Part shown: piece by piece, positions 1 through 64,000 of the stretch
How positions within the stretch are numbered: the stretch's first letter is position 1
How the letters are laid out: the number at the start of each line of letters is the position of its first letter
DNA from: an uncultured Clostridium sp.
GTDB lineage: Bacteria > Bacillota > Clostridia > Oscillospirales > CAG-272
DNA: 64,000 nt
Assembly: GCA_964629615.1 (NCBI GenBank)
Contig: CAZVUD010000001.1
Location: 89,795 to 153,794 of the forward strand
Direction: 5' to 3'
Program-made: the position numbers and the translations under genes
The notes under the pieces: generated by a model
The model's database searches: none
What the model was told of the DNA's origin: nothing
Seen by the model: the letters and a program-made list of their open reading frames with translations, nothing else

Positions 1-823
1 CAGGTATCCCAAGCGCGCGCAGCATAAGCGTAGCCGCACTTGCAAAATGTCTGCATACACCGCTTTCGTATTTACCGTCCATAAAAGCGATAGCAACATT
101 TTCTTCGCTGTCAAGAGCTGTATCGTATGCAAGGTCGTATCTTGCAAGCTTTTTGACATAATCCATTACGTCGTCAACAACTCCATGGTGGTTGCCCGAA
201 AATCCCAGTCTTGACAGCAGATCGGCAATATATGCCTCTGTATCGGGATCTATGTACGTATAGTTTTCCTGCACGAACATTTCGTAATCCTTCTTATATT
301 CCGCAAAGGTGGACATGAATGGGAAGACCTTATCCGTATCATCATAATCATATATAAGCACATCATACGCACCCGATGCATCTCCGATGCACTTGACATC
401 GCTCGTTTGCACCTGACCTGTATATGGGTCGGCGTAATACGGCAAGATAAATTTGTTTACTGTCGGCTCTATATGCACCTGATACAGCTCCATATCCGAT
501 CTTTCAAAGACAAAGCTCGGAAGATATGATGCCGAATACTTGTTTTTTAAAAGCTTGTCGTATTCTACAGCATTGCTTGACCAATTCTTTCCGTTGTAAT
601 CTCCAAAGCTCTGTGTCTTGAAGTATACATTGCCAAGATCATGATCACTGCTTATTTTATAAAGTACAAGGTCCTTACTGCTGTTCAGCTTTCCGTTATA
701 GTAGCTTTCTTCCGTGTCGCTCTCCTGTGCAAAAAGGAATATTATGCCAAGCATTGCGGCGGCTGTAAGCACTGTAACGGACAAAATTATGCAGATAAAG
801 CCCACGATTTTTGATCTTTTCAT
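1..823 (-). CDS. Transglutaminase-like (cysteine-protease fold) membrane protein, N-terminal ~274 aa; the C-terminus lies beyond the window start
   Basis: This frame is absent from the ORF track because it runs off the window. My translation from the ATG at 821-823 gives MKRSKIVGFICIILSVTVLTAAAMLGIIFLF (signal-anchor TM) and ends in DGKYESGVCRHFASAATLMLRALGIP. That ending matches the G-x-C-x-x-F-A...R-x-x-GIP transglutaminase-core motif. It lies 35 nt downstream of the preceding same-strand gene. Confidence 0.6.
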   Translation of the reverse strand, partial: MKRSKIVGFICIILSVTVLTAAAMLGIIFLFAQESDTEESYYNGKLNSSKDLVLYKISSDHDLGNVYFKTQSFGDYNGKNWSSNAVEYDKLLKNKYSASYLPSFVFERSDMELYQVHIEPTVNKFILPYYADPYTGQVQTSDVKCIGDASGAYDVLIYDYDDTDKVFPFMSTFAEYKKDYEMFVQENYTYIDPDTEAYIADLLSRLGFSGNHHGVVDDVMDYVKKLARYDLAYDTALDSEENVAIAFMDGKYESGVCRHFASAATLMLRALGIP

Positions 824-858
824 AATAATGATTCTCTTTTATCCATGGTTTGTTTATA

Positions 859-1945
859 TTACGTATTTCTGAGTATCCTTGATATATGCTCACGAGAAAG
901 CGGCATTGCATCCTCGCCGAACAATTCATCCATAAATGTGATGAGTCCGTCTGCGGAATTCTTTAAATATATGGGGTTTTGCGTTTCCAGCTTTCGTATT
1001 ACCTTCTTTGAAAGAATGTCGTCCAGAGCCTCAAGCTCATCTCCTCCACAGCTGATATATACCGGCACATATTCAAGTATCTGCTTCATTATTCTGTTTC
1101 CGAAGGTTATATGGAAATTCTCTTTCAGATATTCGTCAAGCTCCTTGAGCCTGTTTCGGTTTCTGCGGCTTATGCTGTAGCGGCGTATCGCATCATTTGT
1201 GAGATGCCTGAACTGCTCTGCCGATATTTTCAAGCCGCGGCTTTTTTCTGCTCTGAAGCTCTCTGCCTTGCTGTCAAGATCAAGTATCATTGCTCTGTCA
1301 TATACCTTATCGGATATGGCAAATGTAGAGTCGTCGTTGTTTGCCGTACCGATGAACCACATATTATCGGGCAATCTCATTCTGCCGTCCAAAAGTCCTA
1401 TCGGGTCATTTTCCCAGACATCCGACACGACATCTATATATCTTTCGTCGGGATCCGGCAATTCAAGCAAGGAAAGAAATTCGGCAAAGTAATATTCCAC
1501 TCTTGCTATATTCATTTCGTCAAGCACGGTAACATACATATCACCGCTGTAATTTGCCTCATACATCTTGCGAAGCAAGAGGGTCTCATTGAATTTTTTT
1601 GTGAATTCATTATAATATCCTACAAGGTCCGTGCGTTCCTTCCACATGGGCTGTACGGGTATTACGACAGACGGATTGTCTGTAAACAGACCGAATGCAT
1701 GTGCAAGCGAGGTCTTACCTGTTCCTGACATTCCCTGCAATATTATGAGCTTTGACACAGCCATACCCGATATAAATTTCCTTATATCCGACATTCTGTA
1801 ATACAGCCCGAGCCTTGATGCCGCAAAGCTCCTGAATTCTGTGCACAGCTCTTCAAGGCTACTGCATTCATCATATCTCTTATGTCCGTAATTCTCTTTG
1901 TTTCGGTCTATATTTGACAGCATGCAAAATCGCTCGCCGCTGTCT
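859..1945. repeat. Direct repeat copy A (1,087 bp), apparently 100% identical to 3972..5058
   Basis: I compared the boundary bases by eye: identity starts at 859/3972 and ends at 1945/5058, an offset of 3,113 bp. ORF-track translations in three different frames are identical between the copies (361 aa sense; 205-aa, 97-aa and 80-aa antisense ORFs). Confidence 0.9.
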
Positions 1946-2202
1946 TGATCCTGCAAGGACGGCGCATCGGGATCGTCCTTGCGCGGCACTTCCTTTTGCG
2001 GTCTTGCATAAAACATTGCAAACACAAGGCATATGAGCATTATCGGTATGAGCAGTAAGAGCACTATAAGGAACACCACCGTTCCCGAGCCAAGCAATCC
2101 CTGCCTGTCCGCCGCGCTCATTATCATGTAAGCCAATATTCCCTCCATGAGAAGTGCCAACACGGCAAGCAGTATTTTTTTTAAGGTCGTTTTTTTCTTC
2201 AT
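859..2202 (-). CDS. Membrane-anchored McrB-like AAA+ GTPase (paralog 1)
   Basis: 447-aa ORF. The N-terminus has two hydrophobic TM segments (ILLAVLALLMEGILAYMIM; VVFLIVLLLLIPIMLICLVFAMFY). The AAA+ core has Walker A ILQGMSGTGKTS, the block VTVLDEMNIARVEYYFAEFLSLLE, and FIGTANNDDSTF (N-x-x-D). These parallel the McrB DEINRAN..FGE and MNTADRS signatures. Residues 87-447 are identical to the paralog at 3972..5276. Confidence 0.65.
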   Translation of the reverse strand: MKKKTTLKKILLAVLALLMEGILAYMIMSAADRQGLLGSGTVVFLIVLLLLIPIMLICLVFAMFYARPQKEVPRKDDPDAPSLQDQDSGERFCMLSNIDRNKENYGHKRYDECSSLEELCTEFRSFAASRLGLYYRMSDIRKFISGMAVSKLIILQGMSGTGKTSLAHAFGLFTDNPSVVIPVQPMWKERTDLVGYYNEFTKKFNETLLLRKMYEANYSGDMYVTVLDEMNIARVEYYFAEFLSLLELPDPDERYIDVVSDVWENDPIGLLDGRMRLPDNMWFIGTANNDDSTFAISDKVYDRAMILDLDSKAESFRAEKSRGLKISAEQFRHLTNDAIRRYSISRRNRNRLKELDEYLKENFHITFGNRIMKQILEYVPVYISCGGDELEALDDILSKKVIRKLETQNPIYLKNSADGLITFMDELFGEDAMPLSREHISRILRNT

Positions 2203-2264
2203 ATTATCAACACCGCCGATATCTGTATTTTTTGCAGCTGTAAGCTATGTGCAAAAGTTGTAAC

Positions 2265-3947
2265 TCAGTCCTTATGCTTCAGATTGTCTATACTTAATAT
2301 ATCTCGTCTTATGCGCTTTTTGGTCTTTTTCCACTCTCTGCCGAAAAAGCGTTCAAACGCCGCAAATTCCGCTTCAAGCATCTTGAAGCTCTCCTCGTCA
2401 GTAAAGCTGTCATCATCAGGCATCTCGCCGTTTTTGTACATATAGGAATGTATCCTTGCGTCACAAAGGCGCTTTTGCTCGCAAAGGCTATCATATCTTT
2501 CATTCAGCTCCTTCATCTCTTCTTCCAGCTTTTCTTTTTCAGATATGATATATTGCACCTTTTCTTCATACATTTCCTTCATGCGATGCATGTTTTCCTT
2601 TGAAAGATCGCATTCCGAGGCATATCTGCTGATAGCCTCCTGCTTCTCGCTCTCCTTCTCGGCACATATCTCCGAAAGCCTGCCCTCATAAGACGCGCTT
2701 ATATTCTCCATTTCCTTTGCATGAGCCGCCTCTATATCTGACACGCGGGCATCAAACTCGCCTGCATCCTTCATAAGTGCTTTTATACGCTCTTGCAATA
2801 CAAGCTCGCCCTCCTTAAGTCTTACCATCTCATCTCTCATAGGCTCGACATCCGATGCCTTTTGAGAGAGCATATTTATAAGTCCCTCGGTTTCAAGAAC
2901 ATATTCCTCCGGGCTTACCCCCGAGCTTCCGATCTTGCGACGTATGGCTTCTATGCGCTCTTGTTTTTTTTGCTCCTCCGCTTGCCTGCGCGCATTCTCT
3001 TCCTTTTCATACGACAGCTTAAGCTGATCCTTTATTCCGAGCCCATACTCATACGCAAGGAAGGCAAGTGCAGATGTTATATGTGCAATATCAGCCTTAG
3101 CATCTTTGTCTGCAAGGGATATCTCTGTATTTTCATACCTGATGCTGTATCCGTCGCCGACATATGCGATGATATAATCATACAGAGCCACTGCCCCCTT
3201 GAAATTATTGTCCATACGCAGTATGTTGGTCTTTGTAACGGGCGGACGCAAAAGCGGCACCTTTGCCTGCATCTCCATAAGGGGCGTGGATATGAGAGAA
3301 TGTATCATCTTTTGTATAAGACCTATGCGGTCTATTATATCCTTGGCACCGCTGTGGGAGCACATATATTTGTCATACGGAATACTGTCTGAAAGATCAA
3401 ACGTATAGGACAGCACCCTGTTTTCTATCTTCACTCTGTCAGTGAATGTGAGCTTGCCGTCATATTTATTTACAGCATCAAGTATCTTATCATATCTGAC
3501 AGATACAAAATCGCGCAGATACACAAGAAGCATATATAAAAATCTGTTCTCATACACGGTATGATCGTTCGTGCGCTCAACGGAATAGAGCTTATCAGGC
3601 ATCATGTCGCCATTGTCTGTCTTGCGTGTAAAAAGATTGCTGTGGCGCTCAAGGTGCACGACAGACTCCTTGGACACAGACTTCACCTTTTCTATCGGCA
3701 ACACCTCACCATTTGAATGTATGAACTGTCTTTCCTCATGTATCGCTTTTTCTATAAAGACAAGCCCCTTTTCTATCTCACGCACCCACTCTTCATCTAT
3801 CTCGCATACACCGCGCGTAACGGTTATACCGCCATGCCCGTTATCAGACGCAGATATGGCTTTTTCAAGCTTTTCCGCTTCTCTGTTTTCTTTTATAAGC
3901 TCGCGACTCTCAAGGAGAGCGCGGTAGTATACACCATGCTGATTCAT
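2265..3947 (-). CDS. McrC-like (DUF2357-like N-terminal region) protein with long C-terminal coiled coil; no nuclease motif recognised
   Basis: 560-aa ORF sandwiched between the two McrB-like genes, with gaps of 24 and 62 nt. The blocks HTVYENRFLYMLLVYLRDF and NILRMDNNFKGAVALYDYI resemble the ENRF-containing N-terminal region of McrC/DUF2357 partners of McrB-type GTPases. Residues ~300-540 are an E/K/R-rich heptad-like sequence. I found no convincing PD-(D/E)xK motif. Confidence 0.45.
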   Translation of the reverse strand: MNQHGVYYRALLESRELIKENREAEKLEKAISASDNGHGGITVTRGVCEIDEEWVREIEKGLVFIEKAIHEERQFIHSNGEVLPIEKVKSVSKESVVHLERHSNLFTRKTDNGDMMPDKLYSVERTNDHTVYENRFLYMLLVYLRDFVSVRYDKILDAVNKYDGKLTFTDRVKIENRVLSYTFDLSDSIPYDKYMCSHSGAKDIIDRIGLIQKMIHSLISTPLMEMQAKVPLLRPPVTKTNILRMDNNFKGAVALYDYIIAYVGDGYSIRYENTEISLADKDAKADIAHITSALAFLAYEYGLGIKDQLKLSYEKEENARRQAEEQKKQERIEAIRRKIGSSGVSPEEYVLETEGLINMLSQKASDVEPMRDEMVRLKEGELVLQERIKALMKDAGEFDARVSDIEAAHAKEMENISASYEGRLSEICAEKESEKQEAISRYASECDLSKENMHRMKEMYEEKVQYIISEKEKLEEEMKELNERYDSLCEQKRLCDARIHSYMYKNGEMPDDDSFTDEESFKMLEAEFAAFERFFGREWKKTKKRIRRDILSIDNLKHKD

Positions 3948-3971
3948 AAGATCATTCCTTTAACTGCATTT

Positions 3972-5058
3972 TTACGTATTTCTGAGTATCCTTGATATAT
4001 GCTCACGAGAAAGCGGCATTGCATCCTCGCCGAACAATTCATCCATAAATGTGATGAGTCCGTCTGCGGAATTCTTTAAATATATGGGGTTTTGCGTTTC
4101 CAGCTTTCGTATTACCTTCTTTGAAAGAATGTCGTCCAGAGCCTCAAGCTCATCTCCTCCACAGCTGATATATACCGGCACATATTCAAGTATCTGCTTC
4201 ATTATTCTGTTTCCGAAGGTTATATGGAAATTCTCTTTCAGATATTCGTCAAGCTCCTTGAGCCTGTTTCGGTTTCTGCGGCTTATGCTGTAGCGGCGTA
4301 TCGCATCATTTGTGAGATGCCTGAACTGCTCTGCCGATATTTTCAAGCCGCGGCTTTTTTCTGCTCTGAAGCTCTCTGCCTTGCTGTCAAGATCAAGTAT
4401 CATTGCTCTGTCATATACCTTATCGGATATGGCAAATGTAGAGTCGTCGTTGTTTGCCGTACCGATGAACCACATATTATCGGGCAATCTCATTCTGCCG
4501 TCCAAAAGTCCTATCGGGTCATTTTCCCAGACATCCGACACGACATCTATATATCTTTCGTCGGGATCCGGCAATTCAAGCAAGGAAAGAAATTCGGCAA
4601 AGTAATATTCCACTCTTGCTATATTCATTTCGTCAAGCACGGTAACATACATATCACCGCTGTAATTTGCCTCATACATCTTGCGAAGCAAGAGGGTCTC
4701 ATTGAATTTTTTTGTGAATTCATTATAATATCCTACAAGGTCCGTGCGTTCCTTCCACATGGGCTGTACGGGTATTACGACAGACGGATTGTCTGTAAAC
4801 AGACCGAATGCATGTGCAAGCGAGGTCTTACCTGTTCCTGACATTCCCTGCAATATTATGAGCTTTGACACAGCCATACCCGATATAAATTTCCTTATAT
4901 CCGACATTCTGTAATACAGCCCGAGCCTTGATGCCGCAAAGCTCCTGAATTCTGTGCACAGCTCTTCAAGGCTACTGCATTCATCATATCTCTTATGTCC
5001 GTAATTCTCTTTGTTTCGGTCTATATTTGACAGCATGCAAAATCGCTCGCCGCTGTCT
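3972..5058. repeat. Direct repeat copy B (1,087 bp), apparently 100% identical to 859..1945
   Basis: See copy A. The flanks diverge immediately outside the repeat, at 3971 versus 858 and at 5059 versus 1946. Confidence 0.9.
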
Positions 5059-5276
5059 GTATTTTTTTCAGCCTCGTCCGACAAAGAGTCCTCATTCGAT
5101 ACGCAGGATCTCTCACCCTTTTTATCCGAAAATATCAAAGACACCGCTATTACGCCTATCAATGCAAGTATCACGAACACATATAAAATGATCGCGATCT
5201 CGGATGTGAGAAAGCTGACAAAGCTGTCTATATTTATATCTGAAAGCGCCATTGCGCCGCAAAATGATCCTGACAT
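3972..5276 (-). CDS. Membrane-anchored McrB-like AAA+ GTPase (paralog 2)
   Basis: 434-aa ORF. It has a single N-terminal TM (IAIILYVFVILALIGVIAVSLIF, followed by KKGER). Its AAA+ core is identical to paralog 1 (GMSGTGKTS, LDEMNIARVEYYFAEF, GTANNDDS). Only the first ~73 aa differ from paralog 1. Confidence 0.65.
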   Translation of the reverse strand: MSGSFCGAMALSDINIDSFVSFLTSEIAIILYVFVILALIGVIAVSLIFSDKKGERSCVSNEDSLSDEAEKNTDSGERFCMLSNIDRNKENYGHKRYDECSSLEELCTEFRSFAASRLGLYYRMSDIRKFISGMAVSKLIILQGMSGTGKTSLAHAFGLFTDNPSVVIPVQPMWKERTDLVGYYNEFTKKFNETLLLRKMYEANYSGDMYVTVLDEMNIARVEYYFAEFLSLLELPDPDERYIDVVSDVWENDPIGLLDGRMRLPDNMWFIGTANNDDSTFAISDKVYDRAMILDLDSKAESFRAEKSRGLKISAEQFRHLTNDAIRRYSISRRNRNRLKELDEYLKENFHITFGNRIMKQILEYVPVYISCGGDELEALDDILSKKVIRKLETQNPIYLKNSADGLITFMDELFGEDAMPLSREHISRILRNT

Positions 5277-5307
5277 TTCTAACTCCTATGTAAAAATTAA
5301 GAACTCT

Positions 5308-8300
5308 TTATCTGCAGATCGCCAAAAGCAGATCCTTGCAGGCGTACATGCCGTCTTCTCCGAATATGCCGACAAATACATCTGATATATTTTCTGTATG
5401 CGAGCTGTCATTTTTGCCCGATACAGTTATGGCAATGTATGGCAAAACTCTTGATGCAAGCGTCCTGTCAAGCGCGCCCGACGTATCCTCACCGCATGCA
5501 AGGCATACCGACGAATACTTTTCCATACCGACGCAAAGCTCATTTCCGAATTTCAGCAAGGCTGTGCGCTTTAAGTAGTCTTCCAATCTGTCTATCTTTT
5601 TGAATGCTTCCTCGGGCAAGGCACAGTCGCGCATGCAAGTCTCAAGCATATATTCCGCCTGAGCACAAGACAGCTGTATGTGCTCAGATGGCACACCGCC
5701 GCTCAAGGATTCCGCAAATGATATCTTAAGTAAGGGTGACGTGTATACAAGGCTGTCGGGCAAGTCCTTTACACGAACGCTCGGATCAAGGCAAAGCACC
5801 ATCCACATATTGTGAGGTATGTATATTTCCTCATCCCTGTATTTTTCGCCGCTTGCCTCAAATAGGCTCCTGCCCTCAGGATCTCTTGCATATCCCGCAA
5901 AGGAAATTATGCCGTCATCTATATGCTCGGTCCTGATCCCCGTAAATGATATCATATGTATTGCATTCTTATTGCTTTTCGCACGCTTTAACATATCTAT
6001 CACAGCACCGTCGCGCTCATCCTGTGAGAGCGCACCTGCGTCACATGTCCTGCCGTTCTTATCAAGGCAGAAATAATCGCACAAAAGCTGTGATATTCTT
6101 TCACTCTGGTGTCCCTCACCGCGCAAAATGATCATTTTTGAGGAAAAAAACGCCGATATCAGATCTGTAAGCATCTCGTGTGAGAGCTTTATACCCTTTG
6201 ATGCGGCAAATGAGGTCAGATCCTTCCTTACAGCATCTATATTAAGGCTCTTGTCTATCTCTCGCATGCAGTCATCATCGCTCTGCATATCGTCATCATC
6301 CTCGATGTCGCCATCTTCCGTATCATCCGAAAACAAGCTTTCGATCAATGGCTCACCTAATATTTTCGCATCTGCAAAGCCCTTTGCTTTTTCAGCGTCC
6401 ACAGCCTTTCTTTCAGCCTCAAGTGCCTTTTGCCTGTCAAAAAAGTCAAGGGCAAACATGCATATGGCGGCAATTGCAAGAATTACGGCTACGACAGTTA
6501 CAAGTGTAGTATCTGCCTGCGATAAAGACGCAAACACAAAGAGAACTATTGCCAGCAAGAGCGCACCTGCGCCAAACACTTTATTTCTTATCTCTTTTTT
6601 CATAGAATTACGAACTTCCTCCAATTTAAAATAATGGGAATCTATATTGCTCACATGTGCGAAATATTCACTTTCATCGCGCGTGTCAGGCAGTATGGAC
6701 ACGCCCGACATTACAGTAGTGCAGCTCATCTCACTAACCCGTGAGCACGGCAGGACAGAAATGGTATATTTGCCTGATTCCAAAAGAAATCTGCCGCTTT
6801 TCTCGTCGTAGACCTCGTCCGCCTTTATGTCTATCTCCACGCTCTTCTCTTCGCCTGTGCCAAGCTCGATGCGCGCATAGCCGCAAAGCACTCTCTTTGG
6901 TCGCATGACAGCAGAGCTGTGCGAGCTTATATACACAAATACAGAGTCGCACCCGTGCTTGCCGCTGTTTTTTACGCAAAATCTGACCTTGCCGTTTTCA
7001 AATGTCAAGCCCAAATATTTAAATTTTGAATATGTCATGCCTTCGCCGAATGCACAGCCGACAGGTATTCCCTCACGCTCGTAATATTTATAGCCTGTAA
7101 ATCTTCCGATCCTGAGTCCTGCCTCGCGCCTTAATTCCCCGATGCTCTTACCTCCGCTTACCGCATCTGAATGCATGGATGATACGACTCTGCCCGACGG
7201 GCATATATCTCCAAATATCACATCCACCGCCGCCAAAGCGCCTTCCTTTATATTCAGCGGTGCTAAGAGAAGTCCGCTATATCCGTCGGCAAAGCTTATA
7301 TCCGATGTACATCCGCATCCGAGCACTATCACCGTCTTATTTCTGTAAGGGCGAAGTGCGTCCGCAAGCACCTCCGCTCCTATCGGAAGCCTTTTCTTGC
7401 CGTGCTCATATATCGGAATATCGGAATCTGCAAACAAAATCACAACATCTGATGATGCGGCAAGCGATACCGCCTCTCTTATCATATCACGGTCTATAGT
7501 ATCGCCGTCAATCAAATAGCCCTGCCTGTATCCTGAATATTGTCCCTTGCTCTTTATCCTCTCGCAAGCGGCAGATATCAATCCAAAGTCCGAATCCGAC
7601 GCATATCCGCCTATGACGCACACTCTCTTGCGCTTTTTTGATATTGGCAGGATATCATTCTCGTTTTTTATAAGTGCTACAGACGCCGCAGACGCCCTGT
7701 ATGCAACATCCGACGCATCTATATCGCATCTTATATTTCTCTTGTGTCGCATATCTTTTATTGTAAGCAAAAGATCCAATACGCGGTCAAGCGCCGCATC
7801 AAGTTCGTCGCTTGAGATGACCAGCCCCTTTTCTTTTTCGCGCTCCAGCTGTCCGTGCGTTATCTTGCCGATCTCAAGATCGTGTGCAAGTGTGTTATAT
7901 CTCTCATATGCCCGCAGAAGCTCCTCGTACGATCCGCCAAAGCATATCTCACCTTTTCGTATGTATCCGACAGTATATCCTTCAGAAATGCCCGTGCGTA
8001 TGCTGTATCCGAGAGCCATGTCCTTATCGCCAGACACATGGCTTGCAAATGCATCATTCACCTTCTCATATTCATCCCCAACACTGTCCGCGCGGGTCAA
8101 TGTAAAGATACATCCTCCTGCCGTTGCGTCCGCATATGGCTTATAGATGAGGTCGAACATATCAGAAGCAGAGGGCTCGCTGTCCAGCCATTTAGATCCT
8201 TCACGTGACACGTCAAGTCCCATAAAGCCATATGGCATATTTGCCCTTTTTGCCTCAACAGCAAACACATGCACCAATGCTGCCGAAATGTATCCATCCT

Positions 8301-8610
8301 CTGACAGCGCATTATCATGCAGGGATATCTGCGGCTTTAAGACGGGAAGCATCACGATATCCACTCCGTCGCTGTCCATATCGCGCATAACTATATTTGA
8401 GACCTGCCGCGCAAGCTCATTATCACACGACATTGCAAGGCACGCAACGCTCGGAAAATGCAAGGAGCAATACTCTTCAAGCATTCCGAACTTTAATTTT
8501 GGTATTCCGTATGCTTCAAGCTCTCCGCTTGAAGCATACCCGATATCTGACAAAAGCTTCAGCTTTGTGGCTTGAGGCATGCTGTCAATTATATTTTTAT
8601 ATCTAAGCAT
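5308..8610 (-). CDS. Fusion protein: degenerate GH3-like glycosidase domains + Fn3-like domain + TM hairpin + degenerate McrB-like AAA module
   Basis: 1,100-aa ORF. Residues ~1-640 follow the GH3 (BglX-type) layout, including the C-terminal Fn3-like block (GEGMTYSKFKY...RVLCGYARIELGTGEEKSVEIDI). I cannot find the KHF and GFVxSDW nucleophile motifs; the aligned position reads LGYSIRTG. Two TM helices follow (GAGALLLAIVLFVFASL; LVTVVAVILAIAAICMFALDFF). The C-terminal ~330 aa are paralogous to the neighbouring AAA proteins (LTSFAASKG..KMIILRGEGHQSERIS versus FRSFAASRLG..KLIILQGMSGTGKTS; IPHNMWMVLCLD versus LPDNMWFIGTANND), with the Walker A/B and NxxD motifs lost. Confidence 0.6.
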   Translation of the reverse strand: MLRYKNIIDSMPQATKLKLLSDIGYASSGELEAYGIPKLKFGMLEEYCSLHFPSVACLAMSCDNELARQVSNIVMRDMDSDGVDIVMLPVLKPQISLHDNALSEDGYISAALVHVFAVEAKRANMPYGFMGLDVSREGSKWLDSEPSASDMFDLIYKPYADATAGGCIFTLTRADSVGDEYEKVNDAFASHVSGDKDMALGYSIRTGISEGYTVGYIRKGEICFGGSYEELLRAYERYNTLAHDLEIGKITHGQLEREKEKGLVISSDELDAALDRVLDLLLTIKDMRHKRNIRCDIDASDVAYRASAASVALIKNENDILPISKKRKRVCVIGGYASDSDFGLISAACERIKSKGQYSGYRQGYLIDGDTIDRDMIREAVSLAASSDVVILFADSDIPIYEHGKKRLPIGAEVLADALRPYRNKTVIVLGCGCTSDISFADGYSGLLLAPLNIKEGALAAVDVIFGDICPSGRVVSSMHSDAVSGGKSIGELRREAGLRIGRFTGYKYYEREGIPVGCAFGEGMTYSKFKYLGLTFENGKVRFCVKNSGKHGCDSVFVYISSHSSAVMRPKRVLCGYARIELGTGEEKSVEIDIKADEVYDEKSGRFLLESGKYTISVLPCSRVSEMSCTTVMSGVSILPDTRDESEYFAHVSNIDSHYFKLEEVRNSMKKEIRNKVFGAGALLLAIVLFVFASLSQADTTLVTVVAVILAIAAICMFALDFFDRQKALEAERKAVDAEKAKGFADAKILGEPLIESLFSDDTEDGDIEDDDDMQSDDDCMREIDKSLNIDAVRKDLTSFAASKGIKLSHEMLTDLISAFFSSKMIILRGEGHQSERISQLLCDYFCLDKNGRTCDAGALSQDERDGAVIDMLKRAKSNKNAIHMISFTGIRTEHIDDGIISFAGYARDPEGRSLFEASGEKYRDEEIYIPHNMWMVLCLDPSVRVKDLPDSLVYTSPLLKISFAESLSGGVPSEHIQLSCAQAEYMLETCMRDCALPEEAFKKIDRLEDYLKRTALLKFGNELCVGMEKYSSVCLACGEDTSGALDRTLASRVLPYIAITVSGKNDSSHTENISDVFVGIFGEDGMYACKDLLLAICR

Positions 8611-8613
8611 ATA

Positions 8614-9231
8614 CTATACCGCCCAAAAAGTTATTTGTAAGCTGTCACTCATCGACAGAGACACATATCCTTCTTTTTCGGATATATAGACATAATACGA
8701 CTTTTCTTCTTTATCAAGCGCCTTTATCGCGGGATATGCCGCGGCTGCGAGCATTATAAGCACTGCTATTATCGCCAAGACAAAAAGCATAGGAGATCTT
8801 ACGGTTTTCTTAGACACATACTTATTTTTGCTTTGCTCATCGTCAGATCCTGAATATATCCACTCAGTCTGCCTCTCATAAGATACCGTTACTCTGCCGT
8901 TTTCACAGCGATATATGCAACCGTTGGCATACGCGCAAACAACGCTTACATTTACATCCGCGCACCTGTTGGATATCACGATACCTGTGTCAGGAGAAAA
9001 TCCACCGCCGACACTTATATGTATATCCCGAAGCTCTATCTCACTTTTGCTTATCACCTTTCTCGATCGGTCAAGCTCGCACACTGATATGGTTACACCG
9101 CACACAGGATAAGGCAGTCGGTTTTCAAGCTTCAGCGCCACGCACTTCTCTCCTTGGAGCTTTGTGACAGCATACTGCTTTACATATACAAATTCTTTAT
9201 CTTTCTTTGAAATACTGTATCTGTCACTCAT
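8614..9231 (-). CDS. Hypothetical protein, soluble beta-rich N-domain with one C-proximal TM
   Basis: 205-aa ORF. Its start overlaps the upstream stop by 8 nt (ATGAGTGA, translational coupling). It has one TM (MLFVLAIIAVLIMLAAAAYPAI). I recognise no family. Confidence 0.4.
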   Translation of the reverse strand: MSDRYSISKKDKEFVYVKQYAVTKLQGEKCVALKLENRLPYPVCGVTISVCELDRSRKVISKSEIELRDIHISVGGGFSPDTGIVISNRCADVNVSVVCAYANGCIYRCENGRVTVSYERQTEWIYSGSDDEQSKNKYVSKKTVRSPMLFVLAIIAVLIMLAAAAYPAIKALDKEEKSYYVYISEKEGYVSLSMSDSLQITFWAV

Positions 9232-9946
9232 CTCTGTTGACCACCCGTTTTATCTTTCTTATGTATACACATCCCATAAGGAGTGCTATGATAGCTCCCG
9301 CAAGCACCGATACCGCAAGCATTGTCTTTCCGCTTATCGCTTTAATTGAGAAGAGCAGCAGGAAGGTCTCTGCACAGCTGCCTATAATATATCCCTCAAA
9401 GGCGGTAACGACAAGTGTAAGTATCATAGATATTAAAAGCCGCTTTTTGTCATATGTGACACGTATATCGCTTGATGAAAACATTCCGTCCACACGTCTC
9501 AGCACAAAGCTGATATATGATGTATCGGGCGGCAAGGACGCCATCTCGGTATATCCGACGCTTCTGATATGCTCGCATACGCCTATAACATCCAAAAGCT
9601 TGCCTTTGCTGTCATACACTATAATATCGTAGCTTATACTGCGAATGTGGGGATCTATCTTGCATTTTATATATTTTCTGCCGTCCTTTTCCATTAGCAC
9701 ATAGCTATCCACATACCTTCTGTAGCGAAGCTCGGGAAAATATCTTATCGCCCTGCCGCCGTCAAAGCGGAGCTTTCTGATACCGCGGTCGTAGGTATCA
9801 CATCCGAAAAATGTGAGCGACGGCACAAAGCGCCATATCACAGCACCGACAGTATAGACATATAAAAATATGCTCACCGACAATATAAGAAATGTGACGG
9901 CATTTGAAATTATAAGCTCCAAAAGTTCTCTATTCATGCTTATCAC
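9224..9946 (-). CDS. Hypothetical polytopic membrane protein
   Basis: 240-aa ORF with an N-terminal TM (AVTFLILSVSIFLYVYTVGAVIW), a central ~110-aa soluble region and C-terminal TMs. The start is uncertain: GTG at 9946 or ATG at 9937. Confidence 0.4.
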   Translation of the reverse strand: MISMNRELLELIISNAVTFLILSVSIFLYVYTVGAVIWRFVPSLTFFGCDTYDRGIRKLRFDGGRAIRYFPELRYRRYVDSYVLMEKDGRKYIKCKIDPHIRSISYDIIVYDSKGKLLDVIGVCEHIRSVGYTEMASLPPDTSYISFVLRRVDGMFSSSDIRVTYDKKRLLISMILTLVVTAFEGYIIGSCAETFLLLFSIKAISGKTMLAVSVLAGAIIALLMGCVYIRKIKRVVNRDE

Positions 9947-9978
9947 AAAACCGCTTAGGTATTCTCCTTCCCCTCAAG

Positions 9979-11475
9979 TTATGTCGCATTATTCAGATTG
10001 TAGCTGTCAAAGAACTCCATGAGCCTTTCGGACGTTATATTGCCCTCTTCCTTTGAAAGCTCCTCAAGCATGCGCTCTGCCGTTACTCTCGCAACATCAT
10101 CGGAAACGTCTACTCCGTAATCCTTCATATACTTCAATGCATTCTCTGTCATGACATCCAGCTTTTTCTCATCGCTCATGCCCTTCAGGTCATTGAGAGA
10201 ATCCGCAAGGTCGTCCATAAGCATCTGATATTCCGTGATATTTTTCTTAAGATCATCTATGACAGATGCCACTGCATTGAGTGTCATATTGCGCACTGTC
10301 TTTTCTATATGTCTCATTCTCGGGTTGTCGTCAAGTATATCGCATATCTTATCTATAAGCTCATTTTCGGATATGATCGCCATTATCTCCTCATAATTTC
10401 CGCTCTGCAAAATACCGCTCTCTGCCGCAAGAACATATATGCGCAAAAGAGTATCCGCATCTCTTACCACAGTCTTTGGCGTTGTGCTCGTGCAGGTATA
10501 AAGTATCTCAGACAGTAATGGCTCTATGACCTCATTTACACTTGGAAGGATGATGTCCATATACGGCTCACCAACAAGCCACTTCCCCGATGCTCCCGAC
10601 AACAAGTCAGCCGAGAGCGACTTTGCTGTCTCGCTCTTTTTTATCTTTTTGGGCAGAGCAAGCAAGTCATCCATTTGATACGGCTCTGCTTCACCTATAT
10701 TTTTTATGACATTTACGCCGGCTATGAGATCGGGAAGCGAATCGCGTGCGGCTCTTATCTCGCGCACGAGGGAAAATCTGTTGTCGTTTAGCGTAGATGA
10801 TGATACCATTCTGTAGGTTACATTGCCGCCCAAGCAATGAAGCATATCGGAGATGCCATCGCTTGAATATTTCTCTATCAAAAAGTCGATATCATCGCCT
10901 ATTTTAACGCTTCCGCTGATCACGGGGTTTTCCTTGACGGTACAGGACAGCTCGTGCGCACAGTTGAGCGTTCCCGTGATCGGTGACATTATAACGGATG
11001 AGAGTATGACACCAAATACAGCGCCTACGATAGCGCCAAGCACCTTTGAGTCGCGCATATACCACGCTGCAAGCTCACCTTCATGCTCGGATGCTCCGCC
11101 GAATTTTGACATCTTCTTTTTCAGTACGGCAGACAGAATTATGCTAAGGGTGGCATACACAAACGGCAAAACAAAAAGGAAGAGCACGGGCGTTATCGCC
11201 GCATCTATAAATGCCCACATGACATCCCCTATATTCGCAAGCTGCTTTTCAATTTCTACCATAAAGTCGGTATCTTCAAGAAGCTCATAGATAAGATCGG
11301 TTATGGCATTGGATGCCAAAAAGGATATAAGTGCCGTTATCAAAATGGCACATATAAGCTTTGCCGACCGTATCAACGAATCGTATATTCCGCGACTGTA
11401 TCCCCGACATGCCCCCACAAGGACACACATCAGGGTAAGGATCAGAACAAATGCGGAGATGAGGGTAATGGTCAT
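9979..11475 (-). CDS. CvpA-like membrane protein with large C-terminal helical domain (first gene of operon)
   Basis: 498-aa ORF with RBS AAGGAGGAG. The N-terminal ~150 aa (ISAFVLILTLMCVLVGACRGYSRGIYDSLIRSAKLICAILITALISFLA...) resemble the CvpA/colicin-V-production membrane family. The remainder is unassigned. Confidence 0.45.
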   Translation of the reverse strand: MTITLISAFVLILTLMCVLVGACRGYSRGIYDSLIRSAKLICAILITALISFLASNAITDLIYELLEDTDFMVEIEKQLANIGDVMWAFIDAAITPVLFLFVLPFVYATLSIILSAVLKKKMSKFGGASEHEGELAAWYMRDSKVLGAIVGAVFGVILSSVIMSPITGTLNCAHELSCTVKENPVISGSVKIGDDIDFLIEKYSSDGISDMLHCLGGNVTYRMVSSSTLNDNRFSLVREIRAARDSLPDLIAGVNVIKNIGEAEPYQMDDLLALPKKIKKSETAKSLSADLLSGASGKWLVGEPYMDIILPSVNEVIEPLLSEILYTCTSTTPKTVVRDADTLLRIYVLAAESGILQSGNYEEIMAIISENELIDKICDILDDNPRMRHIEKTVRNMTLNAVASVIDDLKKNITEYQMLMDDLADSLNDLKGMSDEKKLDVMTENALKYMKDYGVDVSDDVARVTAERMLEELSKEEGNITSERLMEFFDSYNLNNAT

Positions 11476-11548
11476 TTATATACTCCTCCTTACGATGTAT
11501 TCAACATAAAGTAAATATATTTTAAAATGATAAGTTATTATCAACTCG

Positions 11549-11577
11549 ATTATATCACATATTATTAATAAAGTAAA
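11549..11577 (-). promoter_or_regulatory. Candidate sigma-A promoter for the 11475->1 operon
   Basis: The minus strand reads TTTACT-17 nt-TGaTATAAT (extended -10), about 70 nt upstream of the 9979..11475 start codon. Confidence 0.45.
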
Positions 11578-11676
11578 GTTATATTGTATATTTGTTACAA
11601 AAGCTATACCAAAAATTTACATACTGACAACATTTTCCTTACTTAATATACATTTGATATATCCTGCCGTATGCAC

Positions 11677-11705
11677 TTGACAAAGTCGCTCTTTTGTAGT
11701 ATGAT
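11677..11705 (+). promoter_or_regulatory. Candidate sigma-A promoter for the YidC-TagF fusion gene
   Basis: TTGACA-17 nt-TATGAT, leaving a ~115-nt leader before the ATG at 11826. Confidence 0.5.
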
Positions 11706-11825
11706 ATAAACGGCGTTTTTTGCGCGATGAAAAATCAAATGACCTTTTAAGCAGAATATCACCGACAGCTATTTTGTCGGAGATATCTATGACTGAAATT
11801 TAAATAAAAGGATAGGATACAAAAC

Positions 11826-13925
11826 ATGGATAGCATAATGTATTATATATGTATTCCGTTTGGAATACTTATGAAATGGTGCTGGCAGATAGTAGGCAAT
11901 TACGGTGTTGCCATAATACTCTTCACCCTTGCCACAAAGCTCGTGCTTCTCCCCTTCTCTGTATGGATACACAAAAACTCCATAAACATGATAAAGATAC
12001 AGCCTGCCGTTAATTTTCTGAAGGCTGATCACTACGGAGATATGGACACCTTCGCAGACGAGCAGTCAAAGCTCTTCAAAAAAGAAAAATATCACCCGAT
12101 GCTCTCCCTCATCCCCCTGCTCTTGCAGATACTTCTGCTTTTGGCAGTGGTGGAGATCATATACCACCCTCTGCAATATCTGTTTTCCATCGACACCGAA
12201 AGCATACGCGCTGTGGGTGCGCACATAGGCTCTGATCTTGCAAGCTCGTCATATCAGCTTGAGATAATTGAGGCGGTGAAAGCAGGTCTGATCACTAAGG
12301 ATACAGTTATTGGCGGCGTGTCACAGCAGGCTCTCACAGCGATAGTTGACAATTCCATTGCATTCAATGGCGACCTCTTTGGGCTCAATCTCTCGACAGT
12401 TCCCTCAAGCGTATGGGGAATATATATACTCATGCCCGTAATAGCAGGTCTTTCATCCCTTATAATGTGCATAACTCAGAACCTCTCGAACGTTATACAG
12501 CATGAGCAAGGTGCATTCAGCAAATACGGACTCACGGTAATATCCGTCGGAATATCCCTCTATCTCGGAATAGGTGTTCCCGCAGGTATTGCCATATATT
12601 GGACGGCAAGCAACATCTTCTCCATCATACAGATGTATATCCTCAATTTTGTGATAAACCCCAAAAAATATGTCGACTACGAGCAGCTTGAATTAAGCCG
12701 CAAGGCGCTTGCCGACATAGAAAAGCTTGAGGAGGGCAAAAAGAACGATCCCGATTACAAAAAGAACAAGGCGCGCGAAAAGAAGGACTACAAAAAATTC
12801 TTCTCCATAGTAAACAAGCACCTTGTGATATACTCCGAAAAGAGCGGATTTTATAAGTATTTTGAAGCTCTTATAGGTGAGCTTCTTAAGCGCTCCAACA
12901 TAACGGTCCATTACATCACCAACGACCCAAACGATATCATATTTGAAATAGCAAAGACCGAGCCTCGCATCAAGCCATACTACATCGGACTCAAAAAGAT
13001 GATACCGCTCATGATGAAGCTGGAAGCTGACATAGTTGTCATGACAACTCCAGATCTTGACAAGTTCTATATCAAGCGCTCCATAATGAAAAAGGATATA
13101 GAATACATCTATGTTCCCCACGATATGATGAGCATACACATGGGATTCCGTGAGGGCGCGCTTGACGCATTCGACACCATATTCTGCGCAGGTCCTCACG
13201 TTGAAGCTGAGGTAAGAACTACCGAAAAGGTATATTCTCTGCCCGAGAAGACCTGCTTCCATTTCGGCTATCCCTTTGCCGACAAGCTGATCGAGGCAGG
13301 AGAAAAGGAACGCCGTGAGCATGTAGAGCGGAGTGTTAAGGAAGTATTGATAGCTCCCTCGTGGCAGGAGGACAATCTTCTTGATTCCTGCATAGACACG
13401 CTCATAGCGCAATTGTATTGCGACAAGTATCACATAACCGTGCGTCCCCACCCCGAATATGTCAAGAGATATCCGAACCGCATGAATGCTATATGCGAAA
13501 AATATTCAAGCATGGTGGGAGAGAAGCTCACATTTGAGCTTGACTTCTCGGCAAACCGCTCTGTCTATTCATCCGATATACTTATCACGGACTGGTCGGG
13601 CATTGCGCTGGAATTTACCTTTGCGACAAAGCGTCCTGCACTCTATATAAACACAAAAATGAAGTGCATGAACGAAAATTGGGAGAAGATAGGCATCACC
13701 CCATGTGAGATATCGCTTCGCGATACCGTGGGAATATCTCTTGATATGGACAAGCTTTCAGAATGCAGAGAAGCACTTGAAAAGCTGCTGTCAAACGGTG
13801 AAGAATACGAAAAGATAATCACGGACACGCTTGCTTCTCACCTTTATAACATAGGCTGTGCCGCAGAGCACGGTTCTGAGTACATTCTCAATTCCCTTGT
13901 TGCCAAAAGGAAAGCAAACAAATAA
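11826..13925 (+). CDS. Fusion: YidC/Oxa1-family membrane insertase (N) + CDP-glycerol glycerophosphotransferase (TagB/TagF family) domain (C)
   Basis: 699-aa ORF. The N-terminal ~280 aa carry YidC hallmarks (GVAIILFTLATKLVLLPFSVWIHKNSINMIKIQP...IAIYWTASNIFSIIQ). The C-terminal ~400 aa carry TagF-family blocks (FHFGYPFADKL, VLIAPSWQEDN, VRPHPEY, SDILITDWSGIALEFTFATKRPALYIN). Confidence 0.7.
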   Translation: MDSIMYYICIPFGILMKWCWQIVGNYGVAIILFTLATKLVLLPFSVWIHKNSINMIKIQPAVNFLKADHYGDMDTFADEQSKLFKKEKYHPMLSLIPLLLQILLLLAVVEIIYHPLQYLFSIDTESIRAVGAHIGSDLASSSYQLEIIEAVKAGLITKDTVIGGVSQQALTAIVDNSIAFNGDLFGLNLSTVPSSVWGIYILMPVIAGLSSLIMCITQNLSNVIQHEQGAFSKYGLTVISVGISLYLGIGVPAGIAIYWTASNIFSIIQMYILNFVINPKKYVDYEQLELSRKALADIEKLEEGKKNDPDYKKNKAREKKDYKKFFSIVNKHLVIYSEKSGFYKYFEALIGELLKRSNITVHYITNDPNDIIFEIAKTEPRIKPYYIGLKKMIPLMMKLEADIVVMTTPDLDKFYIKRSIMKKDIEYIYVPHDMMSIHMGFREGALDAFDTIFCAGPHVEAEVRTTEKVYSLPEKTCFHFGYPFADKLIEAGEKERREHVERSVKEVLIAPSWQEDNLLDSCIDTLIAQLYCDKYHITVRPHPEYVKRYPNRMNAICEKYSSMVGEKLTFELDFSANRSVYSSDILITDWSGIALEFTFATKRPALYINTKMKCMNENWEKIGITPCEISLRDTVGISLDMDKLSECREALEKLLSNGEEYEKIITDTLASHLYNIGCAAEHGSEYILNSLVAKRKANK

Positions 13926-13940
13926 CAGAGATTTTATTAA

Positions 13941-13983
13941 CAGACTGTTTCCGAAATTTGAAAACAGTCTGTCTTTTCTTTTC
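13941..13983 (+). terminator. Rho-independent terminator
   Basis: Stem cagactgttt/aaacagtctg with an 11-nt loop, followed by tcttttcttttc. Confidence 0.6.
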
Positions 13984-14009
13984 AATATTGTAAACAATAA
14001 GCTATCGGC

Positions 14010-14038
14010 TTGACAATGCGGTACAAATATGATACAAT
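14010..14038 (+). promoter_or_regulatory. Candidate sigma-A promoter
   Basis: TTGACA-17 nt-TACAAT. It implies that the downstream small ORF starts at an internal Met. Confidence 0.5.
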
Positions 14039-14082
14039 ATTATATAACCTATTTTATTATAATGAGAGAAAGGTACATTGAC

Positions 14083-14310
14083 ATGAACTTTTTAGGACAG
14101 ATAGTTCCGATAAAGTGCTACCTCGATCCGTCTGCGGCAAGCATACTTGTAACATCCATAACAGGTATTGCCATCGCTGTCGGCGCTACGGTAGTTATTC
14201 TGGTAAGAAAAGCTAAGAAAAAAGTGGCAAAAGCCCTCCACATCGATGAAAACGCAAACAAAGAAGTGGAAGATGACATAGTTATAAACGACACTGACAG
14301 TAACAGCTGA
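14083..14310 (+). CDS. Small single-pass membrane protein (75 aa)
   Basis: I trimmed the ORF 14029..14310 to the Met downstream of the predicted transcription start (MNFLGQIV...). It has one TM (ILVTSITGIAIAVGATVVILV), then KKAKKK and an acidic tail. Confidence 0.35.
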   Translation: MNFLGQIVPIKCYLDPSAASILVTSITGIAIAVGATVVILVRKAKKKVAKALHIDENANKEVEDDIVINDTDSNS

Positions 14311-14453
14311 CTATAATACGTTCAAAAAACACAAAATACACTCTCTTTTCGAACAGAGAGTATATTTTGCGTGTTTTTTGCGCCTATTTGATATCTCAGC
14401 GTTCAGAATTACAACAAAAAAATCTTTTTTTGAACATGAAAGGAAAAGAAAAA

Positions 14454-15455
14454 ATGAAAAAAACATTCAGACAGGCGATATGCCTTATGCTCGGTGTAAT
14501 ACTTTCGCTCGGAAGCTTATGCTTGCTTTCATCATGCGGTAAAAATGATGAAAAGATAATCATTTATACAAGCTCCGAGGATTACATCGTTGAATTCATG
14601 CAAAAAAAGCTGGATGAAAAATTTCCCGAGCTTGACATCGTAATTGAATACAAGCCCACGGGAGATCACGCCGCCATACTCAAGAGCGCAGGCAAGAACG
14701 CAGGCTGTCACATCTCACATGATATCGAATACACATATGCCGAGCAGATCTCGGCAAACGGCACATTTGCCGATCTTAAGGACATAGTTGATTTTGGCGC
14801 ATATTCCGACGATGTCGTAAGGAGCACTTATTTTGCCCCTGAGATACGCAACGGCGGTGCAGTTATACTCAACATGGAGGTCATAAGAGAAAAAGGTCTT
14901 GATGTTCCCACATCCTATGAGGATCTTCTTGATCCCCAATACAAGGGACTTATATCCATGCCAAACCCCAAGGCTTCGGGCACAGGCTACATGTTCCTTC
15001 TCTCCCTTATAAACGCGTGGGGCGAGGAAAAGGCATTTGAATATTTTGACAAGCTCTCCGAAAACATCCTCTCCTTTACATCATCAGGCTCAGGTCCTGT
15101 AAACGCGCTCGTCGGCAAGGAGGTCGCAGTTGGTCTCGGAATGACCTATACCGCAGCAAAGAAGATAGCTGACGGCGAGGATCTTAAGATAGTATACTTC
15201 AATGAGGGTTCTCCCTTCTCGCTTTACGGCATGTCCATCATTTCAGGATATGAAACAAATGAAGCCGTGCTTGAGGTATTCAAATATCTCGTCGGCGATC
15301 TTAACAAAGAAAAGAACGAGCTCTTCGGCCCTGAAAAGCTGTATAAGGATCTCGATTTCAAGGTGGAAAATTACCCTGAAAACATAGTATACGCAAATAT
15401 GGAAAATGACACACCCGAGAGAAAAGAACAGATACTCTCAAAATGGAATCACTGA
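14454..15455 (+). CDS. ABC transporter substrate-binding lipoprotein (iron/thiamine/aminoethylphosphonate-type SBP)
   Basis: Lipoprotein signal MKKTFRQAICLMLGVILSLGSLCLLSSCG. It is the first gene of an SBP-ATPase-permease trio. I trimmed the start from 14367 because a terminator hairpin overlaps the longer ORF. Confidence 0.7.
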   Translation: MKKTFRQAICLMLGVILSLGSLCLLSSCGKNDEKIIIYTSSEDYIVEFMQKKLDEKFPELDIVIEYKPTGDHAAILKSAGKNAGCHISHDIEYTYAEQISANGTFADLKDIVDFGAYSDDVVRSTYFAPEIRNGGAVILNMEVIREKGLDVPTSYEDLLDPQYKGLISMPNPKASGTGYMFLLSLINAWGEEKAFEYFDKLSENILSFTSSGSGPVNALVGKEVAVGLGMTYTAAKKIADGEDLKIVYFNEGSPFSLYGMSIISGYETNEAVLEVFKYLVGDLNKEKNELFGPEKLYKDLDFKVENYPENIVYANMENDTPERKEQILSKWNH

Positions 15456-15457
15456 TA

Positions 15458-16264
15458 ATGGAAAATATTAAGCTTAGGATAAAGGATCTTACAAAGACCT
15501 ATGGTAAAAGATCCGGTACACTCGCTCTCGATCATGTATCATTTGATGTATATGAAGGAGAGTTCCTCTCAATACTCGGTCCGTCAGGATGCGGCAAGAC
15601 AACGCTCTTGCGCATACTTATAGGGCTTTGCGAGGCAAGCGAGGGCTCTGTTGTGCTCGACGGCACCGACATAACAAATTTTCATCCCTCAAAGCGCTCT
15701 ATGGGCATAGTTTTTCAAAACTATGCGCTGTTTGAGAACATGACCGTAAAGGAAAACATAACCTATGCCGCCAACATCAAGGCAAAAAAGGACAAAAGCG
15801 CCACATCGGCTGAAATATCCGAAAGAGCCGATACGATGATGCAGATGCTGGGCATTCTTGAGCATGCAAACAAATATCCCTCTGCCCTCTCGGGCGGTCA
15901 AATGCAGAGAGTTGCCATTGCGCGCACTCTGATACACAATCCAAAGATCATGCTGTTTGACGAGCCTATGAGCGCGCTTGATGTGGCAACGCGCCTCCAA
16001 CTCAGAGATCTCATAAAGCAGATACAGCGCGATTTTAAAACCACCATGATATATATAACTCACGACCAAGAGGAAGCCTTTGCAATATCAGACCGCATAA
16101 TCGTGATGGACAATGCAAGAATAGCTCAGATAGACACTCCGAAAAACATAATAAAGCATCCTTCATGCGATTATGTAAAGAGCTTTGTCGTAGACAATCT
16201 GAAAAAGAAGATATCCTCTCTTGAGCAGTTCATATCATGCGAAGAGGACTCTGATAATGAATAA
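15458..16264 (+). CDS. ABC transporter ATP-binding protein
   Basis: Walker A GPSGCGKTT, ABC signature LSGGQMQRVAIAR and Walker B MLFDEP. Confidence 0.85.
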   Translation: MENIKLRIKDLTKTYGKRSGTLALDHVSFDVYEGEFLSILGPSGCGKTTLLRILIGLCEASEGSVVLDGTDITNFHPSKRSMGIVFQNYALFENMTVKENITYAANIKAKKDKSATSAEISERADTMMQMLGILEHANKYPSALSGGQMQRVAIARTLIHNPKIMLFDEPMSALDVATRLQLRDLIKQIQRDFKTTMIYITHDQEEAFAISDRIIVMDNARIAQIDTPKNIIKHPSCDYVKSFVVDNLKKKISSLEQFISCEEDSDNE

Positions 16265-17858
16265 GATCAAGCACAAGGCTTCCTTCAGCCTTCCCGTCAA
16301 AATAGCCATTGCCCTTATACTTTTATTGTTGGTAGCATATCCGATAATCAGGATGTTCTCTCTTATGACGCCAAAGGATATAAAAGATGTATTCTCATCT
16401 CCTCAGTTTCCCGAGGCGCTTAAGAACTCTGTTGTTTTATCGCTTATATCAACAGTCATAGTGATCATACTTTCATACATCCTCTCATATTTCATGGTGA
16501 GAGCCAATGTAAAGTGCAAAAAGCTTTTGCACATGCTCATAATTCTCCCCATGCTCATACCCTCCATATCTCACGGTATGGGACTTATAATTCTTTTCGG
16601 CGGAAACGGGATCATAAAAAATCTGCTCGGACTGTCGGGCACGATATACGGATCTGTCGGAATTGTTGCAGGCTCTGTTCTGTACGCATTTCCCGTAGCA
16701 TATATAATGCTTTCCGACGTATTGAAATACGAGGATATGGGTGTATATGAGGCGGCTGATGTGCTTGGAATAAGCAGACCGCGCCAATTTCTGCGCATAT
16801 CCCTTCCGTATATGAAAAAGCCGCTCATTGCCGCCGCATTCTCGACATTCTCCATGATAGTTACCGATTACGGCGTGCCACTCATGGTAGGCGGCAAGAC
16901 AAAGACTCTCTCACTTATAATGTACGAGGACGTAATAGGTCAGCTCAACTTTGCAAAGGGCGGAGTGTACGGAGCAGTCCTCCTTATCCCTGCCATCATT
17001 GCATTCGTGACCGATATCATAAACAAGGATCGCAAGAGCACCTCCTTCATCCGAAAGGACATATCAAAAAAGCGCCCATTGGCGGACACTGTGGCTACGG
17101 TCTTCTGTGTTGCTGTATCCATTCTTGCAGTACTGCCCATAATCTCCTTTGCAGTGCTGGCTTTTGCAAGCTCATATCCCCGCGACATGAGCTTTACCTT
17201 AAGCAACGTATTTAATACATTCAGGCGCGGCGGAGATGACTACCTTATAAATTCGCTCGTAATGTCACTTATAACCGCACTTGTGGGCTCTTGCCTTGCG
17301 TACATAACGGCATATCTCACACAGCGCATGCGCTCCTCCCTGTCAAATGTTATACACCTTACCGTGCTTACATTCATGGCTATCCCCGGAATAGTGCTCG
17401 GTCTTTCATACGCAATGACCTTTTCGGGCAGTGCGATATACGGAACCATGTTTATCCTCATAATGGTCAACACGGCGCATTTTATCTCTTCTCCGTATCT
17501 TATGATGTACAATTCCTTTGGCAAGATGAATGAAAATTTAGAGGCTGTCGGAGATACCCTCGGTGTCAGCCGCATACGCATGATAAAGGATGTGTTCATC
17601 CCACAGAATATCGGAACGCTTTGCGAAATGTTCTCATACCTGTTTGTCAACTGCATGATGACCATATCGGCAGTATCCTTCCTGTCAAACATTGACACAA
17701 AGCCGATATCTCTTATGATAAATCAATTTGAAGCACAAACGCAATACGAATGCGCGGCTGTGGTATCACTGCTCATTCTTGTATGCAATATACTCATGAA
17801 GCTTATAGTGGGCGGCATCAAGCACGCGGCAGACAAAAAAAGCAGAAAGGCAATATAA
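16257..17858 (+). CDS. ABC transporter permease, duplicated (two-module) type
   Basis: ~533 aa with roughly 12 hydrophobic segments. It has the fused two-domain layout seen in FbpB/ThiP/PhnU-type permeases. Its start overlaps the ATPase stop. Confidence 0.8.
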   Translation: MNKIKHKASFSLPVKIAIALILLLLVAYPIIRMFSLMTPKDIKDVFSSPQFPEALKNSVVLSLISTVIVIILSYILSYFMVRANVKCKKLLHMLIILPMLIPSISHGMGLIILFGGNGIIKNLLGLSGTIYGSVGIVAGSVLYAFPVAYIMLSDVLKYEDMGVYEAADVLGISRPRQFLRISLPYMKKPLIAAAFSTFSMIVTDYGVPLMVGGKTKTLSLIMYEDVIGQLNFAKGGVYGAVLLIPAIIAFVTDIINKDRKSTSFIRKDISKKRPLADTVATVFCVAVSILAVLPIISFAVLAFASSYPRDMSFTLSNVFNTFRRGGDDYLINSLVMSLITALVGSCLAYITAYLTQRMRSSLSNVIHLTVLTFMAIPGIVLGLSYAMTFSGSAIYGTMFILIMVNTAHFISSPYLMMYNSFGKMNENLEAVGDTLGVSRIRMIKDVFIPQNIGTLCEMFSYLFVNCMMTISAVSFLSNIDTKPISLMINQFEAQTQYECAAVVSLLILVCNILMKLIVGGIKHAADKKSRKAI

Positions 17859-17861
17859 AAA

Positions 17862-18758
17862 ATGAAGCTTACAAAAAAACAATTTGATATACTCGTATGC
17901 CTTGAAGGCAAAACAGTGGCTGTTTCACAGCGTGAGATAGCCACCGAAACAGGCATATCCGTCGGAAGCGTGAACAAGGCTGTCGGTGAGATGAACGAGC
18001 TTGGATACATATCTAACGGAATGATAACAGATGCAGGCAAGGAAGCACTTGAGCCGTACAGAGTCAAGCGCGCCGTATTCATGGCGGCAGGATTTGGCTC
18101 AAGACTCGTGCCCATCACCCTTAACACGCCAAAGCCGCTTGTCAGAGTCAAGGGCAAGAGGATAATAGATTCCCTACTCGATGCGGTAGTGGCTGCAGGC
18201 ATATCCGAAATATATATCGTACGCGGTTATTTGAGCGAGCAGTTCGACCAGCTTATCAAAAAATATCCGCAGATAGTTTTTATTGACAACCCCGTATACA
18301 ATGAGACCAACAACATTTCATCTGCATATTTCGCACGTCATCTTCTTTCGGGAAGCTACGTTTTTGAGGCAGATCTTCTTTTATACAATCCAAAGCTCAT
18401 AACAAAATATCAGTATTCCTCAAACTATCTCGGTGTTTACACCGAAAGGACCGAGGATTGGTGCTTTGAAGCCGATCAGAACGGCATCATAAAGAAGCTC
18501 TCGATAGGCGGATGCAACTGCTACCACATGTTCGGTATCTCTTATTGGACCGAGGAGGACGGATGCAAGCTTGCTTCCCACCTTGAGCATGTTTACAACG
18601 AGGTCCCCGGCGGCAAGGAAAGATATTGGGATCAGGTGACATTTGACTATCATTTGAGTGAATACAAGATCAGTGTACGCCCCTGCACATTTTCAGATAT
18701 CGTTGAGATAGATACCTTCAACGAGCTAAAGGCTATCGACTCAAATTATGCAATGTAA
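17862..18758 (+). CDS. wHTH + LicC-like nucleotidyltransferase (phosphocholine/phosphonate cytidylyltransferase-like)
   Basis: The N-terminal ~65 aa are HTH-like (VSQREIATETGISVGSVNKAVGEM). An NTP-transferase signature follows (FMAAGFGSRLVPITLNTPKPLV). The gene starts 3 nt after the permease stop. Confidence 0.65.
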   Translation: MKLTKKQFDILVCLEGKTVAVSQREIATETGISVGSVNKAVGEMNELGYISNGMITDAGKEALEPYRVKRAVFMAAGFGSRLVPITLNTPKPLVRVKGKRIIDSLLDAVVAAGISEIYIVRGYLSEQFDQLIKKYPQIVFIDNPVYNETNNISSAYFARHLLSGSYVFEADLLLYNPKLITKYQYSSNYLGVYTERTEDWCFEADQNGIIKKLSIGGCNCYHMFGISYWTEEDGCKLASHLEHVYNEVPGGKERYWDQVTFDYHLSEYKISVRPCTFSDIVEIDTFNELKAIDSNYAM

Positions 18759-18760
18759 AA

Positions 18761-18795
18761 AACACCTCCGAAAAGCAATGCTTTTCGGAGGTGTT
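18761..18795. terminator. Bidirectional rho-independent terminator
   Basis: aacacctccgaaaagc...gcttttcggaggtgtt, flanked by an A-run and a T-run, between convergent genes. Confidence 0.7.
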
Positions 18796-18799
18796 TTAT

Positions 18800-20455
18800 T
18801 TAGTTTTCAACAGAAATTACGTAATCGTATATAGGCTGTCCGCCGGGGAGCATTGCGACCTCGCATGCACCTCCGACCTTATTGGATATGATCTCTGCAG
18901 CCGCCTCAGCGTCTGCATCGCTGACATTCTCGCCGTAGAATACAGTTACAAATGAAGCGCCCGTCATACCTCGGGAGAGCTGCTTTATGCAAGCCTCCTT
19001 GGTATCAGTTACACATGCGATCTTGTTCTCAACAAGTCCGAGGAACTGACCCTTCTTTATATTAAAGCGATCTATCTGAGTATCTCTTACAGCATATGTG
19101 ACTGACATGGATGTCACCATCTCATATGCGTTTTTCATATCTCTTGTATTTTCCGATGCATCAGCCTCGGGATTGAATGCGATCATGGCGCTCATGCCCT
19201 GCGGAACTGACTCTGTCGGGAGAACTATCACCTTTCTCTCGGTAACTATCTCAGACGCCTGCTTTGCGACCATGCTTATATTCTTATTGTTCGGAAGGAT
19301 GTAAACATATTCCGAGGGAGTCTTAAGTACAGCGTCTATTATATCCTGTGTGCTGGGGTTCATGGTCTGTCCGCCCTCAATGAGAGTATCGACACCGATA
19401 TCGCGGAACATATTTCCAATGCCCTCACCCATGCAAACACTTACAAAGCCGTATTTCTTTTCTATCTTGATCTCTTTTTTCTCGTTGCCTTCCTTAGCCG
19501 CTCCGCCTGTAAGATTTGTATGCTGATTTCTCATGTTTTCAATCTTAACGGATGCAAGGCTTCCGAATTCGATGGCATGTGTAAGCACCGCGCCCGGGTC
19601 ATTTGTATGTATGTGGAGCTTGATGATGCTCTCATCATCAACAAACACGGCACTGTCGCCTATGCTCTTTATAAATTCATAAAGCTCGCCCGATGTATCC
19701 TCACCAAGGTACTTTTCATTTTTGTCAATGATGCATTCGGTGCAATATCCAAACTCAATGGATCCCGTGTCGAAATCCGAGAAATTTACGCCCTCGCTGA
19801 CAGTGGGAGCTGTGTTAGTAACAGCAGGTGACTCGATCGACTCAACAGGAGATCCCTCAAATGCAGATCTCATACCCTTGATAACAAGAGTAAATCCGTA
19901 TCCGCCTGCGTCTACAACGCCTGCCTGCTTGAGCACGGGGAGCATCTCGGGAGTCTTGTTCAATGTATCGACCGCGCTGTTTTCAACAGTCAGGAGCAAT
20001 TCTGACATGGAAATGTCGGGATTGGCATCAAATGCCTTTCTTGCATCCTCCGAGCACACTCTCATTACTGTGAGCATAGTTCCCTCTGTGGGCTTCATTA
20101 CTGCTCTGTAAGCCTCAACAGTACCTCTTTCAAGAGCCTTGACAAGATCTTCAGCTCCTGCCTCATCCATACCCTTGAGTGCCTTGCCTATTCCTCTGAA
20201 GAACAGAGAAAGTATCGCGCCCGAGTTACCTCTCGCGCTTCTGAGCATAAAGCCTGCAACCTTTTCGGCTACCTCGCCGACAGGCAATGAACCGTCAGCC
20301 TTTCCGACCGTGCTCATGGTAAGGCTCATATTAGTTCCCGTATCTCCGTCAGGCACGGGGAATACGTTGAGATTATTTGTATCTTCTTTGTTGTTACCGA
20401 GATTATTAGCTGCGGATATTATCATATCGCAATACAATTTTCCCGTAATAAGCAT
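18800..20455 (-). CDS. yloV: DAK2 domain fusion protein (YloV family)
   Basis: 551 aa. N-terminus NVFPVPDGDTGTNMSLT and the overall length are typical of YloV/DAK2-domain proteins. Confidence 0.8.
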   Translation of the reverse strand: MLITGKLYCDMIISAANNLGNNKEDTNNLNVFPVPDGDTGTNMSLTMSTVGKADGSLPVGEVAEKVAGFMLRSARGNSGAILSLFFRGIGKALKGMDEAGAEDLVKALERGTVEAYRAVMKPTEGTMLTVMRVCSEDARKAFDANPDISMSELLLTVENSAVDTLNKTPEMLPVLKQAGVVDAGGYGFTLVIKGMRSAFEGSPVESIESPAVTNTAPTVSEGVNFSDFDTGSIEFGYCTECIIDKNEKYLGEDTSGELYEFIKSIGDSAVFVDDESIIKLHIHTNDPGAVLTHAIEFGSLASVKIENMRNQHTNLTGGAAKEGNEKKEIKIEKKYGFVSVCMGEGIGNMFRDIGVDTLIEGGQTMNPSTQDIIDAVLKTPSEYVYILPNNKNISMVAKQASEIVTERKVIVLPTESVPQGMSAMIAFNPEADASENTRDMKNAYEMVTSMSVTYAVRDTQIDRFNIKKGQFLGLVENKIACVTDTKEACIKQLSRGMTGASFVTVFYGENVSDADAEAAAEIISNKVGGACEVAMLPGGQPIYDYVISVEN

Positions 20456-20511
20456 ATTAAACTCCGATCCGCCGCCACATGCGGCAAGTAATATTTGCCC
20501 TGAAGCCTTTT

Positions 20512-21375
20512 TTATCTCTCAGTTCCGAGATAGAAAAGAGCAAGCGTACCGGGACCAGAATGTGAGCCGATAACAGGACCTGTATAATCAATGAAAATAT
20601 CTGTGATTCCAAATTCCTCTGTCACCATATCCGCAAGAAGCTTTGCATCGTCATAGCAGTCGCCGTGACATATATATATGGTCTGGGATTTCGGGTCGAT
20701 AGCGTTCTCCTTCATTTTTTCAACGAGAGCTGCAATTGCCGCACGTCTTCCTCTTACCTTTGTAACATTGATGAGGCGACCCTCATTGTCAACATGCATA
20801 ACAGGCTTGAATGAAAGCATAGTGCCGACGATAGCGGTAGCAGCAGAGATGCGTCCGCCTCTCTTTAAGAAAAACAGATCGTCCACAGTGAACCAATGGC
20901 AAAGGTGGAGCTTGTTCTGCTCTACAAATTCTGCCACTTCATCAATAGTTGCGCCCTCTGCCTTTTTTCTGCATGCAAGAGTTACGAGAAGTCCCTGTCC
21001 GAGCGATGCGCAAAGAGTATCAACAGCGATTATCTTTCTGTCGGGATACTTTTCGGAAAGCTCTGATGCGGCATTCTTCCCTGACATGAATGTAGCAGAA
21101 AGTGCCGAGGAAAATCCGAGATACAGAACATCCTTGCCCGATGCAAGCTCGGACTCGAACGCCTCTGCAAATCTATCCATATTCGCCGCAGCAGTCTTAA
21201 TGCTCTGCTTCTGGCGCAAAAGAGCGTATACCTCCTTAGGATCGATCTCGTTATTAAGTATGCATCCCTTTTCCTCGATATTGAGTTCAAGCGGAACTAC
21301 CTTAAGTCCGAATTCCGCGATCTTATCAGTTGAAAGGTCGCATGACGAGTCGGTAAAAATTACATATTCAGTCAT
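20512..21375 (-). CDS. DegV family fatty-acid-binding protein
   Basis: Starts MTEYVIFTDSSCDLS... (DegV N-terminal hallmark) with a GGAGA RBS 7 nt upstream. I trimmed the start from 21387. Confidence 0.85.
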   Translation of the reverse strand: MTEYVIFTDSSCDLSTDKIAEFGLKVVPLELNIEEKGCILNNEIDPKEVYALLRQKQSIKTAAANMDRFAEAFESELASGKDVLYLGFSSALSATFMSGKNAASELSEKYPDRKIIAVDTLCASLGQGLLVTLACRKKAEGATIDEVAEFVEQNKLHLCHWFTVDDLFFLKRGGRISAATAIVGTMLSFKPVMHVDNEGRLINVTKVRGRRAAIAALVEKMKENAIDPKSQTIYICHGDCYDDAKLLADMVTEEFGITDIFIDYTGPVIGSHSGPGTLALFYLGTER

Positions 21376-21668
21376 AATGATCTCCATTCTTTATGGCAGA
21401 TGCATATTTGCAAATGCCGATATTTTTAAGATGAAAGTCCGCAAAAAGCATATAAAATGCGCTGTATTGCCCACCGCACATGTTGGTATTCACATTCCGT
21501 TCAAGGGCTGTTAACGCAGAATTGTATACTTGAACAACAATAAATGGCACACGGGCTTTATCCCTTATATCCTCAAATTATTATACATTATTTTGGGTGA
21601 TTTGTCAATATTTATTCGTCAATAATATTTTATTTTTGCGTCAATTAAGTATTTGGAGCACCTATTCA

Positions 21669-21697
21669 TTGACAAAACGGCATTAATATGTTAGAAT
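21669..21697 (+). promoter_or_regulatory. Candidate sigma-A promoter for topB
   Basis: TTGACA-17 nt-TAGAAT. Confidence 0.5.
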
Positions 21698-21732
21698 ATA
21701 TGTATATAAAAACAGCAAAGAAGACAGATGAA

Positions 21733-23871
21733 ATGACACTTATAATAGCAGAAAAGCCAAGCCTTGCACGAAATATCGTTGCGGGCATCGGACCTATGCA
21801 AAAGAAAAACGGATATTATGAAGGGTGCGGATATTTAGTCACATGGGCTTTCGGACACCTTTTTTCGCTGTGCGACATTGAGGATTACACAGGCATGAGC
21901 GGAAAATGGAGCATGGAGGGTCTTCCCTGCTTTCCCGAGGAATTCAAATTCAAGATGAAGCTGCAGGCAGACAAAAAGGTGGATGCAGGCGTTGAAAGGC
22001 AGTTTAATACCATAAAATATCTCTGCTGTCGCGACGATGTGGATACTATCGTAAATGCAGGCGACTCTGATCGCGAGGGTGAGATAATAGTGCGCATATG
22101 TGTGCAAAAGACAGGCGCGCTTGATATGGGAAAAAGCTTTTTGAGGCTTTGGCTCCCCGACCAGACTCCAGAGACCGTAAGAAGCGCACTGTCGGAAATG
22201 AAAAGTGAATGTGAATACGACCGCTTGGCAGACGAGGGATTTGCGCGCACATATATCGATTGGCTGTATGGTGTCAACCTCACACGCTATGCGACATTAA
22301 AGACAGGAACTCTTTTGCGTGTCGGCAGAGTTATCGTGCCTATAGTCAAGGCTATATATGACCGCGATATGGAAATAAGAAATTTCATACCCGACAAGTA
22401 TTACGGCATAGCCTCAAAGGAGCTGACAGACGGCGAGGAGATAGAACTCGTATCAAAGAAAAAATTTGAAAAAGAAAAGCTGTATCAGGCAAAAGAGGAA
22501 TGCGCAAGATACAATGCATGCGAAGCGCGTGTATCATCGGTAAAGACAAAAAAAGAGGTCGTAAATCCGCCAAAGCTCTTTTCCCTTTCAAAGCTGCAGA
22601 GCTTGCTTGGTAAAAAATACAAGATGTCCATGCAGGAAAGCCTTGCCACCGTGCAAAAGCTGTATGAGGACGGATATCTTACATATCCGCGTACCAACTC
22701 CGAATACCTTGCCACCGCCGAAAAGGAAAAGATCAAAAAGATAATTTCAAATATAAGGGGCATGGGATATCCGACGATATTCAAGGATAAAAAGACCATA
22801 TTTGACGACTCAAAGATAGAGAGCCACAGTGCGCTCACCCCGACATACAAGATACCGAGCAAGGACAAGCTGTCCGAGCGCGAGATGCAGGTATATCAGA
22901 CCGTTTTCCGCAGATTTGTTGCAGTATTTTGTGAGGAGGACTGCCTTGTAAGCAAAACAGAGATCACCATAGATGTGGGCGGGCTTGAGCAATTCACGCT
23001 CAAGGGCATTACCGTCCTGACAAGAGGATTTCTGAAATACGACGACAGCGACAAAAAAGACAAGATCCTGCCGCCACTGAAGCGCGGCGATCTTGTAAAC
23101 ATTGATTTCAAGCCCGTTGAGAAGCAGACCAGCCCACCGAGGCACTACACGATAGAAACGCTCAACAATTATCTGAAAAATCCATTCAGAAAAGACAAGG
23201 CTCAAAATCAAAAGACAGATGACAAGCCCACCGATGATCTCATAGGAAACGAGACCGACAGCGATGACGAGGAATACCGCGCTATATTTGAGGGTCTGGA
23301 GCTTGGCACGGAGGCTACGAGAACAGGCATCATTGACAACGCAAGGCGCTCTAAATACATAGATCTCAAAAAAGATGTGTACACGATACTGCCCGAGGGC
23401 GAATATCTGATAGAACAGCTCTCACGCATGGGCATATCCATGGACAAGTACAAAACAAGTGAGCTCGGTCAGGCGCTCAAAAAGGTATACCGCGGAGAGA
23501 TGGGGGTATACGACAGCGTTCATATGGCGCAAAATGAGATAAATGAAGTATTTTCATATACAAAGGCAGATATTGAAGACGACACCGACACGGGATTTTA
23601 CGGTGATGTCGTCGGCAAGTGCCCTATATGCAACAAGGATGTGGTCAAAGGAAAATACAGCTACGGCTGCCTTGGCTACCGTGAGGGATGTAATTTTAAG
23701 ATCAGCCTTTGCATTTGCAAGCGCAATATATCCATAGCAAATGCAAGAATGCTTTTAAGCGAGGGCAAAACATCGCAGATACGAAATTTCATTTCAAAAA
23801 ACGGCAAGCCCTTCTCTGCCTCTCTTGTTTTGCGTGACGGACGCGCGGAATTTGACTTTTCCGCAAAATAA
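21733..23871 (+). CDS. topB: DNA topoisomerase III
   Basis: MTLIIAEKPSLARNI (Toprim start), SDREGE, YLTYPRTNSEYL (active-site Tyr region) and C-terminal Cys-rich zinc ribbons (CPICNKDV...YGCLGYREGC). The start was chosen downstream of the predicted transcription start. Confidence 0.85.
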   Translation: MTLIIAEKPSLARNIVAGIGPMQKKNGYYEGCGYLVTWAFGHLFSLCDIEDYTGMSGKWSMEGLPCFPEEFKFKMKLQADKKVDAGVERQFNTIKYLCCRDDVDTIVNAGDSDREGEIIVRICVQKTGALDMGKSFLRLWLPDQTPETVRSALSEMKSECEYDRLADEGFARTYIDWLYGVNLTRYATLKTGTLLRVGRVIVPIVKAIYDRDMEIRNFIPDKYYGIASKELTDGEEIELVSKKKFEKEKLYQAKEECARYNACEARVSSVKTKKEVVNPPKLFSLSKLQSLLGKKYKMSMQESLATVQKLYEDGYLTYPRTNSEYLATAEKEKIKKIISNIRGMGYPTIFKDKKTIFDDSKIESHSALTPTYKIPSKDKLSEREMQVYQTVFRRFVAVFCEEDCLVSKTEITIDVGGLEQFTLKGITVLTRGFLKYDDSDKKDKILPPLKRGDLVNIDFKPVEKQTSPPRHYTIETLNNYLKNPFRKDKAQNQKTDDKPTDDLIGNETDSDDEEYRAIFEGLELGTEATRTGIIDNARRSKYIDLKKDVYTILPEGEYLIEQLSRMGISMDKYKTSELGQALKKVYRGEMGVYDSVHMAQNEINEVFSYTKADIEDDTDTGFYGDVVGKCPICNKDVVKGKYSYGCLGYREGCNFKISLCICKRNISIANARMLLSEGKTSQIRNFISKNGKPFSASLVLRDGRAEFDFSAK

Positions 23872-23888
23872 GCAAATGAAAAGCAGAT

Positions 23889-23930
23889 GAAGAATTCCCG
23901 ACAGATCAATCGATCTGTCGGGAATTCTTC
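23889..23930. terminator. Long perfect hairpin between convergent genes
   Basis: gaagaattcccgacagatc / gatctgtcgggaattcttc (19-bp stem, 4-nt loop). The U-tracts are weak on both sides. Confidence 0.5.
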
Positions 23931-23993
23931 AGTTTATATCCCTCTCTATATCGAAGGATATGCAAAATTAAGCTTTTAAGCGTTCCGAGCGAT

Positions 23994-25637
23994 CTATTCA
24001 GCAATGATCTCAACTATCTCTCTTATCTTGTCGTTTTCACTGCTTCTGTATACAACATTCATATGATCGCCAACATTTGTAAGTACAATGCTCTCAATAT
24101 CCGCAACGCGACATTTATATGTGTAGCCGTCGTCGCCGCTGATATAATAATAGGTATTGCCGTCTATAACTGCATCAGTTATTCTCGTTACATTAAACTC
24201 AGCCCTTGCATCATCGCTGTTGCCTATGTCCGGTCCATTGCCAATACCCTTATCCGACAAAAGCTTTTTATACGCCTTCATAACATCGCCGCGCGTAGAG
24301 CCCGTGGCAACGAGATTGACATTTTCAACATTTACAAGAGCATACAGCTTTACATATCCGCCGTCGTCCTTCAAGACCATGATATAGGTAGCTGTTCCCG
24401 ACACATTGATAAGCGACGGGAAGGACGCCTTGTATCCCATGTTCTGTACCTGACCCTCGGCTGATTTCATCGCACTATATTCCTCAGCGCCCACAACGGG
24501 ATAATACTTATATTCGCCCGTGCGCGCATTACTGATTATAAAACCGATATTGGACTCATCATTCGTTACAGAGGTAACGCCTGTAAAATACCACACATCG
24601 TCACCTATCACGATATATCCGTAATCGTCCGTGGTCTGCTTACAGCCCTTATTTCCAATAACTGAATTTATATATCCGCCCGAGAGCATGCCATGCCAAT
24701 TGTATTTTTCCTCGGCAAGATCGCCCGAAAATACCGCGTCTACCCAAGACGGCACATCGGACAGCGCATATATACTGCTGTCACCGCTTACGGGATCGAA
24801 TATGATGACTTCATTTACGTCCATAGCGCCGAAGAGTCCCGCATTTGCCGAAACACAGGATACGATATAATAGGGGTTGCCCTCCTCGTCTATCTCAAAG
24901 CTGATAAAATCAAATATCTTTGTCGGATGATCAAATCTGAGCTTTCTTATCAGATTTTCGCCAAAATATGCCGATTCGACATATTTTAAGGGCTTATCAA
25001 GGCTTACATATTCTCCGTCGTTCTCCACAGGGTCCACAAGAACATATCCGGGTATGCCGCTATCCTTATTATTGAGCCACTTGAAAAATCCTGCATATTC
25101 AAGATTTGACACCTTTTTGGGAGTTCCGCCGTAATTTATCTGCGTGTATCTTTCGCTCACCTCATACTGCGACACTACATCCGAAAGCTTACCGAGGGTC
25201 CTGTTGCCGAATATCTTGGCAGATTCACTGTCCATAAGTGCGATATTCGTGACATCGCTTGTTTCCTTCATATCCTCTTCAAACACAGCATCCTTGACTT
25301 CTATAACGCTTGCATATTTCTCTGCATTGAACATCTCAGATGAAGCAATTCCGCACAGTATAGCTATTGCCGCAGGTGCGATAACTATGATGGCAGGCAC
25401 CATATTCAGGCTTATGTTTGCAGAATTATTGGTCTTGCCATTCTTTTTAGTCTGAGCTTTTTTTGCTTTAAACAAAAACGGCGCAAGATAAAATGCAAAT
25501 GCCACCGTAAGGTATACCCAGAACAGAGGCGAATGAACATTTACGGGCGGAAGGATAAGATAATACAATCCTCCGCTTAAAAGCGTTCCGCCAACGACGG
25601 ATATAATGATCTTTGTGATCAAATTCTTTTTTTCCAT
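23994..25637 (-). CDS. Hypothetical membrane protein with large extracytoplasmic domain
   Basis: 547 aa with three N-terminal TM segments, then a ~440-aa domain of unrecognised family. It has its own promoter. Confidence 0.4.
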   Translation of the reverse strand: MEKKNLITKIIISVVGGTLLSGGLYYLILPPVNVHSPLFWVYLTVAFAFYLAPFLFKAKKAQTKKNGKTNNSANISLNMVPAIIVIAPAAIAILCGIASSEMFNAEKYASVIEVKDAVFEEDMKETSDVTNIALMDSESAKIFGNRTLGKLSDVVSQYEVSERYTQINYGGTPKKVSNLEYAGFFKWLNNKDSGIPGYVLVDPVENDGEYVSLDKPLKYVESAYFGENLIRKLRFDHPTKIFDFISFEIDEEGNPYYIVSCVSANAGLFGAMDVNEVIIFDPVSGDSSIYALSDVPSWVDAVFSGDLAEEKYNWHGMLSGGYINSVIGNKGCKQTTDDYGYIVIGDDVWYFTGVTSVTNDESNIGFIISNARTGEYKYYPVVGAEEYSAMKSAEGQVQNMGYKASFPSLINVSGTATYIMVLKDDGGYVKLYALVNVENVNLVATGSTRGDVMKAYKKLLSDKGIGNGPDIGNSDDARAEFNVTRITDAVIDGNTYYYISGDDGYTYKCRVADIESIVLTNVGDHMNVVYRSSENDKIREIVEIIAE

Positions 25638-25669
25638 ATATTATTACCTCCATATTTCATTTAACAATA

Positions 25670-25698
25670 TTTTACCATACAAAGAAAAAAATTGCAAC
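25670..25698 (-). promoter_or_regulatory. Candidate sigma-A promoter for 23994..25637
   Basis: The minus strand reads TTGCAA-17 nt-TAAAAT. Confidence 0.45.
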
Positions 25699-25722
25699 GC
25701 TTTTCTAATATAATTAGAAAAA

Positions 25723-25750
25723 ATCCCGTCGGGGCAAGCCCCGACGGGAT
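25723..25750 (-). terminator. Rho-independent terminator ending the capsid-module operon
   Basis: 12-bp GC-rich stem atcccgtcgggg/ccccgacgggat with a 4-nt loop, followed on the minus strand by TTTTTT. It lies 3 nt after the stop of 25754..26044. Confidence 0.75.
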
Positions 25751-25753
25751 TAG

Positions 25754-26044
25754 TTAAAGATTAAGATACTGTATTAAAAACGAAGCGATCGCGCCTGCTA
25801 TAACGCTTGCGGCATAGCTCACGGTTTTTATAAGTATCTCGGCAGGACGCCGCTCTATCCGCTTAAGGCGCCTGCGGCTCTCACTGCAGATGATCTCCTG
25901 ATTTTCAACCATAGGCTCAAGCTTTCGGGTGCATTTTTCAAGGTCCTCTATCTTGTCCTCGTGCCGCTCAAGCACCTCATTAGTTCTGCGGTGTCTTTCA
26001 TCACAAAGCTCTTTGTTGAATGATTCCATATTTTTCTCCTCCAT
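25754..26044 (-). CDS. XhlA-like (haemolysin XhlA family) small membrane protein
   Basis: 96 aa. The N-terminal coiled region with CDERHRRTNEVLERHEDKIEDLEK and the C-terminal TM (AASVIAGAIASFLIQYL) match the XhlA architecture. Confidence 0.4.
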   Translation of the reverse strand: MEEKNMESFNKELCDERHRRTNEVLERHEDKIEDLEKCTRKLEPMVENQEIICSESRRRLKRIERRPAEILIKTVSYAASVIAGAIASFLIQYLNL

Positions 26045-26088
26045 TTACGGTATCTGTGACGTCACATCCCGGAAGGACCTGCAAAATA

Positions 26089-26478
26089 TCAGATATTGTC
26101 TGCGCTCTCATCCAAAAACTTCTTTTGTTCAGCTTCAAGATACTGAGCTGTTTTCATATCCTGTATTTCAGACTGCTCAAGCACAAGGGCAAATTTGCGT
26201 CTGACCTTGACCCACTCACCGCGCTTTATCATACAGTTTTTTCCGTTTACAGCAACGTAAACATCATCCTTGTATCTGTCATTATCGCGGAAAAGCTTTA
26301 CGCTCACATATTCGTTAAGATAGTCCTCGTCCTTTGCGCGCTTCATAAGCGCATCGTCCGCCGCCTTTTTTTCCTTTTGTCTGAAATAGGCACATTCGGC
26401 TTCCTTTTTTGCAAGCTTTTCCTCGTATTCAGCCTTGAGCGCATTGAGCGCATCCTTATATTTCATATCGTTTTCCAT
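26089..26478 (-). CDS. Hypothetical phage-module protein
   Basis: 129-aa ORF immediately downstream of the capsid gene; charged and helical. I recognise no family. Confidence 0.3.
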   Translation of the reverse strand: MENDMKYKDALNALKAEYEEKLAKKEAECAYFRQKEKKAADDALMKRAKDEDYLNEYVSVKLFRDNDRYKDDVYVAVNGKNCMIKRGEWVKVRRKFALVLEQSEIQDMKTAQYLEAEQKKFLDESADNI

Positions 26479-26526
26479 AAGATCCTTCCTTTCGATGATC
26501 GGTTATTTATTTTTTATTGCATGCTG

Positions 26527-27819
26527 TCAGTCATTTGCGGATGAGGCAGTTTCTATTCTGATCATAAATGCCTCGCAAAGACGCATACTTACCTTATTTG
26601 CCTTCCAGCCGACAGTGGCTCTCTGATTTAAGGGATCGTTTGCGCCCGATGAGCCAAGCTGCTTTACTATATGCTCAAGTCCGCCGCCCTCTACCGATGT
26701 CGTGCCGTATGCATTGTCGCCAAATACGACAGTTGCATATACCTTGCATCCGTCCTTGCCTGCATCGGCAGGATATATGGGCGTGCCTGCAGGCGCGCTT
26801 ATATTAGCTTCATTCTCCTTGCTCTCATCGGTATATATGTACATTACCTGTGAGGAATTAGAGCCAACAAAGTATCTCTCTCCGTTTATAAATACCCACC
26901 TGTTTGCAAGAGTGTTGGTCTTTACATCAGACCTTGCCGTAAACTGGATGACATTGGAATTTGTCACCTGCGATGTAAGCGAGAGAGGATCCTTTGAAAG
27001 CGGAGTGGGCGTAAACACCTTTGCCTCGGTGCTTTCTATAAATCTTACGCCCTCGATCTTTCCTATCTCGCCTTCAAAAATATTGTCATTTGCCGCATAC
27101 TGATTGGGAAATTTCCAATTGGGATCGCTCATGAGATCATACGCGCAATCGGGGTGGATTATCGCAATGTATGAGCCATTTATCTTCTCGGCATTCTGAT
27201 TTTTTAAAAATCTGACCGCGCGTCTTATCGCATTTACGGTAAGATAGCAATTGTCCTTCTCGTCAGCCTGATTTCCAGCGACAAGATATCTTGCACTCAC
27301 CTGCCCTTCACCATACTGCACGTTAGTGCCACCGCAGACCACCTCGCGCGTGATCGCATCAAGCGTTCTGCCTGCCTGTGCGCCAAGCAGCTTCGTTGCC
27401 ATGACAAGATCGTTGTCTATGGCAGTCATAAGCAGCATATCGCTAAGCTCCACATATCCGCCGTACTGCGCAAGCGTAGCATTGACCACGCTCATGTCTA
27501 TCTTCTGACCTGTAGGTGTAACGCCCTCCTTGATCTCATCCGTCAAGGTGGGCAACGGATCGTACTTGCGAAACTGTATGGTCTTGCCGCTTCCGCGAGG
27601 TATCCTCACCTTCTGCGCAAATCTGTCAAATACCAGTGCAGGCTCTGCGTTATCTATAAGATAATCGCTGTAATAGGTCTTCATCTGCTCACTGAGCCCC
27701 ATTCCCTCCGCATAAGGTGTATTTACACCGCTCTGAGCGTCCGTCATACCTTCGGTGGTATGGACGTTTTCAGATGCACCGAAAAGCGAAAGGTCGATTT
27801 TTGTAGCTTTAATGTTCAT
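26527..27819 (-). CDS. Major capsid protein, N4-gp56 family-like
   Basis: 430 aa. The block FDRFAQKVRIPRGSGKTIQFRKYDPLPTLTDEIKEGVTPTGQKIDMSVVNATLAQYGGYVELSDMLLMTAID...GAQAGRTLD matches my recollection of N4-gp56-type major capsid proteins. Confidence 0.75.
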   Translation of the reverse strand: MNIKATKIDLSLFGASENVHTTEGMTDAQSGVNTPYAEGMGLSEQMKTYYSDYLIDNAEPALVFDRFAQKVRIPRGSGKTIQFRKYDPLPTLTDEIKEGVTPTGQKIDMSVVNATLAQYGGYVELSDMLLMTAIDNDLVMATKLLGAQAGRTLDAITREVVCGGTNVQYGEGQVSARYLVAGNQADEKDNCYLTVNAIRRAVRFLKNQNAEKINGSYIAIIHPDCAYDLMSDPNWKFPNQYAANDNIFEGEIGKIEGVRFIESTEAKVFTPTPLSKDPLSLTSQVTNSNVIQFTARSDVKTNTLANRWVFINGERYFVGSNSSQVMYIYTDESKENEANISAPAGTPIYPADAGKDGCKVYATVVFGDNAYGTTSVEGGGLEHIVKQLGSSGANDPLNQRATVGWKANKVSMRLCEAFMIRIETASSAND

Positions 27820-27841
27820 ATCTTACTCATTCTCCTGTAAT

Positions 27842-28285
27842 TTATTTTAAATTGATCATCTCTCCGCTTGCCGCACGGCGTGCAACAAGCGCACGTTCCT
27901 CACGTGTCATTTCGGAAACACGCTTTCCCGAGCCTACAGCCCCCTTTACGGTGCCGTTTTCCGACACTCTCTGCCGTCTGCTCCTTATCTTTTGCAAAAG
28001 CTCCCTTTCGGCGCTCTCGCGTATCTCCTTTTCACGGGATGCAAGGCTGTCGGCTGCATTCTTCACCGCTTCGGCTCTCGCCCGGGCTATATCCGCCTCA
28101 AAAAAGCTCTTATATATTCCACATGTGAGTCTTAAATAGTCCTCACGCATGATCTCCCTGCATTCCTCATCGCCGATATCGCATATTTCCATATCGCTAT
28201 CAGTATCTGTATTGTTATTGCTATCCGCGTCGCACGCATCGGGCATGCCGCATCCGTCATTTAAAATATCTTCTGTCATAAACAT
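27842..28285 (-). CDS. Putative scaffolding protein
   Basis: 147 aa with an acidic N-terminus, helical E/R-rich core and basic C-terminus. It sits directly upstream of the capsid gene. Confidence 0.4.
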   Translation of the reverse strand: MFMTEDILNDGCGMPDACDADSNNNTDTDSDMEICDIGDEECREIMREDYLRLTCGIYKSFFEADIARARAEAVKNAADSLASREKEIRESAERELLQKIRSRRQRVSENGTVKGAVGSGKRVSEMTREERALVARRAASGEMINLK

Positions 28286-28309
28286 CTCCTATCATGGCTT
28301 ATCTTAGCT

Positions 28310-28660
28310 TTATATATCCGCTCTTTTCGGCAGCTTTTTCAGTATATGTGAGTCCCATATGCCGTTTTTTACTGATACCTGATCGGGATATGACTCACTT
28401 ATCTGAAGGATACCTATGCAAGCCATTCTGAAGGCTTCGGTATCGGAGGTGCGGCAGCTTATGCTTGCATGTCCGCGCTCTAATCGCCTTACCTCGATAT
28501 CATTCGGATACCTATTATACAGATATCCGAGCAACGTGTAAAATATCGCCGACACCGCGGCACATACGACCGTCTGACCGCCTTCTTTATAAGTGGAGTG
28601 TCCGCATATCTCAAGAGATATCACTTCCTCCCCTTCTTTTTTGAAATCCACGCTTATCAT
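28310..28660 (-). CDS. Prp-like cysteine protease (ribosomal-processing protease family paralog)
   Basis: 116 aa. EICGHSTYKEGGQTVVCAAVSAI carries the His...Cys dyad context (GH..G.D.VCAAVS) of Prp/DUF464. Compare the chromosomal Prp at 38922..39287 (GHTGYGEEGDDVLCAALSAM). Confidence 0.65.
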   Translation of the reverse strand: MISVDFKKEGEEVISLEICGHSTYKEGGQTVVCAAVSAIFYTLLGYLYNRYPNDIEVRRLERGHASISCRTSDTEAFRMACIGILQISESYPDQVSVKNGIWDSHILKKLPKRADI

Positions 28661-28723
28661 ATATCAGATCTCCATTCCGCCGCGGTGCGGCACAAGCAGT
28701 GCTTTATATACATATATCATAGG

Positions 28724-30274
28724 CTACTCACCCTTAGTGCTCTCAAATATCGCGCTCTTAAGTCCGCCAAGCCCCTCATAATCGACAAGGGTCAGCAAGA
28801 GCTTTGTCTGCTCAAGATTTTCGCTCTTGAACGCTCCGCATCTGTAAAGCTCAAGCGCAAATTCGTTGAGCTCCTTGCGCTCGTTATAGGTCTTTTTATG
28901 TGTATCTATGCTTATGTCAAAGCATGGGCAGTATCCGTCGTCGCGGCGTCTTATATTGTCCGCCTTGAAATACTCATAGCTGTAACCGTTATCCCCCGCA
29001 ATGCGGAACACCCTTTCTTCGGTATAGAACTGTCTTATCAGCTCAAGCGTCAATTCCCATATCTTTACACACGCGCGGCAGGAATTTTCAATGCCGTCGC
29101 GTGAGAATTTGGCATTTGCACTCTGAAGCATGCTTATAGCCGATGCCGCGCTGACATTTCCGTTCGTCCTTCCGACAGACACATCGTGACAGCCTGTTAT
29201 TTCCTTAAGCTCGTCTATCTTCATCTGCATGATATCCACAACGCTTGCATCCATGCTTCCCGTATCTATGCGCTTAAGCTTCTCTTCGTCGATATCCCCC
29301 TCGACCTCAACTATCTGCTTGCTTGTGTCCTGAAAATCCCCGATATTAACGCCAAGGCTCTTTTTTGCCCAAAACCTCACATTTGAGGCAAGGTCGGAAT
29401 AGTTCTCAATGTTCTTGTCCAGCCTGTCAATGTATTCCTCGCATTTTCTGCCGAGCGCTATCAAGCCAAATCCGCATACACTTCCGTCGCACGGATACAT
29501 GGCATCAAAAACCACAGGATATCTCCCGTGACTGTACCATCCGTCAATGCAAGCCTCATCATCCTCAGAGGAATATATGACCCCGTACTCGCAGAGCTTG
29601 CAAAAATGCAGTATGCTGTGCCCGTCAACATATTTTTTATAATACCAATCCACAACGGCGCACTTACCGTCGCGCATGCCATCAGATCCGTATATGCAGG
29701 ATGTGAGATCGCCGTATATGCCTATTTGGTCATCAATATCAAGATTAGGATATTTTTCCTTCAGCTTGTCCTTGTCCTCCAAGGCGCAGATAAACAGGTC
29801 CTTTGAGTCCTCAATGTCCTCAACACCAAACTCCCAGAATATGTTGTCGATATTTATCTTAGTTATGCTCACATCTCCAAGCCCGTCGCACATGTCGTTG
29901 TCCCAGAATACTCCGTACACTGCTGTGCCGTATCTTATCTTATTCCATGCGTTATCGCTGTATATCTGCTCAAATCCGCTCCTTGAATTGATCACGGGAA
30001 TTATCCTGCCAAGCACCGCTGCCGCCTCCGCATCTCTTTCCTCACGCGGCAGACATACGCAGGTGGGCATATTATCGGCAATATCCGCGTGCTTATTTAA
30101 GATACTGTTGTGCAGCCACGATGAGCCCTTGCCTGAAAGATATCTTTCATTCCAATAATATCTCTCGCTCTTTATCCTGTTTGTAAGCTCGGTCTTGGAA
30201 TAAATATACTTCTTCAGCGTCTGTATTCCGTATATAGGATCCGGAGCTTTGATCCTGATCTTCTCCTTACTCAT
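28724..30274 (-). CDS. Phage portal protein
   Basis: 516 aa, placed between the terminase and the protease/scaffold/capsid genes. Size and position are typical of a portal. The family call rests on synteny plus general similarity. Confidence 0.65.
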   Translation of the reverse strand: MSKEKIRIKAPDPIYGIQTLKKYIYSKTELTNRIKSERYYWNERYLSGKGSSWLHNSILNKHADIADNMPTCVCLPREERDAEAAAVLGRIIPVINSRSGFEQIYSDNAWNKIRYGTAVYGVFWDNDMCDGLGDVSITKINIDNIFWEFGVEDIEDSKDLFICALEDKDKLKEKYPNLDIDDQIGIYGDLTSCIYGSDGMRDGKCAVVDWYYKKYVDGHSILHFCKLCEYGVIYSSEDDEACIDGWYSHGRYPVVFDAMYPCDGSVCGFGLIALGRKCEEYIDRLDKNIENYSDLASNVRFWAKKSLGVNIGDFQDTSKQIVEVEGDIDEEKLKRIDTGSMDASVVDIMQMKIDELKEITGCHDVSVGRTNGNVSAASAISMLQSANAKFSRDGIENSCRACVKIWELTLELIRQFYTEERVFRIAGDNGYSYEYFKADNIRRRDDGYCPCFDISIDTHKKTYNERKELNEFALELYRCGAFKSENLEQTKLLLTLVDYEGLGGLKSAIFESTKGE

Positions 30275-30293
30275 AGTATGATATTTTCCTTTC

Positions 30294-31790
30294 TTATCTG
30301 CGGTATGATGTAGATCCGTACCGCTCTGCTTCGATCGCAGGTGCGCGTACGGTCATGCCCACCTCTCTTTTTGGGGCTTTCATGGGATTTTCCATACACA
30401 CATACCGAAATTCGTCATATATATGGTCCTCACCCTTTGTATTTACGTCCTCAACGTCTACCGTATCATATACAAGTGACGGAAAGGTGCGTATAAAGTT
30501 TCTGCAGCTTGAGAAAACATAGAATGACGGTCGTCCGTCAGGCAGAAATGCAAGTCGATTGTGTACCTGTTGCTTACCTGCAATTCGTGAATTGTCGCCC
30601 CTGTCAAAATAAACGCCTCGCTTCTCCATGATCTCGCCGATGCTCTCACCCCCGTTTTTCTGAAATATTGCGGGGTCGGCGACACCTCGGATATGGCGCA
30701 TTGACAGATTGGGATCCTCAGATTCTATCCTTCTTATCTCGTTTGCTATTCTGCCTGCATCCCATCTCACACCCTCATCAGCCACACCGTCGCATCCGTA
30801 AAGCTCGCGTATGCGATACAGCTTGCCCTCTCTGTCACAGGCATACCAGCCGACCGAAAAGGGCTTTGTATATCCCCAGTCAAAGCCGCGGTATACCTGC
30901 CAATCGCGCGGTATCAGAAATGGTCTTATAACATGCGTATATATTCCGTCCAGATATCCGTCGGGATTATCTCTCCACTCTGAAAACACCTGCCCTGAGA
31001 AGCTGTTCCAATCTCCGTAAAGCAGAGCTGCACGCTCCTTTTGCGGAAGTGCCGCAAGACGTGTGAGATATCCCGGGTCGTTCTTCATAAGTATTTCGTT
31101 GTCGAATATGGTAGAGGGGACGAATATACGCGATCTTCTGCGCGTCTCCTCGTGCCCGTCGGGAAACATTATCTTTACCATTTCCCATATCGTTGTGAGA
31201 GGGGGCGCAGGTGTGATAAACCTGTCCTTGACCCACCCATGACCGATACCGCCCGGATTTGCCTGCGCCCTTATGTAACAGCGCGTGTTTGCGCCGTTGG
31301 GTCTGTTTCGTGAAAACAGATAACTGTATTCATCAAAGGTAAACTGTGTCAGCTCGTCAAAATCTATGAAATCATACCGCTTTCCCTGATAGTTATATTT
31401 ATCCGCAGGATGGGCAAGAGATCCGAAATATATCTTAGCTCCCGACGGAAATCTCCATACATGCTTTGACTCATTATACACGGCATCGGGATTTGCGGGG
31501 AGATATATCTCGTGTGAGCGGTCTATAAGCTCGGAGAGCTGCGGATATGTCTTTCTTAGTATCAGCCCCCTGTAATGCGGAATGTCTATCTGGCGCAGAG
31601 CTTCTGCAAGCGCGCAATCGCTCTTGCCTCCGCCTGCCGCACCGCCGTAAAGCGCTTCGTCCTCCAGACGCGACATAAATTCCCGTTGCTTTTTTTGCGG
31701 ACGCCATATATATCTTTTGCTCATATCCCTGCCGCTTTTGCCTGTATGCTTCATGGGTATGCCGCGATCACTCCGTGTCTTCATACTCAC
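30294..31790 (-). CDS. Terminase large subunit
   Basis: Walker A YGGAAGGGKSD and Walker B-like YDFIDFDELTQF, with a C-terminal nuclease-type region (GVADPA...GEDHIYDEFRY). The start is uncertain because several in-frame Met codons are present. Confidence 0.85.
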   Translation of the reverse strand: MSMKTRSDRGIPMKHTGKSGRDMSKRYIWRPQKKQREFMSRLEDEALYGGAAGGGKSDCALAEALRQIDIPHYRGLILRKTYPQLSELIDRSHEIYLPANPDAVYNESKHVWRFPSGAKIYFGSLAHPADKYNYQGKRYDFIDFDELTQFTFDEYSYLFSRNRPNGANTRCYIRAQANPGGIGHGWVKDRFITPAPPLTTIWEMVKIMFPDGHEETRRRSRIFVPSTIFDNEILMKNDPGYLTRLAALPQKERAALLYGDWNSFSGQVFSEWRDNPDGYLDGIYTHVIRPFLIPRDWQVYRGFDWGYTKPFSVGWYACDREGKLYRIRELYGCDGVADEGVRWDAGRIANEIRRIESEDPNLSMRHIRGVADPAIFQKNGGESIGEIMEKRGVYFDRGDNSRIAGKQQVHNRLAFLPDGRPSFYVFSSCRNFIRTFPSLVYDTVDVEDVNTKGEDHIYDEFRYVCMENPMKAPKREVGMTVRAPAIEAERYGSTSYRR

Positions 31791-32304
31791 CTATCCTATC
31801 TGCATCAGGTATATCCACCTCACACACAGCTTCCACCGATGTGCCGTCGGGCTTGTCTGACCACCTGTCGGGTTGCCTGTTTTTGAGCCAGAATGAAGTA
31901 GCTCTCACATCCGCAGGTATGTAATTCTCGTCCTCACCGACGCAAAGCTCCTCATATTCCCTGAGCTTTTTACCCGTATCGGGGTCGTAATCCACACGCT
32001 TGAGCTTATACGTCTTGTTGACCTTGACGCTGTATCCGCATGCCTTCTTATATAAAGCATCTATCACGGCATAATCAGCACCTGCGCGCCCGAGCTTCAG
32101 GGCGTCCGAAAATTCCTTGTGTGTTGCCTTCCAGCGTTTGAATGTCGCATGTGATATACCCGAATCGATCGCGATATCCTTATCCGAATACCCATCCTCC
32201 GCCATGCGCCTCAGATATTCTGCGCCGCGCTCCTCCATGAAGCTCTCATATTTCGTTTTCCTCATTCTCTGATAGATCAGACGTATCAATTCCGACAGAC
32301 ACAT
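31768..32304 (-). CDS. Terminase small subunit
   Basis: HTH (DIAIDSGISHATFKRWKATH) and the ATSFWLKNRQPDRWSDK block typical of small terminases. The true start is probably an internal Met (32265 or 32238). Confidence 0.6.
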   Translation of the reverse strand: MCLSELIRLIYQRMRKTKYESFMEERGAEYLRRMAEDGYSDKDIAIDSGISHATFKRWKATHKEFSDALKLGRAGADYAVIDALYKKACGYSVKVNKTYKLKRVDYDPDTGKKLREYEELCVGEDENYIPADVRATSFWLKNRQPDRWSDKPDGTSVEAVCEVDIPDADRIGEYEDTE

Positions 32305-32548
32305 GATAGCAGTCGCCGCCGTCAGTCACTCTTATATGCATAAGCGGATCATTTATCCTGTCCGACAGCTCTTGCTTGTTTATTACGCACTCTCCTTCTG
32401 AAAATGCAAACGTAAGCAGGGCTTTGAGCATCATGACCGTCTCATTTAGTCCCTCACATCTTTCCTTATACTCTCTTATAACTCCGTTTCGCTCGCGGAG
32501 CATATCACAAAGCCTGTTCGATCTTGACACCGCTGTATTTCCTTTCAT
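32246..32548 (-). CDS. Hypothetical island protein
   Basis: 100-aa ORF in operon context. I recognise no family. Confidence 0.3.
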   Translation of the reverse strand: MKGNTAVSRSNRLCDMLRERNGVIREYKERCEGLNETVMMLKALLTFAFSEGECVINKQELSDRINDPLMHIRVTDGGDCYHVSVGIDTSDLSENEENEI

Positions 32549-32729
32549 AATAGTTATCCATCATAATTTTAAACGGACATTCCTTCCATTTCGTCGGGTG
32601 GGCGCAATATCCGTAAATTATTTCTCTCTTAGCCTTTTTGTCAGGAAAAGCAAATCTCGTACACTCACAGCATACGCGTCTTTCCCTTCCAACCTCTTTC
32701 ACATATGGACAAGTTCCTCTGAATGCCAT
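32505..32729 (-). CDS. Small Cys-rich protein (possible zinc-binding), first gene of island operon
   Basis: 74 aa: CPYV...CCEC...CAHPTKWKECPF. Confidence 0.3.
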   Translation of the reverse strand: MAFRGTCPYVKEVGRERRVCCECTRFAFPDKKAKREIIYGYCAHPTKWKECPFKIMMDNYYERKYSGVKIEQAL

Positions 32730-32850
32730 TTAAAATTCCTTTCTATGCCATTTGGCTGATCTATATTATTGTTAAGTTTTCTAAACTCTGTGTTCAAAAA
32801 AATATACCGGTCTATTCTCCAAAAACACGGTCTGCAACTTAACTGTGAAT

Positions 32851-32879
32851 ATTATAGCACATTTGTTCTATAATGTCAA
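32851..32879 (-). promoter_or_regulatory. Consensus sigma-A promoter of the head/packaging operon
   Basis: The minus strand reads TTGACA-17 nt-TATAAT, an exact consensus, about 115 nt upstream of the ATG at 32729. Confidence 0.7.
32856..32869. promoter_or_regulatory. Operator O1: imperfect GAAC-N4-GTTC-like palindrome inside the promoter spacer
   Basis: The minus strand reads AGAACAAATGTGCT, one mismatch from the O2 palindrome. It lies between the -35 and -10 elements of the island promoter. Confidence 0.55.
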
Positions 32880-32918
32880 GCAAAAGTAAAGTTTTCTGAA
32901 CTTTTTTGTTTTTCCTTA

Positions 32919-32947
32919 TTGACAAAAGGGTTTTTGTGTGTTAAAAT
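32919..32947 (+). promoter_or_regulatory. Sigma-A promoter of the repressor gene
   Basis: TTGACA-17 nt-TGtTAAAAT (extended -10). Confidence 0.6.
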
Positions 32948-32956
32948 CAAAATATA

Positions 32957-32970
32957 AGAACAAAAGTTCT
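32957..32970. promoter_or_regulatory. Operator O2: perfect palindrome AGAACAAAAGTTCT (Cheo/SOS-box-like GAAC-N4-GTTC)
   Basis: Perfect 14-bp palindrome just downstream of the predicted repressor-gene transcription start. Confidence 0.6.
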
Positions 32971-33006
32971 ATTAATAAATTGTGAACAGGATGAAAAAGG
33001 GATATT

Positions 33007-33621
33007 ATGGATGATCGCACATTTTCAAAAAGACTCGCATCTCGACTGCATGAGCTCAACATGTCGCAGGCAGAGCTGTCAAGACAGACCGGGATCTCAA
33101 AGGCACGCATAAGCCAATATATGCACGGAGCCTACAAGCCGTCAGGGGATGCCACGGTCAAGCTTGCAAAAGCTCTCATGTGCTCAGAGGAATATCTGCT
33201 TTGCTACACGCATGAAGCAGATACGCAGTCTGACGGGCGGCGACTCAAGATACTTGGCGAGGTCAGATGCGGTCTGCCTGCCTTGGCTGAAGAGATATAT
33301 GACGGTGAGATCATAACAGACAGATATATAGACGCCGACTTCTGCCTCAGAGCCAAGGGAGACAGCATGACAGACGCACGCATATGCGACGGCGATATAG
33401 TTTACATCAAGCGCACCGACAGCGTCTGTAACGGTGACATCGCAGTTATCATAATCGACGGTGAAACTACCCTCAAGCGCGTGTATTTCTACCCCGACTC
33501 CCATAAGCTTATACTCATCCCCGAAAATAAAAATTACAAGCCCCTCACCTACTCGGGCGAGGAGCTTGCAAACGTGCGCATACTCGGAAAAGCAGTAGCC
33601 TTTACCTCAAAGCTTCTGTAA
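33007..33621 (+). CDS. Phage-type repressor: XRE-family HTH + S24 (LexA/CI-like) autopeptidase domain
   Basis: 204 aa. HTH LNMSQAELSRQTGISKARISQYMHG. S24 motifs RAKGDSMTDARICDGDIVYIKR (Ser) and TTLKRV (Lys). Confidence 0.8.
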   Translation: MDDRTFSKRLASRLHELNMSQAELSRQTGISKARISQYMHGAYKPSGDATVKLAKALMCSEEYLLCYTHEADTQSDGRRLKILGEVRCGLPALAEEIYDGEIITDRYIDADFCLRAKGDSMTDARICDGDIVYIKRTDSVCNGDIAVIIIDGETTLKRVYFYPDSHKLILIPENKNYKPLTYSGEELANVRILGKAVAFTSKLL

Positions 33622-33831
33622 CAGCAATTCAGATATAAAATCACACACTACATCATCTGCATGCGCCATTGTAACCTCACCTATATTGCATATCGCGGCA
33701 AATCTCTCGATCTTGTCGCGATCTCTGCATATACCTGCATAATATCGGTACAGATTTCCTTCCCTATTACAAATTTTAAGCCCCCAGATGCCGTCCGCTT
33801 CCTTTTCAGCGGAAAAAATCAGTATGTCCAT
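33607..33831 (-). CDS. Hypothetical small protein, convergent with and overlapping the 3' end of the repressor gene
   Basis: 74-aa ORF overlapping the repressor gene by 15 nt. I recognise no family. Confidence 0.25.
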   Translation of the reverse strand: MDILIFSAEKEADGIWGLKICNREGNLYRYYAGICRDRDKIERFAAICNIGEVTMAHADDVVCDFISELLLQKL

Positions 33832-34276
33832 GTGATCTTACCAATATATCATTTTCCTTTCGATGGATTTATACATATATTATAGCACTGATCCTGACGG
33901 CGGAATTTTTACTGAAAAATGTCTGAAGCTACCTGTCCACAGCATATTGACAACAAAAATCGCAAGCTTTGCCATATGCATCACAAACATACGTTAGTTT
34001 TAAATGCTTTTTCCTGCTCGATCTGACAATATTTTTTATATTAATACAGAGTTTTTGTGCTTTAGATTTGAAGAAATAATGAATTTTTAACATTTCTATT
34101 ATGAACAAAAGTGTAAAAATACACATCATTATCCACGTCAAGGCAAATTTTCGGCTTGAAAATTTGTTGAACATATGAATATTCTGTGTACACAGCAAAA
34201 AGCTTTGGTATTTTTCGATCCGAGACAGGTAAAATGTGAATTTTCTTTAAATTTTTATTTTTATTGAATATTTGTA

Positions 34277-34305
34277 TTGACAAGTTTCTTCTTTTATGAT
34301 ATAAT
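34277..34305 (+). promoter_or_regulatory. Sigma-A promoter of rpsF-ssb-rpsR
   Basis: TTGACA-17 nt-TATAAT, preceded by an A/T-rich UP-like tract. Confidence 0.65.
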
Positions 34306-34401
34306 TCAAACTCGGTACGGCTTATTTTAAAAAGTCGGCTCTCTACCGCGCAAAATCTGATATAGCGCGGTCGTAATTAAGTCCATAGGGAGGTAAAAAA
34401 C

Positions 34402-34788
34402 ATGGCATTCAATAATTATGAAACACTTTTCATCGTTGATGTAACAGCAGGCGAGGAAGCTGCAAAGGCTACCGTTGATAAGTTCACAACCTTGATTAGC
34501 GAAAACGGTGAGATCATTGATATCGCTAACTGGGGCAAAAAGCGTCTTGCTTACCTCATCAATGATATGAGCGAAGGTGTTTACACTGTAGTAACCTACA
34601 AGGCAGATCCTTCTTTCATCTCTGAGCTTGAGCGTCTTATGAACATTGATGAATCCGTAATGCGTTCGCTTACTCTTAAGCTTGAGCACGAGCCTACATT
34701 CAAGGCTGAAGTTGAAGCTGAAGTAGCTAATGAAGAAGTAGTTGCTGAAGAAACAGTTGCTGAAGTTGAAACAACAGACGCAGAGTAA
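34402..34788 (+). CDS. rpsF: 30S ribosomal protein S6
   Basis: YETLFIVD...WGKKRLAYLIN...GVYTVV with an acidic C-terminal tail, an RBS GGGAGG, and rpsF-ssb-rpsR synteny. Confidence 0.9.
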   Translation: MAFNNYETLFIVDVTAGEEAAKATVDKFTTLISENGEIIDIANWGKKRLAYLINDMSEGVYTVVTYKADPSFISELERLMNIDESVMRSLTLKLEHEPTFKAEVEAEVANEEVVAEETVAEVETTDAE

Positions 34789-34812
34789 TTCAGTACATTC
34801 GGAGGGCATCGT

Positions 34813-35265
34813 ATGGCAAACTTCAATTTAAATAAGGTCATCCTCGGCGGTAGACTTACTGCCGACCCCGAACTCAAAACAACTCAGAGCGGCATCTCGG
34901 TAGTGTCCTTCACTATCGCAGTAAACCGCAGATACACAAAGGACTCCGGTCAGCAGAGCGAATCCGATTTCTTTAACGTAACAGCATGGAGACAGACTGC
35001 AGAGTTTGTTTCACGTTACTTCAGAAAGGGTTCTTCCATCTGCATCGTCGGAAACATCCAGAACAGAAACTGGACAGATCAGGACGGACAGAAGCATTAT
35101 AGAACGGACATCGTTGCTGATGAAGTAATGTTTGTTGACTCAAGATCCGATTCCCCCGTAGCTCCCGATGCATTCGGTCAGTCTGCGGCGCCCGCATTCT
35201 CTTCACCTGCAGGTTCAGCTCCTAAATTTGAAGAGATAAAAACAGATGACGATCTCCCGTTCTGA
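34813..35265 (+). CDS. ssb: Single-stranded DNA-binding protein
   Basis: MANFNLNKVILGGRLTADPELK..., an OB-fold, and the C-terminal acidic tip DDDLPF. Confidence 0.9.
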   Translation: MANFNLNKVILGGRLTADPELKTTQSGISVVSFTIAVNRRYTKDSGQQSESDFFNVTAWRQTAEFVSRYFRKGSSICIVGNIQNRNWTDQDGQKHYRTDIVADEVMFVDSRSDSPVAPDAFGQSAAPAFSSPAGSAPKFEEIKTDDDLPF

Positions 35266-35302
35266 GATCGTTGTATAACAATTTTACAGGAGGATTTGAA
35301 AG

Positions 35303-35551
35303 ATGGATAGAAATGAAACTCGTGCACAAAGACCTGTTGTTCGCAAGAGAAGAAAAGTTTGTATCTTCTGTGCAGACAAGGTAGCATACATTGATTACAA
35401 GGATAGCGCAAAGCTCAGAAAGTTTATCAGCGAGCGCGGCAAGATCCTTCCCAGAAGAATTTCCGGTACATGCGCACTTCACCAGCGTGAGCTTAACACA
35501 GCTATCAAGCGCGCTCGTCAGGCAGCTCTTCTCCCCTATATTGCTGATTGA
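35303..35551 (+). CDS. rpsR: 30S ribosomal protein S18
   Basis: [17 protein letters not shown]...[24 protein letters not shown]. Confidence 0.9.
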
Positions 35552-35572
35552 TCATATTGCAATAATAAATAG

Positions 35573-35606
35573 ATATCCGAGGCAGATATGCCTCGGATAT
35601 TTGTTA
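35573..35606 (+). terminator. Rho-independent terminator after rpsR
   Basis: 12-bp stem atatccgaggca/tgcctcggatat with a 4-nt loop and a T-rich tail. Confidence 0.7.
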
Positions 35607-35812
35607 TATTAACGGAAAATGCGCTGTGAAAAATCGATATTTTCTTGCAAATTTTTATAAATTTTCCCTTTACTTATTCAGATATTTGTGGTATAATATT
35701 ATGTGGAGATGTGTGCTCACTCAATGGCAGTGCTTTTTGCACACACTCATGACTTCATATAAGCATAAGACATATACACATAGATATAATGAGGATCCCG
35801 GAGGATATATAA

Positions 35813-36964
35813 ATGCACGGTTTTTTCTTGAGAACTGCAGTTCATTTCGATGAAAATGCACTTTCCAGACTTGCACAGCTGAAATATGACAAGGTCTGCA
35901 TATTTGCAGATCCCTTTACAGTTTCAAGCGGACTTATTAAGCTCGCAACAAAGCATCTTGACGATGCAAATATCAAGTACAGCATATTTTCAAACATCGT
36001 GCCCGATCCTTCCATCGAAAAGGTCGCTGAGGGCGTTGCCGCTCTCACAAGTGAGATGGCTCCCTGCCTTATCGCGATAGGCGGCGGCTCTGCCATTGAC
36101 CTTGCAAAATGTGTGCGCCTCTTTGCACGCAAGCTGAACCCCGACTATTTTCCCTACTTCATCGCAGTTCCCACCACGAGCGGAACAGGCAGTGAGGTAA
36201 CATCATTTGCCGTTGTTACTGACACAGCACAGGGCGTAAAGCATGCTCTTGTTGATGACGATCTGCTCCCCGATGAAGCAATACTCGATGTTGAAATGGT
36301 AAAGAGCGTGCCTGCTTCCATCACAGCCGATACAGGTATGGACGTACTCACGCATGCCATAGAAGCTTACGTAAGCACAAATTCCAATACATTTGCAGAT
36401 CTCTATGCTTCAAGAAGCGTGTTCTTGTGCCTTGAATACCTCGTTGATTCCTACAACTACGCCAAGACCGGTGATATAAAGCCAAGAGGACAGATGCATA
36501 TCGCATCAAACCTTGCAGGTATAGCATTCAACGCAGTTGGTCTCGGCATAAATCACGGTATGGCACATCAGCTCGGCGCGCAGTTCCACATTCCGCACGG
36601 CAGAGCAAATGCGATACTTCTTCCCCACATAATCGAATACAATGCAGGTCTTACTTATACAAGCTACATCGACAAGGAGAATTTCGCGCTTAAGAGATAC
36701 GCGCACCTTGCAAGAAAATTCGGTGTCGGTAATCACAATGATATAATCAGCGTGCAGACATTCGTAGCTCACATCAGACAGATGCAAAAGGATATGAATG
36801 TCCCCGTATGTGTAAGCGACGCTTGCCCCAACCTCTCGCGCGAGGAATACATCTCAAAGATCCCTGCTATGGTATCAGCCGCACTCGCTGACAGATGCAC
36901 ACCCACAAATCCGAGAGTTCCCATGGCACACGAGCTTGCAAAGATATTTGAAAACATTTGGTAA
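35813..36964 (+). CDS. Iron-containing (group III) alcohol dehydrogenase
   Basis: 383 aa. LIAIGGGSAIDLAKC, TTSGTGSEVT and the His-rich metal-site region (GMAHQLGAQFHIPHG). Confidence 0.8.
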   Translation: MHGFFLRTAVHFDENALSRLAQLKYDKVCIFADPFTVSSGLIKLATKHLDDANIKYSIFSNIVPDPSIEKVAEGVAALTSEMAPCLIAIGGGSAIDLAKCVRLFARKLNPDYFPYFIAVPTTSGTGSEVTSFAVVTDTAQGVKHALVDDDLLPDEAILDVEMVKSVPASITADTGMDVLTHAIEAYVSTNSNTFADLYASRSVFLCLEYLVDSYNYAKTGDIKPRGQMHIASNLAGIAFNAVGLGINHGMAHQLGAQFHIPHGRANAILLPHIIEYNAGLTYTSYIDKENFALKRYAHLARKFGVGNHNDIISVQTFVAHIRQMQKDMNVPVCVSDACPNLSREEYISKIPAMVSAALADRCTPTNPRVPMAHELAKIFENIW

Positions 36965-36977
36965 TAAACATATTTAC

Positions 36978-37027
36978 AAAACAGCATCCCCAACGAAAGC
37001 TATCGTTTGAGATGCTGTTTTTTGAAT
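36978..37027 (+). terminator. Rho-independent terminator
   Basis: aaaacagcatc...gatgctgtttt followed by a T-run. Confidence 0.65.
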
Positions 37028-37073
37028 ACTTACCTGCCCTTTTCCATATAATAATAAAAAACGGCAGGCGGAT

Positions 37074-37814
37074 ATGAACAAGAGCAACACTTTTTTCATC
37101 AAATACTCTATCATAACATTGATAATTTGCGCACTTGTGTGCGTTATCATTATATTTTCATCCAATATCACAGGTGCGAGCGAGCAAAGCTCATACGCAT
37201 CTGAAGAAGGATCTCCCGTAACAGTTATAATTGATGCTGGTCACGGCGGAGAGGACGGAGGCACGCAAAGCAGGGATGGTCTGCTTGAAAAGGATCTGAA
37301 TCTTGATATAGCAAAACGATTGAGCCTGCTTTTTTCACAAAACGGCGTAAATGTAATAATGACACGCAGTGACGACAGGCTTCTCTACGACAAAAATGGT
37401 GACTACAAGGGGCGAAAAAAAGCCCTTGATGCGCAGGCAAGACTGAATATCGCAAGCGAAGATCCGAATGCAATATTTATAAGCATACACCAAAACTATT
37501 TTTCAAGCTCGCAGTACAGCGGACTTCAGGTGTGGTATTCAGGCAATGACAACAGATCCATGGAGCTTGCGCAATATATACAGAACGGTGTAAAAAGCAC
37601 GCTCCAACCCAATAACAACCGACAGACAAAGCTTGCGGGCAGTAACATATATCTGCTTGAGCATATAAAAAACCCTGCGGTGCTTATAGAATGCGGATTT
37701 CTGTCAAATCCCGAGGAAGCCAAAAGGCTGTCAGACCCCACGTACAGACAAAATCTTTCAGAGGTGATATACAGATCCGTGACAGAATATATAAAAATGT
37801 CAGAAAAAGCTTGA
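37074..37814 (+). CDS. cwlD: N-acetylmuramoyl-L-alanine amidase, CwlD-like (Amidase_3) with N-terminal TM
   Basis: An N-terminal TM, then VIIDAGHGGEDGGT...ISIHQN...ECGFLSNPEE. Size and layout match the germination-specific CwlD. Confidence 0.65.
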   Translation: MNKSNTFFIKYSIITLIICALVCVIIIFSSNITGASEQSSYASEEGSPVTVIIDAGHGGEDGGTQSRDGLLEKDLNLDIAKRLSLLFSQNGVNVIMTRSDDRLLYDKNGDYKGRKKALDAQARLNIASEDPNAIFISIHQNYFSSSQYSGLQVWYSGNDNRSMELAQYIQNGVKSTLQPNNNRQTKLAGSNIYLLEHIKNPAVLIECGFLSNPEEAKRLSDPTYRQNLSEVIYRSVTEYIKMSEKA

Positions 37815-37845
37815 GATAAGGCAAAATGCCTATCTCAAGCTTTTG

Positions 37846-38538
37846 TTATATATCTTCATGCGACAAGATATCAGAAAAAATATCCCAAGGATATCCGCCC
37901 ATAGGGCGCGACATGACAGATATCTCCTTACCGCTTACGGGATGTATAAAGCTGCATCTGTATGACCAAAGCGCGCAGCTGCACCTGTTATCACGGCTCC
38001 CGTATTTTCCGTCGCCGCAGAGGGGATGCGCGCGCGAGGACAGCTGAACTCTTATCTGGTGTGTCCTGCCTGTAAGCAGCCTTACCGAAAGCAATGTGAC
38101 ATCCTCGCCCTTATCATTTTGTCTGACGGCGATAGATCTATACTGCAAAACAGCCTCCTTTGCGCCTTTTCGGCTTCCCTTGACGGCAAATGACTTGTTT
38201 TTTGTACGGTCATGATAAAGATGATCTCTCATCTCACCTTCACCTGTGAGCCTTCCGTGGCATACGCAGACATACTCCTTTATGCGATCCTGCGACAGTG
38301 CTTCCGAAAGTGAGCCTGTAAGCTTCTTGTCCTTCGAATATACGATAACGCCGCCCGTGACCGCATCCAGCCTGTGCAGAACGCCTATATATTCGTCCTC
38401 GCCCTTGCTTCTGCGATATTCCTGCAATGTACGCGGCAAGCATTCCCCACCGTCGTCCCTGCTTTGCGATATCGCACCGACAGGCTTTTCGACGATCAAA
38501 ATATATTTATCCTCATAAAGGATCACGATATCATTCAT
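37846..38538 (-). CDS. RluA-family pseudouridine synthase
   Basis: LIVEKPVG...HRLDAVTGGVIVYSK (catalytic Asp motif)...GRTHQIRVQL. The start was trimmed to MNDIVILYED, which has a GAGG RBS. Confidence 0.8.
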   Translation of the reverse strand: MNDIVILYEDKYILIVEKPVGAISQSRDDGGECLPRTLQEYRRSKGEDEYIGVLHRLDAVTGGVIVYSKDKKLTGSLSEALSQDRIKEYVCVCHGRLTGEGEMRDHLYHDRTKNKSFAVKGSRKGAKEAVLQYRSIAVRQNDKGEDVTLLSVRLLTGRTHQIRVQLSSRAHPLCGDGKYGSRDNRCSCALWSYRCSFIHPVSGKEISVMSRPMGGYPWDIFSDILSHEDI

Positions 38539-38600
38539 ATAAAACCTCAAATAAGAGAAAAGAGGATACTTTATGTGCAAGCATCCTCTTTATGTTACGA

Positions 38601-38879
38601 TCAGTCAGCGTAAACGCTTACCTGCTTCTTACCGTTTGCCTTATGCTCAAACTTAACTCTACCGTCAATAAGTGCGAAGAGTGTGTCATCCTTACCGATA
38701 CCAACGTTGTTACCGGGATGGATAGCAGTGCCTCTCTGTCTAACAAGAATGTTTCCTGCGAGAACTGCCTGGCCGTCTGCTCTCTTAACGCCAAGACGCT
38801 TGGACTCACTGTCACGGCCGTTCTTTGTAGAACCTACGCCCTTCTTATGAGCAAAGAACTGTAAACTAAGCTTTACCAT
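38601..38879 (-). CDS. rpmA: 50S ribosomal protein L27 (with cleavable N-terminal extension)
   Basis: MVKLSLQFF|[24 protein letters not shown] chose the start at the Met that gives the canonical 9-aa Prp-cleaved leader. Confidence 0.9.
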
Positions 38880-38921
38880 TATCTTTACCTCCAAAAATTT
38901 AATATGCGTGTGACGTATAAA

Positions 38922-39287
38922 TTAAACGTCATCATAGGGTTTGTCAACTACCGTAAGATCAAGGTAGTCATAGTATTCGTCCAACATATCCTCTATTTGC
39001 TTATAGTAAGCTAAGAAGATACCCGATACTGCGTATCTTTTCATCTCGTCCTCCTCAAATTCGGGGAGAGCGGACTTGGACTTGATTCGAATGTCAGCTG
39101 TATTCTCGTCGATCGTATAATCAATATGCGAATCGTAAGCGACCTCTATCGTATTGATAATGAGCATCGTCATGGCAGACAGTGCAGCGCAGAGGACATC
39201 ATCACCCTCTTCACCGTAGCCTGTGTGACCCTGCTCCTTGAAGCCGTAAAAAACACCGCCACTTCTGAAAAAAACGAGCTTTGTCAT
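38922..39287 (-). CDS. prp: Ribosomal-processing cysteine protease Prp
   Basis: It lies between rplU and rpmA and carries GHTGYGEEGDDVLCAALSAM (His/Cys dyad). Confidence 0.8.
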   Translation of the reverse strand: MTKLVFFRSGGVFYGFKEQGHTGYGEEGDDVLCAALSAMTMLIINTIEVAYDSHIDYTIDENTADIRIKSKSALPEFEEDEMKRYAVSGIFLAYYKQIEDMLDEYYDYLDLTVVDKPYDDV

Positions 39288-39300
39288 ATCACTCTAAGGA

Positions 39301-39609
39301 TCAGCCAACAATGCTTGTGATCTGGATCTTAGTGTAGGGCTGTCTGTGACCCATCTTCTTCTTCTCGTTCTTCTTGGACTTGTACTTCATTACATAGATC
39401 TTCTTGCCCTTGCCATTCTTCTGAACGACACCTGTAACCTTTGCACCCTCAACCGTGGGAGTACCGGCCTTGAAGCCTGCCTCAGTAGACAATGCAACAA
39501 CATCAAATGTAACTTCTTCACCCTCAGCGCAGTTAAGCTTTTCAACAAAGATAATATCCTGCTCTGTAACTTTGTACTGCTTTCCGCCTGTTGTAATAAT
39601 TGCGAACAC
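39301..39609 (-). CDS. rplU: 50S ribosomal protein L21
   Basis: (M)FAIITTGGKQYKV... A GTG start at 39609 lies 6 nt after the AGAGAGGTG RBS. The ORF-track start at 39618 is another GTG lying within that RBS. Confidence 0.9.
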   Translation of the reverse strand: MFAIITTGGKQYKVTEQDIIFVEKLNCAEGEEVTFDVVALSTEAGFKAGTPTVEGAKVTGVVQKNGKGKKIYVMKYKSKKNEKKKMGHRQPYTKIQITSIVG

Positions 39610-39701
39610 GAAAAGCACCTCTCTTTCATATAAGTCTCGCTAAACAATGGCGGTGTCAAATAATGACGCACTTAAAAAAGCCATTTTTACGCGGCATTCT
39701 A

Positions 39702-39730
39702 ATTATACCAAAACATATGCATTTTGTCAA
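39702..39730 (-). promoter_or_regulatory. Sigma-A promoter of rplU-prp-rpmA
   Basis: The minus strand reads TTGACA-17 nt-TATAAT, leaving a ~85-nt leader. Confidence 0.65.
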
Positions 39731-39807
39731 TAGCTTTTTCGAAAAAAATCGCAGCTTTTGGCATAGATATTTAATCGTCAAAAATTGCATAAGATCCCAT
39801 TTAACAG

Positions 39808-39836
39808 TTGACATAATACGCAAAACAAGCTATAAT
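39808..39836 (+). promoter_or_regulatory. Sigma-A promoter
   Basis: TTGACA-17 nt-TATAAT upstream of 39873. Confidence 0.6.
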
Positions 39837-39872
39837 TAAATTATTAACACGAACACTTGGAGATATATTGAC

Positions 39873-40856
39873 ATGAGATATAAAAAGCTACACTCTGAGC
39901 TTGCACATATGCGAGCCGAAAGCGCTCACCTTCTATCAGACGCGTTTTACAGAAAAAAGAATATGACAAACAGAGATCTCGCGGCATACACAGGGCTTTC
40001 CGAGGTCAGCGTGGCAAAGGCTTCCGACATTCTTTTCGACAGTGGAATGATATCCGAGGACAAATACACAAATCCGGACACGGGACGCGAATGCTCACGG
40101 ATGTCCCTATACAAAAATAACAGCTTTATTCTGTGCGATCTCAGCCTAAAAAGCTGTACCATGCTCTGCCTTGACGGCTCATTTAACGTGATCGCGAACT
40201 ATCATGAGAAAAAGACATTGGATGCAACATACGATGATATCGAGCGCTTTATCATCCGTGCAGAGAGCGAGCTGTCACGCCACATTACCTCATATTCGGG
40301 AATATGCGTGATATTGCCGAAGGATACCTCATCAAAGGAGGATGTCGCGCGTGCATTTGAAAATATTTTCGGACACATACCCGAAGTATTTCTCACAAGG
40401 CGCGAGTGTATAGTGTCTCTATGCGGCACTCACCTTGGACTTGACTCACCGCCCGAGAGCTTATTTTACATAAATATAGGCGAGGATCTTGAAGGATATT
40501 ACACTTCAAACGGTCTTACATGCACCTGCGACCTTGACCGATTTATATTCAAGGGTGATGGGTATGCGTACACAGACGTGGGCGAGCTGTTTTCTTCACA
40601 GGAGTTGCTCGGCATTTTGTACGAGATACTTAACAGTGCGCGTGCCCTGCTCTCCCCCACTGTCTGCATTATAGAATCCGAAAGATTTATCCTTGGCTCA
40701 CAGTCTGCGGTAAATCTATCACAGAAATTAAGGATGAGCCTTAGCGAAAAGAAAAAGCTGTATATAAGCGACAGACGTCCGTATTATTATCAGGTTGGCG
40801 CCATGGTGCATCTGACGCAGGTGCTGATGGAAAGCATACTGAAAAAACAGAAATGA
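39873..40856 (+). CDS. Putative HTH regulator with ROK/sugar-kinase-like C-terminal domain (degenerate)
   Basis: 327 aa. HTH-like NRDLAAYTGLSEVSVAKASDILFDSGMI, then an actin-fold-like start (FILCDLSLKSCTMLCLDGSFNVI). No ROK zinc motif is seen. This is a weak call. Confidence 0.3.
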   Translation: MRYKKLHSELAHMRAESAHLLSDAFYRKKNMTNRDLAAYTGLSEVSVAKASDILFDSGMISEDKYTNPDTGRECSRMSLYKNNSFILCDLSLKSCTMLCLDGSFNVIANYHEKKTLDATYDDIERFIIRAESELSRHITSYSGICVILPKDTSSKEDVARAFENIFGHIPEVFLTRRECIVSLCGTHLGLDSPPESLFYINIGEDLEGYYTSNGLTCTCDLDRFIFKGDGYAYTDVGELFSSQELLGILYEILNSARALLSPTVCIIESERFILGSQSAVNLSQKLRMSLSEKKKLYISDRRPYYYQVGAMVHLTQVLMESILKKQK

Positions 40857-40868
40857 CCACACAAAAAA

Positions 40869-40897
40869 GTCGGTGTGATGCATAGCATCACACCGAC
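40869..40897. terminator. Bidirectional rho-independent terminator
   Basis: 13-bp stem gtcggtgtgatgc/gcatcacaccgac flanked by A6 and T7. Confidence 0.75.
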
Positions 40898-40922
40898 TTT
40901 TTTTAATGTATGAATTAAATGA

Positions 40923-41330
40923 TCAGATGTACTTACGTACAACGTCGCTTGCCTCTGCTGTAGGAATGGAGGATGTAACGACGATGTTTACGCCGAGCTT
41001 TTCAGAAAGCTCATCAAGCTCCTTAACGAGCTCATCGAACTTATTAAGATCGTTCTTTGCGATCTTAAGTGCGGAGTCGATAAAGAGATCTGTAACGTCG
41101 TGATTGCTTGCAAGAATACCTGCAACAAATCCTGCCAAGGACTCTGCATCAAAAACGAGATATTCATTTGTATTTATAAGTCTTACAGTGTGCTTTACGT
41201 CAAAACGAAGTCCTGTACCCTTTTCGATACATACTACAACACCGTTTGTAGATTCAGCTGCTTCGTTAACAAGGCTGATAAGCTGCTTTGTCTTACCTGT
41301 ACCCTTAACACCGATAATCAATTTTAACAT
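40923..41330 (-). CDS. Small stand-alone P-loop NTPase-like protein
   Basis: 135 aa. Walker A at the extreme N-terminus (IIGVKGTGKTKQL) and a Walker B-like motif (DLFIDSA). The family is not recognised. Confidence 0.4.
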   Translation of the reverse strand: MLKLIIGVKGTGKTKQLISLVNEAAESTNGVVVCIEKGTGLRFDVKHTVRLINTNEYLVFDAESLAGFVAGILASNHDVTDLFIDSALKIAKNDLNKFDELVKELDELSEKLGVNIVVTSSIPTAEASDVVRKYI

Positions 41331-41421
41331 AGTTACCTCCTCGCGCCAAATTGCGCTTTGTAAATTTATAAGACCTCGGATATTTTCCGATTTTTTAAAT
41401 AATTCATGATTATTTTACTAT

Positions 41422-41450
41422 ATTATAGCATACTTTTTTGCATTTTTCAA
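41422..41450 (-). promoter_or_regulatory. Sigma-A promoter
   Basis: The minus strand reads TTGAAA-17 nt-TATAAT upstream of 41330. Confidence 0.5.
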
Positions 41451-41495
41451 GTACTTATCAATAAATTTTTTAAAAAATCATGATTTTTTTAACAA

Positions 41496-42830
41496 TTACA
41501 GGCGTGCTTCCAGCTTAGCCTTCATGTCCTCATATCCGGGCTTGCCGAGAAGCGCGAACATATTCTTTTTGTAAGCCTCAACTCCGGGCTGATTGAAGGG
41601 ATTTACACCCAGCATATAACCCGATATCGCGCAAGCTATCTCAAAGAAGTATATAAGGTATCCGAGAGAATACTCATCTCTTCCCTTGAGCTCTATAAGT
41701 ATATTCGGCACGCCGCCGTCCACATGTGCAAGCAATGTGCCCATCATAGCCGTCTTCTTAACGGTATTGAGGTCAACGCCGGCAAGGAAATTAAGACCGT
41801 CGATATTTGCACTGTCATAAGGTATCTTGAATTCAACGCCGCCATCCTCTATGGATATAACTGTTTCAAAGAGGTTTCTCATTCCGTCCTGAATATACTG
41901 ACCGAGCGAATGGAGGTCTGTCGAGAATATTACGGATGCAGGGAAAATTCCCTTTTGATCCTTACCCTCGCTCTCGCCGTAGAGCTGCTTCCACCATTCA
42001 TTCATCATTCTTGCATAAGACTCATATCCGACAAGTATCTCTGTGACCTTGCCCTTTCTGTAGAGTATGTTTCTTATAGCCGCATATCTGTAAGCGGCAT
42101 TCTTATCGATATCGTCTACCGAATATTCCGCCATAGCATCGCGAGCACCGAGCATGAGCTTGTCGATATCTATTCCTGCTACTGCAATGGGAAGAAGTCC
42201 TACTGCCGTAAGAACGGAAAATCTTCCGCCTACATCATCCGGAACCACAAAGGTCTCATATCCTGCTTCATCAGCAAAGGATTTAAGGGTTCCGCGCGCC
42301 TTGTCGGTCGTAACGAATATACGCTCTCTTGCGCCTTCCTTGCCATACTTATTTTCAAGTATCTCGCGGAATACTCTGAAAGCCACTGCAGGCTCTGTTG
42401 TAGTACCCGACTTTGAGATAACGTTTATGCAGACGTCTCTGTCACGGCAGATCTCAATCAGCTCGGATATGGAGGCGGCGCTGATGTCGCATCCTGCAAA
42501 ATATATATCAGGGGTATCCTTCTTAAGATTATTGTAATTTGAGGACTTAAGGAAGTCTATGACCGCACGCGCTCCGAGATAAGAGCCGCCTATTCCTATG
42601 GCAATAAATACGTCACAGCTCTTTTTGATCTTGTCTGCGGCAACCTTTATCCTTTCAAATTCCTCTTTGTCATAATCCCTCGGCAGCGTGGTCCAGCCAA
42701 GGAAATCATTGCCTGCTCCGCTCTTGCTTACGAGCAACTCATGTGCCGCGCTGACATGACGCTTTATATCGTCATACTCATGCGGTGCGATAAAATCGGA
42801 CAGGTATCTGTCATTAAGTCTGATAGCCAT
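41496..42830 (-). CDS. pgi: Glucose-6-phosphate isomerase
   Basis: 444 aa of the Firmicutes-type PGI: [50 protein letters not shown]. Confidence 0.9.
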
Positions 42831-42844
42831 AATTTTTCCTCACT

Positions 42845-44092
42845 TTATGTTTTTTTTAAAGTTACAATGTAATTTACCGAATTCATGCAGTAAAAATATG
42901 CTTCCTTGATCTCGGAGGTGAATCCGTAGCCCCCGATCACCAGCACAGGTATCTCTTCTTCGCCCGCCTTTATGATCTGACGCGCGATCCTCTTATATCG
43001 GCTATCGCCGCACTTGCGTCGCCCGCTCTCGGGCGTATCGGATATGAGCTCATATTTTACAGAGAACCGTCCAAAGTGCTTTTCTATAAGCTCCGTACGC
43101 GCATCGTCTTCAGTATCTGCCGCTATCCTTATCTCGCTGTATTTGCCGCTTTCGACAAATGCGGCAACTCTGTTTGCAAGGACAGATATCTCTCCGTCAC
43201 TGCTTGCCACATCTGACATAACAAGCGGAGATACGGATATTACATCTAAAAGTCCGCACGCAGGCAAGCTCTCGATCGCATCCGATATAACGGATGGCTT
43301 AGCCTTTATACCATGCGATCGCATCATATCCACAAGCTCAAGCGCGGATATTACGGCATCGCGCAGTATATCCGATGGGCTCTTAAGCTCGTATTCCCTG
43401 CCCTTACAGCATATCGTACGGGATCTTGTGGATATGCGGACATCCTCATAATTTCGGTGTATGGACATGCGCACACCCGTTTTCTGACATTTGTCTGAAA
43501 AATCCTTGTAATATGCATTGTTTCCCGTAACCACTCCGCGGTTGACCTTGTCGATGATCTTCAGACTGTCCGATAGCATATCCTGTGACACATCTCCGTA
43601 CATTTTGGATATGACAGCATAATTAAAGAAGGGTATGACATCCGACAGAGCCTTGCCAATATCAGATGTGTTCTCAAGTATCACTATATCAGCGCCATGG
43701 CTTTTTGCTATGTAAAGAGAAAATGCAAACAAGACCTCCTGCGCCGTGCATTCACTGAGAGAATGCTTTTTTATGATCGCGCGTATACGCGAAAACACGG
43801 CATAGGTATCCTCATTTTCTGGAAATCTTCCGTTTATGCGCACGCACTTTCTCACATCTTCGCCATAAGAATCGCTTATAACGCATACAGTATATCCTGC
43901 GCCTGCAAGCATAGCCTCAATGGCACAGCACGACGCGTGCGCATATGCGCCTTCAGATACATATATATATCCGTCGCCTATATTGATCCTGCCAAGCTCA
44001 TCACAAAGACATTTCAGACGCGTCTGGGATATCTCGGTATCCAGAGCCGACGGAAGCCCGTTTATATACTTTAAGAGACCATTATATTTCAT
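42845..44092 (-). CDS. FolC/Mur-ligase-like protein with degenerate ATP-binding loop
   Basis: 415 aa with an overall FolC-like layout (TRLKCLCDELGRI...; ADIVILENTSDIG). The P-loop position reads YVSEGAYAHAS instead of H(V/I)AGTNGKGS. Confidence 0.45.
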   Translation of the reverse strand: MKYNGLLKYINGLPSALDTEISQTRLKCLCDELGRINIGDGYIYVSEGAYAHASCCAIEAMLAGAGYTVCVISDSYGEDVRKCVRINGRFPENEDTYAVFSRIRAIIKKHSLSECTAQEVLFAFSLYIAKSHGADIVILENTSDIGKALSDVIPFFNYAVISKMYGDVSQDMLSDSLKIIDKVNRGVVTGNNAYYKDFSDKCQKTGVRMSIHRNYEDVRISTRSRTICCKGREYELKSPSDILRDAVISALELVDMMRSHGIKAKPSVISDAIESLPACGLLDVISVSPLVMSDVASSDGEISVLANRVAAFVESGKYSEIRIAADTEDDARTELIEKHFGRFSVKYELISDTPESGRRKCGDSRYKRIARQIIKAGEEEIPVLVIGGYGFTSEIKEAYFYCMNSVNYIVTLKKT

Positions 44093-44131
44093 GTTTCACC
44101 TCAAAAGCGCGTCACGGCATTTCAGCTGTCA

Positions 44132-46078
44132 TCAGCATATATCCTCCACCTTAAGTATCATGGCGGTATCGCCGCTCACGCGCATGCTCTTCTCATAGGC
44201 TCTGCCGCTGAGAAGATCGGTATACCTTTTATCCTTGGGAATATCCATAACATAGCTTGCGCCTCGATTGACGACCGTCAATATCAGGCTCTCGCCCTTC
44301 TCGCGCGCAAACGCAAGGTGGCTCTCACCTCGGTCTATGATATAGAAATCTCCGTCAAAATAGCATTCATTTTCATTTCTTATCCTGCCGAGAGCCTTGT
44401 AATGCGCAAGGATCTCAGCTCTGTCGCCGCTGTCGCATTCGCTCCACGGAAACGGCATACGGCAAAAGGGATCGTGATATCCTTCAAGACCGACCTCATC
44501 GCCGTAAAACACGCTGGGTATTCCGTATACCGTGTATTGGATGACAGATGCTATCTTAAGCAGCTTGAGTGCAAACTCTCTGCTTTGCAAGCTCAGCCTT
44601 CGCACGGCAAGCTCGTCATTTGAGCCTTCAAGCTCGGAAAGCTCGCTTCCCAGCACCGTGGTTATCCTCTCGGTATCGTGCGTACCGAGCAGATTCATAA
44701 GCTTGTCCGACACTATACGCGGATATGAAGAATATATCTCGACAAGAGTGTCATACAAGCTCTCCGCATCACCGTATCGGCAAAAATCCATGATCGCATT
44801 TCTCAGTGGGTAATTCATAACGCTGTCAAGCTGTCTGCCCGAAAAATATCTTCTTCTTTTTCCGTAAGCTATCTTGTCGCATGCATTCTCCCACACCTCG
44901 CCAATTATGACAGCCTCGCCGCCACTCTCAGCCTTTGCGCCTGCGCGTATCTCGTCAAGAGCCCTGTCATTAAGCTCGTCTGCGACATCAAGACGGAATC
45001 CGCTGACGCCGCGGCGGATATATCTGCGTATAACACCGTTCTCCCCTGTGATCATATCACGGCAGGAGTCGTTACTGAGATCAAGCTTCGGCAGAACGTC
45101 TATGCCCCACCAAGATTCGTATTTGTCAGGCCATTCCTTAAAGAAATACCAATCCTTGTATGGGGATGAGCTATCGTTGTACGCGCCGCCGTCATCGTAC
45201 TTTCCGTATTTATTAAAATACACGCTGTTGTCGCCTGTGTGATTGAAAACGCCGTCAAGTATGATGCCAATGCCGCGTTTTCCTGCCTCACATATAAGCT
45301 CATCAAGTGCCTTTTCGCCGCCGAACATCTCGTCCACCTTGAAATAATTCGCCGTATCGTATTTATGGTTGGAATACGCCTCAAATATCGGGCTGAGATA
45401 AACAGTCTTTACACCAAGCTCCGAAAGGTAATCCAGCTTTTGCGCAACTCCAAAGAGCGTGCCGCCGAAAAACTCGTTATTTTTAAGGTGCCCGCCCTGA
45501 ACGCTCGCATATTCGGGGATACCGTGATCCCAATCGGGATTCATGCGTGCATCATCTCTGCATCTTATGGCATCAACATCCGCGCCCTCGCCTCTGTAAA
45601 AGCGATCCACGAATATATGATACATCACGCCGCGTCCAAAGGACACAGGTGTCCTATATCCCTTTTCGTACACGAGCATTCGCGATCTTGCGCCCTCCTT
45701 TGGTGAAAGCTCAAGATCAAGATTATTTCTCGAATGAGTAAACAGCGTATCATTGCCGCGCAAAAGCAACAGCTCATAATAGAACAGACCGTATCCGACA
45801 TCTCCGCAAAGCTCTTCTGTATCAAGCGACACAGAATATATATCGTGAACGCCGTCAGAGCCCGAAAATTCCAGCGGGAGATCTCTGTCTCCCCCGCCAT
45901 CGCGGCAGATCCTGAGTACTATTCCCATAGCACCGATAGTCCGCGAAAGCGACACCTCAAGGTCCAGCACCGTGCCGCATTCAAATGCGCCATAGAGTGT
46001 GACATCCTTGTCGCCTGCGAATTTTCTTATGATACAGTCAGTATTTTTTTCAATATCATTAAACAGTTTAGGTAACAT
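44132..46078 (-). CDS. GH13 alpha-amylase-family enzyme (neopullulanase/cyclomaltodextrinase-like)
   Basis: All four GH13 regions are intact: ILDGVFNHTG, GFRLDVADE, IIGEVWE, LLGTHDTER. Confidence 0.8.
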   Translation of the reverse strand: MLPKLFNDIEKNTDCIIRKFAGDKDVTLYGAFECGTVLDLEVSLSRTIGAMGIVLRICRDGGGDRDLPLEFSGSDGVHDIYSVSLDTEELCGDVGYGLFYYELLLLRGNDTLFTHSRNNLDLELSPKEGARSRMLVYEKGYRTPVSFGRGVMYHIFVDRFYRGEGADVDAIRCRDDARMNPDWDHGIPEYASVQGGHLKNNEFFGGTLFGVAQKLDYLSELGVKTVYLSPIFEAYSNHKYDTANYFKVDEMFGGEKALDELICEAGKRGIGIILDGVFNHTGDNSVYFNKYGKYDDGGAYNDSSSPYKDWYFFKEWPDKYESWWGIDVLPKLDLSNDSCRDMITGENGVIRRYIRRGVSGFRLDVADELNDRALDEIRAGAKAESGGEAVIIGEVWENACDKIAYGKRRRYFSGRQLDSVMNYPLRNAIMDFCRYGDAESLYDTLVEIYSSYPRIVSDKLMNLLGTHDTERITTVLGSELSELEGSNDELAVRRLSLQSREFALKLLKIASVIQYTVYGIPSVFYGDEVGLEGYHDPFCRMPFPWSECDSGDRAEILAHYKALGRIRNENECYFDGDFYIIDRGESHLAFAREKGESLILTVVNRGASYVMDIPKDKRYTDLLSGRAYEKSMRVSGDTAMILKVEDIC

Positions 46079-46134
46079 TCCAATTACTTTTACGCATTTG
46101 CAAGGTCATTGCAAATGCGTAATATTCAATTCAT

Positions 46135-48564
46135 TTAGTTTTTCTTAACAGGCTTTATGTGCCAGAACTTTTCAGCATATTCGTTTATACATCTGTCTGC
46201 TGCAAAGAAGCCTGCACTTGCTGTGTTGTTAAGTGCCATCTTCGACCACATGGTCTTATTCTCATATGCCTTTATCATATTGGCATGAGTGCTTCTGTAA
46301 GACTCGAAATCAGCAAGGCACATATAGGGGTCTGCTATACCGTTTCCGGAAATGAGGTATGCCGCGATATCAGCAAATGACTCACCTGCAAATCCTACAT
46401 AAAGATAATTTATTATTCTCTTAAGACGCTCGTTGTTTGCATAGTACTCAACGCTTCTGTATCCGCGCATCCAAAGCTCGTCCACCTCTCTTGCGGTAAG
46501 ACCGAATATGAACATATTGTCATCGCCCACAGCATCCAGCATCTCAATATTTGCACCGTCAAGAGTTCCTATCGTCAAAGCGCCGTTGATCATGAGCTTC
46601 ATGCATCCTGTACCGCTCGCCTCCTTACCTGCGAGAGATATCTGCTGTGATATCTCGGCTGAAGGAATGAGTATCTCGGCTGTGCTTACATCGTAGTTCT
46701 CAAGGAACACTACATTGAGCTTTTCCTTTATTCTCGGATTTCTCTCAATATCCTTGGATATGAGGGATATGAGCTGTATTATTCTCTTTGCCATATCGTA
46801 TCCCGGTGCAGCCTTTGCGCCGAAGATAAAGGTCTGAGGAACGATATCAAGATCGGGATCATCCTTAAGATCAAGGTATATACCTATAATATTAAGCACA
46901 TTGAGAAGCTGACGCTTGTACTCATGAAGTCGCTTGATCTGAACATCGAAAAGCGAATCCGTATCTAATATCTTGCCTGTTTTCTTATAATAGTGCTCGG
47001 CAAATCTGACCTTATTGCCATGCTTTATCTCTGCAAATCTATCAAGCACCTGCTTGTCGTCTGCAAATTTCTTGAATTCAGAGAGCTGAGTGGGGTCGTG
47101 TCTGTATCCTGTGCCTATGCACTCATCAAGCAAGGATGCAAGCTCGGGGTTGGAATAGCACAGCCAGCGACGGTGAGCTATACCGTTAGTTACATTTTCA
47201 AATCTGTCGGGATACATCTTATAGAAGTCCTTGAATACGGAATCCTTGAGTATCTGAGAATGGAGCTTGGAAACACCGTTTACGGAATGTGAACCAATGA
47301 CTGAAAGGTTTGCCATGCGTACATTACCGTAGCCCACAACGCTCATGTTGGATATTCTCTGCCAATTGCCCGGGAAAGCATCCCATGCCTCGCGGCAGAA
47401 TCTCTCGTTTATCTCTTTGATTATTGTATATATTCTCGGGAGCTTGAGTCTGAAAAGGTCCTCATTCCATGTTTCAAGCGCCTCGGGCATTACAGTGTGG
47501 TTGGTATATGAGCATATCTTTACCACCTTATCCCATGCCTTTTCCCAAGGATAGAAATATTCGTCCACAAGTATTCTCATAAGCTCGGGAACGCAGAGCG
47601 CAGGATGTGTATCATTTATGTGGATGGCGATCTTATCCTCAAGATTGTCAAGCGTGCCATACAGCGCCATATGGTCGCGAATTATGCTCTGAACAGAAGC
47701 GGAAACAAGGAAATACTGCTGTGAAAGACGAAGCAGCTTGCCCTCCTGGTGATTATCCGAGGGGTAGAGCACCTTGCAGAGTGCCTCTGCCTTTGTGTTC
47801 TCCTCCATTGCCTTTTGATACTGACCCTGTGTAAAGAGTCCCATGTTAAAGTCCTGTATAACTCTGGACTTCCACAGGCGCAGTCTGCTGACTCCGTCGC
47901 TGTCAGCACCCGATATCATCATATCGTAAGGAACTGCCTCGATCTCCTCTGCTCCCTCATAGGATATCTCATTTCTTCCGTTTACCCACTTTTCGTTCAC
48001 CTTGCCGCCAAAACGAACTATAAAGGAGCGGTCTGTTCTCGGAACGAGCCAAACATCTCCGCCGGGAAGCCATACATCGGGAAGCTCTACCTGCATTCCG
48101 TCAACTATCTTCTGCTTAAAAAGACCGTATTCGTAGCAAAGCGAAAATCCCGTCGCGGGATAGTCAAGTGATGAGAGCGAATCCATAAAGCATGCCGCAA
48201 GTCTGCCAAGACCGCCGTTTCCGAGTCCTGCATCAGGCTCACACTCATAAAGGTCATCAAGCTTAAATCCAAATTCAGTCAGTGCACTCGCATACTCTTC
48301 GTTAAGTCCGAGATTGTGAAGATTGGTCTTGAGCGAACGTCCAAGCAAAAATTCCATGCACATGTAATATATGCGCTTTGCTCCCTGCTTGTTCACTTCC
48401 TTTTTGAATGTGCCTCTTTTTTGGGTAAGTATATCTCTTACCGTCATTGAAACCGCCTTGTACATCTGCTCATCGGTAGCCTCCTGAGGAGTGCATCCGA
48501 AATATCTTGCAAGCTTTACTTCAACGTTTTCCTTGATCTGTGCCGTGTTTAACTTCGTGTTCAT
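46135..48564 (-). CDS. glgP: Glycogen/maltodextrin phosphorylase
   Basis: 809 aa. LGNGGLGRLAACF and the EASGTGCMKLMINGA pyridoxal-phosphate Lys region. Confidence 0.9.
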   Translation of the reverse strand: MNTKLNTAQIKENVEVKLARYFGCTPQEATDEQMYKAVSMTVRDILTQKRGTFKKEVNKQGAKRIYYMCMEFLLGRSLKTNLHNLGLNEEYASALTEFGFKLDDLYECEPDAGLGNGGLGRLAACFMDSLSSLDYPATGFSLCYEYGLFKQKIVDGMQVELPDVWLPGGDVWLVPRTDRSFIVRFGGKVNEKWVNGRNEISYEGAEEIEAVPYDMMISGADSDGVSRLRLWKSRVIQDFNMGLFTQGQYQKAMEENTKAEALCKVLYPSDNHQEGKLLRLSQQYFLVSASVQSIIRDHMALYGTLDNLEDKIAIHINDTHPALCVPELMRILVDEYFYPWEKAWDKVVKICSYTNHTVMPEALETWNEDLFRLKLPRIYTIIKEINERFCREAWDAFPGNWQRISNMSVVGYGNVRMANLSVIGSHSVNGVSKLHSQILKDSVFKDFYKMYPDRFENVTNGIAHRRWLCYSNPELASLLDECIGTGYRHDPTQLSEFKKFADDKQVLDRFAEIKHGNKVRFAEHYYKKTGKILDTDSLFDVQIKRLHEYKRQLLNVLNIIGIYLDLKDDPDLDIVPQTFIFGAKAAPGYDMAKRIIQLISLISKDIERNPRIKEKLNVVFLENYDVSTAEILIPSAEISQQISLAGKEASGTGCMKLMINGALTIGTLDGANIEMLDAVGDDNMFIFGLTAREVDELWMRGYRSVEYYANNERLKRIINYLYVGFAGESFADIAAYLISGNGIADPYMCLADFESYRSTHANMIKAYENKTMWSKMALNNTASAGFFAADRCINEYAEKFWHIKPVKKN

Positions 48565-48649
48565 TAATGTACCCTTTCTGTGACAGACCGCTGTCCGTCG
48601 AGTTAAAAAATATAATAAGCCGCTCTTTAAGAGTCGTTATTTTTCTTTA

Positions 48650-50095
48650 TCAGCAAAGAGATGCGTACATAGCCATGTAAGCATCTGCCGATGCTGCCCA
48701 TGAGAAATCCGTGCCCATGATCTTGCTTACAAATCTCTTGCGCAAAGGAAGATCCTGCCAGAGTGCGACAGCCGCCCTTGTTCTCTCAAGCAGCTCATCG
48801 GATGAATAATTTGCAAATGTAAATCCGTTTCCGCATATCTCATCGCCGTTCATCCAATAAGGCTTTATGGAATCATAAAGACCGCCTGTTTCCCTGACTA
48901 CGGGGATCGCGCCGTATCTTGAAGCGATCATCTGCGACAGTCCGCACGGCTCGCTCTTTGACGGCATGAGGAATATGTCACATGCCGCATATATCTTCTT
49001 GGAAAGATCGCGGTCATACAGAAGCAGTGCCTTTACCTTGTCGGGGAAATTCTTCTCAAGCTCACTAAAGAAGCTCTCGTATCTCGCCTCGCCCTTTCCG
49101 AGCACTACGAGCTGAATGTCATTGCTTGAAACCAGCTCATACGCCATAGAGGAAAGTATATCAAGTCCCTTATGGGATGCAAGCCTTGATATTACGCAGA
49201 GCATGGGAACATCATCTCTAACGGGAAGTCCGCATTGCTCCTGCAGATACGCCTTGTTCTGTGCCTTTGCCTTTACAAATCCGCGTCTGTCATAATTCTT
49301 TTCGATAACAGTATCCCTTGCAGGATCGTAATACTTATAGTCTATACCGTTCAGTATTCCCGTTACCTTGCCCTCATTTCTCTTAAGCACATGGTAAAGA
49401 CCGTGAGAATATTCCTCCGTCATGATCTCCTGCGCATAGCGCGGGCTTACCGTGCTTACTATATGCGCACACTCAATTGCCGCCTTCGTAAGGTTTACGC
49501 AATCATCATATCGCATGAGCGCGTAATGCTCAGGTCCGAGATCGAATATATCGGTGAGCGTATCAAAGCCGTACTTGCCCTGATACTCTATATTGTGTAT
49601 CGTATACACGCTCTTTATGTCTTCATATCCGGGTCTGTATTTATACTTTGTGTTGAGATATACGACTGTAAGCGCGCTTGACCAATCGTTTGCGTGCAGG
49701 ATATCGGGATGGAAATCCAATTTATCCATAAGCTCCATTACAGCCTTTGAGAAAAATGCATATCTCTCGCCGTCATCATAAAATCCGTAAAGCGACTCGC
49801 GCTTGAAATAATATTCGTTGTCTATGAAATAATAGGTAACGTTATCCTTTACAAGGCTCTTTATGCCGCAATAGAGATTACGCCATGAAAGTGATACGGT
49901 AAATACCGCCTCATCCTTCATCATGCTCCTCCACTCGTCCTTTATCGCAGAATAGAGAGGGAGCACCACTCTGACATCTACATTGCTCTTTTGCTGTGCT
50001 TTTATTGCCGCAGGAAGAGATCCGAGCACATCTCCAAGACCGCCCGTAGCGGCAAAAGGCATTACCTCTGCTCCTACAAATAGTATCTTTTTCAT
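48650..50095 (-). CDS. glgA: Glycogen synthase (ADP-glucose type)
   Basis: MKKILFVGAEVMPFAATGGLGDV (KxGGL-type motif), 481 aa. Confidence 0.9.
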   Translation of the reverse strand: MKKILFVGAEVMPFAATGGLGDVLGSLPAAIKAQQKSNVDVRVVLPLYSAIKDEWRSMMKDEAVFTVSLSWRNLYCGIKSLVKDNVTYYFIDNEYYFKRESLYGFYDDGERYAFFSKAVMELMDKLDFHPDILHANDWSSALTVVYLNTKYKYRPGYEDIKSVYTIHNIEYQGKYGFDTLTDIFDLGPEHYALMRYDDCVNLTKAAIECAHIVSTVSPRYAQEIMTEEYSHGLYHVLKRNEGKVTGILNGIDYKYYDPARDTVIEKNYDRRGFVKAKAQNKAYLQEQCGLPVRDDVPMLCVISRLASHKGLDILSSMAYELVSSNDIQLVVLGKGEARYESFFSELEKNFPDKVKALLLYDRDLSKKIYAACDIFLMPSKSEPCGLSQMIASRYGAIPVVRETGGLYDSIKPYWMNGDEICGNGFTFANYSSDELLERTRAAVALWQDLPLRKRFVSKIMGTDFSWAASADAYMAMYASLC

Positions 50096-50195
50096 TGATC
50101 CTCTGCCTTTCCGTATTATTTTATATCAGTCGAAAAAAGTCGTATAACTCTTATCGGCATCATATCCGATAAGAGTTATCGATATTATATCGGCA

Positions 50196-51329
50196 TCAAA
50201 CCGACATGTTCTTGCCTATGTAGAACGGCATGCTCTCGTGTCCCGAGAGGTTTCTTCCGTCCTTGATCATAACATTCTTGTCGGTTATAACGCAATTCAG
50301 CGATGCGTCAGGGCAAACGTATGTATCCTGGAAGAGTATGGAGTTCTTTACGACTGCTCCGCGCGATACCTTTACGCCTCTGAATATTATGGAATTTTCC
50401 ACAGTTCCCTCAATTACACATCCGTCGGCAACCACGGAATTTACTACCTTAGCGCCTTCACAGTATCTTGTGGGGGCTGAATTACGCACCTTTGTAAGTA
50501 TGGGATGATTCTTTATGCCAAAGAGTCCTTCTCTTGCCTCGCTCGTGAGAAGCTTCATGGAGCAGGCAAAATATTCCTCCATGGATCCGATATGTGAATA
50601 CCAGCCGTTATATTCATACACACGGTAATCCGAATTTTCAATGTTCTTGAGTATTATATCGTGGAGGAAGCTCGTATATCCGTGAGCCAATGAGGTCTCT
50701 ATTATTCCCATGAGATATGTTCTCTTCATGACCATGATGTTTGCATAAACATGTGTCATGCCGTCGAACGTCTTTCTTTCGGTAAAGTCACGCACTCTGC
50801 CTTCTTCATCCGTGTCAATTACGGACAATTTTTCACTTGACGTGTATCCCGTAAGATCCATGGTCTTTGTAACGAAGGTTATCTCCGCGTCGCTCTTTAT
50901 ATGTGCCTTCAATACATCCTGAAGATCTATATTGCATATAACATCGCAATCGGACATAACGACATAGTCCTCATCACAGCGGGAAATAAAGTTTGCCGCA
51001 CCGATAATGGACTCCAGACGCGACGTATTGACTCTGCCCATAGATGTGCTGTCAAATGACGTGATATAAGGCGGAAGTATCTTGATACCGCCAGAGCGTC
51101 TTGCAAGATCCCAGTCCTTGCCTGTTTCTATATGGTCAAGCAATGACTGATAGTTATTGTGTGTAACGATGCCTATCTTGGTTATCTCGGAATTTACCAT
51201 ATTGGAGAGCATAAAATCTATGAGTCTGTATCTGCCGCCGAAAGGAATACTTGCCGTAGTCCTCATTCTCGTAAGCTCGGGAATGCTGTTATCATGTATA
51301 TTTGTAAATATAAGACCTACTGCTGTCAT
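50196..51329 (-). CDS. glgD: Glucose-1-phosphate adenylyltransferase, GlgD subunit
   Basis: 377 aa, paralogous to GlgC but lacking the GGxGxRL loop (start reads GLIFTNIHDNSIPELT). It has left-handed beta-helix C-terminal repeats and sits after glgC. Confidence 0.8.
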   Translation of the reverse strand: MTAVGLIFTNIHDNSIPELTRMRTTASIPFGGRYRLIDFMLSNMVNSEITKIGIVTHNNYQSLLDHIETGKDWDLARRSGGIKILPPYITSFDSTSMGRVNTSRLESIIGAANFISRCDEDYVVMSDCDVICNIDLQDVLKAHIKSDAEITFVTKTMDLTGYTSSEKLSVIDTDEEGRVRDFTERKTFDGMTHVYANIMVMKRTYLMGIIETSLAHGYTSFLHDIILKNIENSDYRVYEYNGWYSHIGSMEEYFACSMKLLTSEAREGLFGIKNHPILTKVRNSAPTRYCEGAKVVNSVVADGCVIEGTVENSIIFRGVKVSRGAVVKNSILFQDTYVCPDASLNCVITDKNVMIKDGRNLSGHESMPFYIGKNMSV

Positions 51330-51349
51330 TTTTACATACCCTCCTCAAA

Positions 51350-52534
51350 TCATCTTTCAGAGATCATAGCGCCCGCCTCAACGACCGCGCCGCTATCTAT
51401 CTTAACGTCCTCGCCGATAACGGATATCTCGACGCCGTCCGCTTTAGCCTTGCCGACATGTGCACCCTCGCCGATGTACACGCCCGTATCTATGATCGAA
51501 TACTCGACCTGCGCTCCGCGCTCTATTACGGTATCACCCATAAGCACGCTGTCGCAAACGCTTGCGCCCTCAGCGATCTTTACGCCTGCACCGATAACGC
51601 AGTTTTTAACCGAGCCGTATATCTCACAGCCCTCTGTGATATAGCTGTTTTCCACATTCGCATGTGCGCCGACAAACTGCGGTCCTTCTGCGGAATGTCT
51701 TGAATATATCCTCCACTTTTTGTCGCCGAGATCAAGCACGGGAGATGAACCGAGAAGATCCATGTTAGCCTCCCAGAGTGAAGAAATGGTTCCGACGTCC
51801 TTCCAGTATCCCTCAAAGGAATATGCATACATGCTCTCACCTGCCGCAAGCATATTGGGGATGATGTTCTTGCCGAAGTCGTTTGAGGATGAAGGATCTT
51901 CATTGTCCTCGGCAAGATATGCCTCAAGCTTCTTTGTATCGAATATGTATATACCCATAGACGCCTTTGTGCTGTCGGGATGCTTGGGCTTTTCGGAGAA
52001 CTTGTATATAGAACCGTCGGGATTAGTGCTCATTATACCGAATCTTGACGCTTCCTCGATCGGAACGTCTATTACCGCGATGGTGCAGGCTGCACCCACG
52101 GATTTATGGTAATCAAGCATCTTGGAGTAGTCCATCTTGTAGATATGGTCACCCGAGAGTATGAGCACATGATCGGGATCGTATCTCTTGATAAATTCAA
52201 GGTTCTGATAGATGGCATTTGCAGTTCCCTTATACCAATCGGCTGATTTCTGTCCTTGATAGGGAGGAAGGATGTTTACACCTCCGTACACTCTGTCAAG
52301 GTCCCACGGCTGACCGTTGCCTATGTACTCGTTTAAAACGAGAGGCTGATACTGCGTGAGGACACCTACCGTGTCTATTCCTGAATTGATGCAATTGGAA
52401 AGCGGGAAATCAATGATCCTGTACTTTCCGCCAAAGGGTACTGCCGGTTTTGCTGTCTTTTTAGTGAGTGCGTAGAGTCTTGAGCCTTGTCCGCCTGCAA
52501 GAAGCATGCCGACACATTCTTTTTTCTTAAACAT
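51350..52534 (-). CDS. glgC: Glucose-1-phosphate adenylyltransferase
   Basis: [39 protein letters not shown]. Confidence 0.9.
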
Positions 52535-52607
52535 TGAAACCTCTCCTTCAAAGATATATGTTGTATTGTTTTATTTTATAAGCCCGCATAGGGCATGATC
52601 TTCGTAT

Positions 52608-54407
52608 CTATCGCATGTCTGTCCGTCCGACTATCATCACAGCCATGGGCGGAAGTCTGAGCCTTATATAAGGTCCGTCGCCATTCGCATCATGCGCGAC
52701 AAGTCGCGCGTTTTTGTTCACCACTCCACTGCCCCCGTACTTTACATCATCGGAATTGAACAGCTCTGTGTATGTTCCGACACAGTCGACATACATGCGG
52801 TGGTCTTCTATGGGTGTATTTGAAAAGTTTGCCGTCACATAAAGCCTTTCAGCATCTCCGTGCACAAATGTCAAAGAACGCACATTTTGATGATCGCCCT
52901 CGACCGTCCAGCCCTTGCAGGACACAAAATGTCCTCCGAGCGATGTATGTGCAAGAAAGAAATTATTTATATCCGAGCAATAGAGCTGAAATCTTGCATT
53001 CATGTCGTTGTCAAGCACCGACCAATCGACCGCATCCGAATGGGTGCAGGTCGCATTTTCCGTACAGCATATCTCATCTCCCATAAGAGTATGCTTGCCG
53101 CACGGCAGAGCCATGACCGATCCTATCAGCATGCGCTTGAGCGCATATCTGTTCCACTCATCAAGCGAAAACTCATGCAAGCGGCAGGTGATATCATGCA
53201 CTGAAAGCAAGCGCTGTATCTTGCCCTGCCCTGCAATATCATTTACCACAGAATCAAAGCAATCATCAGATGTGCCCTGCTTCTTGCACATATCTATGCA
53301 CTCAAAAGCGTCCTCGATCATACGCGCGTCGTAATACATATCAAATATATCGCACACATTGCCATTGCAAAGCGTCCTGTCATACATACCGTCGGATATC
53401 AGCAAAGCATCTGGATGATCTCTGCGCATAGCGTGCGAAAGCTCGCAAAGGAGGTCGGATGCGGCGTTGCCATCCTTGCCGGAAAGCATATCCGACACAT
53501 CATCTATCACAAATCCGTCAGCATGGAACACATCCGCAAAAAACATAGCGTTTGATATCAAATATTCCCTGACCTCGCGTTTTGCAAGATCGAACATGGC
53601 ATATTCTTCGCATCCATCGCCATCGCGCTCGTACATATATCCGCCGTCAAACATGCAAAGTCCGTATTCGTCCTTTGGGAAGCAGAACATATTAAGGCGA
53701 AGCATAACGCCTATGCCTGCACTGTGAAATATATCCGTCAGCTTTAAGAGCTCGGCACTGCCGCCGTATCTTTCGCACGGAGCGTAGAAGGCAGGCACTG
53801 CTTGCCTGTTTGATGACTCAAAGAAGCCATCCGAGAGAGGCGAGAGCAACACATGCGTGTAGCCCATCTGCTTAAGATATGGTGAAAGCTCTGAAGCAAG
53901 CCTTGAGAATGTATAAGTCGACATATCGTCGTGCGAATTTAGCGCGCCTGCAGGTATCTCATATATATTTAAGCCAAGGGATACTCTCCGCTCACGTGCA
54001 TCAAATATGCGTCTCTGCATCCATCCGCGGTCGTGCCACTCATATCGGATATCATCTGGTACAACAGATGCACCAAGTCCGCACAGCTCACGCGCTTGCG
54101 CGTAAGGGTCGGCTTTAAATACCTCCGACGCGCCGCTCTGTATTCTGTATTTATATCTCGATCCGACGGGAATGCTGTCGGCACATATCTCTATCTCATA
54201 TATTCCGTCAGGGGATATCCGCTTCATCTCGCGCGGATCCGACCAATTATCAAAATCTCCCGTAAGGCAGACGCGACAAGCATTCGGTGCAGCCACTCTG
54301 AAGACATAAGACTCGCCGATCCTGTGGCATCCCATATATTCATACGCACGGCAGGGGTCGCATGTACTGAAGCTGCAATGCTCATTCGGCATTTTTTTAC
54401 TTTTCAA
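52608..54407 (-). CDS. 1,4-alpha-glucan branching enzyme-like protein with substituted GH13 catalytic motifs
   Basis: 599 aa with a TTG start after AGGAGG. It has CBM48-like and GH13 layout and is colinear with GlgB. However, region I reads GVMLRLNMFCF (expected DWVPGHF), region II reads DGFVIDDV (expected DGxRVDAV), and region III reads LISDGM (expected IAEES). Region IV HD is retained. Confidence 0.65.
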   Translation of the reverse strand: MKSKKMPNEHCSFSTCDPCRAYEYMGCHRIGESYVFRVAAPNACRVCLTGDFDNWSDPREMKRISPDGIYEIEICADSIPVGSRYKYRIQSGASEVFKADPYAQARELCGLGASVVPDDIRYEWHDRGWMQRRIFDARERRVSLGLNIYEIPAGALNSHDDMSTYTFSRLASELSPYLKQMGYTHVLLSPLSDGFFESSNRQAVPAFYAPCERYGGSAELLKLTDIFHSAGIGVMLRLNMFCFPKDEYGLCMFDGGYMYERDGDGCEEYAMFDLAKREVREYLISNAMFFADVFHADGFVIDDVSDMLSGKDGNAASDLLCELSHAMRRDHPDALLISDGMYDRTLCNGNVCDIFDMYYDARMIEDAFECIDMCKKQGTSDDCFDSVVNDIAGQGKIQRLLSVHDITCRLHEFSLDEWNRYALKRMLIGSVMALPCGKHTLMGDEICCTENATCTHSDAVDWSVLDNDMNARFQLYCSDINNFFLAHTSLGGHFVSCKGWTVEGDHQNVRSLTFVHGDAERLYVTANFSNTPIEDHRMYVDCVGTYTELFNSDDVKYGGSGVVNKNARLVAHDANGDGPYIRLRLPPMAVMIVGRTDMR

Positions 54408-54456
54408 AGGAACCTCCTGCTTTTGCGTATATTTTTCGGTAATTTATCCACTTATT

Positions 54457-54485
54457 ATTATATCATAGCAAAGCGATTATGTCAA
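54457..54485 (-). promoter_or_regulatory. Sigma-A promoter of the glycogen operon
   Basis: The minus strand reads TTGACA-17 nt-TATAAT. Confidence 0.65.
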
Positions 54486-54668
54486 CATTAACAATTACCA
54501 AAAATTTTCTTCAAATATAGTGATTTTGCCGATTTTGCCTTATTTTTGTGTCGAATATTGCTCATATTTAAACCAAAATCAGTTGGGTGGTCAGGACAGA
54601 CCGAAAGTACAGAATAAAAACACGGAAAAATTTTATTTTTACGGCAATAAAAAAGCAGATGCAAAAGG

Positions 54669-54697
54669 TTGACAATATTTTTTGCGTGTGATATAAT
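54669..54697 (+). promoter_or_regulatory. Sigma-A promoter of holB operon
   Basis: TTGACA-17 nt-TATAAT. Confidence 0.65.
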
Positions 54698-54739
54698 AAA
54701 ACAATAAGCGGTCAAAAAAACGCACGGAGGCTTTATGTT

Positions 54740-55759
54740 ATGTCAAATTATTTTCGCAATATAGTCGGCAATGTCAATGTGACAGAGCGGCTCTCACATG
54801 ACATAGACGGCGCCTGCGTTCCGCACGCATTCATTCTTGAAGGAGCCGCGGGAAGCGGAAGGCACACCATCGCCACCACCCTTGCAGCCGCACTCTCATG
54901 CAAAAGCAAAGCAGATACACCATGCATGAAATGCTCCTCATGCCTCAAGATATTCGGAAACAGATCCCCCGATATCATAAGAATAGGTCTTCAGGGAGAG
55001 CGCGCGACCGTTGGTGTTGATGCGATAAGATCGGTCAAGAGCAGTATATCGATAGCTCCGAACGATATCGACATCAAAATGTATATCATTGAAGATGCCG
55101 AAAAAATGACGGTACAGGCGCAAAATGCTTTTCTGCTCTCACTTGAGGAGCCGCCGCAGTATGTCATATTTGCACTGATATGCGAAAACAGCTCTGCCCT
55201 GCTTGAAACAGTAAAGAGCCGCGCTCCCATATTCCGCACAGAGGTCATAGACAAAGAGCGCATAAGTCATTTTCTTACCGAAAACGACAAGCGTGCCGCT
55301 CAGCTCTGCGGATCATCAAAAGAAGAATTCGACGAGATCATATCTGCCTCAGGCGGCAGTATAGGCAAGGCTATTTCCCTTCTTGACGCAAAGGAAAGAA
55401 AGAAGGCTCTTGACGAAAGGCAGACCGCAAAGAGATTTATCGAGCTTTCTCTTGAGCGTTCCCACGCAAAGGTGTTTGATATGATATCATCGCTCGGCAC
55501 TAAGCGTCCCGACATAATCTCAAGGCTGGAGCTTGTAAAGCTCGCCATCAGGGATCTTGTGCTTCTGAAGCGGAGCGAGCACACTGAAATGTGCTTTTAC
55601 TCAGACAGTGAGTATGCCGCAGAGCTGTCAGCAAGATTCACCTTGGAAAAGCTGCTCAGCATGGACAGTGCCGTAGACGGCGCGATAGATGCGCTGACAA
55701 AAAATTCAAATATAAAATTAACGCTCATGTGCATGGTATACGAGCAGGGCTCGCTTTAA
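54740..55759 (+). CDS. holB: DNA polymerase III delta' subunit
   Basis: HAFILEGAAGSGRHT, a Cys cluster (CKSKADTPCMKCSSC) and SRAPIF (sensor). Confidence 0.8.
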   Translation: MSNYFRNIVGNVNVTERLSHDIDGACVPHAFILEGAAGSGRHTIATTLAAALSCKSKADTPCMKCSSCLKIFGNRSPDIIRIGLQGERATVGVDAIRSVKSSISIAPNDIDIKMYIIEDAEKMTVQAQNAFLLSLEEPPQYVIFALICENSSALLETVKSRAPIFRTEVIDKERISHFLTENDKRAAQLCGSSKEEFDEIISASGGSIGKAISLLDAKERKKALDERQTAKRFIELSLERSHAKVFDMISSLGTKRPDIISRLELVKLAIRDLVLLKRSEHTEMCFYSDSEYAAELSARFTLEKLLSMDSAVDGAIDALTKNSNIKLTLMCMVYEQGSL

Positions 55760-55783
55760 GCACATGTACGAAAGGTAGATATC

Positions 55784-56839
55784 ATGAACGATACAAACGA
55801 TACAAAGCAATCAAACGGTGCAAAAAAGCACCACTACAAAAAGCATCGCCGCGACAAAAAGCCAAGCCGTGAAGTCGAAGCCGCAAAGCCGTGTGAGAAC
55901 AGTGCTGACATCGACATTGCCGCGGCAGATGCAGAATGCGAATGTGAATGCAACAGCGTAAGCGTGCAGATATGCATTGAGGACGAAAACACAAAATACG
56001 CTGACGTTGCAGGCATACGCTTCAAGCCAAACGGCAAGGTGTACTACTTTGACAGAGGTGAATTGTCCCTCAAGTGCGGCGAATTCGTTATAGTTGACAC
56101 CGCCAGAGGTCAGGAATACGGCGAGGTCGTGTTCTCAAACAAGAGCGTTCCCGAAAGCACGCTCGTGCTTCCCTTGCGCGCGGTCGTAAGAGCGGCATCC
56201 GAGGAGGACAGGCTCCACCACGAGGAAAACAAGAAAAAAGAACGTGAGGCATTTGATATTTGCCTTGAAAAGATTGAAAAGCATGAGCTTGACATGAAGC
56301 TTGTGGATGTGCAGTACACATTTGATAATTCAAAGCTCCTTTTCTATTTCACATCGGCAGGCAGAGTGGATTTCCGTGAGCTGGTAAAGGATCTTGCATC
56401 AGTATTCAAAACAAGGATCGAGCTTCGCCAGATAGGTATACGTGACGAGGCAAAGCTTCTCGGCGGACTCGGAGCATGCGGCAGACCTCTTTGCTGTACG
56501 ACATTTTTGTCCGATTTCACACAGGTATCCATAAAAATGGCTAAGGAGCAGAGCCTCTCGCTCAACACAGGCAAGATCTCGGGCTGCTGTGGCAGACTCA
56601 TGTGCTGTCTTGCATATGAATATTCCACATACGCCGAGGAAAGCGCAAAAACCCCCCCTGTTGACTCCGTGGTAAAGACTCCCGACGGCATCGGCACTGT
56701 CACCGAGATATCCCCCCTTGCAGGCAATGTAAAGGTGAGATTGCGCGACAATCCCGATGTTTTGCCGAAGGTATACAAGCGCGATGACGTAAAGCTGATA
56801 TCCCGTCCTTCGCAAAACAGCGACGACAAAAACGCGTGA
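55784..56839 (+). CDS. yaaT: PSP1 domain protein (YaaT/RicT-like)
   Basis: KPNGKVYYFD...VIVDTARGQEYGEVV and the Cys cluster GACGRPLCCTTFL...CCGRLMCCLAYE. It has a ~70-aa charged N-terminal extension and holB-yaaT synteny. Confidence 0.8.
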   Translation: MNDTNDTKQSNGAKKHHYKKHRRDKKPSREVEAAKPCENSADIDIAAADAECECECNSVSVQICIEDENTKYADVAGIRFKPNGKVYYFDRGELSLKCGEFVIVDTARGQEYGEVVFSNKSVPESTLVLPLRAVVRAASEEDRLHHEENKKKEREAFDICLEKIEKHELDMKLVDVQYTFDNSKLLFYFTSAGRVDFRELVKDLASVFKTRIELRQIGIRDEAKLLGGLGACGRPLCCTTFLSDFTQVSIKMAKEQSLSLNTGKISGCCGRLMCCLAYEYSTYAEESAKTPPVDSVVKTPDGIGTVTEISPLAGNVKVRLRDNPDVLPKVYKRDDVKLISRPSQNSDDKNA

Positions 56840-56980
56840 TCTGACGGTCAAGTGATCATATACATCACAGACAAAAAGAAAAAATATCAAATTTTCAGCA
56901 AAAATTTTTAAAAAGTGTTGAAAATTATGCAAATTTATGATACAATGTAATTGCAATAAAAAATACGGAGGTATTACATC

Positions 56981-57151
56981 ATGGCATACAAGATTTCAGA
57001 TGATTGCATTTCCTGCGGCGCTTGCGCTGCTGAATGCCCCGTTGAAGCTATCACAGAGGGCGACGGTAAGTACGAGATCGATCCCGATAAGTGCATCGAC
57101 TGCGGTAACTGCGCAGAAACATGCCCCGTCGGAGCTCCCGCACAGGCTTGA
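56981..57151 (+). CDS. fdx: 2x[4Fe-4S] ferredoxin (56 aa)
   Basis: Not in the ORF track because it is under 60 aa. My translation: MAYKISDDCISCGACAAECPVEAITEGDGKYEIDPDKCIDCGNCAETCPVGAPAQA. It has two CxxCxxCxxxCP motifs and a GGAGG RBS. Confidence 0.85.
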   Translation: MAYKISDDCISCGACAAECPVEAITEGDGKYEIDPDKCIDCGNCAETCPVGAPAQA

Positions 57152-57176
57152 TTCAGATAGCTTTGACAAAAGTAAT

Positions 57177-57207
57177 GTCGGGTACTTCATTTTATGATCT
57201 ACCCGAC
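57177..57207 (+). terminator. Rho-independent terminator after ferredoxin
   Basis: Stem gtcgggta/tacccgac, followed by attatttttt. Confidence 0.55.
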
Positions 57208-57269
57208 ATTATTTTTTATTGCAATAAGTATTACGACCATTACATAAGTCGGATCCCGGAGGTGCTGAT

Positions 57270-58046
57270 TTGAACAACCATAAAGCTGATGAGATAAACG
57301 GCGCTATATCCCTTTTGCAGGATGACGACGGTCTTAAATTCGGAACAGACGCACTTTTGCTGTCGGCATTTACAAAGCGAGGCGCCTTTATGTCCACATC
57401 TCTTGAAGCCGCAGATCTCGGAAGCGGCACGGGCGCGATATCTCTTATATGTGCCAAAAGGCAGAGATTTTCAAAAATATATGCGATCGAGGTGCAGGAA
57501 AGCTTTTGCGACATTATAAAAAAGAATACCGAGCAGAACGGGCTTTCAGAAAGGGTAATCACCATACATTCCGATGTGCGCACGCTGAGTGCCACTGACA
57601 TTGGTCACGAGCTGGATGTGGTATTCTCAAATCCGCCTTATATGAAGGCAGATTCGGGCAAGCGCAACGAATACGACAAGAAATTCATAGCGCGACACGA
57701 GGTGTGCGGCAACATAGGCGATTTCGCAAATTGCGCACGCAGGCTCTTAAAGCACGGCGGCAAGTTTCTCTGTGTATTCCGCCCCGACCGCTTGGAGGAT
57801 CTTATGTACGAGATGCGGAAAAGTGCCCTTGAGCCTAAGACATGCGTATTTGTGCATGCACACCCGAAAGCAGATCCCTCCATGGTGCTTATCGAAGCCA
57901 TAAAAGGCGGAGCATCGAGCATGAGAGTCACACGTCCCCTTTTCCTCTCGGATTCAAGAGAGGACTCAATAAACAATATCCCCTCACACGACGCCTCGAT
58001 CATATACGAGAGCGGATCGTTTGAATTTTTCTTATCTGATAAATAA
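57270..58046 (+). CDS. SAM-dependent methyltransferase, tRNA (adenine-N6) TrmN6/YfiC-like
   Basis: TTG start after GGAGG. FGTDALLLSAF, DLGSGTGAISL (SAM motif I) and FSNPPYM (NPPY N6-amino methyltransferase motif). Confidence 0.7.
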   Translation: MNNHKADEINGAISLLQDDDGLKFGTDALLLSAFTKRGAFMSTSLEAADLGSGTGAISLICAKRQRFSKIYAIEVQESFCDIIKKNTEQNGLSERVITIHSDVRTLSATDIGHELDVVFSNPPYMKADSGKRNEYDKKFIARHEVCGNIGDFANCARRLLKHGGKFLCVFRPDRLEDLMYEMRKSALEPKTCVFVHAHPKADPSMVLIEAIKGGASSMRVTRPLFLSDSREDSINNIPSHDASIIYESGSFEFFLSDK

Positions 58047-58059
58047 AAAGGCAATTTAT

Positions 58060-58887
58060 ATGGAAAATACTAAAAGAATCTTAAGCTATACACGTCGCGC
58101 CGTTGACGACTACAAAATGATAGAGGACGGCGACAAGATCGCAGTTGGCATCTCAGGCGGAAAGGACAGTATTGCCCTGCTCTGTTCTCTGGCTCAGCTG
58201 CGCCGCTTCTACCCGAGAAAATTCGAGCTTATCGCCATAACGATAGACATGGGATTTGAAGGCGAGATGGACTTTTCACGCGTAAAGGAGCTTTGCGCCG
58301 TGCTTGATGTGCCATATCACATCATAAAGACCGACATATACGACATCATATTTAATGTGCGCAAGGAGGCAAATCCCTGTGCGCTCTGCGCCAAGATGCG
58401 CAGAGGTGCATTACACAACGCCGCAAAGGATCTTGGGTGCAACACCGTCGCGCTCGGTCACCACTTTGACGATGTTGTGGAAACTTTTATGCTCAATCTG
58501 TTTTTTGAGGGACGCATAGGCTGTTTCCAGCCCGTTACACATCTGTCGCGCGTGGGAATAAAGCTTATCAGACCATTGATATATATGCCCGAGCGCCATG
58601 TTGTGGATTTTGTAAATAAGAATTCTCTGCCCGTGGTAACATCCGCATGTCCCGAGGACAAGCACACCGAGCGCGAGGAGATGAAGATATTGCTTCACCA
58701 GCTTGAGCACAAGTACAAGGGGCTTAGATATCGCCTTTACGGTGCGATCTGCCGTGGCGAGGTGGACGGATTTAAAGAGGTAGGCAGGATGCAGGGCATG
58801 CGTGAATATGCCATACCTGACGACGGTGAGAATGTTTGCGATGGCGATAAGCCCGAAGGTATATCAGATACAGACGCACAAAATTGA
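58060..58887 (+). CDS. PP-loop ATPase, TtcA-like tRNA thiolation enzyme
   Basis: IAVGISGGKDSIALL (SGGxDS PP-loop) with CxxC pairs (CALCAKMRR; SACPEDKH). Confidence 0.7.
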   Translation: MENTKRILSYTRRAVDDYKMIEDGDKIAVGISGGKDSIALLCSLAQLRRFYPRKFELIAITIDMGFEGEMDFSRVKELCAVLDVPYHIIKTDIYDIIFNVRKEANPCALCAKMRRGALHNAAKDLGCNTVALGHHFDDVVETFMLNLFFEGRIGCFQPVTHLSRVGIKLIRPLIYMPERHVVDFVNKNSLPVVTSACPEDKHTEREEMKILLHQLEHKYKGLRYRLYGAICRGEVDGFKEVGRMQGMREYAIPDDGENVCDGDKPEGISDTDAQN

Positions 58888-59112
58888 TTTTTAGTGCTTT
58901 AACATATATCTAATATTCAAAAATCAAGTCTGCAACAGGCAAATTTAAAAACATTCGGTTTATTTTTAAACCGAATGTTGATAAAAACGGTGTGTATGTG
59001 CATTGATTTTCGCCCATGGCTGTAAAAGTGCTCATATGCTACGCAGTTCAGACAATAGTATATGTGCATTAACACTTTTTTGCAAAAACAGCATTTTTTT
59101 TGCAAAAAAGTG

Positions 59113-59141
59113 TTGACAAAAGTATGCTTGCGTGATATAAT
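59113..59141 (+). promoter_or_regulatory. Sigma-A promoter of tRNA-Lys
   Basis: TTGACA-17 nt-TATAAT, 20 nt upstream of the tRNA 5' end. Confidence 0.65.
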
Positions 59142-59161
59142 ATTCAGGTAAGCGAAAATTT

Positions 59162-59237
59162 GACCCGCTAGCTCAGATGGTAGAGCACTTGACTTTTAAT
59201 CAAGGGGTCCGGAGTTCGAGTCTCCGGCGGGTCACCA
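59162..59237 (+). tRNA. tRNA-Lys (anticodon UUU), CCA encoded
   Basis: I folded the cloverleaf by eye. Acceptor GACCCGC/GCGGGTC, anticodon stem CTTGA/TCAAG with loop CTTTTAA, T-arm CGGAG-TTCGAGT-CTCCG, and a terminal CCA. Confidence 0.9.
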
Positions 59238-59240
59238 AAA

Positions 59241-59275
59241 AGACCGAAACACAAAATGTGTTTCGGTCTTTTTTC
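59241..59275. terminator. Bidirectional rho-independent terminator
   Basis: 12-bp stem agaccgaaacac/gtgtttcggtct followed by a T-run. It lies between the tRNA and the convergent flavodoxin-like gene. Confidence 0.75.
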
Positions 59276-59284
59276 TTTCCTTTA

Positions 59285-59806
59285 TTATACCGATTGCTTT
59301 ATTATCTCGGCAAGCTGGCTTATGTTATTTTCGTTTATCGTAGGCAAGGATATATCCTCTCTCGGCTGACCGTTATTTCCGCCGCCCATGATATCATCCC
59401 GCACTATCTTAATTATGAGCTTGTCTATTCCCTTCTGCCTTGAGAGATCCATCTCGCCGCCAAAGCAGGCAACGGCACGTGCCTCATCCATCACCTTACC
59501 CGGGAAATTTTTTCTTGCATATTCATCGAAAAGATCTACAAATCCAAGGCACAAAAACAAGGCATAATTTGTGCCCGAAAGCTCATCTATGTGGTCCTTT
59601 ATATAATTTTTTACCCTTCTGTTTATCCTGCCCATTCTGATGCTCGATCCTATCAGGACAAAATCAAAATCCTTCAGATCGTATGCGCAGCTGCCGTTTG
59701 TAATATTTGCGCGCGTTATCTCTCCCTGCGGAAGGCATTTTTCAAGCTCACAAAGACATTTCTCGCAAGTCATAGTTTTGGTTGCATAAACTGCAAGTAT
59801 TTTCAT
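59285..59806 (-). CDS. Flavodoxin-like domain protein
   Basis: The start was trimmed to MKILAVYATKT..., which has a GGAGAG RBS. The pattern is flavodoxin-fold (ILAVYAT...VLIGSSIRMG). Confidence 0.55.
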   Translation of the reverse strand: MKILAVYATKTMTCEKCLCELEKCLPQGEITRANITNGSCAYDLKDFDFVLIGSSIRMGRINRRVKNYIKDHIDELSGTNYALFLCLGFVDLFDEYARKNFPGKVMDEARAVACFGGEMDLSRQKGIDKLIIKIVRDDIMGGGNNGQPREDISLPTINENNISQLAEIIKQSV

Positions 59807-59899
59807 ACATATCTCTCCATTCTCTGTCGCTCTCTTATAATTATACACAAAAGGCGCTAAAAAATCAAGTGCCGACAATTTATTTTTCAAAATTATTGA

Positions 59900-61963
<2,064 letters not shown>

Positions 61964-62530
61964 TCATCTCACGCCCGTATATTCCACGATACCGTTGTAT
62001 ATTCCGCGTGCAAAAAGCTCAGGCTCACCCGTCATAAGTGCGACATCGCTTGGATTTGTTATAAATCCAAGCTCAACGAGCACCGCAGGCATGCTCGTGT
62101 TCTTAATGACATACAGTGAGGGGCGTATCTTAACGCCGCGATCTCTAAGCGAGGTCAGCGCCGTAAGATCTGTCACTATATCGCGTGCAAGATAATATGC
62201 TCTGCTGTCGCGCCTGTAAACATACGCCTCACTTCCCGTGGCTGACGTATCATCAGAGGCATTCGTATGTATGCTGATAAAATAGTCTGCCCCAAAGGAA
62301 TTGGCTCCCCTGACCCTCTCGCGCAGGCTCGTGGTATTACTGCTGCCAAGCTGTGTTTCGGGCGTTGGGCGTGACAGGCGCACATCGTAATTTCCACTCT
62401 CGCGCAGGAGCTGTGCAAGATACATGCCGACAGTGTATGTTATATCCTGCTCTCTTACGCCGTTGCCCTCGGCGCCTGCATTCGGATTTACGGGATTGTG
62501 CCCCTGATCGATGTATATTTTTATTGCCAT
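61964..62530 (-). CDS. N-acetylmuramoyl-L-alanine amidase (Amidase_3), no signal peptide
   Basis: MAIKIYIDQGHNP...ISIHTNA...VELGFITNPSD. The start at 62530 lies 6 nt after AAGGAG. Confidence 0.75.
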   Translation of the reverse strand: MAIKIYIDQGHNPVNPNAGAEGNGVREQDITYTVGMYLAQLLRESGNYDVRLSRPTPETQLGSSNTTSLRERVRGANSFGADYFISIHTNASDDTSATGSEAYVYRRDSRAYYLARDIVTDLTALTSLRDRGVKIRPSLYVIKNTSMPAVLVELGFITNPSDVALMTGEPELFARGIYNGIVEYTGVR

Positions 62531-62623
62531 AGACATCTCCTTAATTTCGTATTTATAAGTAAGCGCGTATCGTCTATATTTATTTTATGCGATCGGGAGA
62601 TAAAAGTGAAAGGATATTTTAAG

Positions 62624-63538
62624 ATGACTGAAAACATAAATGAAAGCGCAGAATGCATCTGCGATATATCCGAAGAAAAAAACCGAATAGTCGGCGGCAC
62701 GCTGTACCTTGTTGCCACTCCGATCGGAAATCTGGCGGATATTTCAAGCCGAGCGGTCAAGACCCTGTCGTGTGTTGACTTCATTGCCGCAGAGGATACA
62801 AGAAACTCTATGAGATTACTTAAATATCTCGGCATACAAAAGCCTATGATCTCGTATTTTGAGCACAACAAAAAGGCTCGCGGACAGGTCATATGCGAAA
62901 GGCTCATGAACGGCGAATCCTGCGCGCTCATAACCGATGCAGGCACGCCCGCAATATCAGATCCGGGTGAGGACATCGTAGCCCTGTGTGCCGAAAACAA
63001 TATCCCCGTTACCTCCGTACCCGGCCCGTGCGCCGCCATACTTGCCCTGACACTGTCGGGATTGCCGACGCTCCGCTTTTGCTTTGAGGGATTTTTGTCT
63101 GCCGAAAAGAAGGAGCGGCGCGACAGGCTCTCTAAGCTCAAATGCGAATACAGGACCATGATATTCCATGAGGCACCCCATAAGCTGATCTCCACCCTTG
63201 CAGATATGCGCGACACCTTCGGCGGCGACCGCAGGATATCTCTTTGCCGTGAGCTTACAAAGCTCAATGAGGATGTCATGAGAACTACTCTTGATAAGGC
63301 TTGCGAGCATTACGAGAGCCACGCACCGAGAGGCGAATACGTGCTTGTAGTTGAGGGCTGTGACGAGAGCACAGCCGCAAATGATGAAAAGCGAGATCTT
63401 CTCTCCATGTCAATTGAAGATCACGTGGCTTATTATATTGACTCGGGGCTTTCAAAAAACGATGCAATAAAGCGCACCGCAAAGGATCGCGGAGTGCCCA
63501 AAAACGATATATATCAAGTAATAATGGTCAAACAGTAA
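62624..63538 (+). CDS. rsmI: 16S rRNA (cytidine1402-2'-O)-methyltransferase
   Basis: GTLYLVATPIGNLADIS...EDTR...SDAGTP.ISDPG...FHEAPHK. The start was trimmed to MTENINES. Confidence 0.85.
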   Translation: MTENINESAECICDISEEKNRIVGGTLYLVATPIGNLADISSRAVKTLSCVDFIAAEDTRNSMRLLKYLGIQKPMISYFEHNKKARGQVICERLMNGESCALITDAGTPAISDPGEDIVALCAENNIPVTSVPGPCAAILALTLSGLPTLRFCFEGFLSAEKKERRDRLSKLKCEYRTMIFHEAPHKLISTLADMRDTFGGDRRISLCRELTKLNEDVMRTTLDKACEHYESHAPRGEYVLVVEGCDESTAANDEKRDLLSMSIEDHVAYYIDSGLSKNDAIKRTAKDRGVPKNDIYQVIMVKQ

Positions 63539-63571
63539 GAAAGTCTATTTCATTAAGACCGTCTGAAAAGC

Positions 63572-63619
63572 AAGAAATCGGATGCTCTCTGCCGAAAGGC
63601 ATATAGCATCCGATTTCTT
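63572..63619 (+). terminator. Rho-independent terminator after rsmI
   Basis: 15-bp stem aagaaatcggatgct/agcatccgatttctt followed by a T-rich tail. Confidence 0.65.
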
Positions 63620-63780
63620 TATTGTGTCTATGACGAGCTTATAAATAATTTATCTGTAAATAACTTTATATTTTTTAACAATTTACCCTTGACAAAATGC
63701 TATATTGGTAGTATAACTATATTGTAAGAAACTTTGAATAAGATAAAAATGCAAATTCAAAGATTTTAAGGAGAAAAATA

Positions 63781-64000
63781 ATGAAAAAGCTTATTGTATC
63801 ATTGTCTGCATTGACAGCATTTTTGGTTCTCTTTTTTTGTATTGCTTTACCAACTCAAGCCGCAACCTACAGCGGAATCTGCGGCAAAAACCTCACATGG
63901 GACTTGGATACCAGCACGGGTACACTGACTATTGACGGCGAGGGGAAGATGTATAATTATCAATGGGGCGCCTCACCTTGGTTTAATTATAAATCTAAAA
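63781..64000 (+). CDS. Secreted protein, N-terminal fragment (continues past the window end); possibly BspA-type LRR surface protein
   Basis: My translation: MKKLIVSLSALTAFLVLFFCIALPTQA|ATYSGICGKNLTWDLDTSTGTLTIDGEGKMYNY... It has a signal peptide, and the GxNLTWxLD..GTLTIxGxG opening is common in clostridial LRR surface proteins. RBS AAGGAG. Confidence 0.45.
   Translation, partial: MKKLIVSLSALTAFLVLFFCIALPTQAATYSGICGKNLTWDLDTSTGTLTIDGEGKMYNYQWGASPWFNYKSK

Follow-up and report, generated by a model that had tools for sequence, protein, structure and literature searches.

How can two genes of one operon carry the same stretch of more than a thousand nucleotides when the sequences that adjoin it are unrelated? 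This question is raised by a locus near one end of a 64,000-nucleotide stretch of DNA from an uncultured Clostridium sp. (contig CAZVUD010000001.1, positions 89,795 to 153,794; hereafter the window), in which two ATPase genes, AAA-A and AAA-B, flank an McrC-like gene (Table 1). A first-pass annotation of the window had described a perfect 1,087-bp direct repeat here, with abruptly diverging flanks, and had ascribed it to either very recent duplication or ongoing gene conversion.

The repeat and the genes that carry it

Exact comparison bore out the repeat: positions 859..1945 and 3972..5058 are equal base for base at 1,087 of 1,087 positions, at an offset of 3,113, and the match gains zero further bases at either end. 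The 50-nt blocks beside both copies are 14-40% identical, which is the random level and agrees with the abrupt divergence of the flanks described earlier, and no other long repeat, direct or inverted, was found in the 64-kb window. A 1,087-bp exact match cannot have arisen by chance. The repeat begins precisely at the TAA stop codon of AAA-A and of AAA-B, and the coordinates of the open reading frames confirm the annotated extent of the shared protein core, residues 87-447 of one product and 74-434 of the other.

Table 1. Features of the repeat-bearing operon and its downstream neighbour, in window positions.
Feature	Position	Strand	Description
Downstream gene, cut by window end	1..823	-	N-terminal TM helix, then transglutaminase-like core
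Repeat copy 1	859..1945	-	Encodes AAA-A residues 87-447 (McrB-type AAA+ core) and stop codon
AAA-A, 447 aa	859..2202	-	AAA_5 protein, two TM segments
A-type anchor, unique 5' part of AAA-A	1946..2202	-	Basic N-terminus, two TM helices, acidic linker
McrC-like gene, 560 aa	2265..3947	-	DUF2357-like N-terminal region, helix of ~160 residues
Repeat copy 2	3972..5058	-	Encodes AAA-B residues 74-434 and stop codon
AAA-B, 434 aa	3972..5276	-	AAA_5 protein, one TM segment
B-type anchor, unique 5' part of AAA-B	5059..5276	-	Short acidic tail, one TM helix, linker
1,100-aa protein	5308..8610	-	GH3_C and Fn3-like domains (Pfam; GH3, glycoside hydrolase family 3), two-TM hairpin, C-terminal degenerate AAA domain
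Three conserved membrane-protein genes, 205 + 240 + 498 aa	8614..11475	-	Same operon

The core had been called McrB-like, a label that both sequence and fold support: its best PDB sequence match is E. coli McrB (phmmer, E=2e-5), with the motifs GMSGTGKT, LDEMN and NNDD aligning with those of McrB, and its top fold match is again McrB (PDB 6hz4; Foldseek, E=4.6e-6). It scores 25.2 bits against Pfam AAA_5 (cut-off 22) and 23.8 bits against the NCBIfam McrB equivalog, and because the latter value lies far under the cut-off of 637, the core is, by profile score, a distant relative of McrB and not McrB itself.

Paralogous cores in related genomes

The window was compared at species level with 19 metagenome-assembled genomes (MAGs) of gut and rumen Clostridia that have both copies on one contig, giving 40 copies in all; every comparison genome is a MAG, and contig names, where telling, are those of short-read assemblers (SPAdes 'NODE_', MEGAHIT 'k141_'). 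The layout AAA-B (one helix) / McrC-like / AAA-A (two helices), with B upstream and A downstream, recurs in all 20 genomes. Hydropathy confirms the annotated contrast between two-TM and one-TM N-termini, calling two TM segments in the A anchor of 20 of 20 genomes and one in the B anchor of 19 of 20 (two overlapping segments are called in the remaining genome, L033). The window's A and B anchors have no mutual similarity. With a leave-one-out A-anchor HMM, A anchors score 19.7-79.6 bits, and B anchors reach only 6-23 bits with the full A-anchor HMM; with a leave-one-out B-anchor HMM, E<1e-5 is reached by the B anchor of 19 of the 20 genomes, and no A anchor exceeds 6.2 bits with the B-anchor HMM. 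By these profiles, the anchors are orthologous by type across genomes. Since gene order and anchor types are the same in all 20 genomes, the duplication is, on this comparison, older than the species splits.

The first of the two origins proposed in the annotation is thereby refuted, as the layout occurs in 19 other genomes whose cores are 61-96% identical to one another in protein sequence. A duplication confined to this genome, and too young to have diverged, would in a single genome look just like this, with 1,087 bp free of differences and sharp edges, but the same layout is distributed across the whole core tree with anchors orthologous by type, the window's unique anchors are mutually dissimilar, and identical duplications would have had to arise independently more than 20 times. 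On the comparative and synonymous-site data, we rejected this origin as hardly credible.

The cores themselves group by genome: nucleotide identity is 93.9-100% within a genome, as against a median of 67% (range 59-90%) between genomes. For 40 of 40 copies the nearest neighbour is the paralogue from the same genome, and paralogues are sisters throughout the core tree. Six genome pairs yielded 109-296 'concerted' sites, at which the paralogues agree, and 0 'orthology' sites; even in the closest pair (L026/L033) the ratio is 109:0. The annotation had suggested checking copy number and divergence in relatives, and this check returned two near-identical cores per genome in 19 others; ongoing gene conversion, the second origin it had proposed, is strongly supported by the comparison of 20 genomes. 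Purifying selection on the protein, acting without recombination, would be consistent with a core that is very conserved (61-96% protein identity, vs 20-46% for neighbouring genes), but it cannot hold synonymous sites equal, and third codon positions are 84-100% identical within genomes vs 44% between them; nor does it accord with the lack of orthology-pattern sites. It was rejected on the synonymous-site data and retains next to no probability.

We consider it very probable, from these sequence comparisons, that the locus records long-lasting concerted evolution by homologous recombination, confined to the motor domain, between old paralogues. AAA-A and AAA-B are ancient copies on either side of the McrC-like gene, in an operon that uncultured gut Clostridia inherit vertically, and their anchors, two-helix in the downstream gene and one-helix in the upstream, evolve independently. 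Recombination between the direct copies, 3.1 kb apart, would repeatedly overwrite the ~1.1-kb motor part together with the stop codon, whether by non-reciprocal gene conversion, by unequal exchange followed by collapse, or by both, and each genome would end up with one ATPase motor in two membrane-anchor versions. The mechanism is presumably RecA-dependent conversion.

Homogenisation is not obligatory, since the paralogue cores of L072 are 6% divergent and AAA-A is absent from L016 and L048. Differences within genomes are almost all synonymous (58:3 in L072, 20:2 in L074), which indicates that L072 and L074 each have two genuine copies on which purifying selection acts. The other 18 genomes together show 47 differences: the central 671 nt contain none of them, and 42 are located within the outermost 10% at each end, a picture that short-read collapse of central differences would give as well. 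We therefore rejected this edge bias as proof of conversion: the limits of short-read phasing predict an equal pattern.

A similar process has been described for tufA/tufB and other genes under 'long-lasting recurrent concerted evolution' (Wang & Chen 2018, PMC6053082; Paulsson et al. 2017, PMC5485169), in which RecA-type gene conversion keeps the duplicates almost alike inside each genome even where species have diverged deeply. In tufA/tufB experiments, conversion frequency falls towards the ends of the homology (PMC5485169), a trend that the edge bias seen here matches. Here too, homogenisation reaches synonymous sites and extends over deep divergence, but it takes in only the motor domain and stop codon, while the N-terminal anchors evolve as ordinary orthologues, and it involves direct repeats only 3.1 kb apart that flank a partner gene. 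Long-lasting concerted evolution is rare in prokaryotes, with 26 genes recorded among 682 species surveyed (PMC6053082), and the present AAA family, all of whose carriers found are uncultured, lies outside those 26.

Repeat copies, assemblies and deletions

Identical repeats may also be made by assemblers, from a single core copy or from differing copies written twice as one consensus. In a de Bruijn graph, the arrangement X-R-M-R-Y becomes a loop whose node R is reused by assemblers, and a chromosome X-R-Y accompanied by a circular R-M molecule gives an identical graph. The annotation's warning of assembly trouble proved apt: many MEGAHIT contigs stop at the repeat edges, the middle segment is often an orphan contig of ~2.1 kb, and a contig that consists of the repeat unit alone exists (Logan contig L076, 1,077 nt). 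Three independent sequencing runs yielded Logan contigs whose sequence is that of the window, or in the case of L076 close to it, and their ends fall on the repeat boundaries or 30 nt inside them. L076 starts at a boundary and shows 9 differences from the window, which implies that the two copies in that strain have these 9 changes in common.

Against an artefact stand the junctions themselves. Contig L075 (two samples) carries the junctions repeat end-to-middle and middle-to-anchor A-to-repeat start, and L001, which comes from another run, corresponds to window positions 3972..5649, ends exactly at the repeat boundary and carries the upstream flank-to-anchor B-to-repeat junctions. Because these junctions lie on independent contigs, both repeat contexts are real, and judged from the assembled sequences there are at least two copies per genome. 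In L072, L074 and L019, moreover, the copies differ and were assembled separately, with differences that are almost purely synonymous, which proves two chromosomal copies in relatives; and collapse can mask only ~1% divergence or less, compared with 33% between species. An artefact is thus quite improbable as the source of the twin cores. Assembly effects could account for the identity being exactly 100% and for some of the edge bias: the 1.1-kb repeat exceeds read length, so sparse central differences can merge into one consensus, while differences near the edges can be phased.

The annotation had also suggested a switch; in its programmed form, the 3.1-kb unit would be deleted or amplified and the McrC-like gene turned off or anchor usage changed. 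Four MAG contigs (L007, L012, L014 and L041) have the structure of the deletion product, with the B anchor, core and downstream gene and without the McrC-like gene or A anchor, and all four are nested among two-copy lineages. But such a deletion is irreversible and hence no switch, and an assembler that skips the loop yields the same contigs and leaves the ~2.1-kb middle as an orphan, as is common; for this reason, we did not count the four contigs as genuine deletions. Neither a recombinase nor an invertase gene is seen in the operon or, on the upstream side, in the genes scanned immediately past it, and the two-copy state is kept across the sampled tree. A switch is not supported by these data, and we regard it as highly improbable.

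A McrB-type operon with membrane anchors

The position of the McrC-like gene between the repeats (2265..3947) is as the annotation had it, and the gene is kept between the two AAA genes in relatives. Its identity is less firm: the label rests on one marginal Pfam match, to DUF2357, the McrC N-terminal domain (26.2 bits, cut-off 23.3, E=5.6e-6, residues 57-161). Sequence searches of the PDB returned no match, McrC included, and comparison of its AF2 model with PDB folds returned nothing below E=0.38 (Foldseek). No nuclease family (Pfam) or nuclease fold was matched, a degenerate fold in residues 128-300 being possible, and no PADLOC model matched the protein. In the C-terminal half, the AF2 model has a single long helix (residues 346-505).

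The degenerate AAA domain of the 1,100-aa protein is paralogous to the repeat core (BLASTP to AAA-A, E=3e-10); this third paralogue is not homogenised, and the Walker A motif is missing from the protein and all its orthologues. Relatives also have a GH3-like/pseudo-ATPase gene upstream of AAA-B, as well as transglutaminase-like genes at the position of the downstream gene (Transglut_core, E=4e-7), and the three membrane-protein genes, whose products have no Pfam match, keep their synteny in most loci that extend far enough to include them. These flanking membrane-protein, GH3-like and transglutaminase-like genes, common to the species, encode proteins only 20-46% identical to those of the window. 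From the sequence context, the operon is inherited vertically and does not belong to a mobile island. On the minus strand, the best promoter-like site lies at 11577..11549 and no terminator-like site was found between the operon genes, with promoter and terminator scan counts at shuffle level; an Rfam scan of the window found only a tRNA (59162..59234).

With E. coli McrBC (PDB 6hz4, 6ut6, 7vsr) the operon shares an AAA_5/McrB-type NTPase core with Walker A, Walker B and N-x-x-D motifs (NNDD on McrB's NTAD) and an adjoining gene with the marginal DUF2357 match. It differs in that the N-terminal DNA-binding domain is absent and replaced by TM anchors of 73-86 residues with acidic linkers; a PD-(D/E)xK nuclease was not detected in the McrC-like protein, whose C-terminus is filled by the ~160-residue helix; two ATPase genes, predicted to be of active type, are accompanied by a pseudo-ATPase; and the locus is syntenic and vertically inherited, not situated in a defence or mobile island.

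Another comparison is offered by the CoCoNuT / CoCoPALM branch (Bell et al. 2024, PMC11090510), which is defined by an NxD motif and has a McrC homologue with a long coiled-coil and no active nuclease; in CoCoPALMs the McrB homologue in addition bears a fused, TM-containing FtsB-like domain. The long helix and lack of a detected nuclease in the McrC-like protein, and the TM segments on the McrB homologue, are reminiscent of this branch. Unlike it, the window's core reads NxxD by ungapped alignment (NNDD on NTAD), although the string can also be read as NxD followed by D; the ATPase is without a coiled-coil, the long helix being present only in the McrC-like protein; the operon proteins include no HEPN or other nuclease and the operon no signal-peptidase or pilus genes; and no identical twin cores are described in PMC11090510. 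PcdA of Staphylococcus aureus, an AAA+ NTPase of the McrB family that was recruited away from restriction into a housekeeping role in the cell envelope or division (PMC10602043), offers by analogy a precedent for non-defence function in the family, but it has EVE domains and is without a membrane anchor, McrC-like partner or duplicated core. The AAA core also matches part of the PADLOC profile PDC-M26A (candidate system PDC-M26, protein A; E=4e-45), and a literature search found no paper mentioning PDC-M26.

The operon probably encodes an uncharacterised machine of McrB type that is associated with the envelope, and not a restriction system. We infer that both isoforms join the same McrB-type ring around the McrC-like partner, such that mismatched cores would be disfavoured. 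A stronger version, which we think unlikely, is that the twin cores are a selected design and not a by-product of proximity: anchor isoforms, perhaps with the GH3-fused pseudo-ATPase, would co-assemble in a membrane-tethered McrB-type ring around a nuclease-less, coiled-coil McrC-like protein, and conversion, much like alternative first exons, would keep the motor subunits interchangeable.

Concerted evolution in bacteria is well known as a process and rarely documented, and this case would add an uncultured clade; the sharp stop of homogenisation at a domain boundary would allow conversion and ordinary divergence to be compared within one gene. For metagenomics, such repeats fragment short-read assemblies and the McrC-like gene lands on ~2.1-kb orphan contigs, which, going by common binning length cut-offs, are presumably at risk of exclusion from genome bins; if the orphans are left unbinned, the gene content that MAGs give for this operon would be in systematic error and could pass for the result of deletions. 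With its McrB-type motor, two anchors, pseudo-ATPase and no detected nuclease, the operon is a candidate for a restriction-type ATPase co-opted for an envelope function, and should the twin cores prove to be a selected design, it would represent a new McrBC-derived machine associated with the envelope of uncultured gut Clostridia.

The repeat and its two chromosomal copies

The perfect direct repeat claimed in the first-pass annotation withstood direct comparison: its two copies agree at 1,087 of 1,087 positions, the next base on either side already differs, and identity in the flanks falls immediately to the random level. The 64-kb window contains no other long repeat, and its sole Rfam match is a single tRNA gene. 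All operon genes around the repeat lie on the minus strand, and in both AAA genes the TAA stop codon marks the precise start of the repeat, which encodes residues 87-447 in AAA-A and 74-434 in AAA-B (the core); the N-termini (the anchors) are unique, with two transmembrane segments in AAA-A and one in AAA-B.

Positions of the repeat, the operon genes and other features in the window
Feature	Position	Strand	Description
Transglutaminase-like gene	1..823	-	after AAA-A in transcription order; cut by window end
Repeat, copy in AAA-A	859..1945		1,087 bp
AAA-A	859..2202	-	447 aa; follows 560-aa gene
McrC-like gene	2265..3947	-	560 aa; between AAA-B and AAA-A
Repeat, copy in AAA-B	3972..5058		1,087 bp
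AAA-B	3972..5276	-	434 aa; follows 1,100-aa gene
1,100-aa protein	5308..8610	-	after 205-aa gene, before AAA-B in transcription order
Three membrane-protein genes		-	498, 240 and 205 aa in transcription order; before 1,100-aa gene
YidC-TagF fusion	11826..13925	+	one 699-aa ORF
tRNA gene	59162..59234	+	

In Logan, three independent assemblies made from public sequencing runs match this structure. One contig (L001, from SRR14160743) corresponds to 3972..5649, extending from the upstream gene across the B anchor and the complete repeat, and ends exactly at the repeat boundary. Another (L075, from two samples, SRR14160762 among them) corresponds to 1916..4001 and consists of the 2,026-bp middle segment flanked on both sides by exactly 30 nt of repeat, the overhang predicted for a k=31 graph with branch points at the two repeat edges. 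The third (L076, from SRR14160769), 1,077 nt long, contains nothing but the repeat unit, begins exactly at the repeat boundary and departs from the window sequence by 9 substitutions; such a stand-alone variant implies that both copies of a related strain carry the same nine changes. The same assembly graph would also arise from a chromosome with one repeat between the outer flanks, accompanied by a circular molecule of one repeat and the middle segment, but this point is settled by relatives whose two copies differ. In three of these, codon comparison found almost entirely synonymous differences: 58 synonymous and 3 non-synonymous in locus L072, 20 and 2 in L074, and 7 and 0 in L036, where all seven fall within the last 9 codons. 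The near-exclusively synonymous pattern excludes sequencing error as their source and proves that there are two chromosomal copies; the two genes are functional, under purifying selection, and have truly diverged at these residual sites.

Histories of the cores and anchors among relatives

A species-level scan, with one genome per species, recovered 73 loci, all from gut or rumen MAGs labelled Clostridia, Oscillospiraceae, Eubacteriales or Christensenellaceae. Both copies lie on one contig in 19 of them, and without exception B anchor-core comes first, then the McrC-like gene, then A anchor-core; at least 15 further contigs truncate the second copy at their end. The gene for the GH3-like/pseudo-AAA protein is found upstream in all 19 two-copy loci, and most of these loci also carry the upstream membrane-protein genes. 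Across these nineteen genomes and the window, core nucleotide identity, taken over the final 1,071 coding nucleotides, is 93.9-100% within a genome (exactly 100% in 8 of 20), and between genomes its median is 67%, with 44% at third codon positions and 61-96% in protein. For every one of the 40 copies the nearest neighbour is the paralogue in its own genome, and neighbour joining of 89 cores places paralogues together as sister pairs throughout the tree, its deepest branches included. The closest pair of species (L026 and L033) has 109 sites at which paralogues agree within each genome and differ between genomes, and none at which orthologues agree instead; five other genome pairs have 154-296 such concerted sites each, again with no orthologue-agreement sites.

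The anchors, judged by their sequences, evolve as ordinary orthologues. The A anchor is in the downstream position with two transmembrane helices in all 20 genomes, and the B anchor is upstream with one helix in 19 of 20 (the hydropathy scan of L033 gave two overlapping segments). Against leave-one-out HMMs of their own type, A anchors scored 19.7-79.6 bits and B anchors reached E<1e-5 in 19 of 20; across types, with full HMMs, the A-anchor model scored 6-23 bits on B anchors and the B-anchor model at most 6.2 bits on A anchors. Anchors that are orthologous by type, joined to cores that pair within genomes, indicate that the duplication predates the whole sampled clade and that the cores have been repeatedly homogenised. 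The very recent duplication first proposed for the window is thus contradicted by the shared gene order and orthologous anchors of nineteen other genomes, and the ongoing gene conversion offered beside it is borne out by the nearest-neighbour and site counts. Concerted evolution restricted to the motor domain is the best-supported reading, and is the same phenomenon as that known for tuf and a few other genes of long-lasting concerted evolution; a survey of 682 species lists 26 such genes in prokaryotes, none of them an AAA+ gene of this kind (PMC6053082).

Homogenisation would be driven by homologous recombination between the direct repeats, 3.1 kb apart, either through non-reciprocal conversion or through unequal exchange followed by collapse. 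The 18 genomes other than L072 and L074 carry 47 differences between copies, 42 of them in the outer tenth at either end and none in the central 671 nt; as the 1.1-kb repeat exceeds short-read length, edge differences can be phased and sparse central ones may be collapsed by the assembler, so that exact identity of the centre, including the 100% of the window, is an upper bound on similarity. Such collapse hides only divergence of about 1% or less, which leaves the main conclusion unaffected. The concentration of differences at the edges fits gene conversion, since the measured conversion frequency of tufA/tufB declines towards the ends of homology (PMC5485169). On the 3' side, similarity ends between -13 and +14 nt from the stop codon in 20 of 20 genomes, and its 5' limit varies within an acidic linker, giving repeat lengths of 1,080-1,212 nt. 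The two L072 cores (6645..7747 and 9974..11076 of that locus) show 6% nucleotide divergence, increasing towards the 3' end; in this lineage homogenisation appears to have lapsed or to be partial.

Contigs with a single AAA gene

Recombination that deletes the middle segment would take out the McrC-like gene together with the A anchor, and four MAG contigs have the corresponding layout: at about 10,000-11,100 in each of L007, L012, L014 and L041, the gene immediately after the B-anchored AAA gene is the downstream transglutaminase-like one, and neither a McrC-like gene nor AAA-A is present. These contigs are either products of recombination between repeats or cases in which the assembler skipped the loop; because skipping yields the same contig, and because orphan McrC-like contigs exist, the deletions cannot be called real. 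Such orphans, about 2.0-2.4 kb long and bearing only the McrC-like gene, number in the dozens in public short-read assemblies (L075 is an example) and arise because the flanking repeats isolate the middle segment. It is unlikely that the repeats serve as an on/off switch through deletion or amplification, as had been suggested from the window.

In L016 (11132..13305) and L048 (11091..13222), the McrC-like gene is followed directly by the downstream gene. No assembly shortcut can produce this structure, so some lineages truly lack the second AAA gene, and the two loci are a real one-AAA variant of the operon; the position of L016, nested among two-copy lineages, suggests a loss of AAA-A.

Operon proteins and their relation to McrBC

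The core is a McrB-type AAA+ domain: it matches Pfam AAA_5 above the cut-off and E. coli McrB by phmmer (E=2e-5), aligning with McrB at Walker A (GMSGTGKT), Walker B (LDEMN) and an NNDD that falls ungapped on the NTAD signature. The best PDB fold match of its AlphaFold2 model (pTM 0.82) is E. coli McrB (E=4.6e-6), followed by RavA and Thermococcus McrB. The 560-aa protein has a marginal DUF2357 match (residues 57-161) and, in its AlphaFold2 model, one helix across 346-505; family, PDB sequence and fold searches returned no nuclease family and no PDB match. Its residues 73-103, near-invariant in 42 homologues and modelled at pLDDT below 50, are a candidate 'finger' for partner binding and could insert into the ATPase ring. 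The 1,100-aa protein has GH3_C and Fn3-like domains, a hairpin of two transmembrane helices and, at its C-terminus, an AAA-like domain homologous to the core (E=3e-10). Walker A is missing from this domain and from all of about 40 orthologues, which makes it a conserved pseudo-ATPase; the positive-inside rule would place the GH3-like part of the protein in the cytoplasm.

Operon synteny is kept among species in which the flanking proteins share only 20-46% identity with their counterparts in the window, and the surroundings are envelope genes (transglutaminase-like surface proteins and a YidC-TagF fusion), which together argue against a mobile restriction system. The fusion, transcribed divergently from the operon, unusually joins a YidC/Oxa1 insertase (60KD_IMP) to a TagF-like CDP-glycerol glycerophosphotransferase domain. 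The system differs from McrBC in several defining features, lacking a DNA-binding domain, any detectable nuclease and a mobile context; from the CoCoNuT/CoCoPALM branch (PMC11090510) it differs in its ATPase, which by the ungapped alignment has NxxD in place of NxD and has no coiled-coil, and in the absence of HEPN or pilus genes. We therefore rejected membership in either. Even so, its working mode is probably that of a McrB-type ring with a McrC-type partner. McrBC hexamers plugged by McrC, and S. aureus, in which a McrB homologue has been co-opted for cell division (PMC10602043), serve as analogies from which we infer that it may form a membrane-tethered ring whose subunits bear two kinds of anchor.

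Our literature search found no paper on membrane-anchored twin McrB-like genes. In practice, the repeat affects MAG assembly: contigs only about 2.0-2.4 kb long presumably risk loss before binning, and MAGs of the clade would then often lack the McrC-like gene artefactually. The two genes present a clean, deep and domain-limited case of concerted evolution in an uncharacterised operon, one that points to an unexplored McrB-derived membrane machine.

What the first reader, a model, noticed from the sequence alone, without database searches (positions are those of the whole stretch)
25718..33831. Compact SOS-box-controlled island encoding only capsid assembly and DNA packaging functions (tailless, no integrase or replication genes)
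Seen in sequence: ten tightly packed co-directional genes run from an exact-consensus promoter (32851-32879) to a strong terminator (25723-25750). In order they are a Cys-rich 74-aa protein, a 100-aa protein, TerS, TerL, portal, Prp-like protease, scaffold-like protein, N4-gp56-type major capsid protein, a 129-aa protein and an XhlA-like membrane protein. An XRE/S24 repressor is divergent from this operon.

All ORFs look intact. Within the ~8 kb I see no tail, tape-measure, baseplate, head-tail connector, endolysin, integrase, excisionase or replication genes. The flanks are ordinary chromosomal genes: an independent membrane-protein gene with its own promoter on one side, and rpsF-ssb-rpsR on the other.

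Established knowledge: capsid-forming PICIs and GTAs are precedents for elements that make only part of a virion. Both normally carry additional functions (int/pri-rep, or tail genes).

Inference: this could be a minimal capsid-forming satellite that borrows tails from a helper. It could be a domesticated packaging or GTA-like module released by XhlA-type lysis. Or it could be an unusually well-preserved prophage remnant. The first two would be novel in this minimal form.
Basis: partly seen in the sequence, partly recalled or inferred. Interest (0 to 1): 0.8.

Follow-up and report, generated by a model that had tools for sequence, protein, structure and literature searches.

The report
Domesticated tailless phage-head gene cluster
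This 8-kb island is a phage head-and-DNA-packaging gene set that an uncultured gut Clostridia lineage has kept intact in its chromosome across many species, most likely to make small DNA-filled particles like the recently described Faecalibacterium gene transfer agent, but here without any linked tail-attachment genes.

Summary
Ten co-directional intact genes (32729→25754, minus strand) run from a 12/12 consensus promoter to a strong terminator. They encode TerS, TerL, a P22-type portal, a Prp protease, an N4-gp56 capsid protein and small unknowns. An HTH/S24 repressor is divergent. I found no tail, integrase, replication or endolysin gene in the 64 kb.

It is not a decaying remnant, and a mobile satellite is unlikely. 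The same core sits in about 80 species-representative gut Clostridia/Oscillospiraceae MAGs, in four fixed chromosomal contexts, with no interrupted core reading frame. Synonymous sites are saturated, while dN matches the neighbouring housekeeping genes. Island divergence tracks flank divergence (r=0.95). The regulatory intergenic region is conserved almost base for base.

The closest known system is FpGTA of Faecalibacterium prausnitzii (Nat Commun 2026). It has the same gene order, the same capsid family, and Prp between portal and capsid. It makes 40-nm particles without identifiable tails that carry about 9 kb of host DNA.

Sister groups keep the FpGTA-like genes after the capsid gene (putative adaptor and nozzle). 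The window's lineage has lost them, so tail functions must come in trans or be dispensable.

Verdict: a further-reduced, SOS-type-regulated variant of a known GTA-like kind. Direct sequence comparison with FpGTA could not be made.

The parts
25722..25751 (-). Intrinsic terminator that closes the operon
   Evidence: 13-bp stem, 9 GC pairs, followed by a T-run
25754..26044 (-). 96-aa protein with an N-terminal coiled coil and a C-terminal transmembrane helix; weakly XhlA/hemolysin-like
   Evidence: phrog_1193 'hemolysin' at E=0.003 only. Homologues are present in context groups A and C and in L084.
26089..26478 (-). g129: conserved 129-aa protein that always follows the capsid gene. It occupies the same position as the 'unknown' RCH50848 of FpGTA.
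   Evidence: phrog_15239 at 1e-24. Present in all context groups and in related complete phages. The AF2 model has pLDDT 78.6 and shows a helix, a small beta domain and a helix. It has no significant PDB fold match.
26527..27819 (-). Major capsid protein of the N4-gp56 family. Its N-terminus (K-I-D-L-S-L-F-G-A) resembles the cleavage motif of a Prp substrate.
   Evidence: TIGR04387 at 282 bits; phrog_1357 at 5e-82. L10, L12, F13, G14 and A15 are invariant in 15 homologues.
27842..28285 (-). 147-aa acidic/basic protein in the scaffold position
   Evidence: Inferred from its position between protease and capsid gene. The C-terminus matches phrog_13908, a family of unknown function. Weak conservation, 30-50% identity.
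28310..28660 (-). Prp-type cysteine protease, a phage paralogue rather than the ribosomal Prp
   Evidence: PF04327 at 2e-14. NCBIfam Prp equivalogs score far below their cut-offs. The GH...VCA catalytic dyad is invariant in 62 homologues.
28724..30274 (-). Portal protein, P22 type
   Evidence: PF16510 at 8e-24; phrog_156 at 4e-50
30294..31790 (-). Large terminase subunit
   Evidence: Terminase_6N at 1e-14; phrog_979 at 4e-60
31768..32304 (-). Small terminase subunit with an N-terminal HTH
   Evidence: phrog_309 at 1e-34. HTH_7 scores 23.7 bits, at the cut-off.
32246..32548 (-). 100-aa protein of unknown function
   Evidence: ORF. Weakly conserved, 29-39% identity, in groups A-D.
32505..32729 (-). 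Cys-rich 74-aa protein, the first gene of the operon in every group; probably zinc-binding
   Evidence: Conserved pattern CPY...CEC..F.FPD...C.HP...C.FK...YYERKY in 22 sequences. No family match.
32774..32903 (-). Operon control region. It holds a consensus sigma-70 promoter (-35 at 32879-32874, -10 at 32856-32851), GAACAAATGTGC in the spacer (32857-32868), two AAGTTnnGAAAACTT palindromes (32889-32903 and 32774-32788), and a conserved AATAGACCGGTATAT7 block in the leader.
   Evidence: The palindrome occurs only at these two sites in the window, against 0.11 expected. All elements are conserved in 7 species.
32919..32969 (+). Repressor promoter (11/12 match) followed by a perfect GAACAAAAGTTC (Cheo/LexA-type) box at 32958-32969
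   Evidence: The box is conserved in the window and in 5 of 6 sister loci.
33007..33621 (+). CI-like repressor: XRE HTH plus an S24 self-cleaving domain. It has a Cys-Gly cleavage site, a GDSM serine and a TLKR lysine.
   Evidence: Peptidase_S24 at 2e-24 and HTH_3 at 8e-10. The motifs were read from the translation.
33607..33831 (-). 74-aa ORF, convergent with the repressor gene and overlapping its end; conserved with the island in groups A and B
   Evidence: Weak DUF6514 match, 2e-4. Homologues sit at the same position in 16 loci.
23994..25637 (-). 547-aa protein with 3 transmembrane helices and a large outside domain. It has its own promoter and is a possible accessory gene of the island.
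   Evidence: It follows the island in group A (next to topB) and in many group B loci (next to an Mbeg1-like gene). Mean column identity is 65%. No Pfam, PHROG, PADLOC or PDB match.

Best explanation
The island is a domesticated, chromosomally fixed head-and-packaging module derived from a family of ~40-kb phages with podovirus affinities that infect gut Clostridia. It is a GTA-like 'viriform' of the FpGTA type.

Proposed working, with each step marked as shown or inferred:
1. In uninduced cells the CI-like HTH/S24 repressor keeps the consensus promoter shut. LexA acting at the GAAC-N4-GTTC-type boxes may contribute (inferred).
2. DNA damage activates RecA, the repressor cleaves itself at its Cys-Gly site, and the operon fires (inferred from motifs and conserved operators).
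3. TerS, TerL, portal, scaffold and N4-gp56 capsid protein build a small procapsid. The Prp protease trims the capsid protein's N-terminal L27-like leader (inferred).
4. Terminase fills the heads with DNA by the headful. By analogy with FpGTA these would be ~40-nm particles holding about 8.5-9 kb of host DNA (inferred).
5. This lineage has lost the linked genes that I infer to be adaptor and nozzle. Head completion, any tail and lysis must therefore be supplied from elsewhere, either a second chromosomal locus as in FpGTA operon II or a resident phage of the same family. Podovirus tails assemble stepwise on the filled head, which makes supply in trans plausible (inferred).

What is shown directly: the gene content, and its long-term vertical inheritance under purifying selection.
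For: Gene content and signals.

Same island at the same locus in species with 67-80% capsid identity.

Same core in 80 species-representative MAGs, in four fixed contexts.

Uninterrupted frames: TerL 69/69, portal 73/73, capsid 75/75, Prp 60/60.

Selection: proportion of synonymous differences is 0.7-0.8 (saturated). dN is 0.15 for TerL, 0.13 for capsid and 0.23 for portal, against 0.15 for topB and 0.09 for degV and fakA.

Co-divergence: island identity against flank identity gives r=0.95 with Mantel p~0.0015 in group A, and r=0.63 with p~0.0005 in group B.

Phylogeny: each context group is monophyletic in capsid and TerL trees.

Composition: island GC is 46.8% against 45.2% for the window.

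Regulation: the intergenic control region is nearly invariant across 7 species.

Precedent: FpGTA operon I runs TerS, TerL, portal, Prp, N4-gp56 capsid, unknown, adaptor, nozzle. It produces 40-nm particles with no identifiable tails carrying ~9 kb of host DNA. Tail fibre and lysis genes lie 125 kb away (PMC12946183).

Ancestry: related ~40-kb phage contigs carry the same head module plus c29-c20.
Against: No direct sequence comparison with FpGTA proteins was possible. Homology rests on shared family names, gene order and host order.

The window lacks the putative adaptor (c29) and nozzle (c20) genes that FpGTA operon I and sister groups C/D keep. It is therefore unclear how filled heads would be sealed or deliver DNA.

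TerS here keeps an HTH, unlike the FpGTA TerS. Packaging could be site-specific rather than random.

No holin or endolysin is linked.

Particle production, packaging and transfer are all untested. Only 64 kb of the genome is visible.
Confidence: 0.7

Rival explanations
1. It is a capsid-forming satellite (cf-PICI-like). The island packages itself into its own small capsids and steals tails from a helper phage in order to spread between cells.
For: It has a complete head and packaging set with no tail genes, as in cf-PICIs. TerS keeps an HTH and could recognise a pac site. The island is ~8.1 kb, about the size of an FpGTA headful of 8.4-8.9 kb. Related ~40-kb phages that could act as helpers exist in gut viral-contig collections. 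A preprint on the mouse gut called similar clusters in Oscillospiraceae and Butyricicoccaceae 'capsid-forming satellite-like'.
Against: There is no integrase, excisionase, primase-replicase, att repeat or tRNA. Neither a head-tail adaptor nor a connector was detected; both are cfPICI core components. The chromosomal position is fixed within host clades, and the island co-diverges with flanking genes. It holds about 6 of 11 cfPICI core components, where at least 9 are required.
Confidence: 0.1
2. It is a domesticated head module kept for a purpose other than gene transfer. Examples would be SOS- or phage-triggered suicide or defence (terminase cutting and packaging DNA, or decoy heads that soak up an invading phage's tail parts), or release of protected extracellular DNA.
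For: Strong purifying selection persists even though the putative adaptor and nozzle genes are lost in groups A and B. Control is of the damage-inducible type, with an S24 repressor in groups A-C and an ImmA-like protease plus a short XRE regulator in group D. A conserved membrane protein of unknown function travels with the island. The authors of FpGTA themselves leave open whether its particles deliver DNA.
Against: No island protein matches any PADLOC defence model. The only characterised relative packages host DNA into released particles. There is no direct evidence for any such role.
Confidence: 0.15
3. It is an unusually well-preserved remnant of a prophage, drifting neutrally after its other modules were deleted.
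For: It is derived from a phage and lacks most phage functions.
Against: There are no interrupted core genes in about 70 species. Synonymous sites are saturated while dN stays as low as in housekeeping genes. Promoter and operators are conserved base for base. GC content is fully ameliorated.
Confidence: 0.02

Closest known systems
FpGTA of Faecalibacterium prausnitzii (Borodovich et al., Nat Commun 2026;17:2046; PMC12946183)
   Same: Both have an operon of about ten genes in the order TerS, TerL, portal, Prp-type protease, N4-gp56-family capsid protein, small unknown protein. Neither has an integrase or replication genes. Both are chromosomal and near-ubiquitous within the host clade, and both hosts are gut Oscillospirales. 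Both derive from short-tailed phages. In FpGTA, tail fibre and lysis genes are not linked to the head operon.
   Different: FpGTA operon I continues with adaptor, tail nozzle and a 'TolA'-annotated virion protein. The window has none of these; sister groups C/D do keep the putative adaptor and nozzle (c29, c20). The FpGTA TerS lacks a DNA-binding domain, whereas the window's TerS has an HTH. No regulator is described for FpGTA, whereas here there is a divergent CI-like S24 repressor with conserved operators. The window adds an XhlA-like protein and a linked 547-aa membrane protein. Sequence-level homology was not tested.
Alphaproteobacterial gene transfer agents (RcGTA type)
   Same: Both are phage-derived structural genes fixed in the chromosome, inherited vertically under purifying selection, without integrase or replication genes. 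In both, some functions are encoded at other loci.
   Different: RcGTA is siphovirus-like and its head-tail cluster includes tail genes. Its proteins are unrelated (HK97-type capsid with a serine protease, not N4-gp56 with Prp). It is regulated by CtrA/GafA and quorum sensing, not by a CI-like S24 repressor.
Capsid-forming PICIs (cf-PICI; Alqurainy et al. 2023; SatelliteFinder definition in PMC10085698)
   Same: Both encode their own TerS, TerL, portal, protease and capsid protein, with no tail or holin.
   Different: cf-PICIs carry an integrase, an AlpA/regulator, a primase-replicase, HNH, a head-tail adaptor and a connector. They excise, replicate and move between strains and species. None of that is seen here.
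~40-kb phage contigs of gut Firmicutes, with more distant Bacillus podoviruses of the Page/Pony group
   Same: They have a homologous head module: TerL 44-65% identical, capsid 48-53% (34% for Page/Pony), portal, Prp in most, and the g129 protein after the capsid gene.
   Different: The IMG/VR contigs reach 40-42 kb, and the one I examined (MT835662, 22.6 kb) carries tail-like genes downstream of the capsid gene. c29 and c20 lie 4-6 kb beyond the capsid gene.
PBSX of Bacillus subtilis
   Same: It is a defective, SOS-inducible, chromosomally fixed phage-like element of a Firmicute that packages host DNA. It is the source of the XhlA name.
   Different: PBSX has a full contractile tail and a linked xhlA-xhlB-xlyA lysis cassette. 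Its structural proteins are unrelated.

Membership tests
FpGTA-type GTA-like element | Major capsid protein of the N4-gp56 family (RCH50849.1 is so named by NCBI) | tested here: met
   The window capsid protein hits TIGR04387 at 281.9 bits against a cut-off of 60. FpGTA annotation.
FpGTA-type GTA-like element | Head operon order TerS-TerL-portal-Prp-capsid, followed by a small unknown protein | tested here: met
   Window order. FpGTA accession order is RCH50852 TerL, 50851 portal, 50850 Prp, 50849 capsid, 50848 unknown.
FpGTA-type GTA-like element | Adaptor and tail-nozzle genes within the head operon (RCH50847, RCH50846) | tested here: not met
   No homologue of c29 or c20 anywhere in the window (tblastn E>0.1). 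They are present in sister groups C/D and in related phages. That c29 is the adaptor and c20 the nozzle is inferred from gene order and a PHROG virion-protein match, not shown.
FpGTA-type GTA-like element | A second, unlinked locus with fibre, receptor-binding, holin and endolysin genes | not testable with these tools
   Only 64 kb of the genome is available, and none was found in it. In FpGTA the second locus is 125 kb away and is undetected in 7 of 12 strains.
FpGTA-type GTA-like element | Direct sequence homology to FpGTA proteins | not tested
   Faecalibacterium sequences could not be retrieved.
FpGTA-type GTA-like element | ~40-nm particles carrying ~8.5-9 kb of random host DNA | not testable with these tools
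   Experimental.
Gene transfer agent (general) | Phage-derived structural genes fixed in the host chromosome, vertically inherited, under purifying selection, with no integrase or replication module | tested here: met
Gene transfer agent (general) | Particles package host DNA in pieces too small to carry the whole element, and deliver it to recipients | not testable with these tools
   Experimental. Note that the island (~8.1 kb) is about the size of one FpGTA headful.
Capsid-forming PICI | Integrase and att sites, with variable insertion among strains | tested here: not met
   No integrase family. No flanking repeats or tRNA. Locus fixed within host clades.
Capsid-forming PICI | Primase-replicase and AlpA-type regulator | tested here: not met
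   No such families in the island or its immediate flanks. In the related loci, gene maps show no conserved extra gene in that position, but their flanks were not all scanned.
Capsid-forming PICI | Head-tail adaptor and connector genes for docking stolen tails | tested here: not met
   None detected. The fold of g129 matches no known adaptor.
Capsid-forming PICI | Own TerS, TerL, portal, protease and capsid protein; no tail or holin | tested here: met
Decaying prophage remnant | Pseudogenes, relaxed selection, patchy presence | tested here: not met

The most novel reading that the evidence does not exclude
Head-only packaging machines have been kept under selection across a broad span of uncultured Oscillospirales with no tail genes of their own at all. 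Their DNA-filled heads would be completed by adaptor, nozzle and fibres taken from unrelated or resident phages, or would work without a tail. This would be a chromosomal, vertically inherited counterpart of tail-stealing satellites. The TerS HTH and the match between island length and headful size would let the module preferentially ship itself and its neighbourhood.
Probability: 0.2. Interest if true: 0.8.

Novelty: new variant of a known kind. Interest (0 to 1): 0.55.

Why it matters
GTA-like packaging of host DNA has just been reported as common in gut Ruminococcaceae and Oscillospiraceae. Its genetic basis is known only for Faecalibacterium.

This island and its ~80 relatives would extend that basis to many uncultured gut Clostridia. 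They provide the first candidate regulators: a CI-like S24 repressor, or an ImmA-like protease with a short XRE regulator, together with conserved operators. They also form a natural reduction series, from full phage, to head plus putative adaptor and nozzle, to head only.

That series poses a sharp and testable question: what does a strongly conserved head-only packaging machine do, and where do its tail parts come from? It also gives gene markers for finding such elements in metagenomes, where they are currently called prophages or satellites.

Tried and rejected
**Retrieving FpGTA sequences for a direct comparison failed.**
- A search with the nozzle-like protein of L059 returned only 2 hits.
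- Cluster look-ups of ten 50%-identity representatives returned no names.
- A profile search with g129 returned 120 close relatives, none labelled Faecalibacterium.

**g129 function.**
- The PDB sequence-profile search gave nothing.
- The AF2 model (pLDDT 78.6) had no Foldseek PDB hit better than E=0.06.

**The 547-aa membrane protein.**
- No Pfam, PHROG, PADLOC or PDB match.
- The single-sequence AF2 model is unusable (pLDDT 38.7).
- It is not related to the nozzle-like c20 (hhalign probability 0.1).

**c20 and capsid profiles against PDB.** Neither gave a hit of use.

**att sites.** Only short imperfect repeats of chance quality were found, and no adjacent tRNA.

**Rfam.** Nothing was found in the island. 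A leader hairpin has z=-1.96 but no covariation to test.

**A tail-only locus.** A second viral-contig scan with c20 did not reveal one.

**The remnant reading** was considered and rejected on selection and co-divergence evidence.

**Mobility** was rejected on fixed context and congruent trees.

**Caveat.** The apparent double copy in MAG JAZRDO01 (L009 and L012) sits in the same genomic context twice, so it is more likely a mixed bin than a duplication.

Full report
**1. Observation**

| Gene | Evidence |
|---|---|
| TerS | phrog_309, 1e-34, with an N-terminal HTH at the Pfam threshold |
| TerL | Terminase_6N; phrog_979, 4e-60 |
| Portal | P22_portal, 8e-24 |
| Prp-type cysteine protease | PF04327, 2e-14 |
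| Capsid protein | TIGR04387 'N4-gp56 family', 282 bits against a cut-off of 60 |

The 74-aa, 100-aa, 147-aa and 129-aa products have no named function. The 96-aa product is only weakly XhlA/hemolysin-like (E=0.003).

The operon starts at a 12/12 consensus promoter with a TG extension (32879..32851). It ends at a 13-bp GC-rich terminator (25751..25722). The divergent gene at 33007-33621 encodes an HTH_3 + Peptidase_S24 protein. Read from its translation, it has a Cys-Gly cleavage site, a GDSM serine and a TLKR lysine, which is the equipment for RecA-stimulated self-cleavage.

I found no tail, integrase, replication, holin or endolysin family in the island. I also sampled most large ORFs in the rest of the window and found none there. 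Apart from a candidate defence locus at the left end, those ORFs that have a family match encode chromosomal functions: fakA, degV, topB, rpsF-ssb-rpsR, glycogen metabolism and ligA. ORFs of at least 250 aa from related complete phages hit the window only at 26-31 kb.

**2. The island is one member of a large, conserved family**

The capsid protein has thousands of relatives: 7841 at E<1e-10 among 8000 candidates scored, and 537 cluster representatives at 50% identity with E<1e-30.

Contigs carrying capsid proteins 80% and 67% identical to the window's show the same island in the same place, between rpsF-ssb-rpsR and topB-degV-fakA. Contigs at 65% identity show the same island between ftsZ/radC and ffh/rpsP.

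A scan of one genome per species returned 80 loci. All were from uncultured gut Clostridia, Oscillospiraceae or Eubacteriales MAGs of humans and ruminants. tblastn and ORF maps show the core Cys-rich, (100 aa), (TerS), TerL, portal, Prp, scaffold, capsid, g129 in every locus that is long enough.

The loci fall into four chromosomal contexts:

| Group | Left flank and regulator | After g129 | Right flank |
|---|---|---|---|
| A (window type) | rpsF-ssb-rpsR, DUF6514-like ORF, S24 repressor | XhlA-like protein, 547-aa membrane protein | topB-degV-fakA |
| B | ftsZ/radC, DUF6514-like ORF, S24 repressor | 547-aa membrane protein in some loci, then an Mbeg1-like gene | khpA-rpsP-ffh |
| C | sigma factor gene, S24 repressor | small ORF, c20 (524 aa), XhlA-like protein | melibiase and others |
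| D (GC 51-59%) | glpK, ImmA-like protease, short XRE regulator | c29, c24, c21, sometimes c20 | serC/serA/prfB or others |

c20 matches PHROG families annotated as 'internal virion protein' and 'head protein'. Group D also has an 88-aa TerS-like protein without an HTH in place of the window's TerS. None of the loci has an integrase or replication gene associated with the module.

**3. It is maintained by selection and inherited vertically**

Across these species the reading frames are uninterrupted: TerL 69/69, portal 73/73, capsid 75/75, Prp 60/60. The Prp catalytic His/Cys dyad is invariant in 62 sequences.

Between the window and its nearest relatives, synonymous sites are saturated (proportion of synonymous differences 0.7-0.8). 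Non-synonymous divergence of the island genes is in the same range as that of the flanking housekeeping genes:

| Gene | dN |
|---|---|
| TerL | 0.15 |
| Capsid | 0.13 |
| Portal | 0.23 |
| g129 | 0.17 |
| topB (flank) | 0.15 |
| degV, fakA (flank) | 0.09 |

Pairwise identity of island proteins tracks that of flanking proteins. In group A r=0.95 with Mantel p~0.0015. In group B r=0.63 with p~0.0005.

In neighbour-joining trees of capsid protein and TerL, each context group is monophyletic, and A+B join C. Group D is separate and its TerL groups with different phages. This suggests either a second domestication or a terminase swap.

The island's GC content equals that of its surroundings. No att-like repeats or tRNA flank it.

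These results exclude neutral decay and argue strongly against a mobile satellite.

**4. Regulation**

The 277-bp region between the repressor gene and the operon is conserved almost base for base in seven species whose proteins are only 60-80% identical. The conserved elements are:
- both promoters;
- a perfect GAACAAAAGTTC just downstream of the repressor promoter (32958-32969);
- GAACAnnTGTGC inside the spacer of the operon promoter;
- two AAGTT-N5-AACTT palindromes that bracket the operon promoter, which are the only two such sites in the window against 0.11 expected;
- an AATAGACCGGTATAT7 block in the leader.

GAAC-N4-GTTC is the Firmicute LexA (Cheo) box by established knowledge. A single perfect box is not significant by count alone, and I cannot tell whether LexA or the island's own repressor binds it.

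'SOS-type control' is therefore well supported through the S24 repressor. 'SOS box on the operon' is only partly supported.

**5. What is known**

Borodovich et al. (bioRxiv 2024; Nat Commun 2026;17:2046; PMC12946183) found GTA-like packaging of short host DNA fragments to be common in gut Ruminococcaceae and Oscillospiraceae. They described FpGTA of Faecalibacterium prausnitzii.

Operon I of FpGTA is ~10 kb with ten ORFs. [quoted passage not shown] Operon II lies 125 kb away and encodes fibres, a receptor-binding protein, holin and endolysin. It was not detected in 7 of 12 strains.

The particles are ~40 nm with no identifiable tails, and they carry ~9 kb of DNA.

The window's island has the same order and the same two diagnostic families: Prp between portal and capsid, and an N4-gp56 capsid protein. 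The order capsid, g129, c29/c60, c20 in my groups C and D parallels capsid, unknown, adaptor, nozzle in FpGTA. The identification of c29 as adaptor and c20 as nozzle rests on this order and on the PHROG match only.

I could not obtain Faecalibacterium sequences. Homology is therefore inferred, not shown.

A 2026 preprint on the mouse gut noted unresolved 'capsid-forming satellite-like' clusters in Oscillospiraceae and Butyricicoccaceae. I found no other description of this family in the library.

**6. Ancestry**

IMG/VR holds phage contigs of up to 40-42 kb with a homologous head module: TerL 44-65% identical, capsid 48-53%, Prp in most, and g129 after the capsid gene. In these contigs c29-c20 lie 4-6 kb further downstream. 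One unannotated faecal phage contig, MT835662 (22.6 kb), carries tail-like genes after them.

The data suggest a reduction series:
1. Full phage.
2. Head plus putative adaptor and nozzle (groups C/D, FpGTA operon I).
3. Head only (groups A/B, including this window).

**7. Mechanism and open points**

The best-supported working model has five steps.
1. DNA damage leads to self-cleavage of the S24 repressor, possibly together with release of LexA.
2. The operon is transcribed from the consensus promoter.
3. A small procapsid is assembled. Prp trims the capsid protein at its conserved N-terminal K-I-D-L-S-L-F-G-A motif. Residues L10, L12, F13, G14 and A15 are invariant. From my own knowledge, not checked here, this resembles the L27/phage 80alpha Prp cleavage site.
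4. DNA is packaged by the headful.
5. The heads are completed and released with parts encoded elsewhere.

Only the gene content and its evolutionary maintenance are shown. Everything else is inferred.

The main difficulty is that groups A and B have no linked adaptor or nozzle candidates, yet they are under selection as strong as groups that do. Either these parts are encoded at a second locus or by resident phages, or the heads do something that needs no tail.

Podovirus tails assemble stepwise on filled heads, so supply in trans is plausible. The retained HTH in TerS, and the near match between island length (~8.1 kb) and an FpGTA headful (8.4-8.9 kb), keep a self-packaging reading alive at low probability.

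**8. Verdict**

The satellite option is unlikely and the remnant option is refuted.

Because FpGTA is published, this is not a new kind of system. It is a new, further-reduced and differently regulated variant, spread across many uncultured gut Clostridia.

Confidence in 'domesticated GTA-like head module' is about 0.7. Interest is 0.55.

Noticed in passing
window 859-5276 (minus strand), with ORFs continuing to 11475: Two paralogous proteins (859-2202, 447 aa; 3972-5276, 434 aa) match the PADLOC candidate defence family PDC-M26A (E~4e-45) and weakly match LmuB. They flank a 560-aa DUF2357 protein (2265-3947). This is possibly an uncharacterised anti-phage defence locus. The ORFs at 8614-11475, upstream on the same strand, have no Pfam or PHROG match.
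   Followed up: partly
window 23994-25637 (minus strand): A 547-aa protein with three N-terminal transmembrane helices and a large outside domain. It is very well conserved (65% mean column identity in 12 species) yet has no Pfam, PHROG, PADLOC or PDB match. It sits next to the island in two different chromosomal contexts, which suggests a functional link.
   Followed up: partly
loci L052-L082 (group D), e.g. L053 3715-4230 and L059 3774-4581: In the high-GC relatives the fused HTH/S24 repressor is replaced by an ImmA-like metalloprotease (phrog_87, 1e-17) plus a short XRE regulator. TerS is replaced by an 88-aa TerS-like protein without an HTH. This is a different damage-sensing switch on the same head module.
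   Followed up: partly
window 32725-32850 (minus strand, operon leader): The conserved leader can fold into a hairpin that pairs GUUAAGUU near the transcript start with AACUUAAC downstream. It encloses the conserved AAUAGACCGGUAUAU7 block (z=-1.96). The sequences are invariant among relatives, so covariation could not be tested.
   Followed up: partly
L009 and L012 (both from MAG JAZRDO01): One MAG carries two diverged copies of the island (capsid 80% and 67% identical to the window's), both apparently next to rpsF-ssb. This looks like a bin mixing two related species rather than a duplication.
   Followed up: no
L015 and L019 (~11.8-17 kb), L024, L030: Very large surface-repeat proteins (952-2589 aa; the one inspected, in L024, has leucine-rich-repeat-like repeats) are inserted right after g129 in some group B loci. 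In L015 and L019 they lie between g129 and the 547-aa membrane protein gene. The 3' end of the island seems to be a hotspot for cargo.
   Followed up: no
window 37074-37814: An Amidase_3 protein with an N-terminal membrane anchor lies 3 kb from the island. I read it from memory as CwlD-like, hence probably a sporulation/germination enzyme and not a lysis gene of the island. Its conservation with the island was not examined.
   Followed up: no

Follow-up and report, generated by a model that had tools for sequence, protein, structure and literature searches.

Host LexA acts together with element-encoded regulators in CTXphi (RstR and LexA) and in the Bacillus thuringiensis phage GIL01 (LexA and gp7), where a host LexA box in a key promoter is combined with control encoded by the element itself. 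Both are complete phages in which LexA controls early or replication promoters rather than a structural operon, and GIL01 is not known to encode a CI-like repressor. In Bacillus subtilis, the defective prophage PBSX is SOS-inducible and forms particles, and its XRE-type repressor (Xre) binds a divergent promoter region at several operators; Xre is not known to carry an S24 domain, the late operon needs the sigma-like factor Xpf, and tail and lysis genes are encoded in one block of ~28 kb. The locus described here shares with CTXphi and GIL01 a LexA-type box in a mobile-element promoter, which would tie expression to the SOS response, and with PBSX the general plan of a domesticated particle-forming element held off by an XRE-type repressor.

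PBSX has been cited as GTA-like, and GTA-like packaging of bacterial DNA was recently reported to be one of the main ways in which capsids mobilise DNA in gut Ruminococcaceae and Oscillospiraceae (PMC12946183). In FpGTA of Faecalibacterium prausnitzii (Nat Commun 2026), the 10.5-kb operon I encodes an N4-gp56-family capsid protein and a Prp-annotated protein in addition to TerS, TerL and portal, the genes for tail and lysis belong to a different operon, and the particles (~40 nm) carry ~8.5 kb of random host DNA; no repressor, operators or SOS control are described for this element (PMC12946183). Here we analyse a 64-kb stretch of DNA from an uncultured Clostridium sp. (that is, the window) that contains an island of this type. 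Our best model, to which we assign a probability of roughly 0.55, is that a 277-bp region of the window serves as the switch for a ~10-kb island of head and packaging genes of the FpGTA operon I type, and that this switch would be a double lock formed by host LexA and a self-cleaving repressor encoded by the island.

The island, its repressor and its relatives

The island covers ~10 kb (23994-33831) between a topoisomerase gene and rpsF-ssb-rpsR and is head-only, with an XRE-S24 repressor gene divergent from a structural operon. The operon (23994-32729, minus strand) comprises 11 ORFs, assigned through Pfam, PHROG and TIGR, and relatives have the same gene order. In the direction of transcription it encodes a Cys-rich protein of 74 aa with no detectable family (32505-32729), a 100-aa ORF (32246-32548), TerS (31768-32304), TerL (30294-31790), portal (28724-30274), a Prp-like protease (28310-28660), a scaffold-like protein of 147 aa (27842-28285), an N4-gp56-type major capsid protein (26527-27819; TIGR04387, 282 bits), ORFs of 129 aa (26089-26478) and 96 aa (25754-26044), and a membrane protein of 547 aa (23994-25637). 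No integrase or replication genes were found in the island, and no tail or lysis genes either. Set against the published description, the island matches FpGTA operon I in gene content and order (a capsid protein of the N4-gp56 family, scaffold, Prp-type protease, portal, TerL and TerS, all encoded within ~10 kb); the order MCP, Prp, portal, TerL is the same as that of the consecutive accessions RCH50849-50852, both clusters are free of tail and lysis genes, and the hosts of both are gut Oscillospirales. In contrast to FpGTA, which has a second operon for tail and lysis, none was found in this 64-kb window.

The island repressor (33007-33621, plus strand, 204 aa) joins an XRE-type helix–turn–helix (HTH) to an S24 autopeptidase domain (Pfam HTH_3, 8e-10, and Peptidase_S24, 2e-24; PHROG 4 transcriptional repressor, 1e-42), and the recognition helix of its N-terminal HTH reads GISKARISQY. 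A predicted cleavage site (Cys88-Gly89, in VRC88-G89) is accompanied by Ser120 (GDS120M) and Lys157 (TLK157R), and the (Ala/Cys)-Gly site, the GDSM serine and the TLK(R/K) lysine are kept in all 65 distinct repressors of the relatives. Given this retention of cleavage and catalytic motifs, RecA-stimulated self-cleavage of the island repressor, as for LexA, is plausible. The protein resembles lambda-type CI/Cro and XRE-S24 prophage repressors (PHROG 4) in combining an HTH with an S24 domain, an Ala/Cys-Gly site and a Ser/Lys dyad, in being encoded divergently from the genes that it would repress, in the several predicted dyad operators that overlap both promoters and in its predicted autoregulation. 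Unlike lambda-type switches, the island lacks an integrase, a replication module, early genes and any cro-like gene, and repression would fall directly on the head/packaging module; cleavage is predicted at a Cys-Gly site like that of UmuD. We also considered whether the 204-aa protein could be the host LexA, and rejected this on the basis of its HTH_3 N terminus, where LexA has a winged-helix DNA-binding domain, its score of 85 bits against the LexA equivalog TIGR00498 (cut-off 111), with only the C-terminal domain (residues 70-199) aligning, and its constant association with the island even at a different chromosomal site.

The exact repressor was found only in metagenome contigs that bear the same island, and homologues with 47-72% identity flank the same operon at the same or a different chromosomal site. 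A TerL-based scan with one genome per species recovered relatives in at least 360 species genomes, all of them uncultured members of Clostridia, Eubacteriales or Oscillospiraceae. Of the 80 highest-ranking loci from these (at least 360) genomes, 63 have the divergent pair of repressor and Cys-rich genes, and Faecalibacterium is absent. TerL is 65-80% identical across the loci, and the repressors fall to 38%; island-bearing MAGs include GCA_045660325.1 and GCA_052830185.1, and some MAGs carry two copies of the island. IMG/VR yielded 526 relatives, mostly truncated islands or phage-like contigs of 30-45 kb that carry the same head module with no adjacent repressor, and added five regulatory regions to the comparison. 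When all loci were brought into one orientation and compared over the DNA that separates the repressor gene from the operon, they fell into four groups. Clade A comprises 28 species loci with repressors 48-100% identical to that of the window, which itself belongs to subclade A1 (together with L007/L012, L008, L013, L014 and L015); clade B (L009-like) has the same recognition helix (SKARISQY) as A1; and clade C repressors are 38-44% identical to the window's.

Promoters and two families of dyad sites in the control region

The 277 bp between the two divergent transcription units (32730-33006) form the sole intergenic gap within the island and are clearly a functional cis-regulatory region. The sequence-only reading had placed two divergent promoters here, and both are present and near-consensus; two outward-facing sigma-A promoters are the best explanation of the pattern. 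The capsid/packaging operon promoter, P_head (32851-32879, minus strand, leftward), was read by eye and by consensus scan as TTGACA (32879-32874), a 17-bp spacer and TATAAT (32856-32851), scores 12/12 with a TG before the -10 (TGTGC, a TRTG/extended -10, precedes TATAAT) and is kept in every island clade. The repressor promoter, P_rep (32919-32947, plus strand, rightward), consists of TTGACA (32919-32924), a 17-bp spacer and TAAAAT (32942-32947) within a TGtTAAAAT -10 region, and scores 11/12 with TG at 32939-32940; it is conserved in subclade A1, and the equivalent promoters of other clades score 12/12.

Two GAAC boxes accompany these promoters, and their positions and their identity at 12 of 14 bases (mismatches at positions 9 and 12), as given in the sequence-only reading, were confirmed by re-reading the coordinates and by a 14-mer search. 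Site 1, TAGAAC-AAAT-GTGCTA (32855-32870, minus strand; core AGAACAAATGTGCT, 32856-32869), fills the P_head spacer and overlaps the -10, where a bound protein would occlude the operon promoter. Site 2, AAGAAC-AAAA-GTTCTA (32956-32971, plus strand; core AGAACAAAAGTTCT, 32957-32970), lies just downstream of P_rep at about +4 to +17 of its transcript, and its GAAC and GTTC arms form a perfect inverted repeat. Compared with the GAAC-N4-GTT(C/T) dyad, site 2 (GAACAAAAGTTC) has 8/8 core bases and site 1 (GAACAAATGTGC) has 7/8. TRTG-n-TATAAT is the -16/extended -10 element of Gram-positive promoters, and the GTGC arm of site 1 also provides the extended -10 TG of P_head; GTGC and the base before it form this element, which accounts for GTGC in place of GTTC in this arm. 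A search of the 64-kb window with the degenerate 14-mer at up to two mismatches returned exactly two matches (that is, sites 1 and 2); with ~2 expected per 64-kb window this total is unremarkable, and the chance expectation for both falling in one 277-bp intergenic region (within 120 bp) is ~0.009. The perfect GAAC-N4-GTTC occurs twice in the window, at site 2 and at the start of an Fe-ADH gene.

Across the relatives the two boxes have different histories. In the species-genome scan, site 1 is embedded in the promoter of 27 of the 28 clade-A loci in the pattern TTGACA-AAA-TAGAAC-N4-GTGC-TATAAT, with arms that are ~90-100% conserved around four central bases at 60-80%, and it is absent from the P_head spacer of clades B and C. 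In clade B the -35, -10 and +1 region of P_head are fixed and the spacer alone varies freely, in a promoter that is otherwise near-invariant, so that conservation of the spacer is not a promoter requirement. In clade A strong conservation extends over the whole of P_head, down to the AAAT that separates the -35 from the box, and the footprint of site 1 is thus not sharply delimited. Site 2 is restricted to subclade A1, where three of the four species-genome loci have the perfect GAAC-N4-GTTC; it is kept in L007/L012 (with CGAAC in L007), L008, L013 and L014, has one mismatch in the strain variant L002 and is lost in L015. The two-site arrangement put forward earlier thus stands in that both sites are real, but only site 1 is widely conserved, and the pair is peculiar to one small subclade. 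Elsewhere, two clade-C islands with an unrelated helix have GAAC-AAAA-GTTT at +21 of P_head, and the locus L042 has an additional promoter of the same design (CGAAC-ACCC-GTGC-TATAAT), which was set aside as a marker of a host SOS gene given that its downstream ORF (DUF6291) is uninformative.

A second family of sites, missed by the sequence-only reading, is built on the hexamer CTTAAC/GTTAAG, which in clades A and B recurs at fixed places, frequently forming the dyad GTTAAG-N4-CTTAAC, and occupies three or four positions covering both promoters: the start site of P_head (in clades A and B, ACAGTTAAG four bases past the -10), a point about 15-30 bp upstream of both -35 boxes, the P_rep spacer (O3; TTGACA-TTTGCTTAACT, in clades A2 and B) and the operon leader. 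Three of these are recognizable in the window as predicted repressor operators. O1 (32838-32845, minus strand) is a half-site, CAGTTAAG (CTTAACTG on the plus strand), at a fixed spacing from the -10 and at about +1 to +8 of the P_head transcript, where some relatives have the full GTTAAG-N4-CTTAAC dyad and clade C has CTTACG..CGTAAG. O2 (32886-32901, plus strand; GTAAAG-TTTT-CTGAAC) lies between the promoters, upstream of both -35 boxes and transcribed from neither, and its position is conserved in all clades. OU (32771-32786, plus strand; GTTAAG-TTTT-CTAAAC) lies in the 5' leader of the operon, ~45-58 nt upstream of the first start codon, and is predicted to act as a roadblock when bound by the repressor; perfect dyads stand at the OU position in L007, L008, L013, L014 and L015, and also in A2 islands. 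At up to two mismatches, GTTAAG-N4-CTTAAC matches only O2 and OU within the 64-kb window, and the intergenic regions of A1, A2 and B islands show a 23-86-fold enrichment of the hexamer over the rest of the loci.

A further part of the leader (32795-32814, minus strand; TAGACCGGTATATTTTTTTG as read on the operon strand) is invariant in subclade A1 and forms a weak hairpin (-6.6 kcal/mol in the window) followed by a T7 run (32796-32802); the hairpin is stronger and terminator-like in clades B and A2 (-8 to -17 kcal/mol). The fold of the whole leader has z = -2.5, a search of Rfam with the leader gave no match, and the hairpin with its T-run may serve as an attenuator that adds a further layer of control.

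Which proteins would read the two families

The two families differ in how they relate to the repressor. CTTAAC is absent from the control regions of clade C, where ACGTAAG/CTTACG, enriched 125-fold in this clade only, takes the same three positions, and the recognition helix differs in parallel, reading G[IL]SK[AP]R[IL]SQY with CTTAAC and GV[KR]EAT[VA]QRY with ACGTAAG; a third variant, from one IMG/VR island, pairs the helix TESTVQRY with CTTGCG..CGCAAG. Motif presence and repressor clade have a common ancestry, so that the covariation represents few independent events, namely roughly three helix/operator switches and a GAAC box gained or lost once or twice. As CTTAAC is replaced by ACGTAAG exactly where the recognition helix changes, the simplest reading is that the GTTAAG-N4-CTTAAC dyads are probably the operators of the island repressor. 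O2 and O3 stand in DNA that neither promoter transcribes, and the motif therefore acts at the DNA level; an alternative in which the CTTAAC motif is an RNA structure was rejected, being contradicted by these untranscribed copies and by the covariation with the HTH. The CTTAAC, ACGTAAG and CTTGCG dyads thus covary with the helix, and the GAAC boxes do not: A1 and clade B share SKARISQY, and clade B has no box. The earlier proposal left open whether LexA, the island repressor or both would bind the GAAC sites; the LexA option fits known clostridial operators, whereas binding by the island repressor is disfavoured by these comparisons.

The C. difficile LexA binds in vitro to operators of lexA (AGGAACAAATGTTTGC), recA (GAGAACAAATGTTTGT), ruvC (TAGAACATAAGTTTTT) and uvrB (AGGAACTAATGTTCGA) (PMC4234289), and the recA and ruvC operators agree with sites 1 and 2 in left arm and centre; B. 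subtilis LexA was shown to bind LexA sites from uncultured gut Firmicutes (PMC3998124). The LexA (Cheo) boxes of clostridia and Bacillus have in common with sites 1 and 2 the GAAC-N4-GTT(C/T) plan, the A/T-rich centre and the overlap with promoters; sites 1 and 2 differ from them in the GTGC arm of site 1 and in their targets, which are phage-derived structural genes and a second S24 repressor rather than repair genes. Since site 1 has GTGC where all the listed C. difficile operators have GTT, its affinity for LexA may be low. With the host motif assumed from the Firmicutes-wide consensus, we favour host LexA as the reader of the GAAC boxes. The window contains no host SOS genes, and tblastn searches of the 80 related loci (with B. 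subtilis LexA and RecA queries) returned no lexA or recA homologues. Small proteins of the island were rejected as binders of the box: a DUF6514-like ORF and the 100-aa ORF are confined to A1 whereas the box spans A1 and A2, and the Cys-rich protein occurs in every clade, with or without the box.

An opposite assignment, in which GAAC-N4-GT(T/G)C would be the operator through which the island repressor represses P_head and autoregulates P_rep, and the CTTAAC dyads would act as RNA or be bound by something else (for example, the product of the Cys-rich first gene or a factor of the host), appears unlikely to us. The boxes do stand at both positions expected of a CI-like repressor with divergent promoters, and site 2 replaces the repressor operator found in the P_rep spacer of other clades, an autoregulatory position that could equally mean that the island repressor binds site 2; in the leader RNA, moreover, 5' CAGUUAAG can pair with a downstream CUUAAC. 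Yet clade B, with an identical helix and architecture, has no GAAC box and a spacer free to vary, clade A2 has site 1 at P_head and a CTTAAC site, not a GAAC box, in its own repressor promoter, the switches from CTTAAC to ACGTAAG and CTTGCG follow the repressor's recognition helix, perfect CTTAAC dyads are retained in subclade A1, and an RNA role cannot explain O2 (or, in relatives, O3), which is not transcribed.

Two further readings concern the GAAC boxes. That another dimeric regulator of the host, neither LexA nor the island repressor, binds them in response to a signal other than DNA damage is suggested by the GTGC arm of site 1, unlike that of every listed LexA operator, and by the confinement of the box to some clades; we think this quite improbable, given that the perfect GAAC-N4-GTTC of site 2 and the CGAAC of L007 are the LexA consensus, that LexA alone is known to recognize such a motif throughout Firmicutes, and that the perfect motif is essentially island-only in the non-coding DNA of ~1.3 Mb of related loci (that is, found at the islands and at one other site, the Fe-ADH gene start). 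Least probable, in our view, is that the likeness to LexA boxes has no function, site 1 being conserved only as part of an inherited strong promoter and site 2 an inconsequential palindrome of one lineage. Conservation of the clade-A promoter as a whole, AAAT included, would agree with this, as would the explanation of GTGC by the TRTG/-16 element and the loss or mutation of site 2 in L015 and L002 with no obvious damage to the island; against it stand the freedom of the clade-B spacer at the very same positions, the greater conservation of arms than centre in clade A, which is the pattern of a dyad site, and the occurrence of two similar 14-mers within 120 bp at a chance expectation of ~0.009.

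A proposed double lock on a structural operon

In the favoured model of LexA and island repressor acting together, the first lock would be the island repressor bound to dyads of the GTTAAG-N4-CTTAAC type at O1, O2 and OU (and at O3 in most relatives), and the second would be host LexA bound to the two GAAC-N4-GT(T/G)C boxes, with site 1 filling the P_head spacer and site 2 standing in for the O3 that is missing in this subclade. DNA damage would activate RecA and thereby the self-cleavage of both LexA and the island repressor (at Cys88-Gly89, through Ser120/Lys157); with both locks open, the terminase, portal, protease and capsid genes would be transcribed directly, with no cascade of early genes. 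Clade A would accordingly have a two-key SOS lock, and clades B and C a one-key lock. The promoters, the sites, their conservation, the covariation of motif and helix and the S24 motifs are observed in the sequences and comparisons, and from these we infer the pairing of proteins with sites, RecA-dependent cleavage and induction.

The link to DNA damage drawn in the sequence-only reading is plausible in the light of the HTH_3 and Peptidase_S24 domains, the cleavage and catalytic motifs in 65/65 repressors and the agreement of the GAAC sites with clostridial operators. That reading also considered direct control of a structural operon unusual; in our reading, such control reflects a reduced, GTA-like element resembling FpGTA operon I and not a phage that skips its early genes. 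An SOS-type switch that directly gates the structural operon is, as a hypothesis, well supported. The extension of the two-key form to a domesticated GTA-like operon across hundreds of uncultured gut Oscillospirales species is more tentative, and we hold it at a little under even odds.

The regulatory mechanism is a variation on the well-known CI/LexA SOS theme, attached here to a recently recognized and ecologically important class of element. If true, the wider reading would also explain how elements of the FpGTA family are controlled. The region provides a testable wiring diagram for one such family, in which a self-cleaving XRE-S24 repressor would work through operators whose specificity has diversified between clades and one large clade adds a LexA-type box inside the structural promoter; the natural variants of helix and operator would also form a ready specificity series for repressor engineering. 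The wider reading would further mean that DNA damage (for example, from antibiotics or inflammation) directly triggers the capsid-mediated export of host DNA in the gut, and DNA-damaging conditions would thereby be coupled directly to gene transfer in abundant uncultured gut bacteria.

Spread and chromosomal setting of a head-only element

The entire island (window 23994–33831) is a head-only element that resembles, in gene content and order, operon I of FpGTA, the head and packaging operon of the GTA-like element in Faecalibacterium. At least 360 species genomes from uncultured gut Clostridia carry relatives, as do 526 contigs in IMG/VR. The TerL proteins share 65–80% identity, whereas identity among the repressors falls to as low as 38%. 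The islands occupy two alternative chromosomal contexts (L009–L011 and most loci of clades A2 and B versus window 21688–23871 and 34402–35551). In subclade A1, which includes the window, a topoisomerase gene lies on one side of the island and rpsF-ssb-rpsR on the other, and in clades A2 and B the island adjoins a conserved sigma-70-family gene; an integrase is found in neither the A1 nor the A2/B context.

Several single metagenome-assembled genomes carry two TerL-related loci (L012 with L015, L079 with L082, L059 with L081 and L058 with L086). In JAZRDO01, both loci (L012 and L015) are islands, and the recognition helices of their repressors are identical, which implies cross-regulation between the two. 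Site 2, the LexA-type box downstream of the repressor promoter, is retained only in L012 of this pair.

Control region and repressor specificity

The leader of the operon contains an invariant block, CAAAAAAATATACCGGTCTA (window 32795–32814), with a run of seven T residues on the operon strand. The hairpin ahead of this run is weak in the window, and at the equivalent place in clades B and A2 there is a clear, terminator-like combination of hairpin and T-run. We also observed a plus-strand TATAAT at window 32869–32874, overlapping both site 1 (the LexA-type box within the head-operon promoter) and the spacer of that promoter; together with a weak −35 element, TGAATA, it scores 9/12 and may represent a minor rightward promoter. 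Outside the island, L042 has a second promoter with the design of the head-operon promoter, TTTACA-AAATCGAACACCCGTGC-TATAAT (re-oriented position 19428), located 5.7 kb past the repressor start and upstream of a gene for a 99-aa DUF6291 protein. A further specificity variant is L107 (from IMG/VR), where the recognition helix reads GLTESTVQRY and its partner at the start site of the operon is a CTTGCG-N5-CGCAAG dyad.

Genes of the island and its surroundings

A DUF6514-like ORF of 74 aa (33607–33831, minus strand), found only in subclade A1 and in a small number of A2 islands, is convergent with the repressor gene, whose 3′ end it overlaps; the ORF's strong terminator-like hairpin (33534–33571, minus strand) lies within the repressor coding sequence. 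Farther away, window 859–11475 holds a series of large minus-strand ORFs, several without a family match and one encoding a DUF2357 protein (2265–3947, minus strand), which may constitute a defence or restriction cluster.

The first operon gene (32505–32729, minus strand) encodes a 74-aa Cys-rich protein in which four cysteines (C7, C21, C42 and C51) are invariant; the protein is kept across all island clades and phage-like relatives and is without a match in Pfam, PHROG, NCBIfam or PDB. At its distal end the operon differs between islands: the window encodes a 547-aa membrane protein without a family match (23994–25637, minus strand), in place of which L007 (1–2533) encodes a protein of 866 aa that matches RicinB-lectin faintly. 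Between the portal and scaffold genes lies a Prp-like cysteine protease gene (28310–28660, minus strand), distinct from that of the host ribosomal Prp, which is situated 10 kb away between the L21 and L27 genes (38922–39287, minus strand). That the island has its own protease of this kind suggests that capsid maturation is of the Prp type and is carried out by the element-encoded copy.
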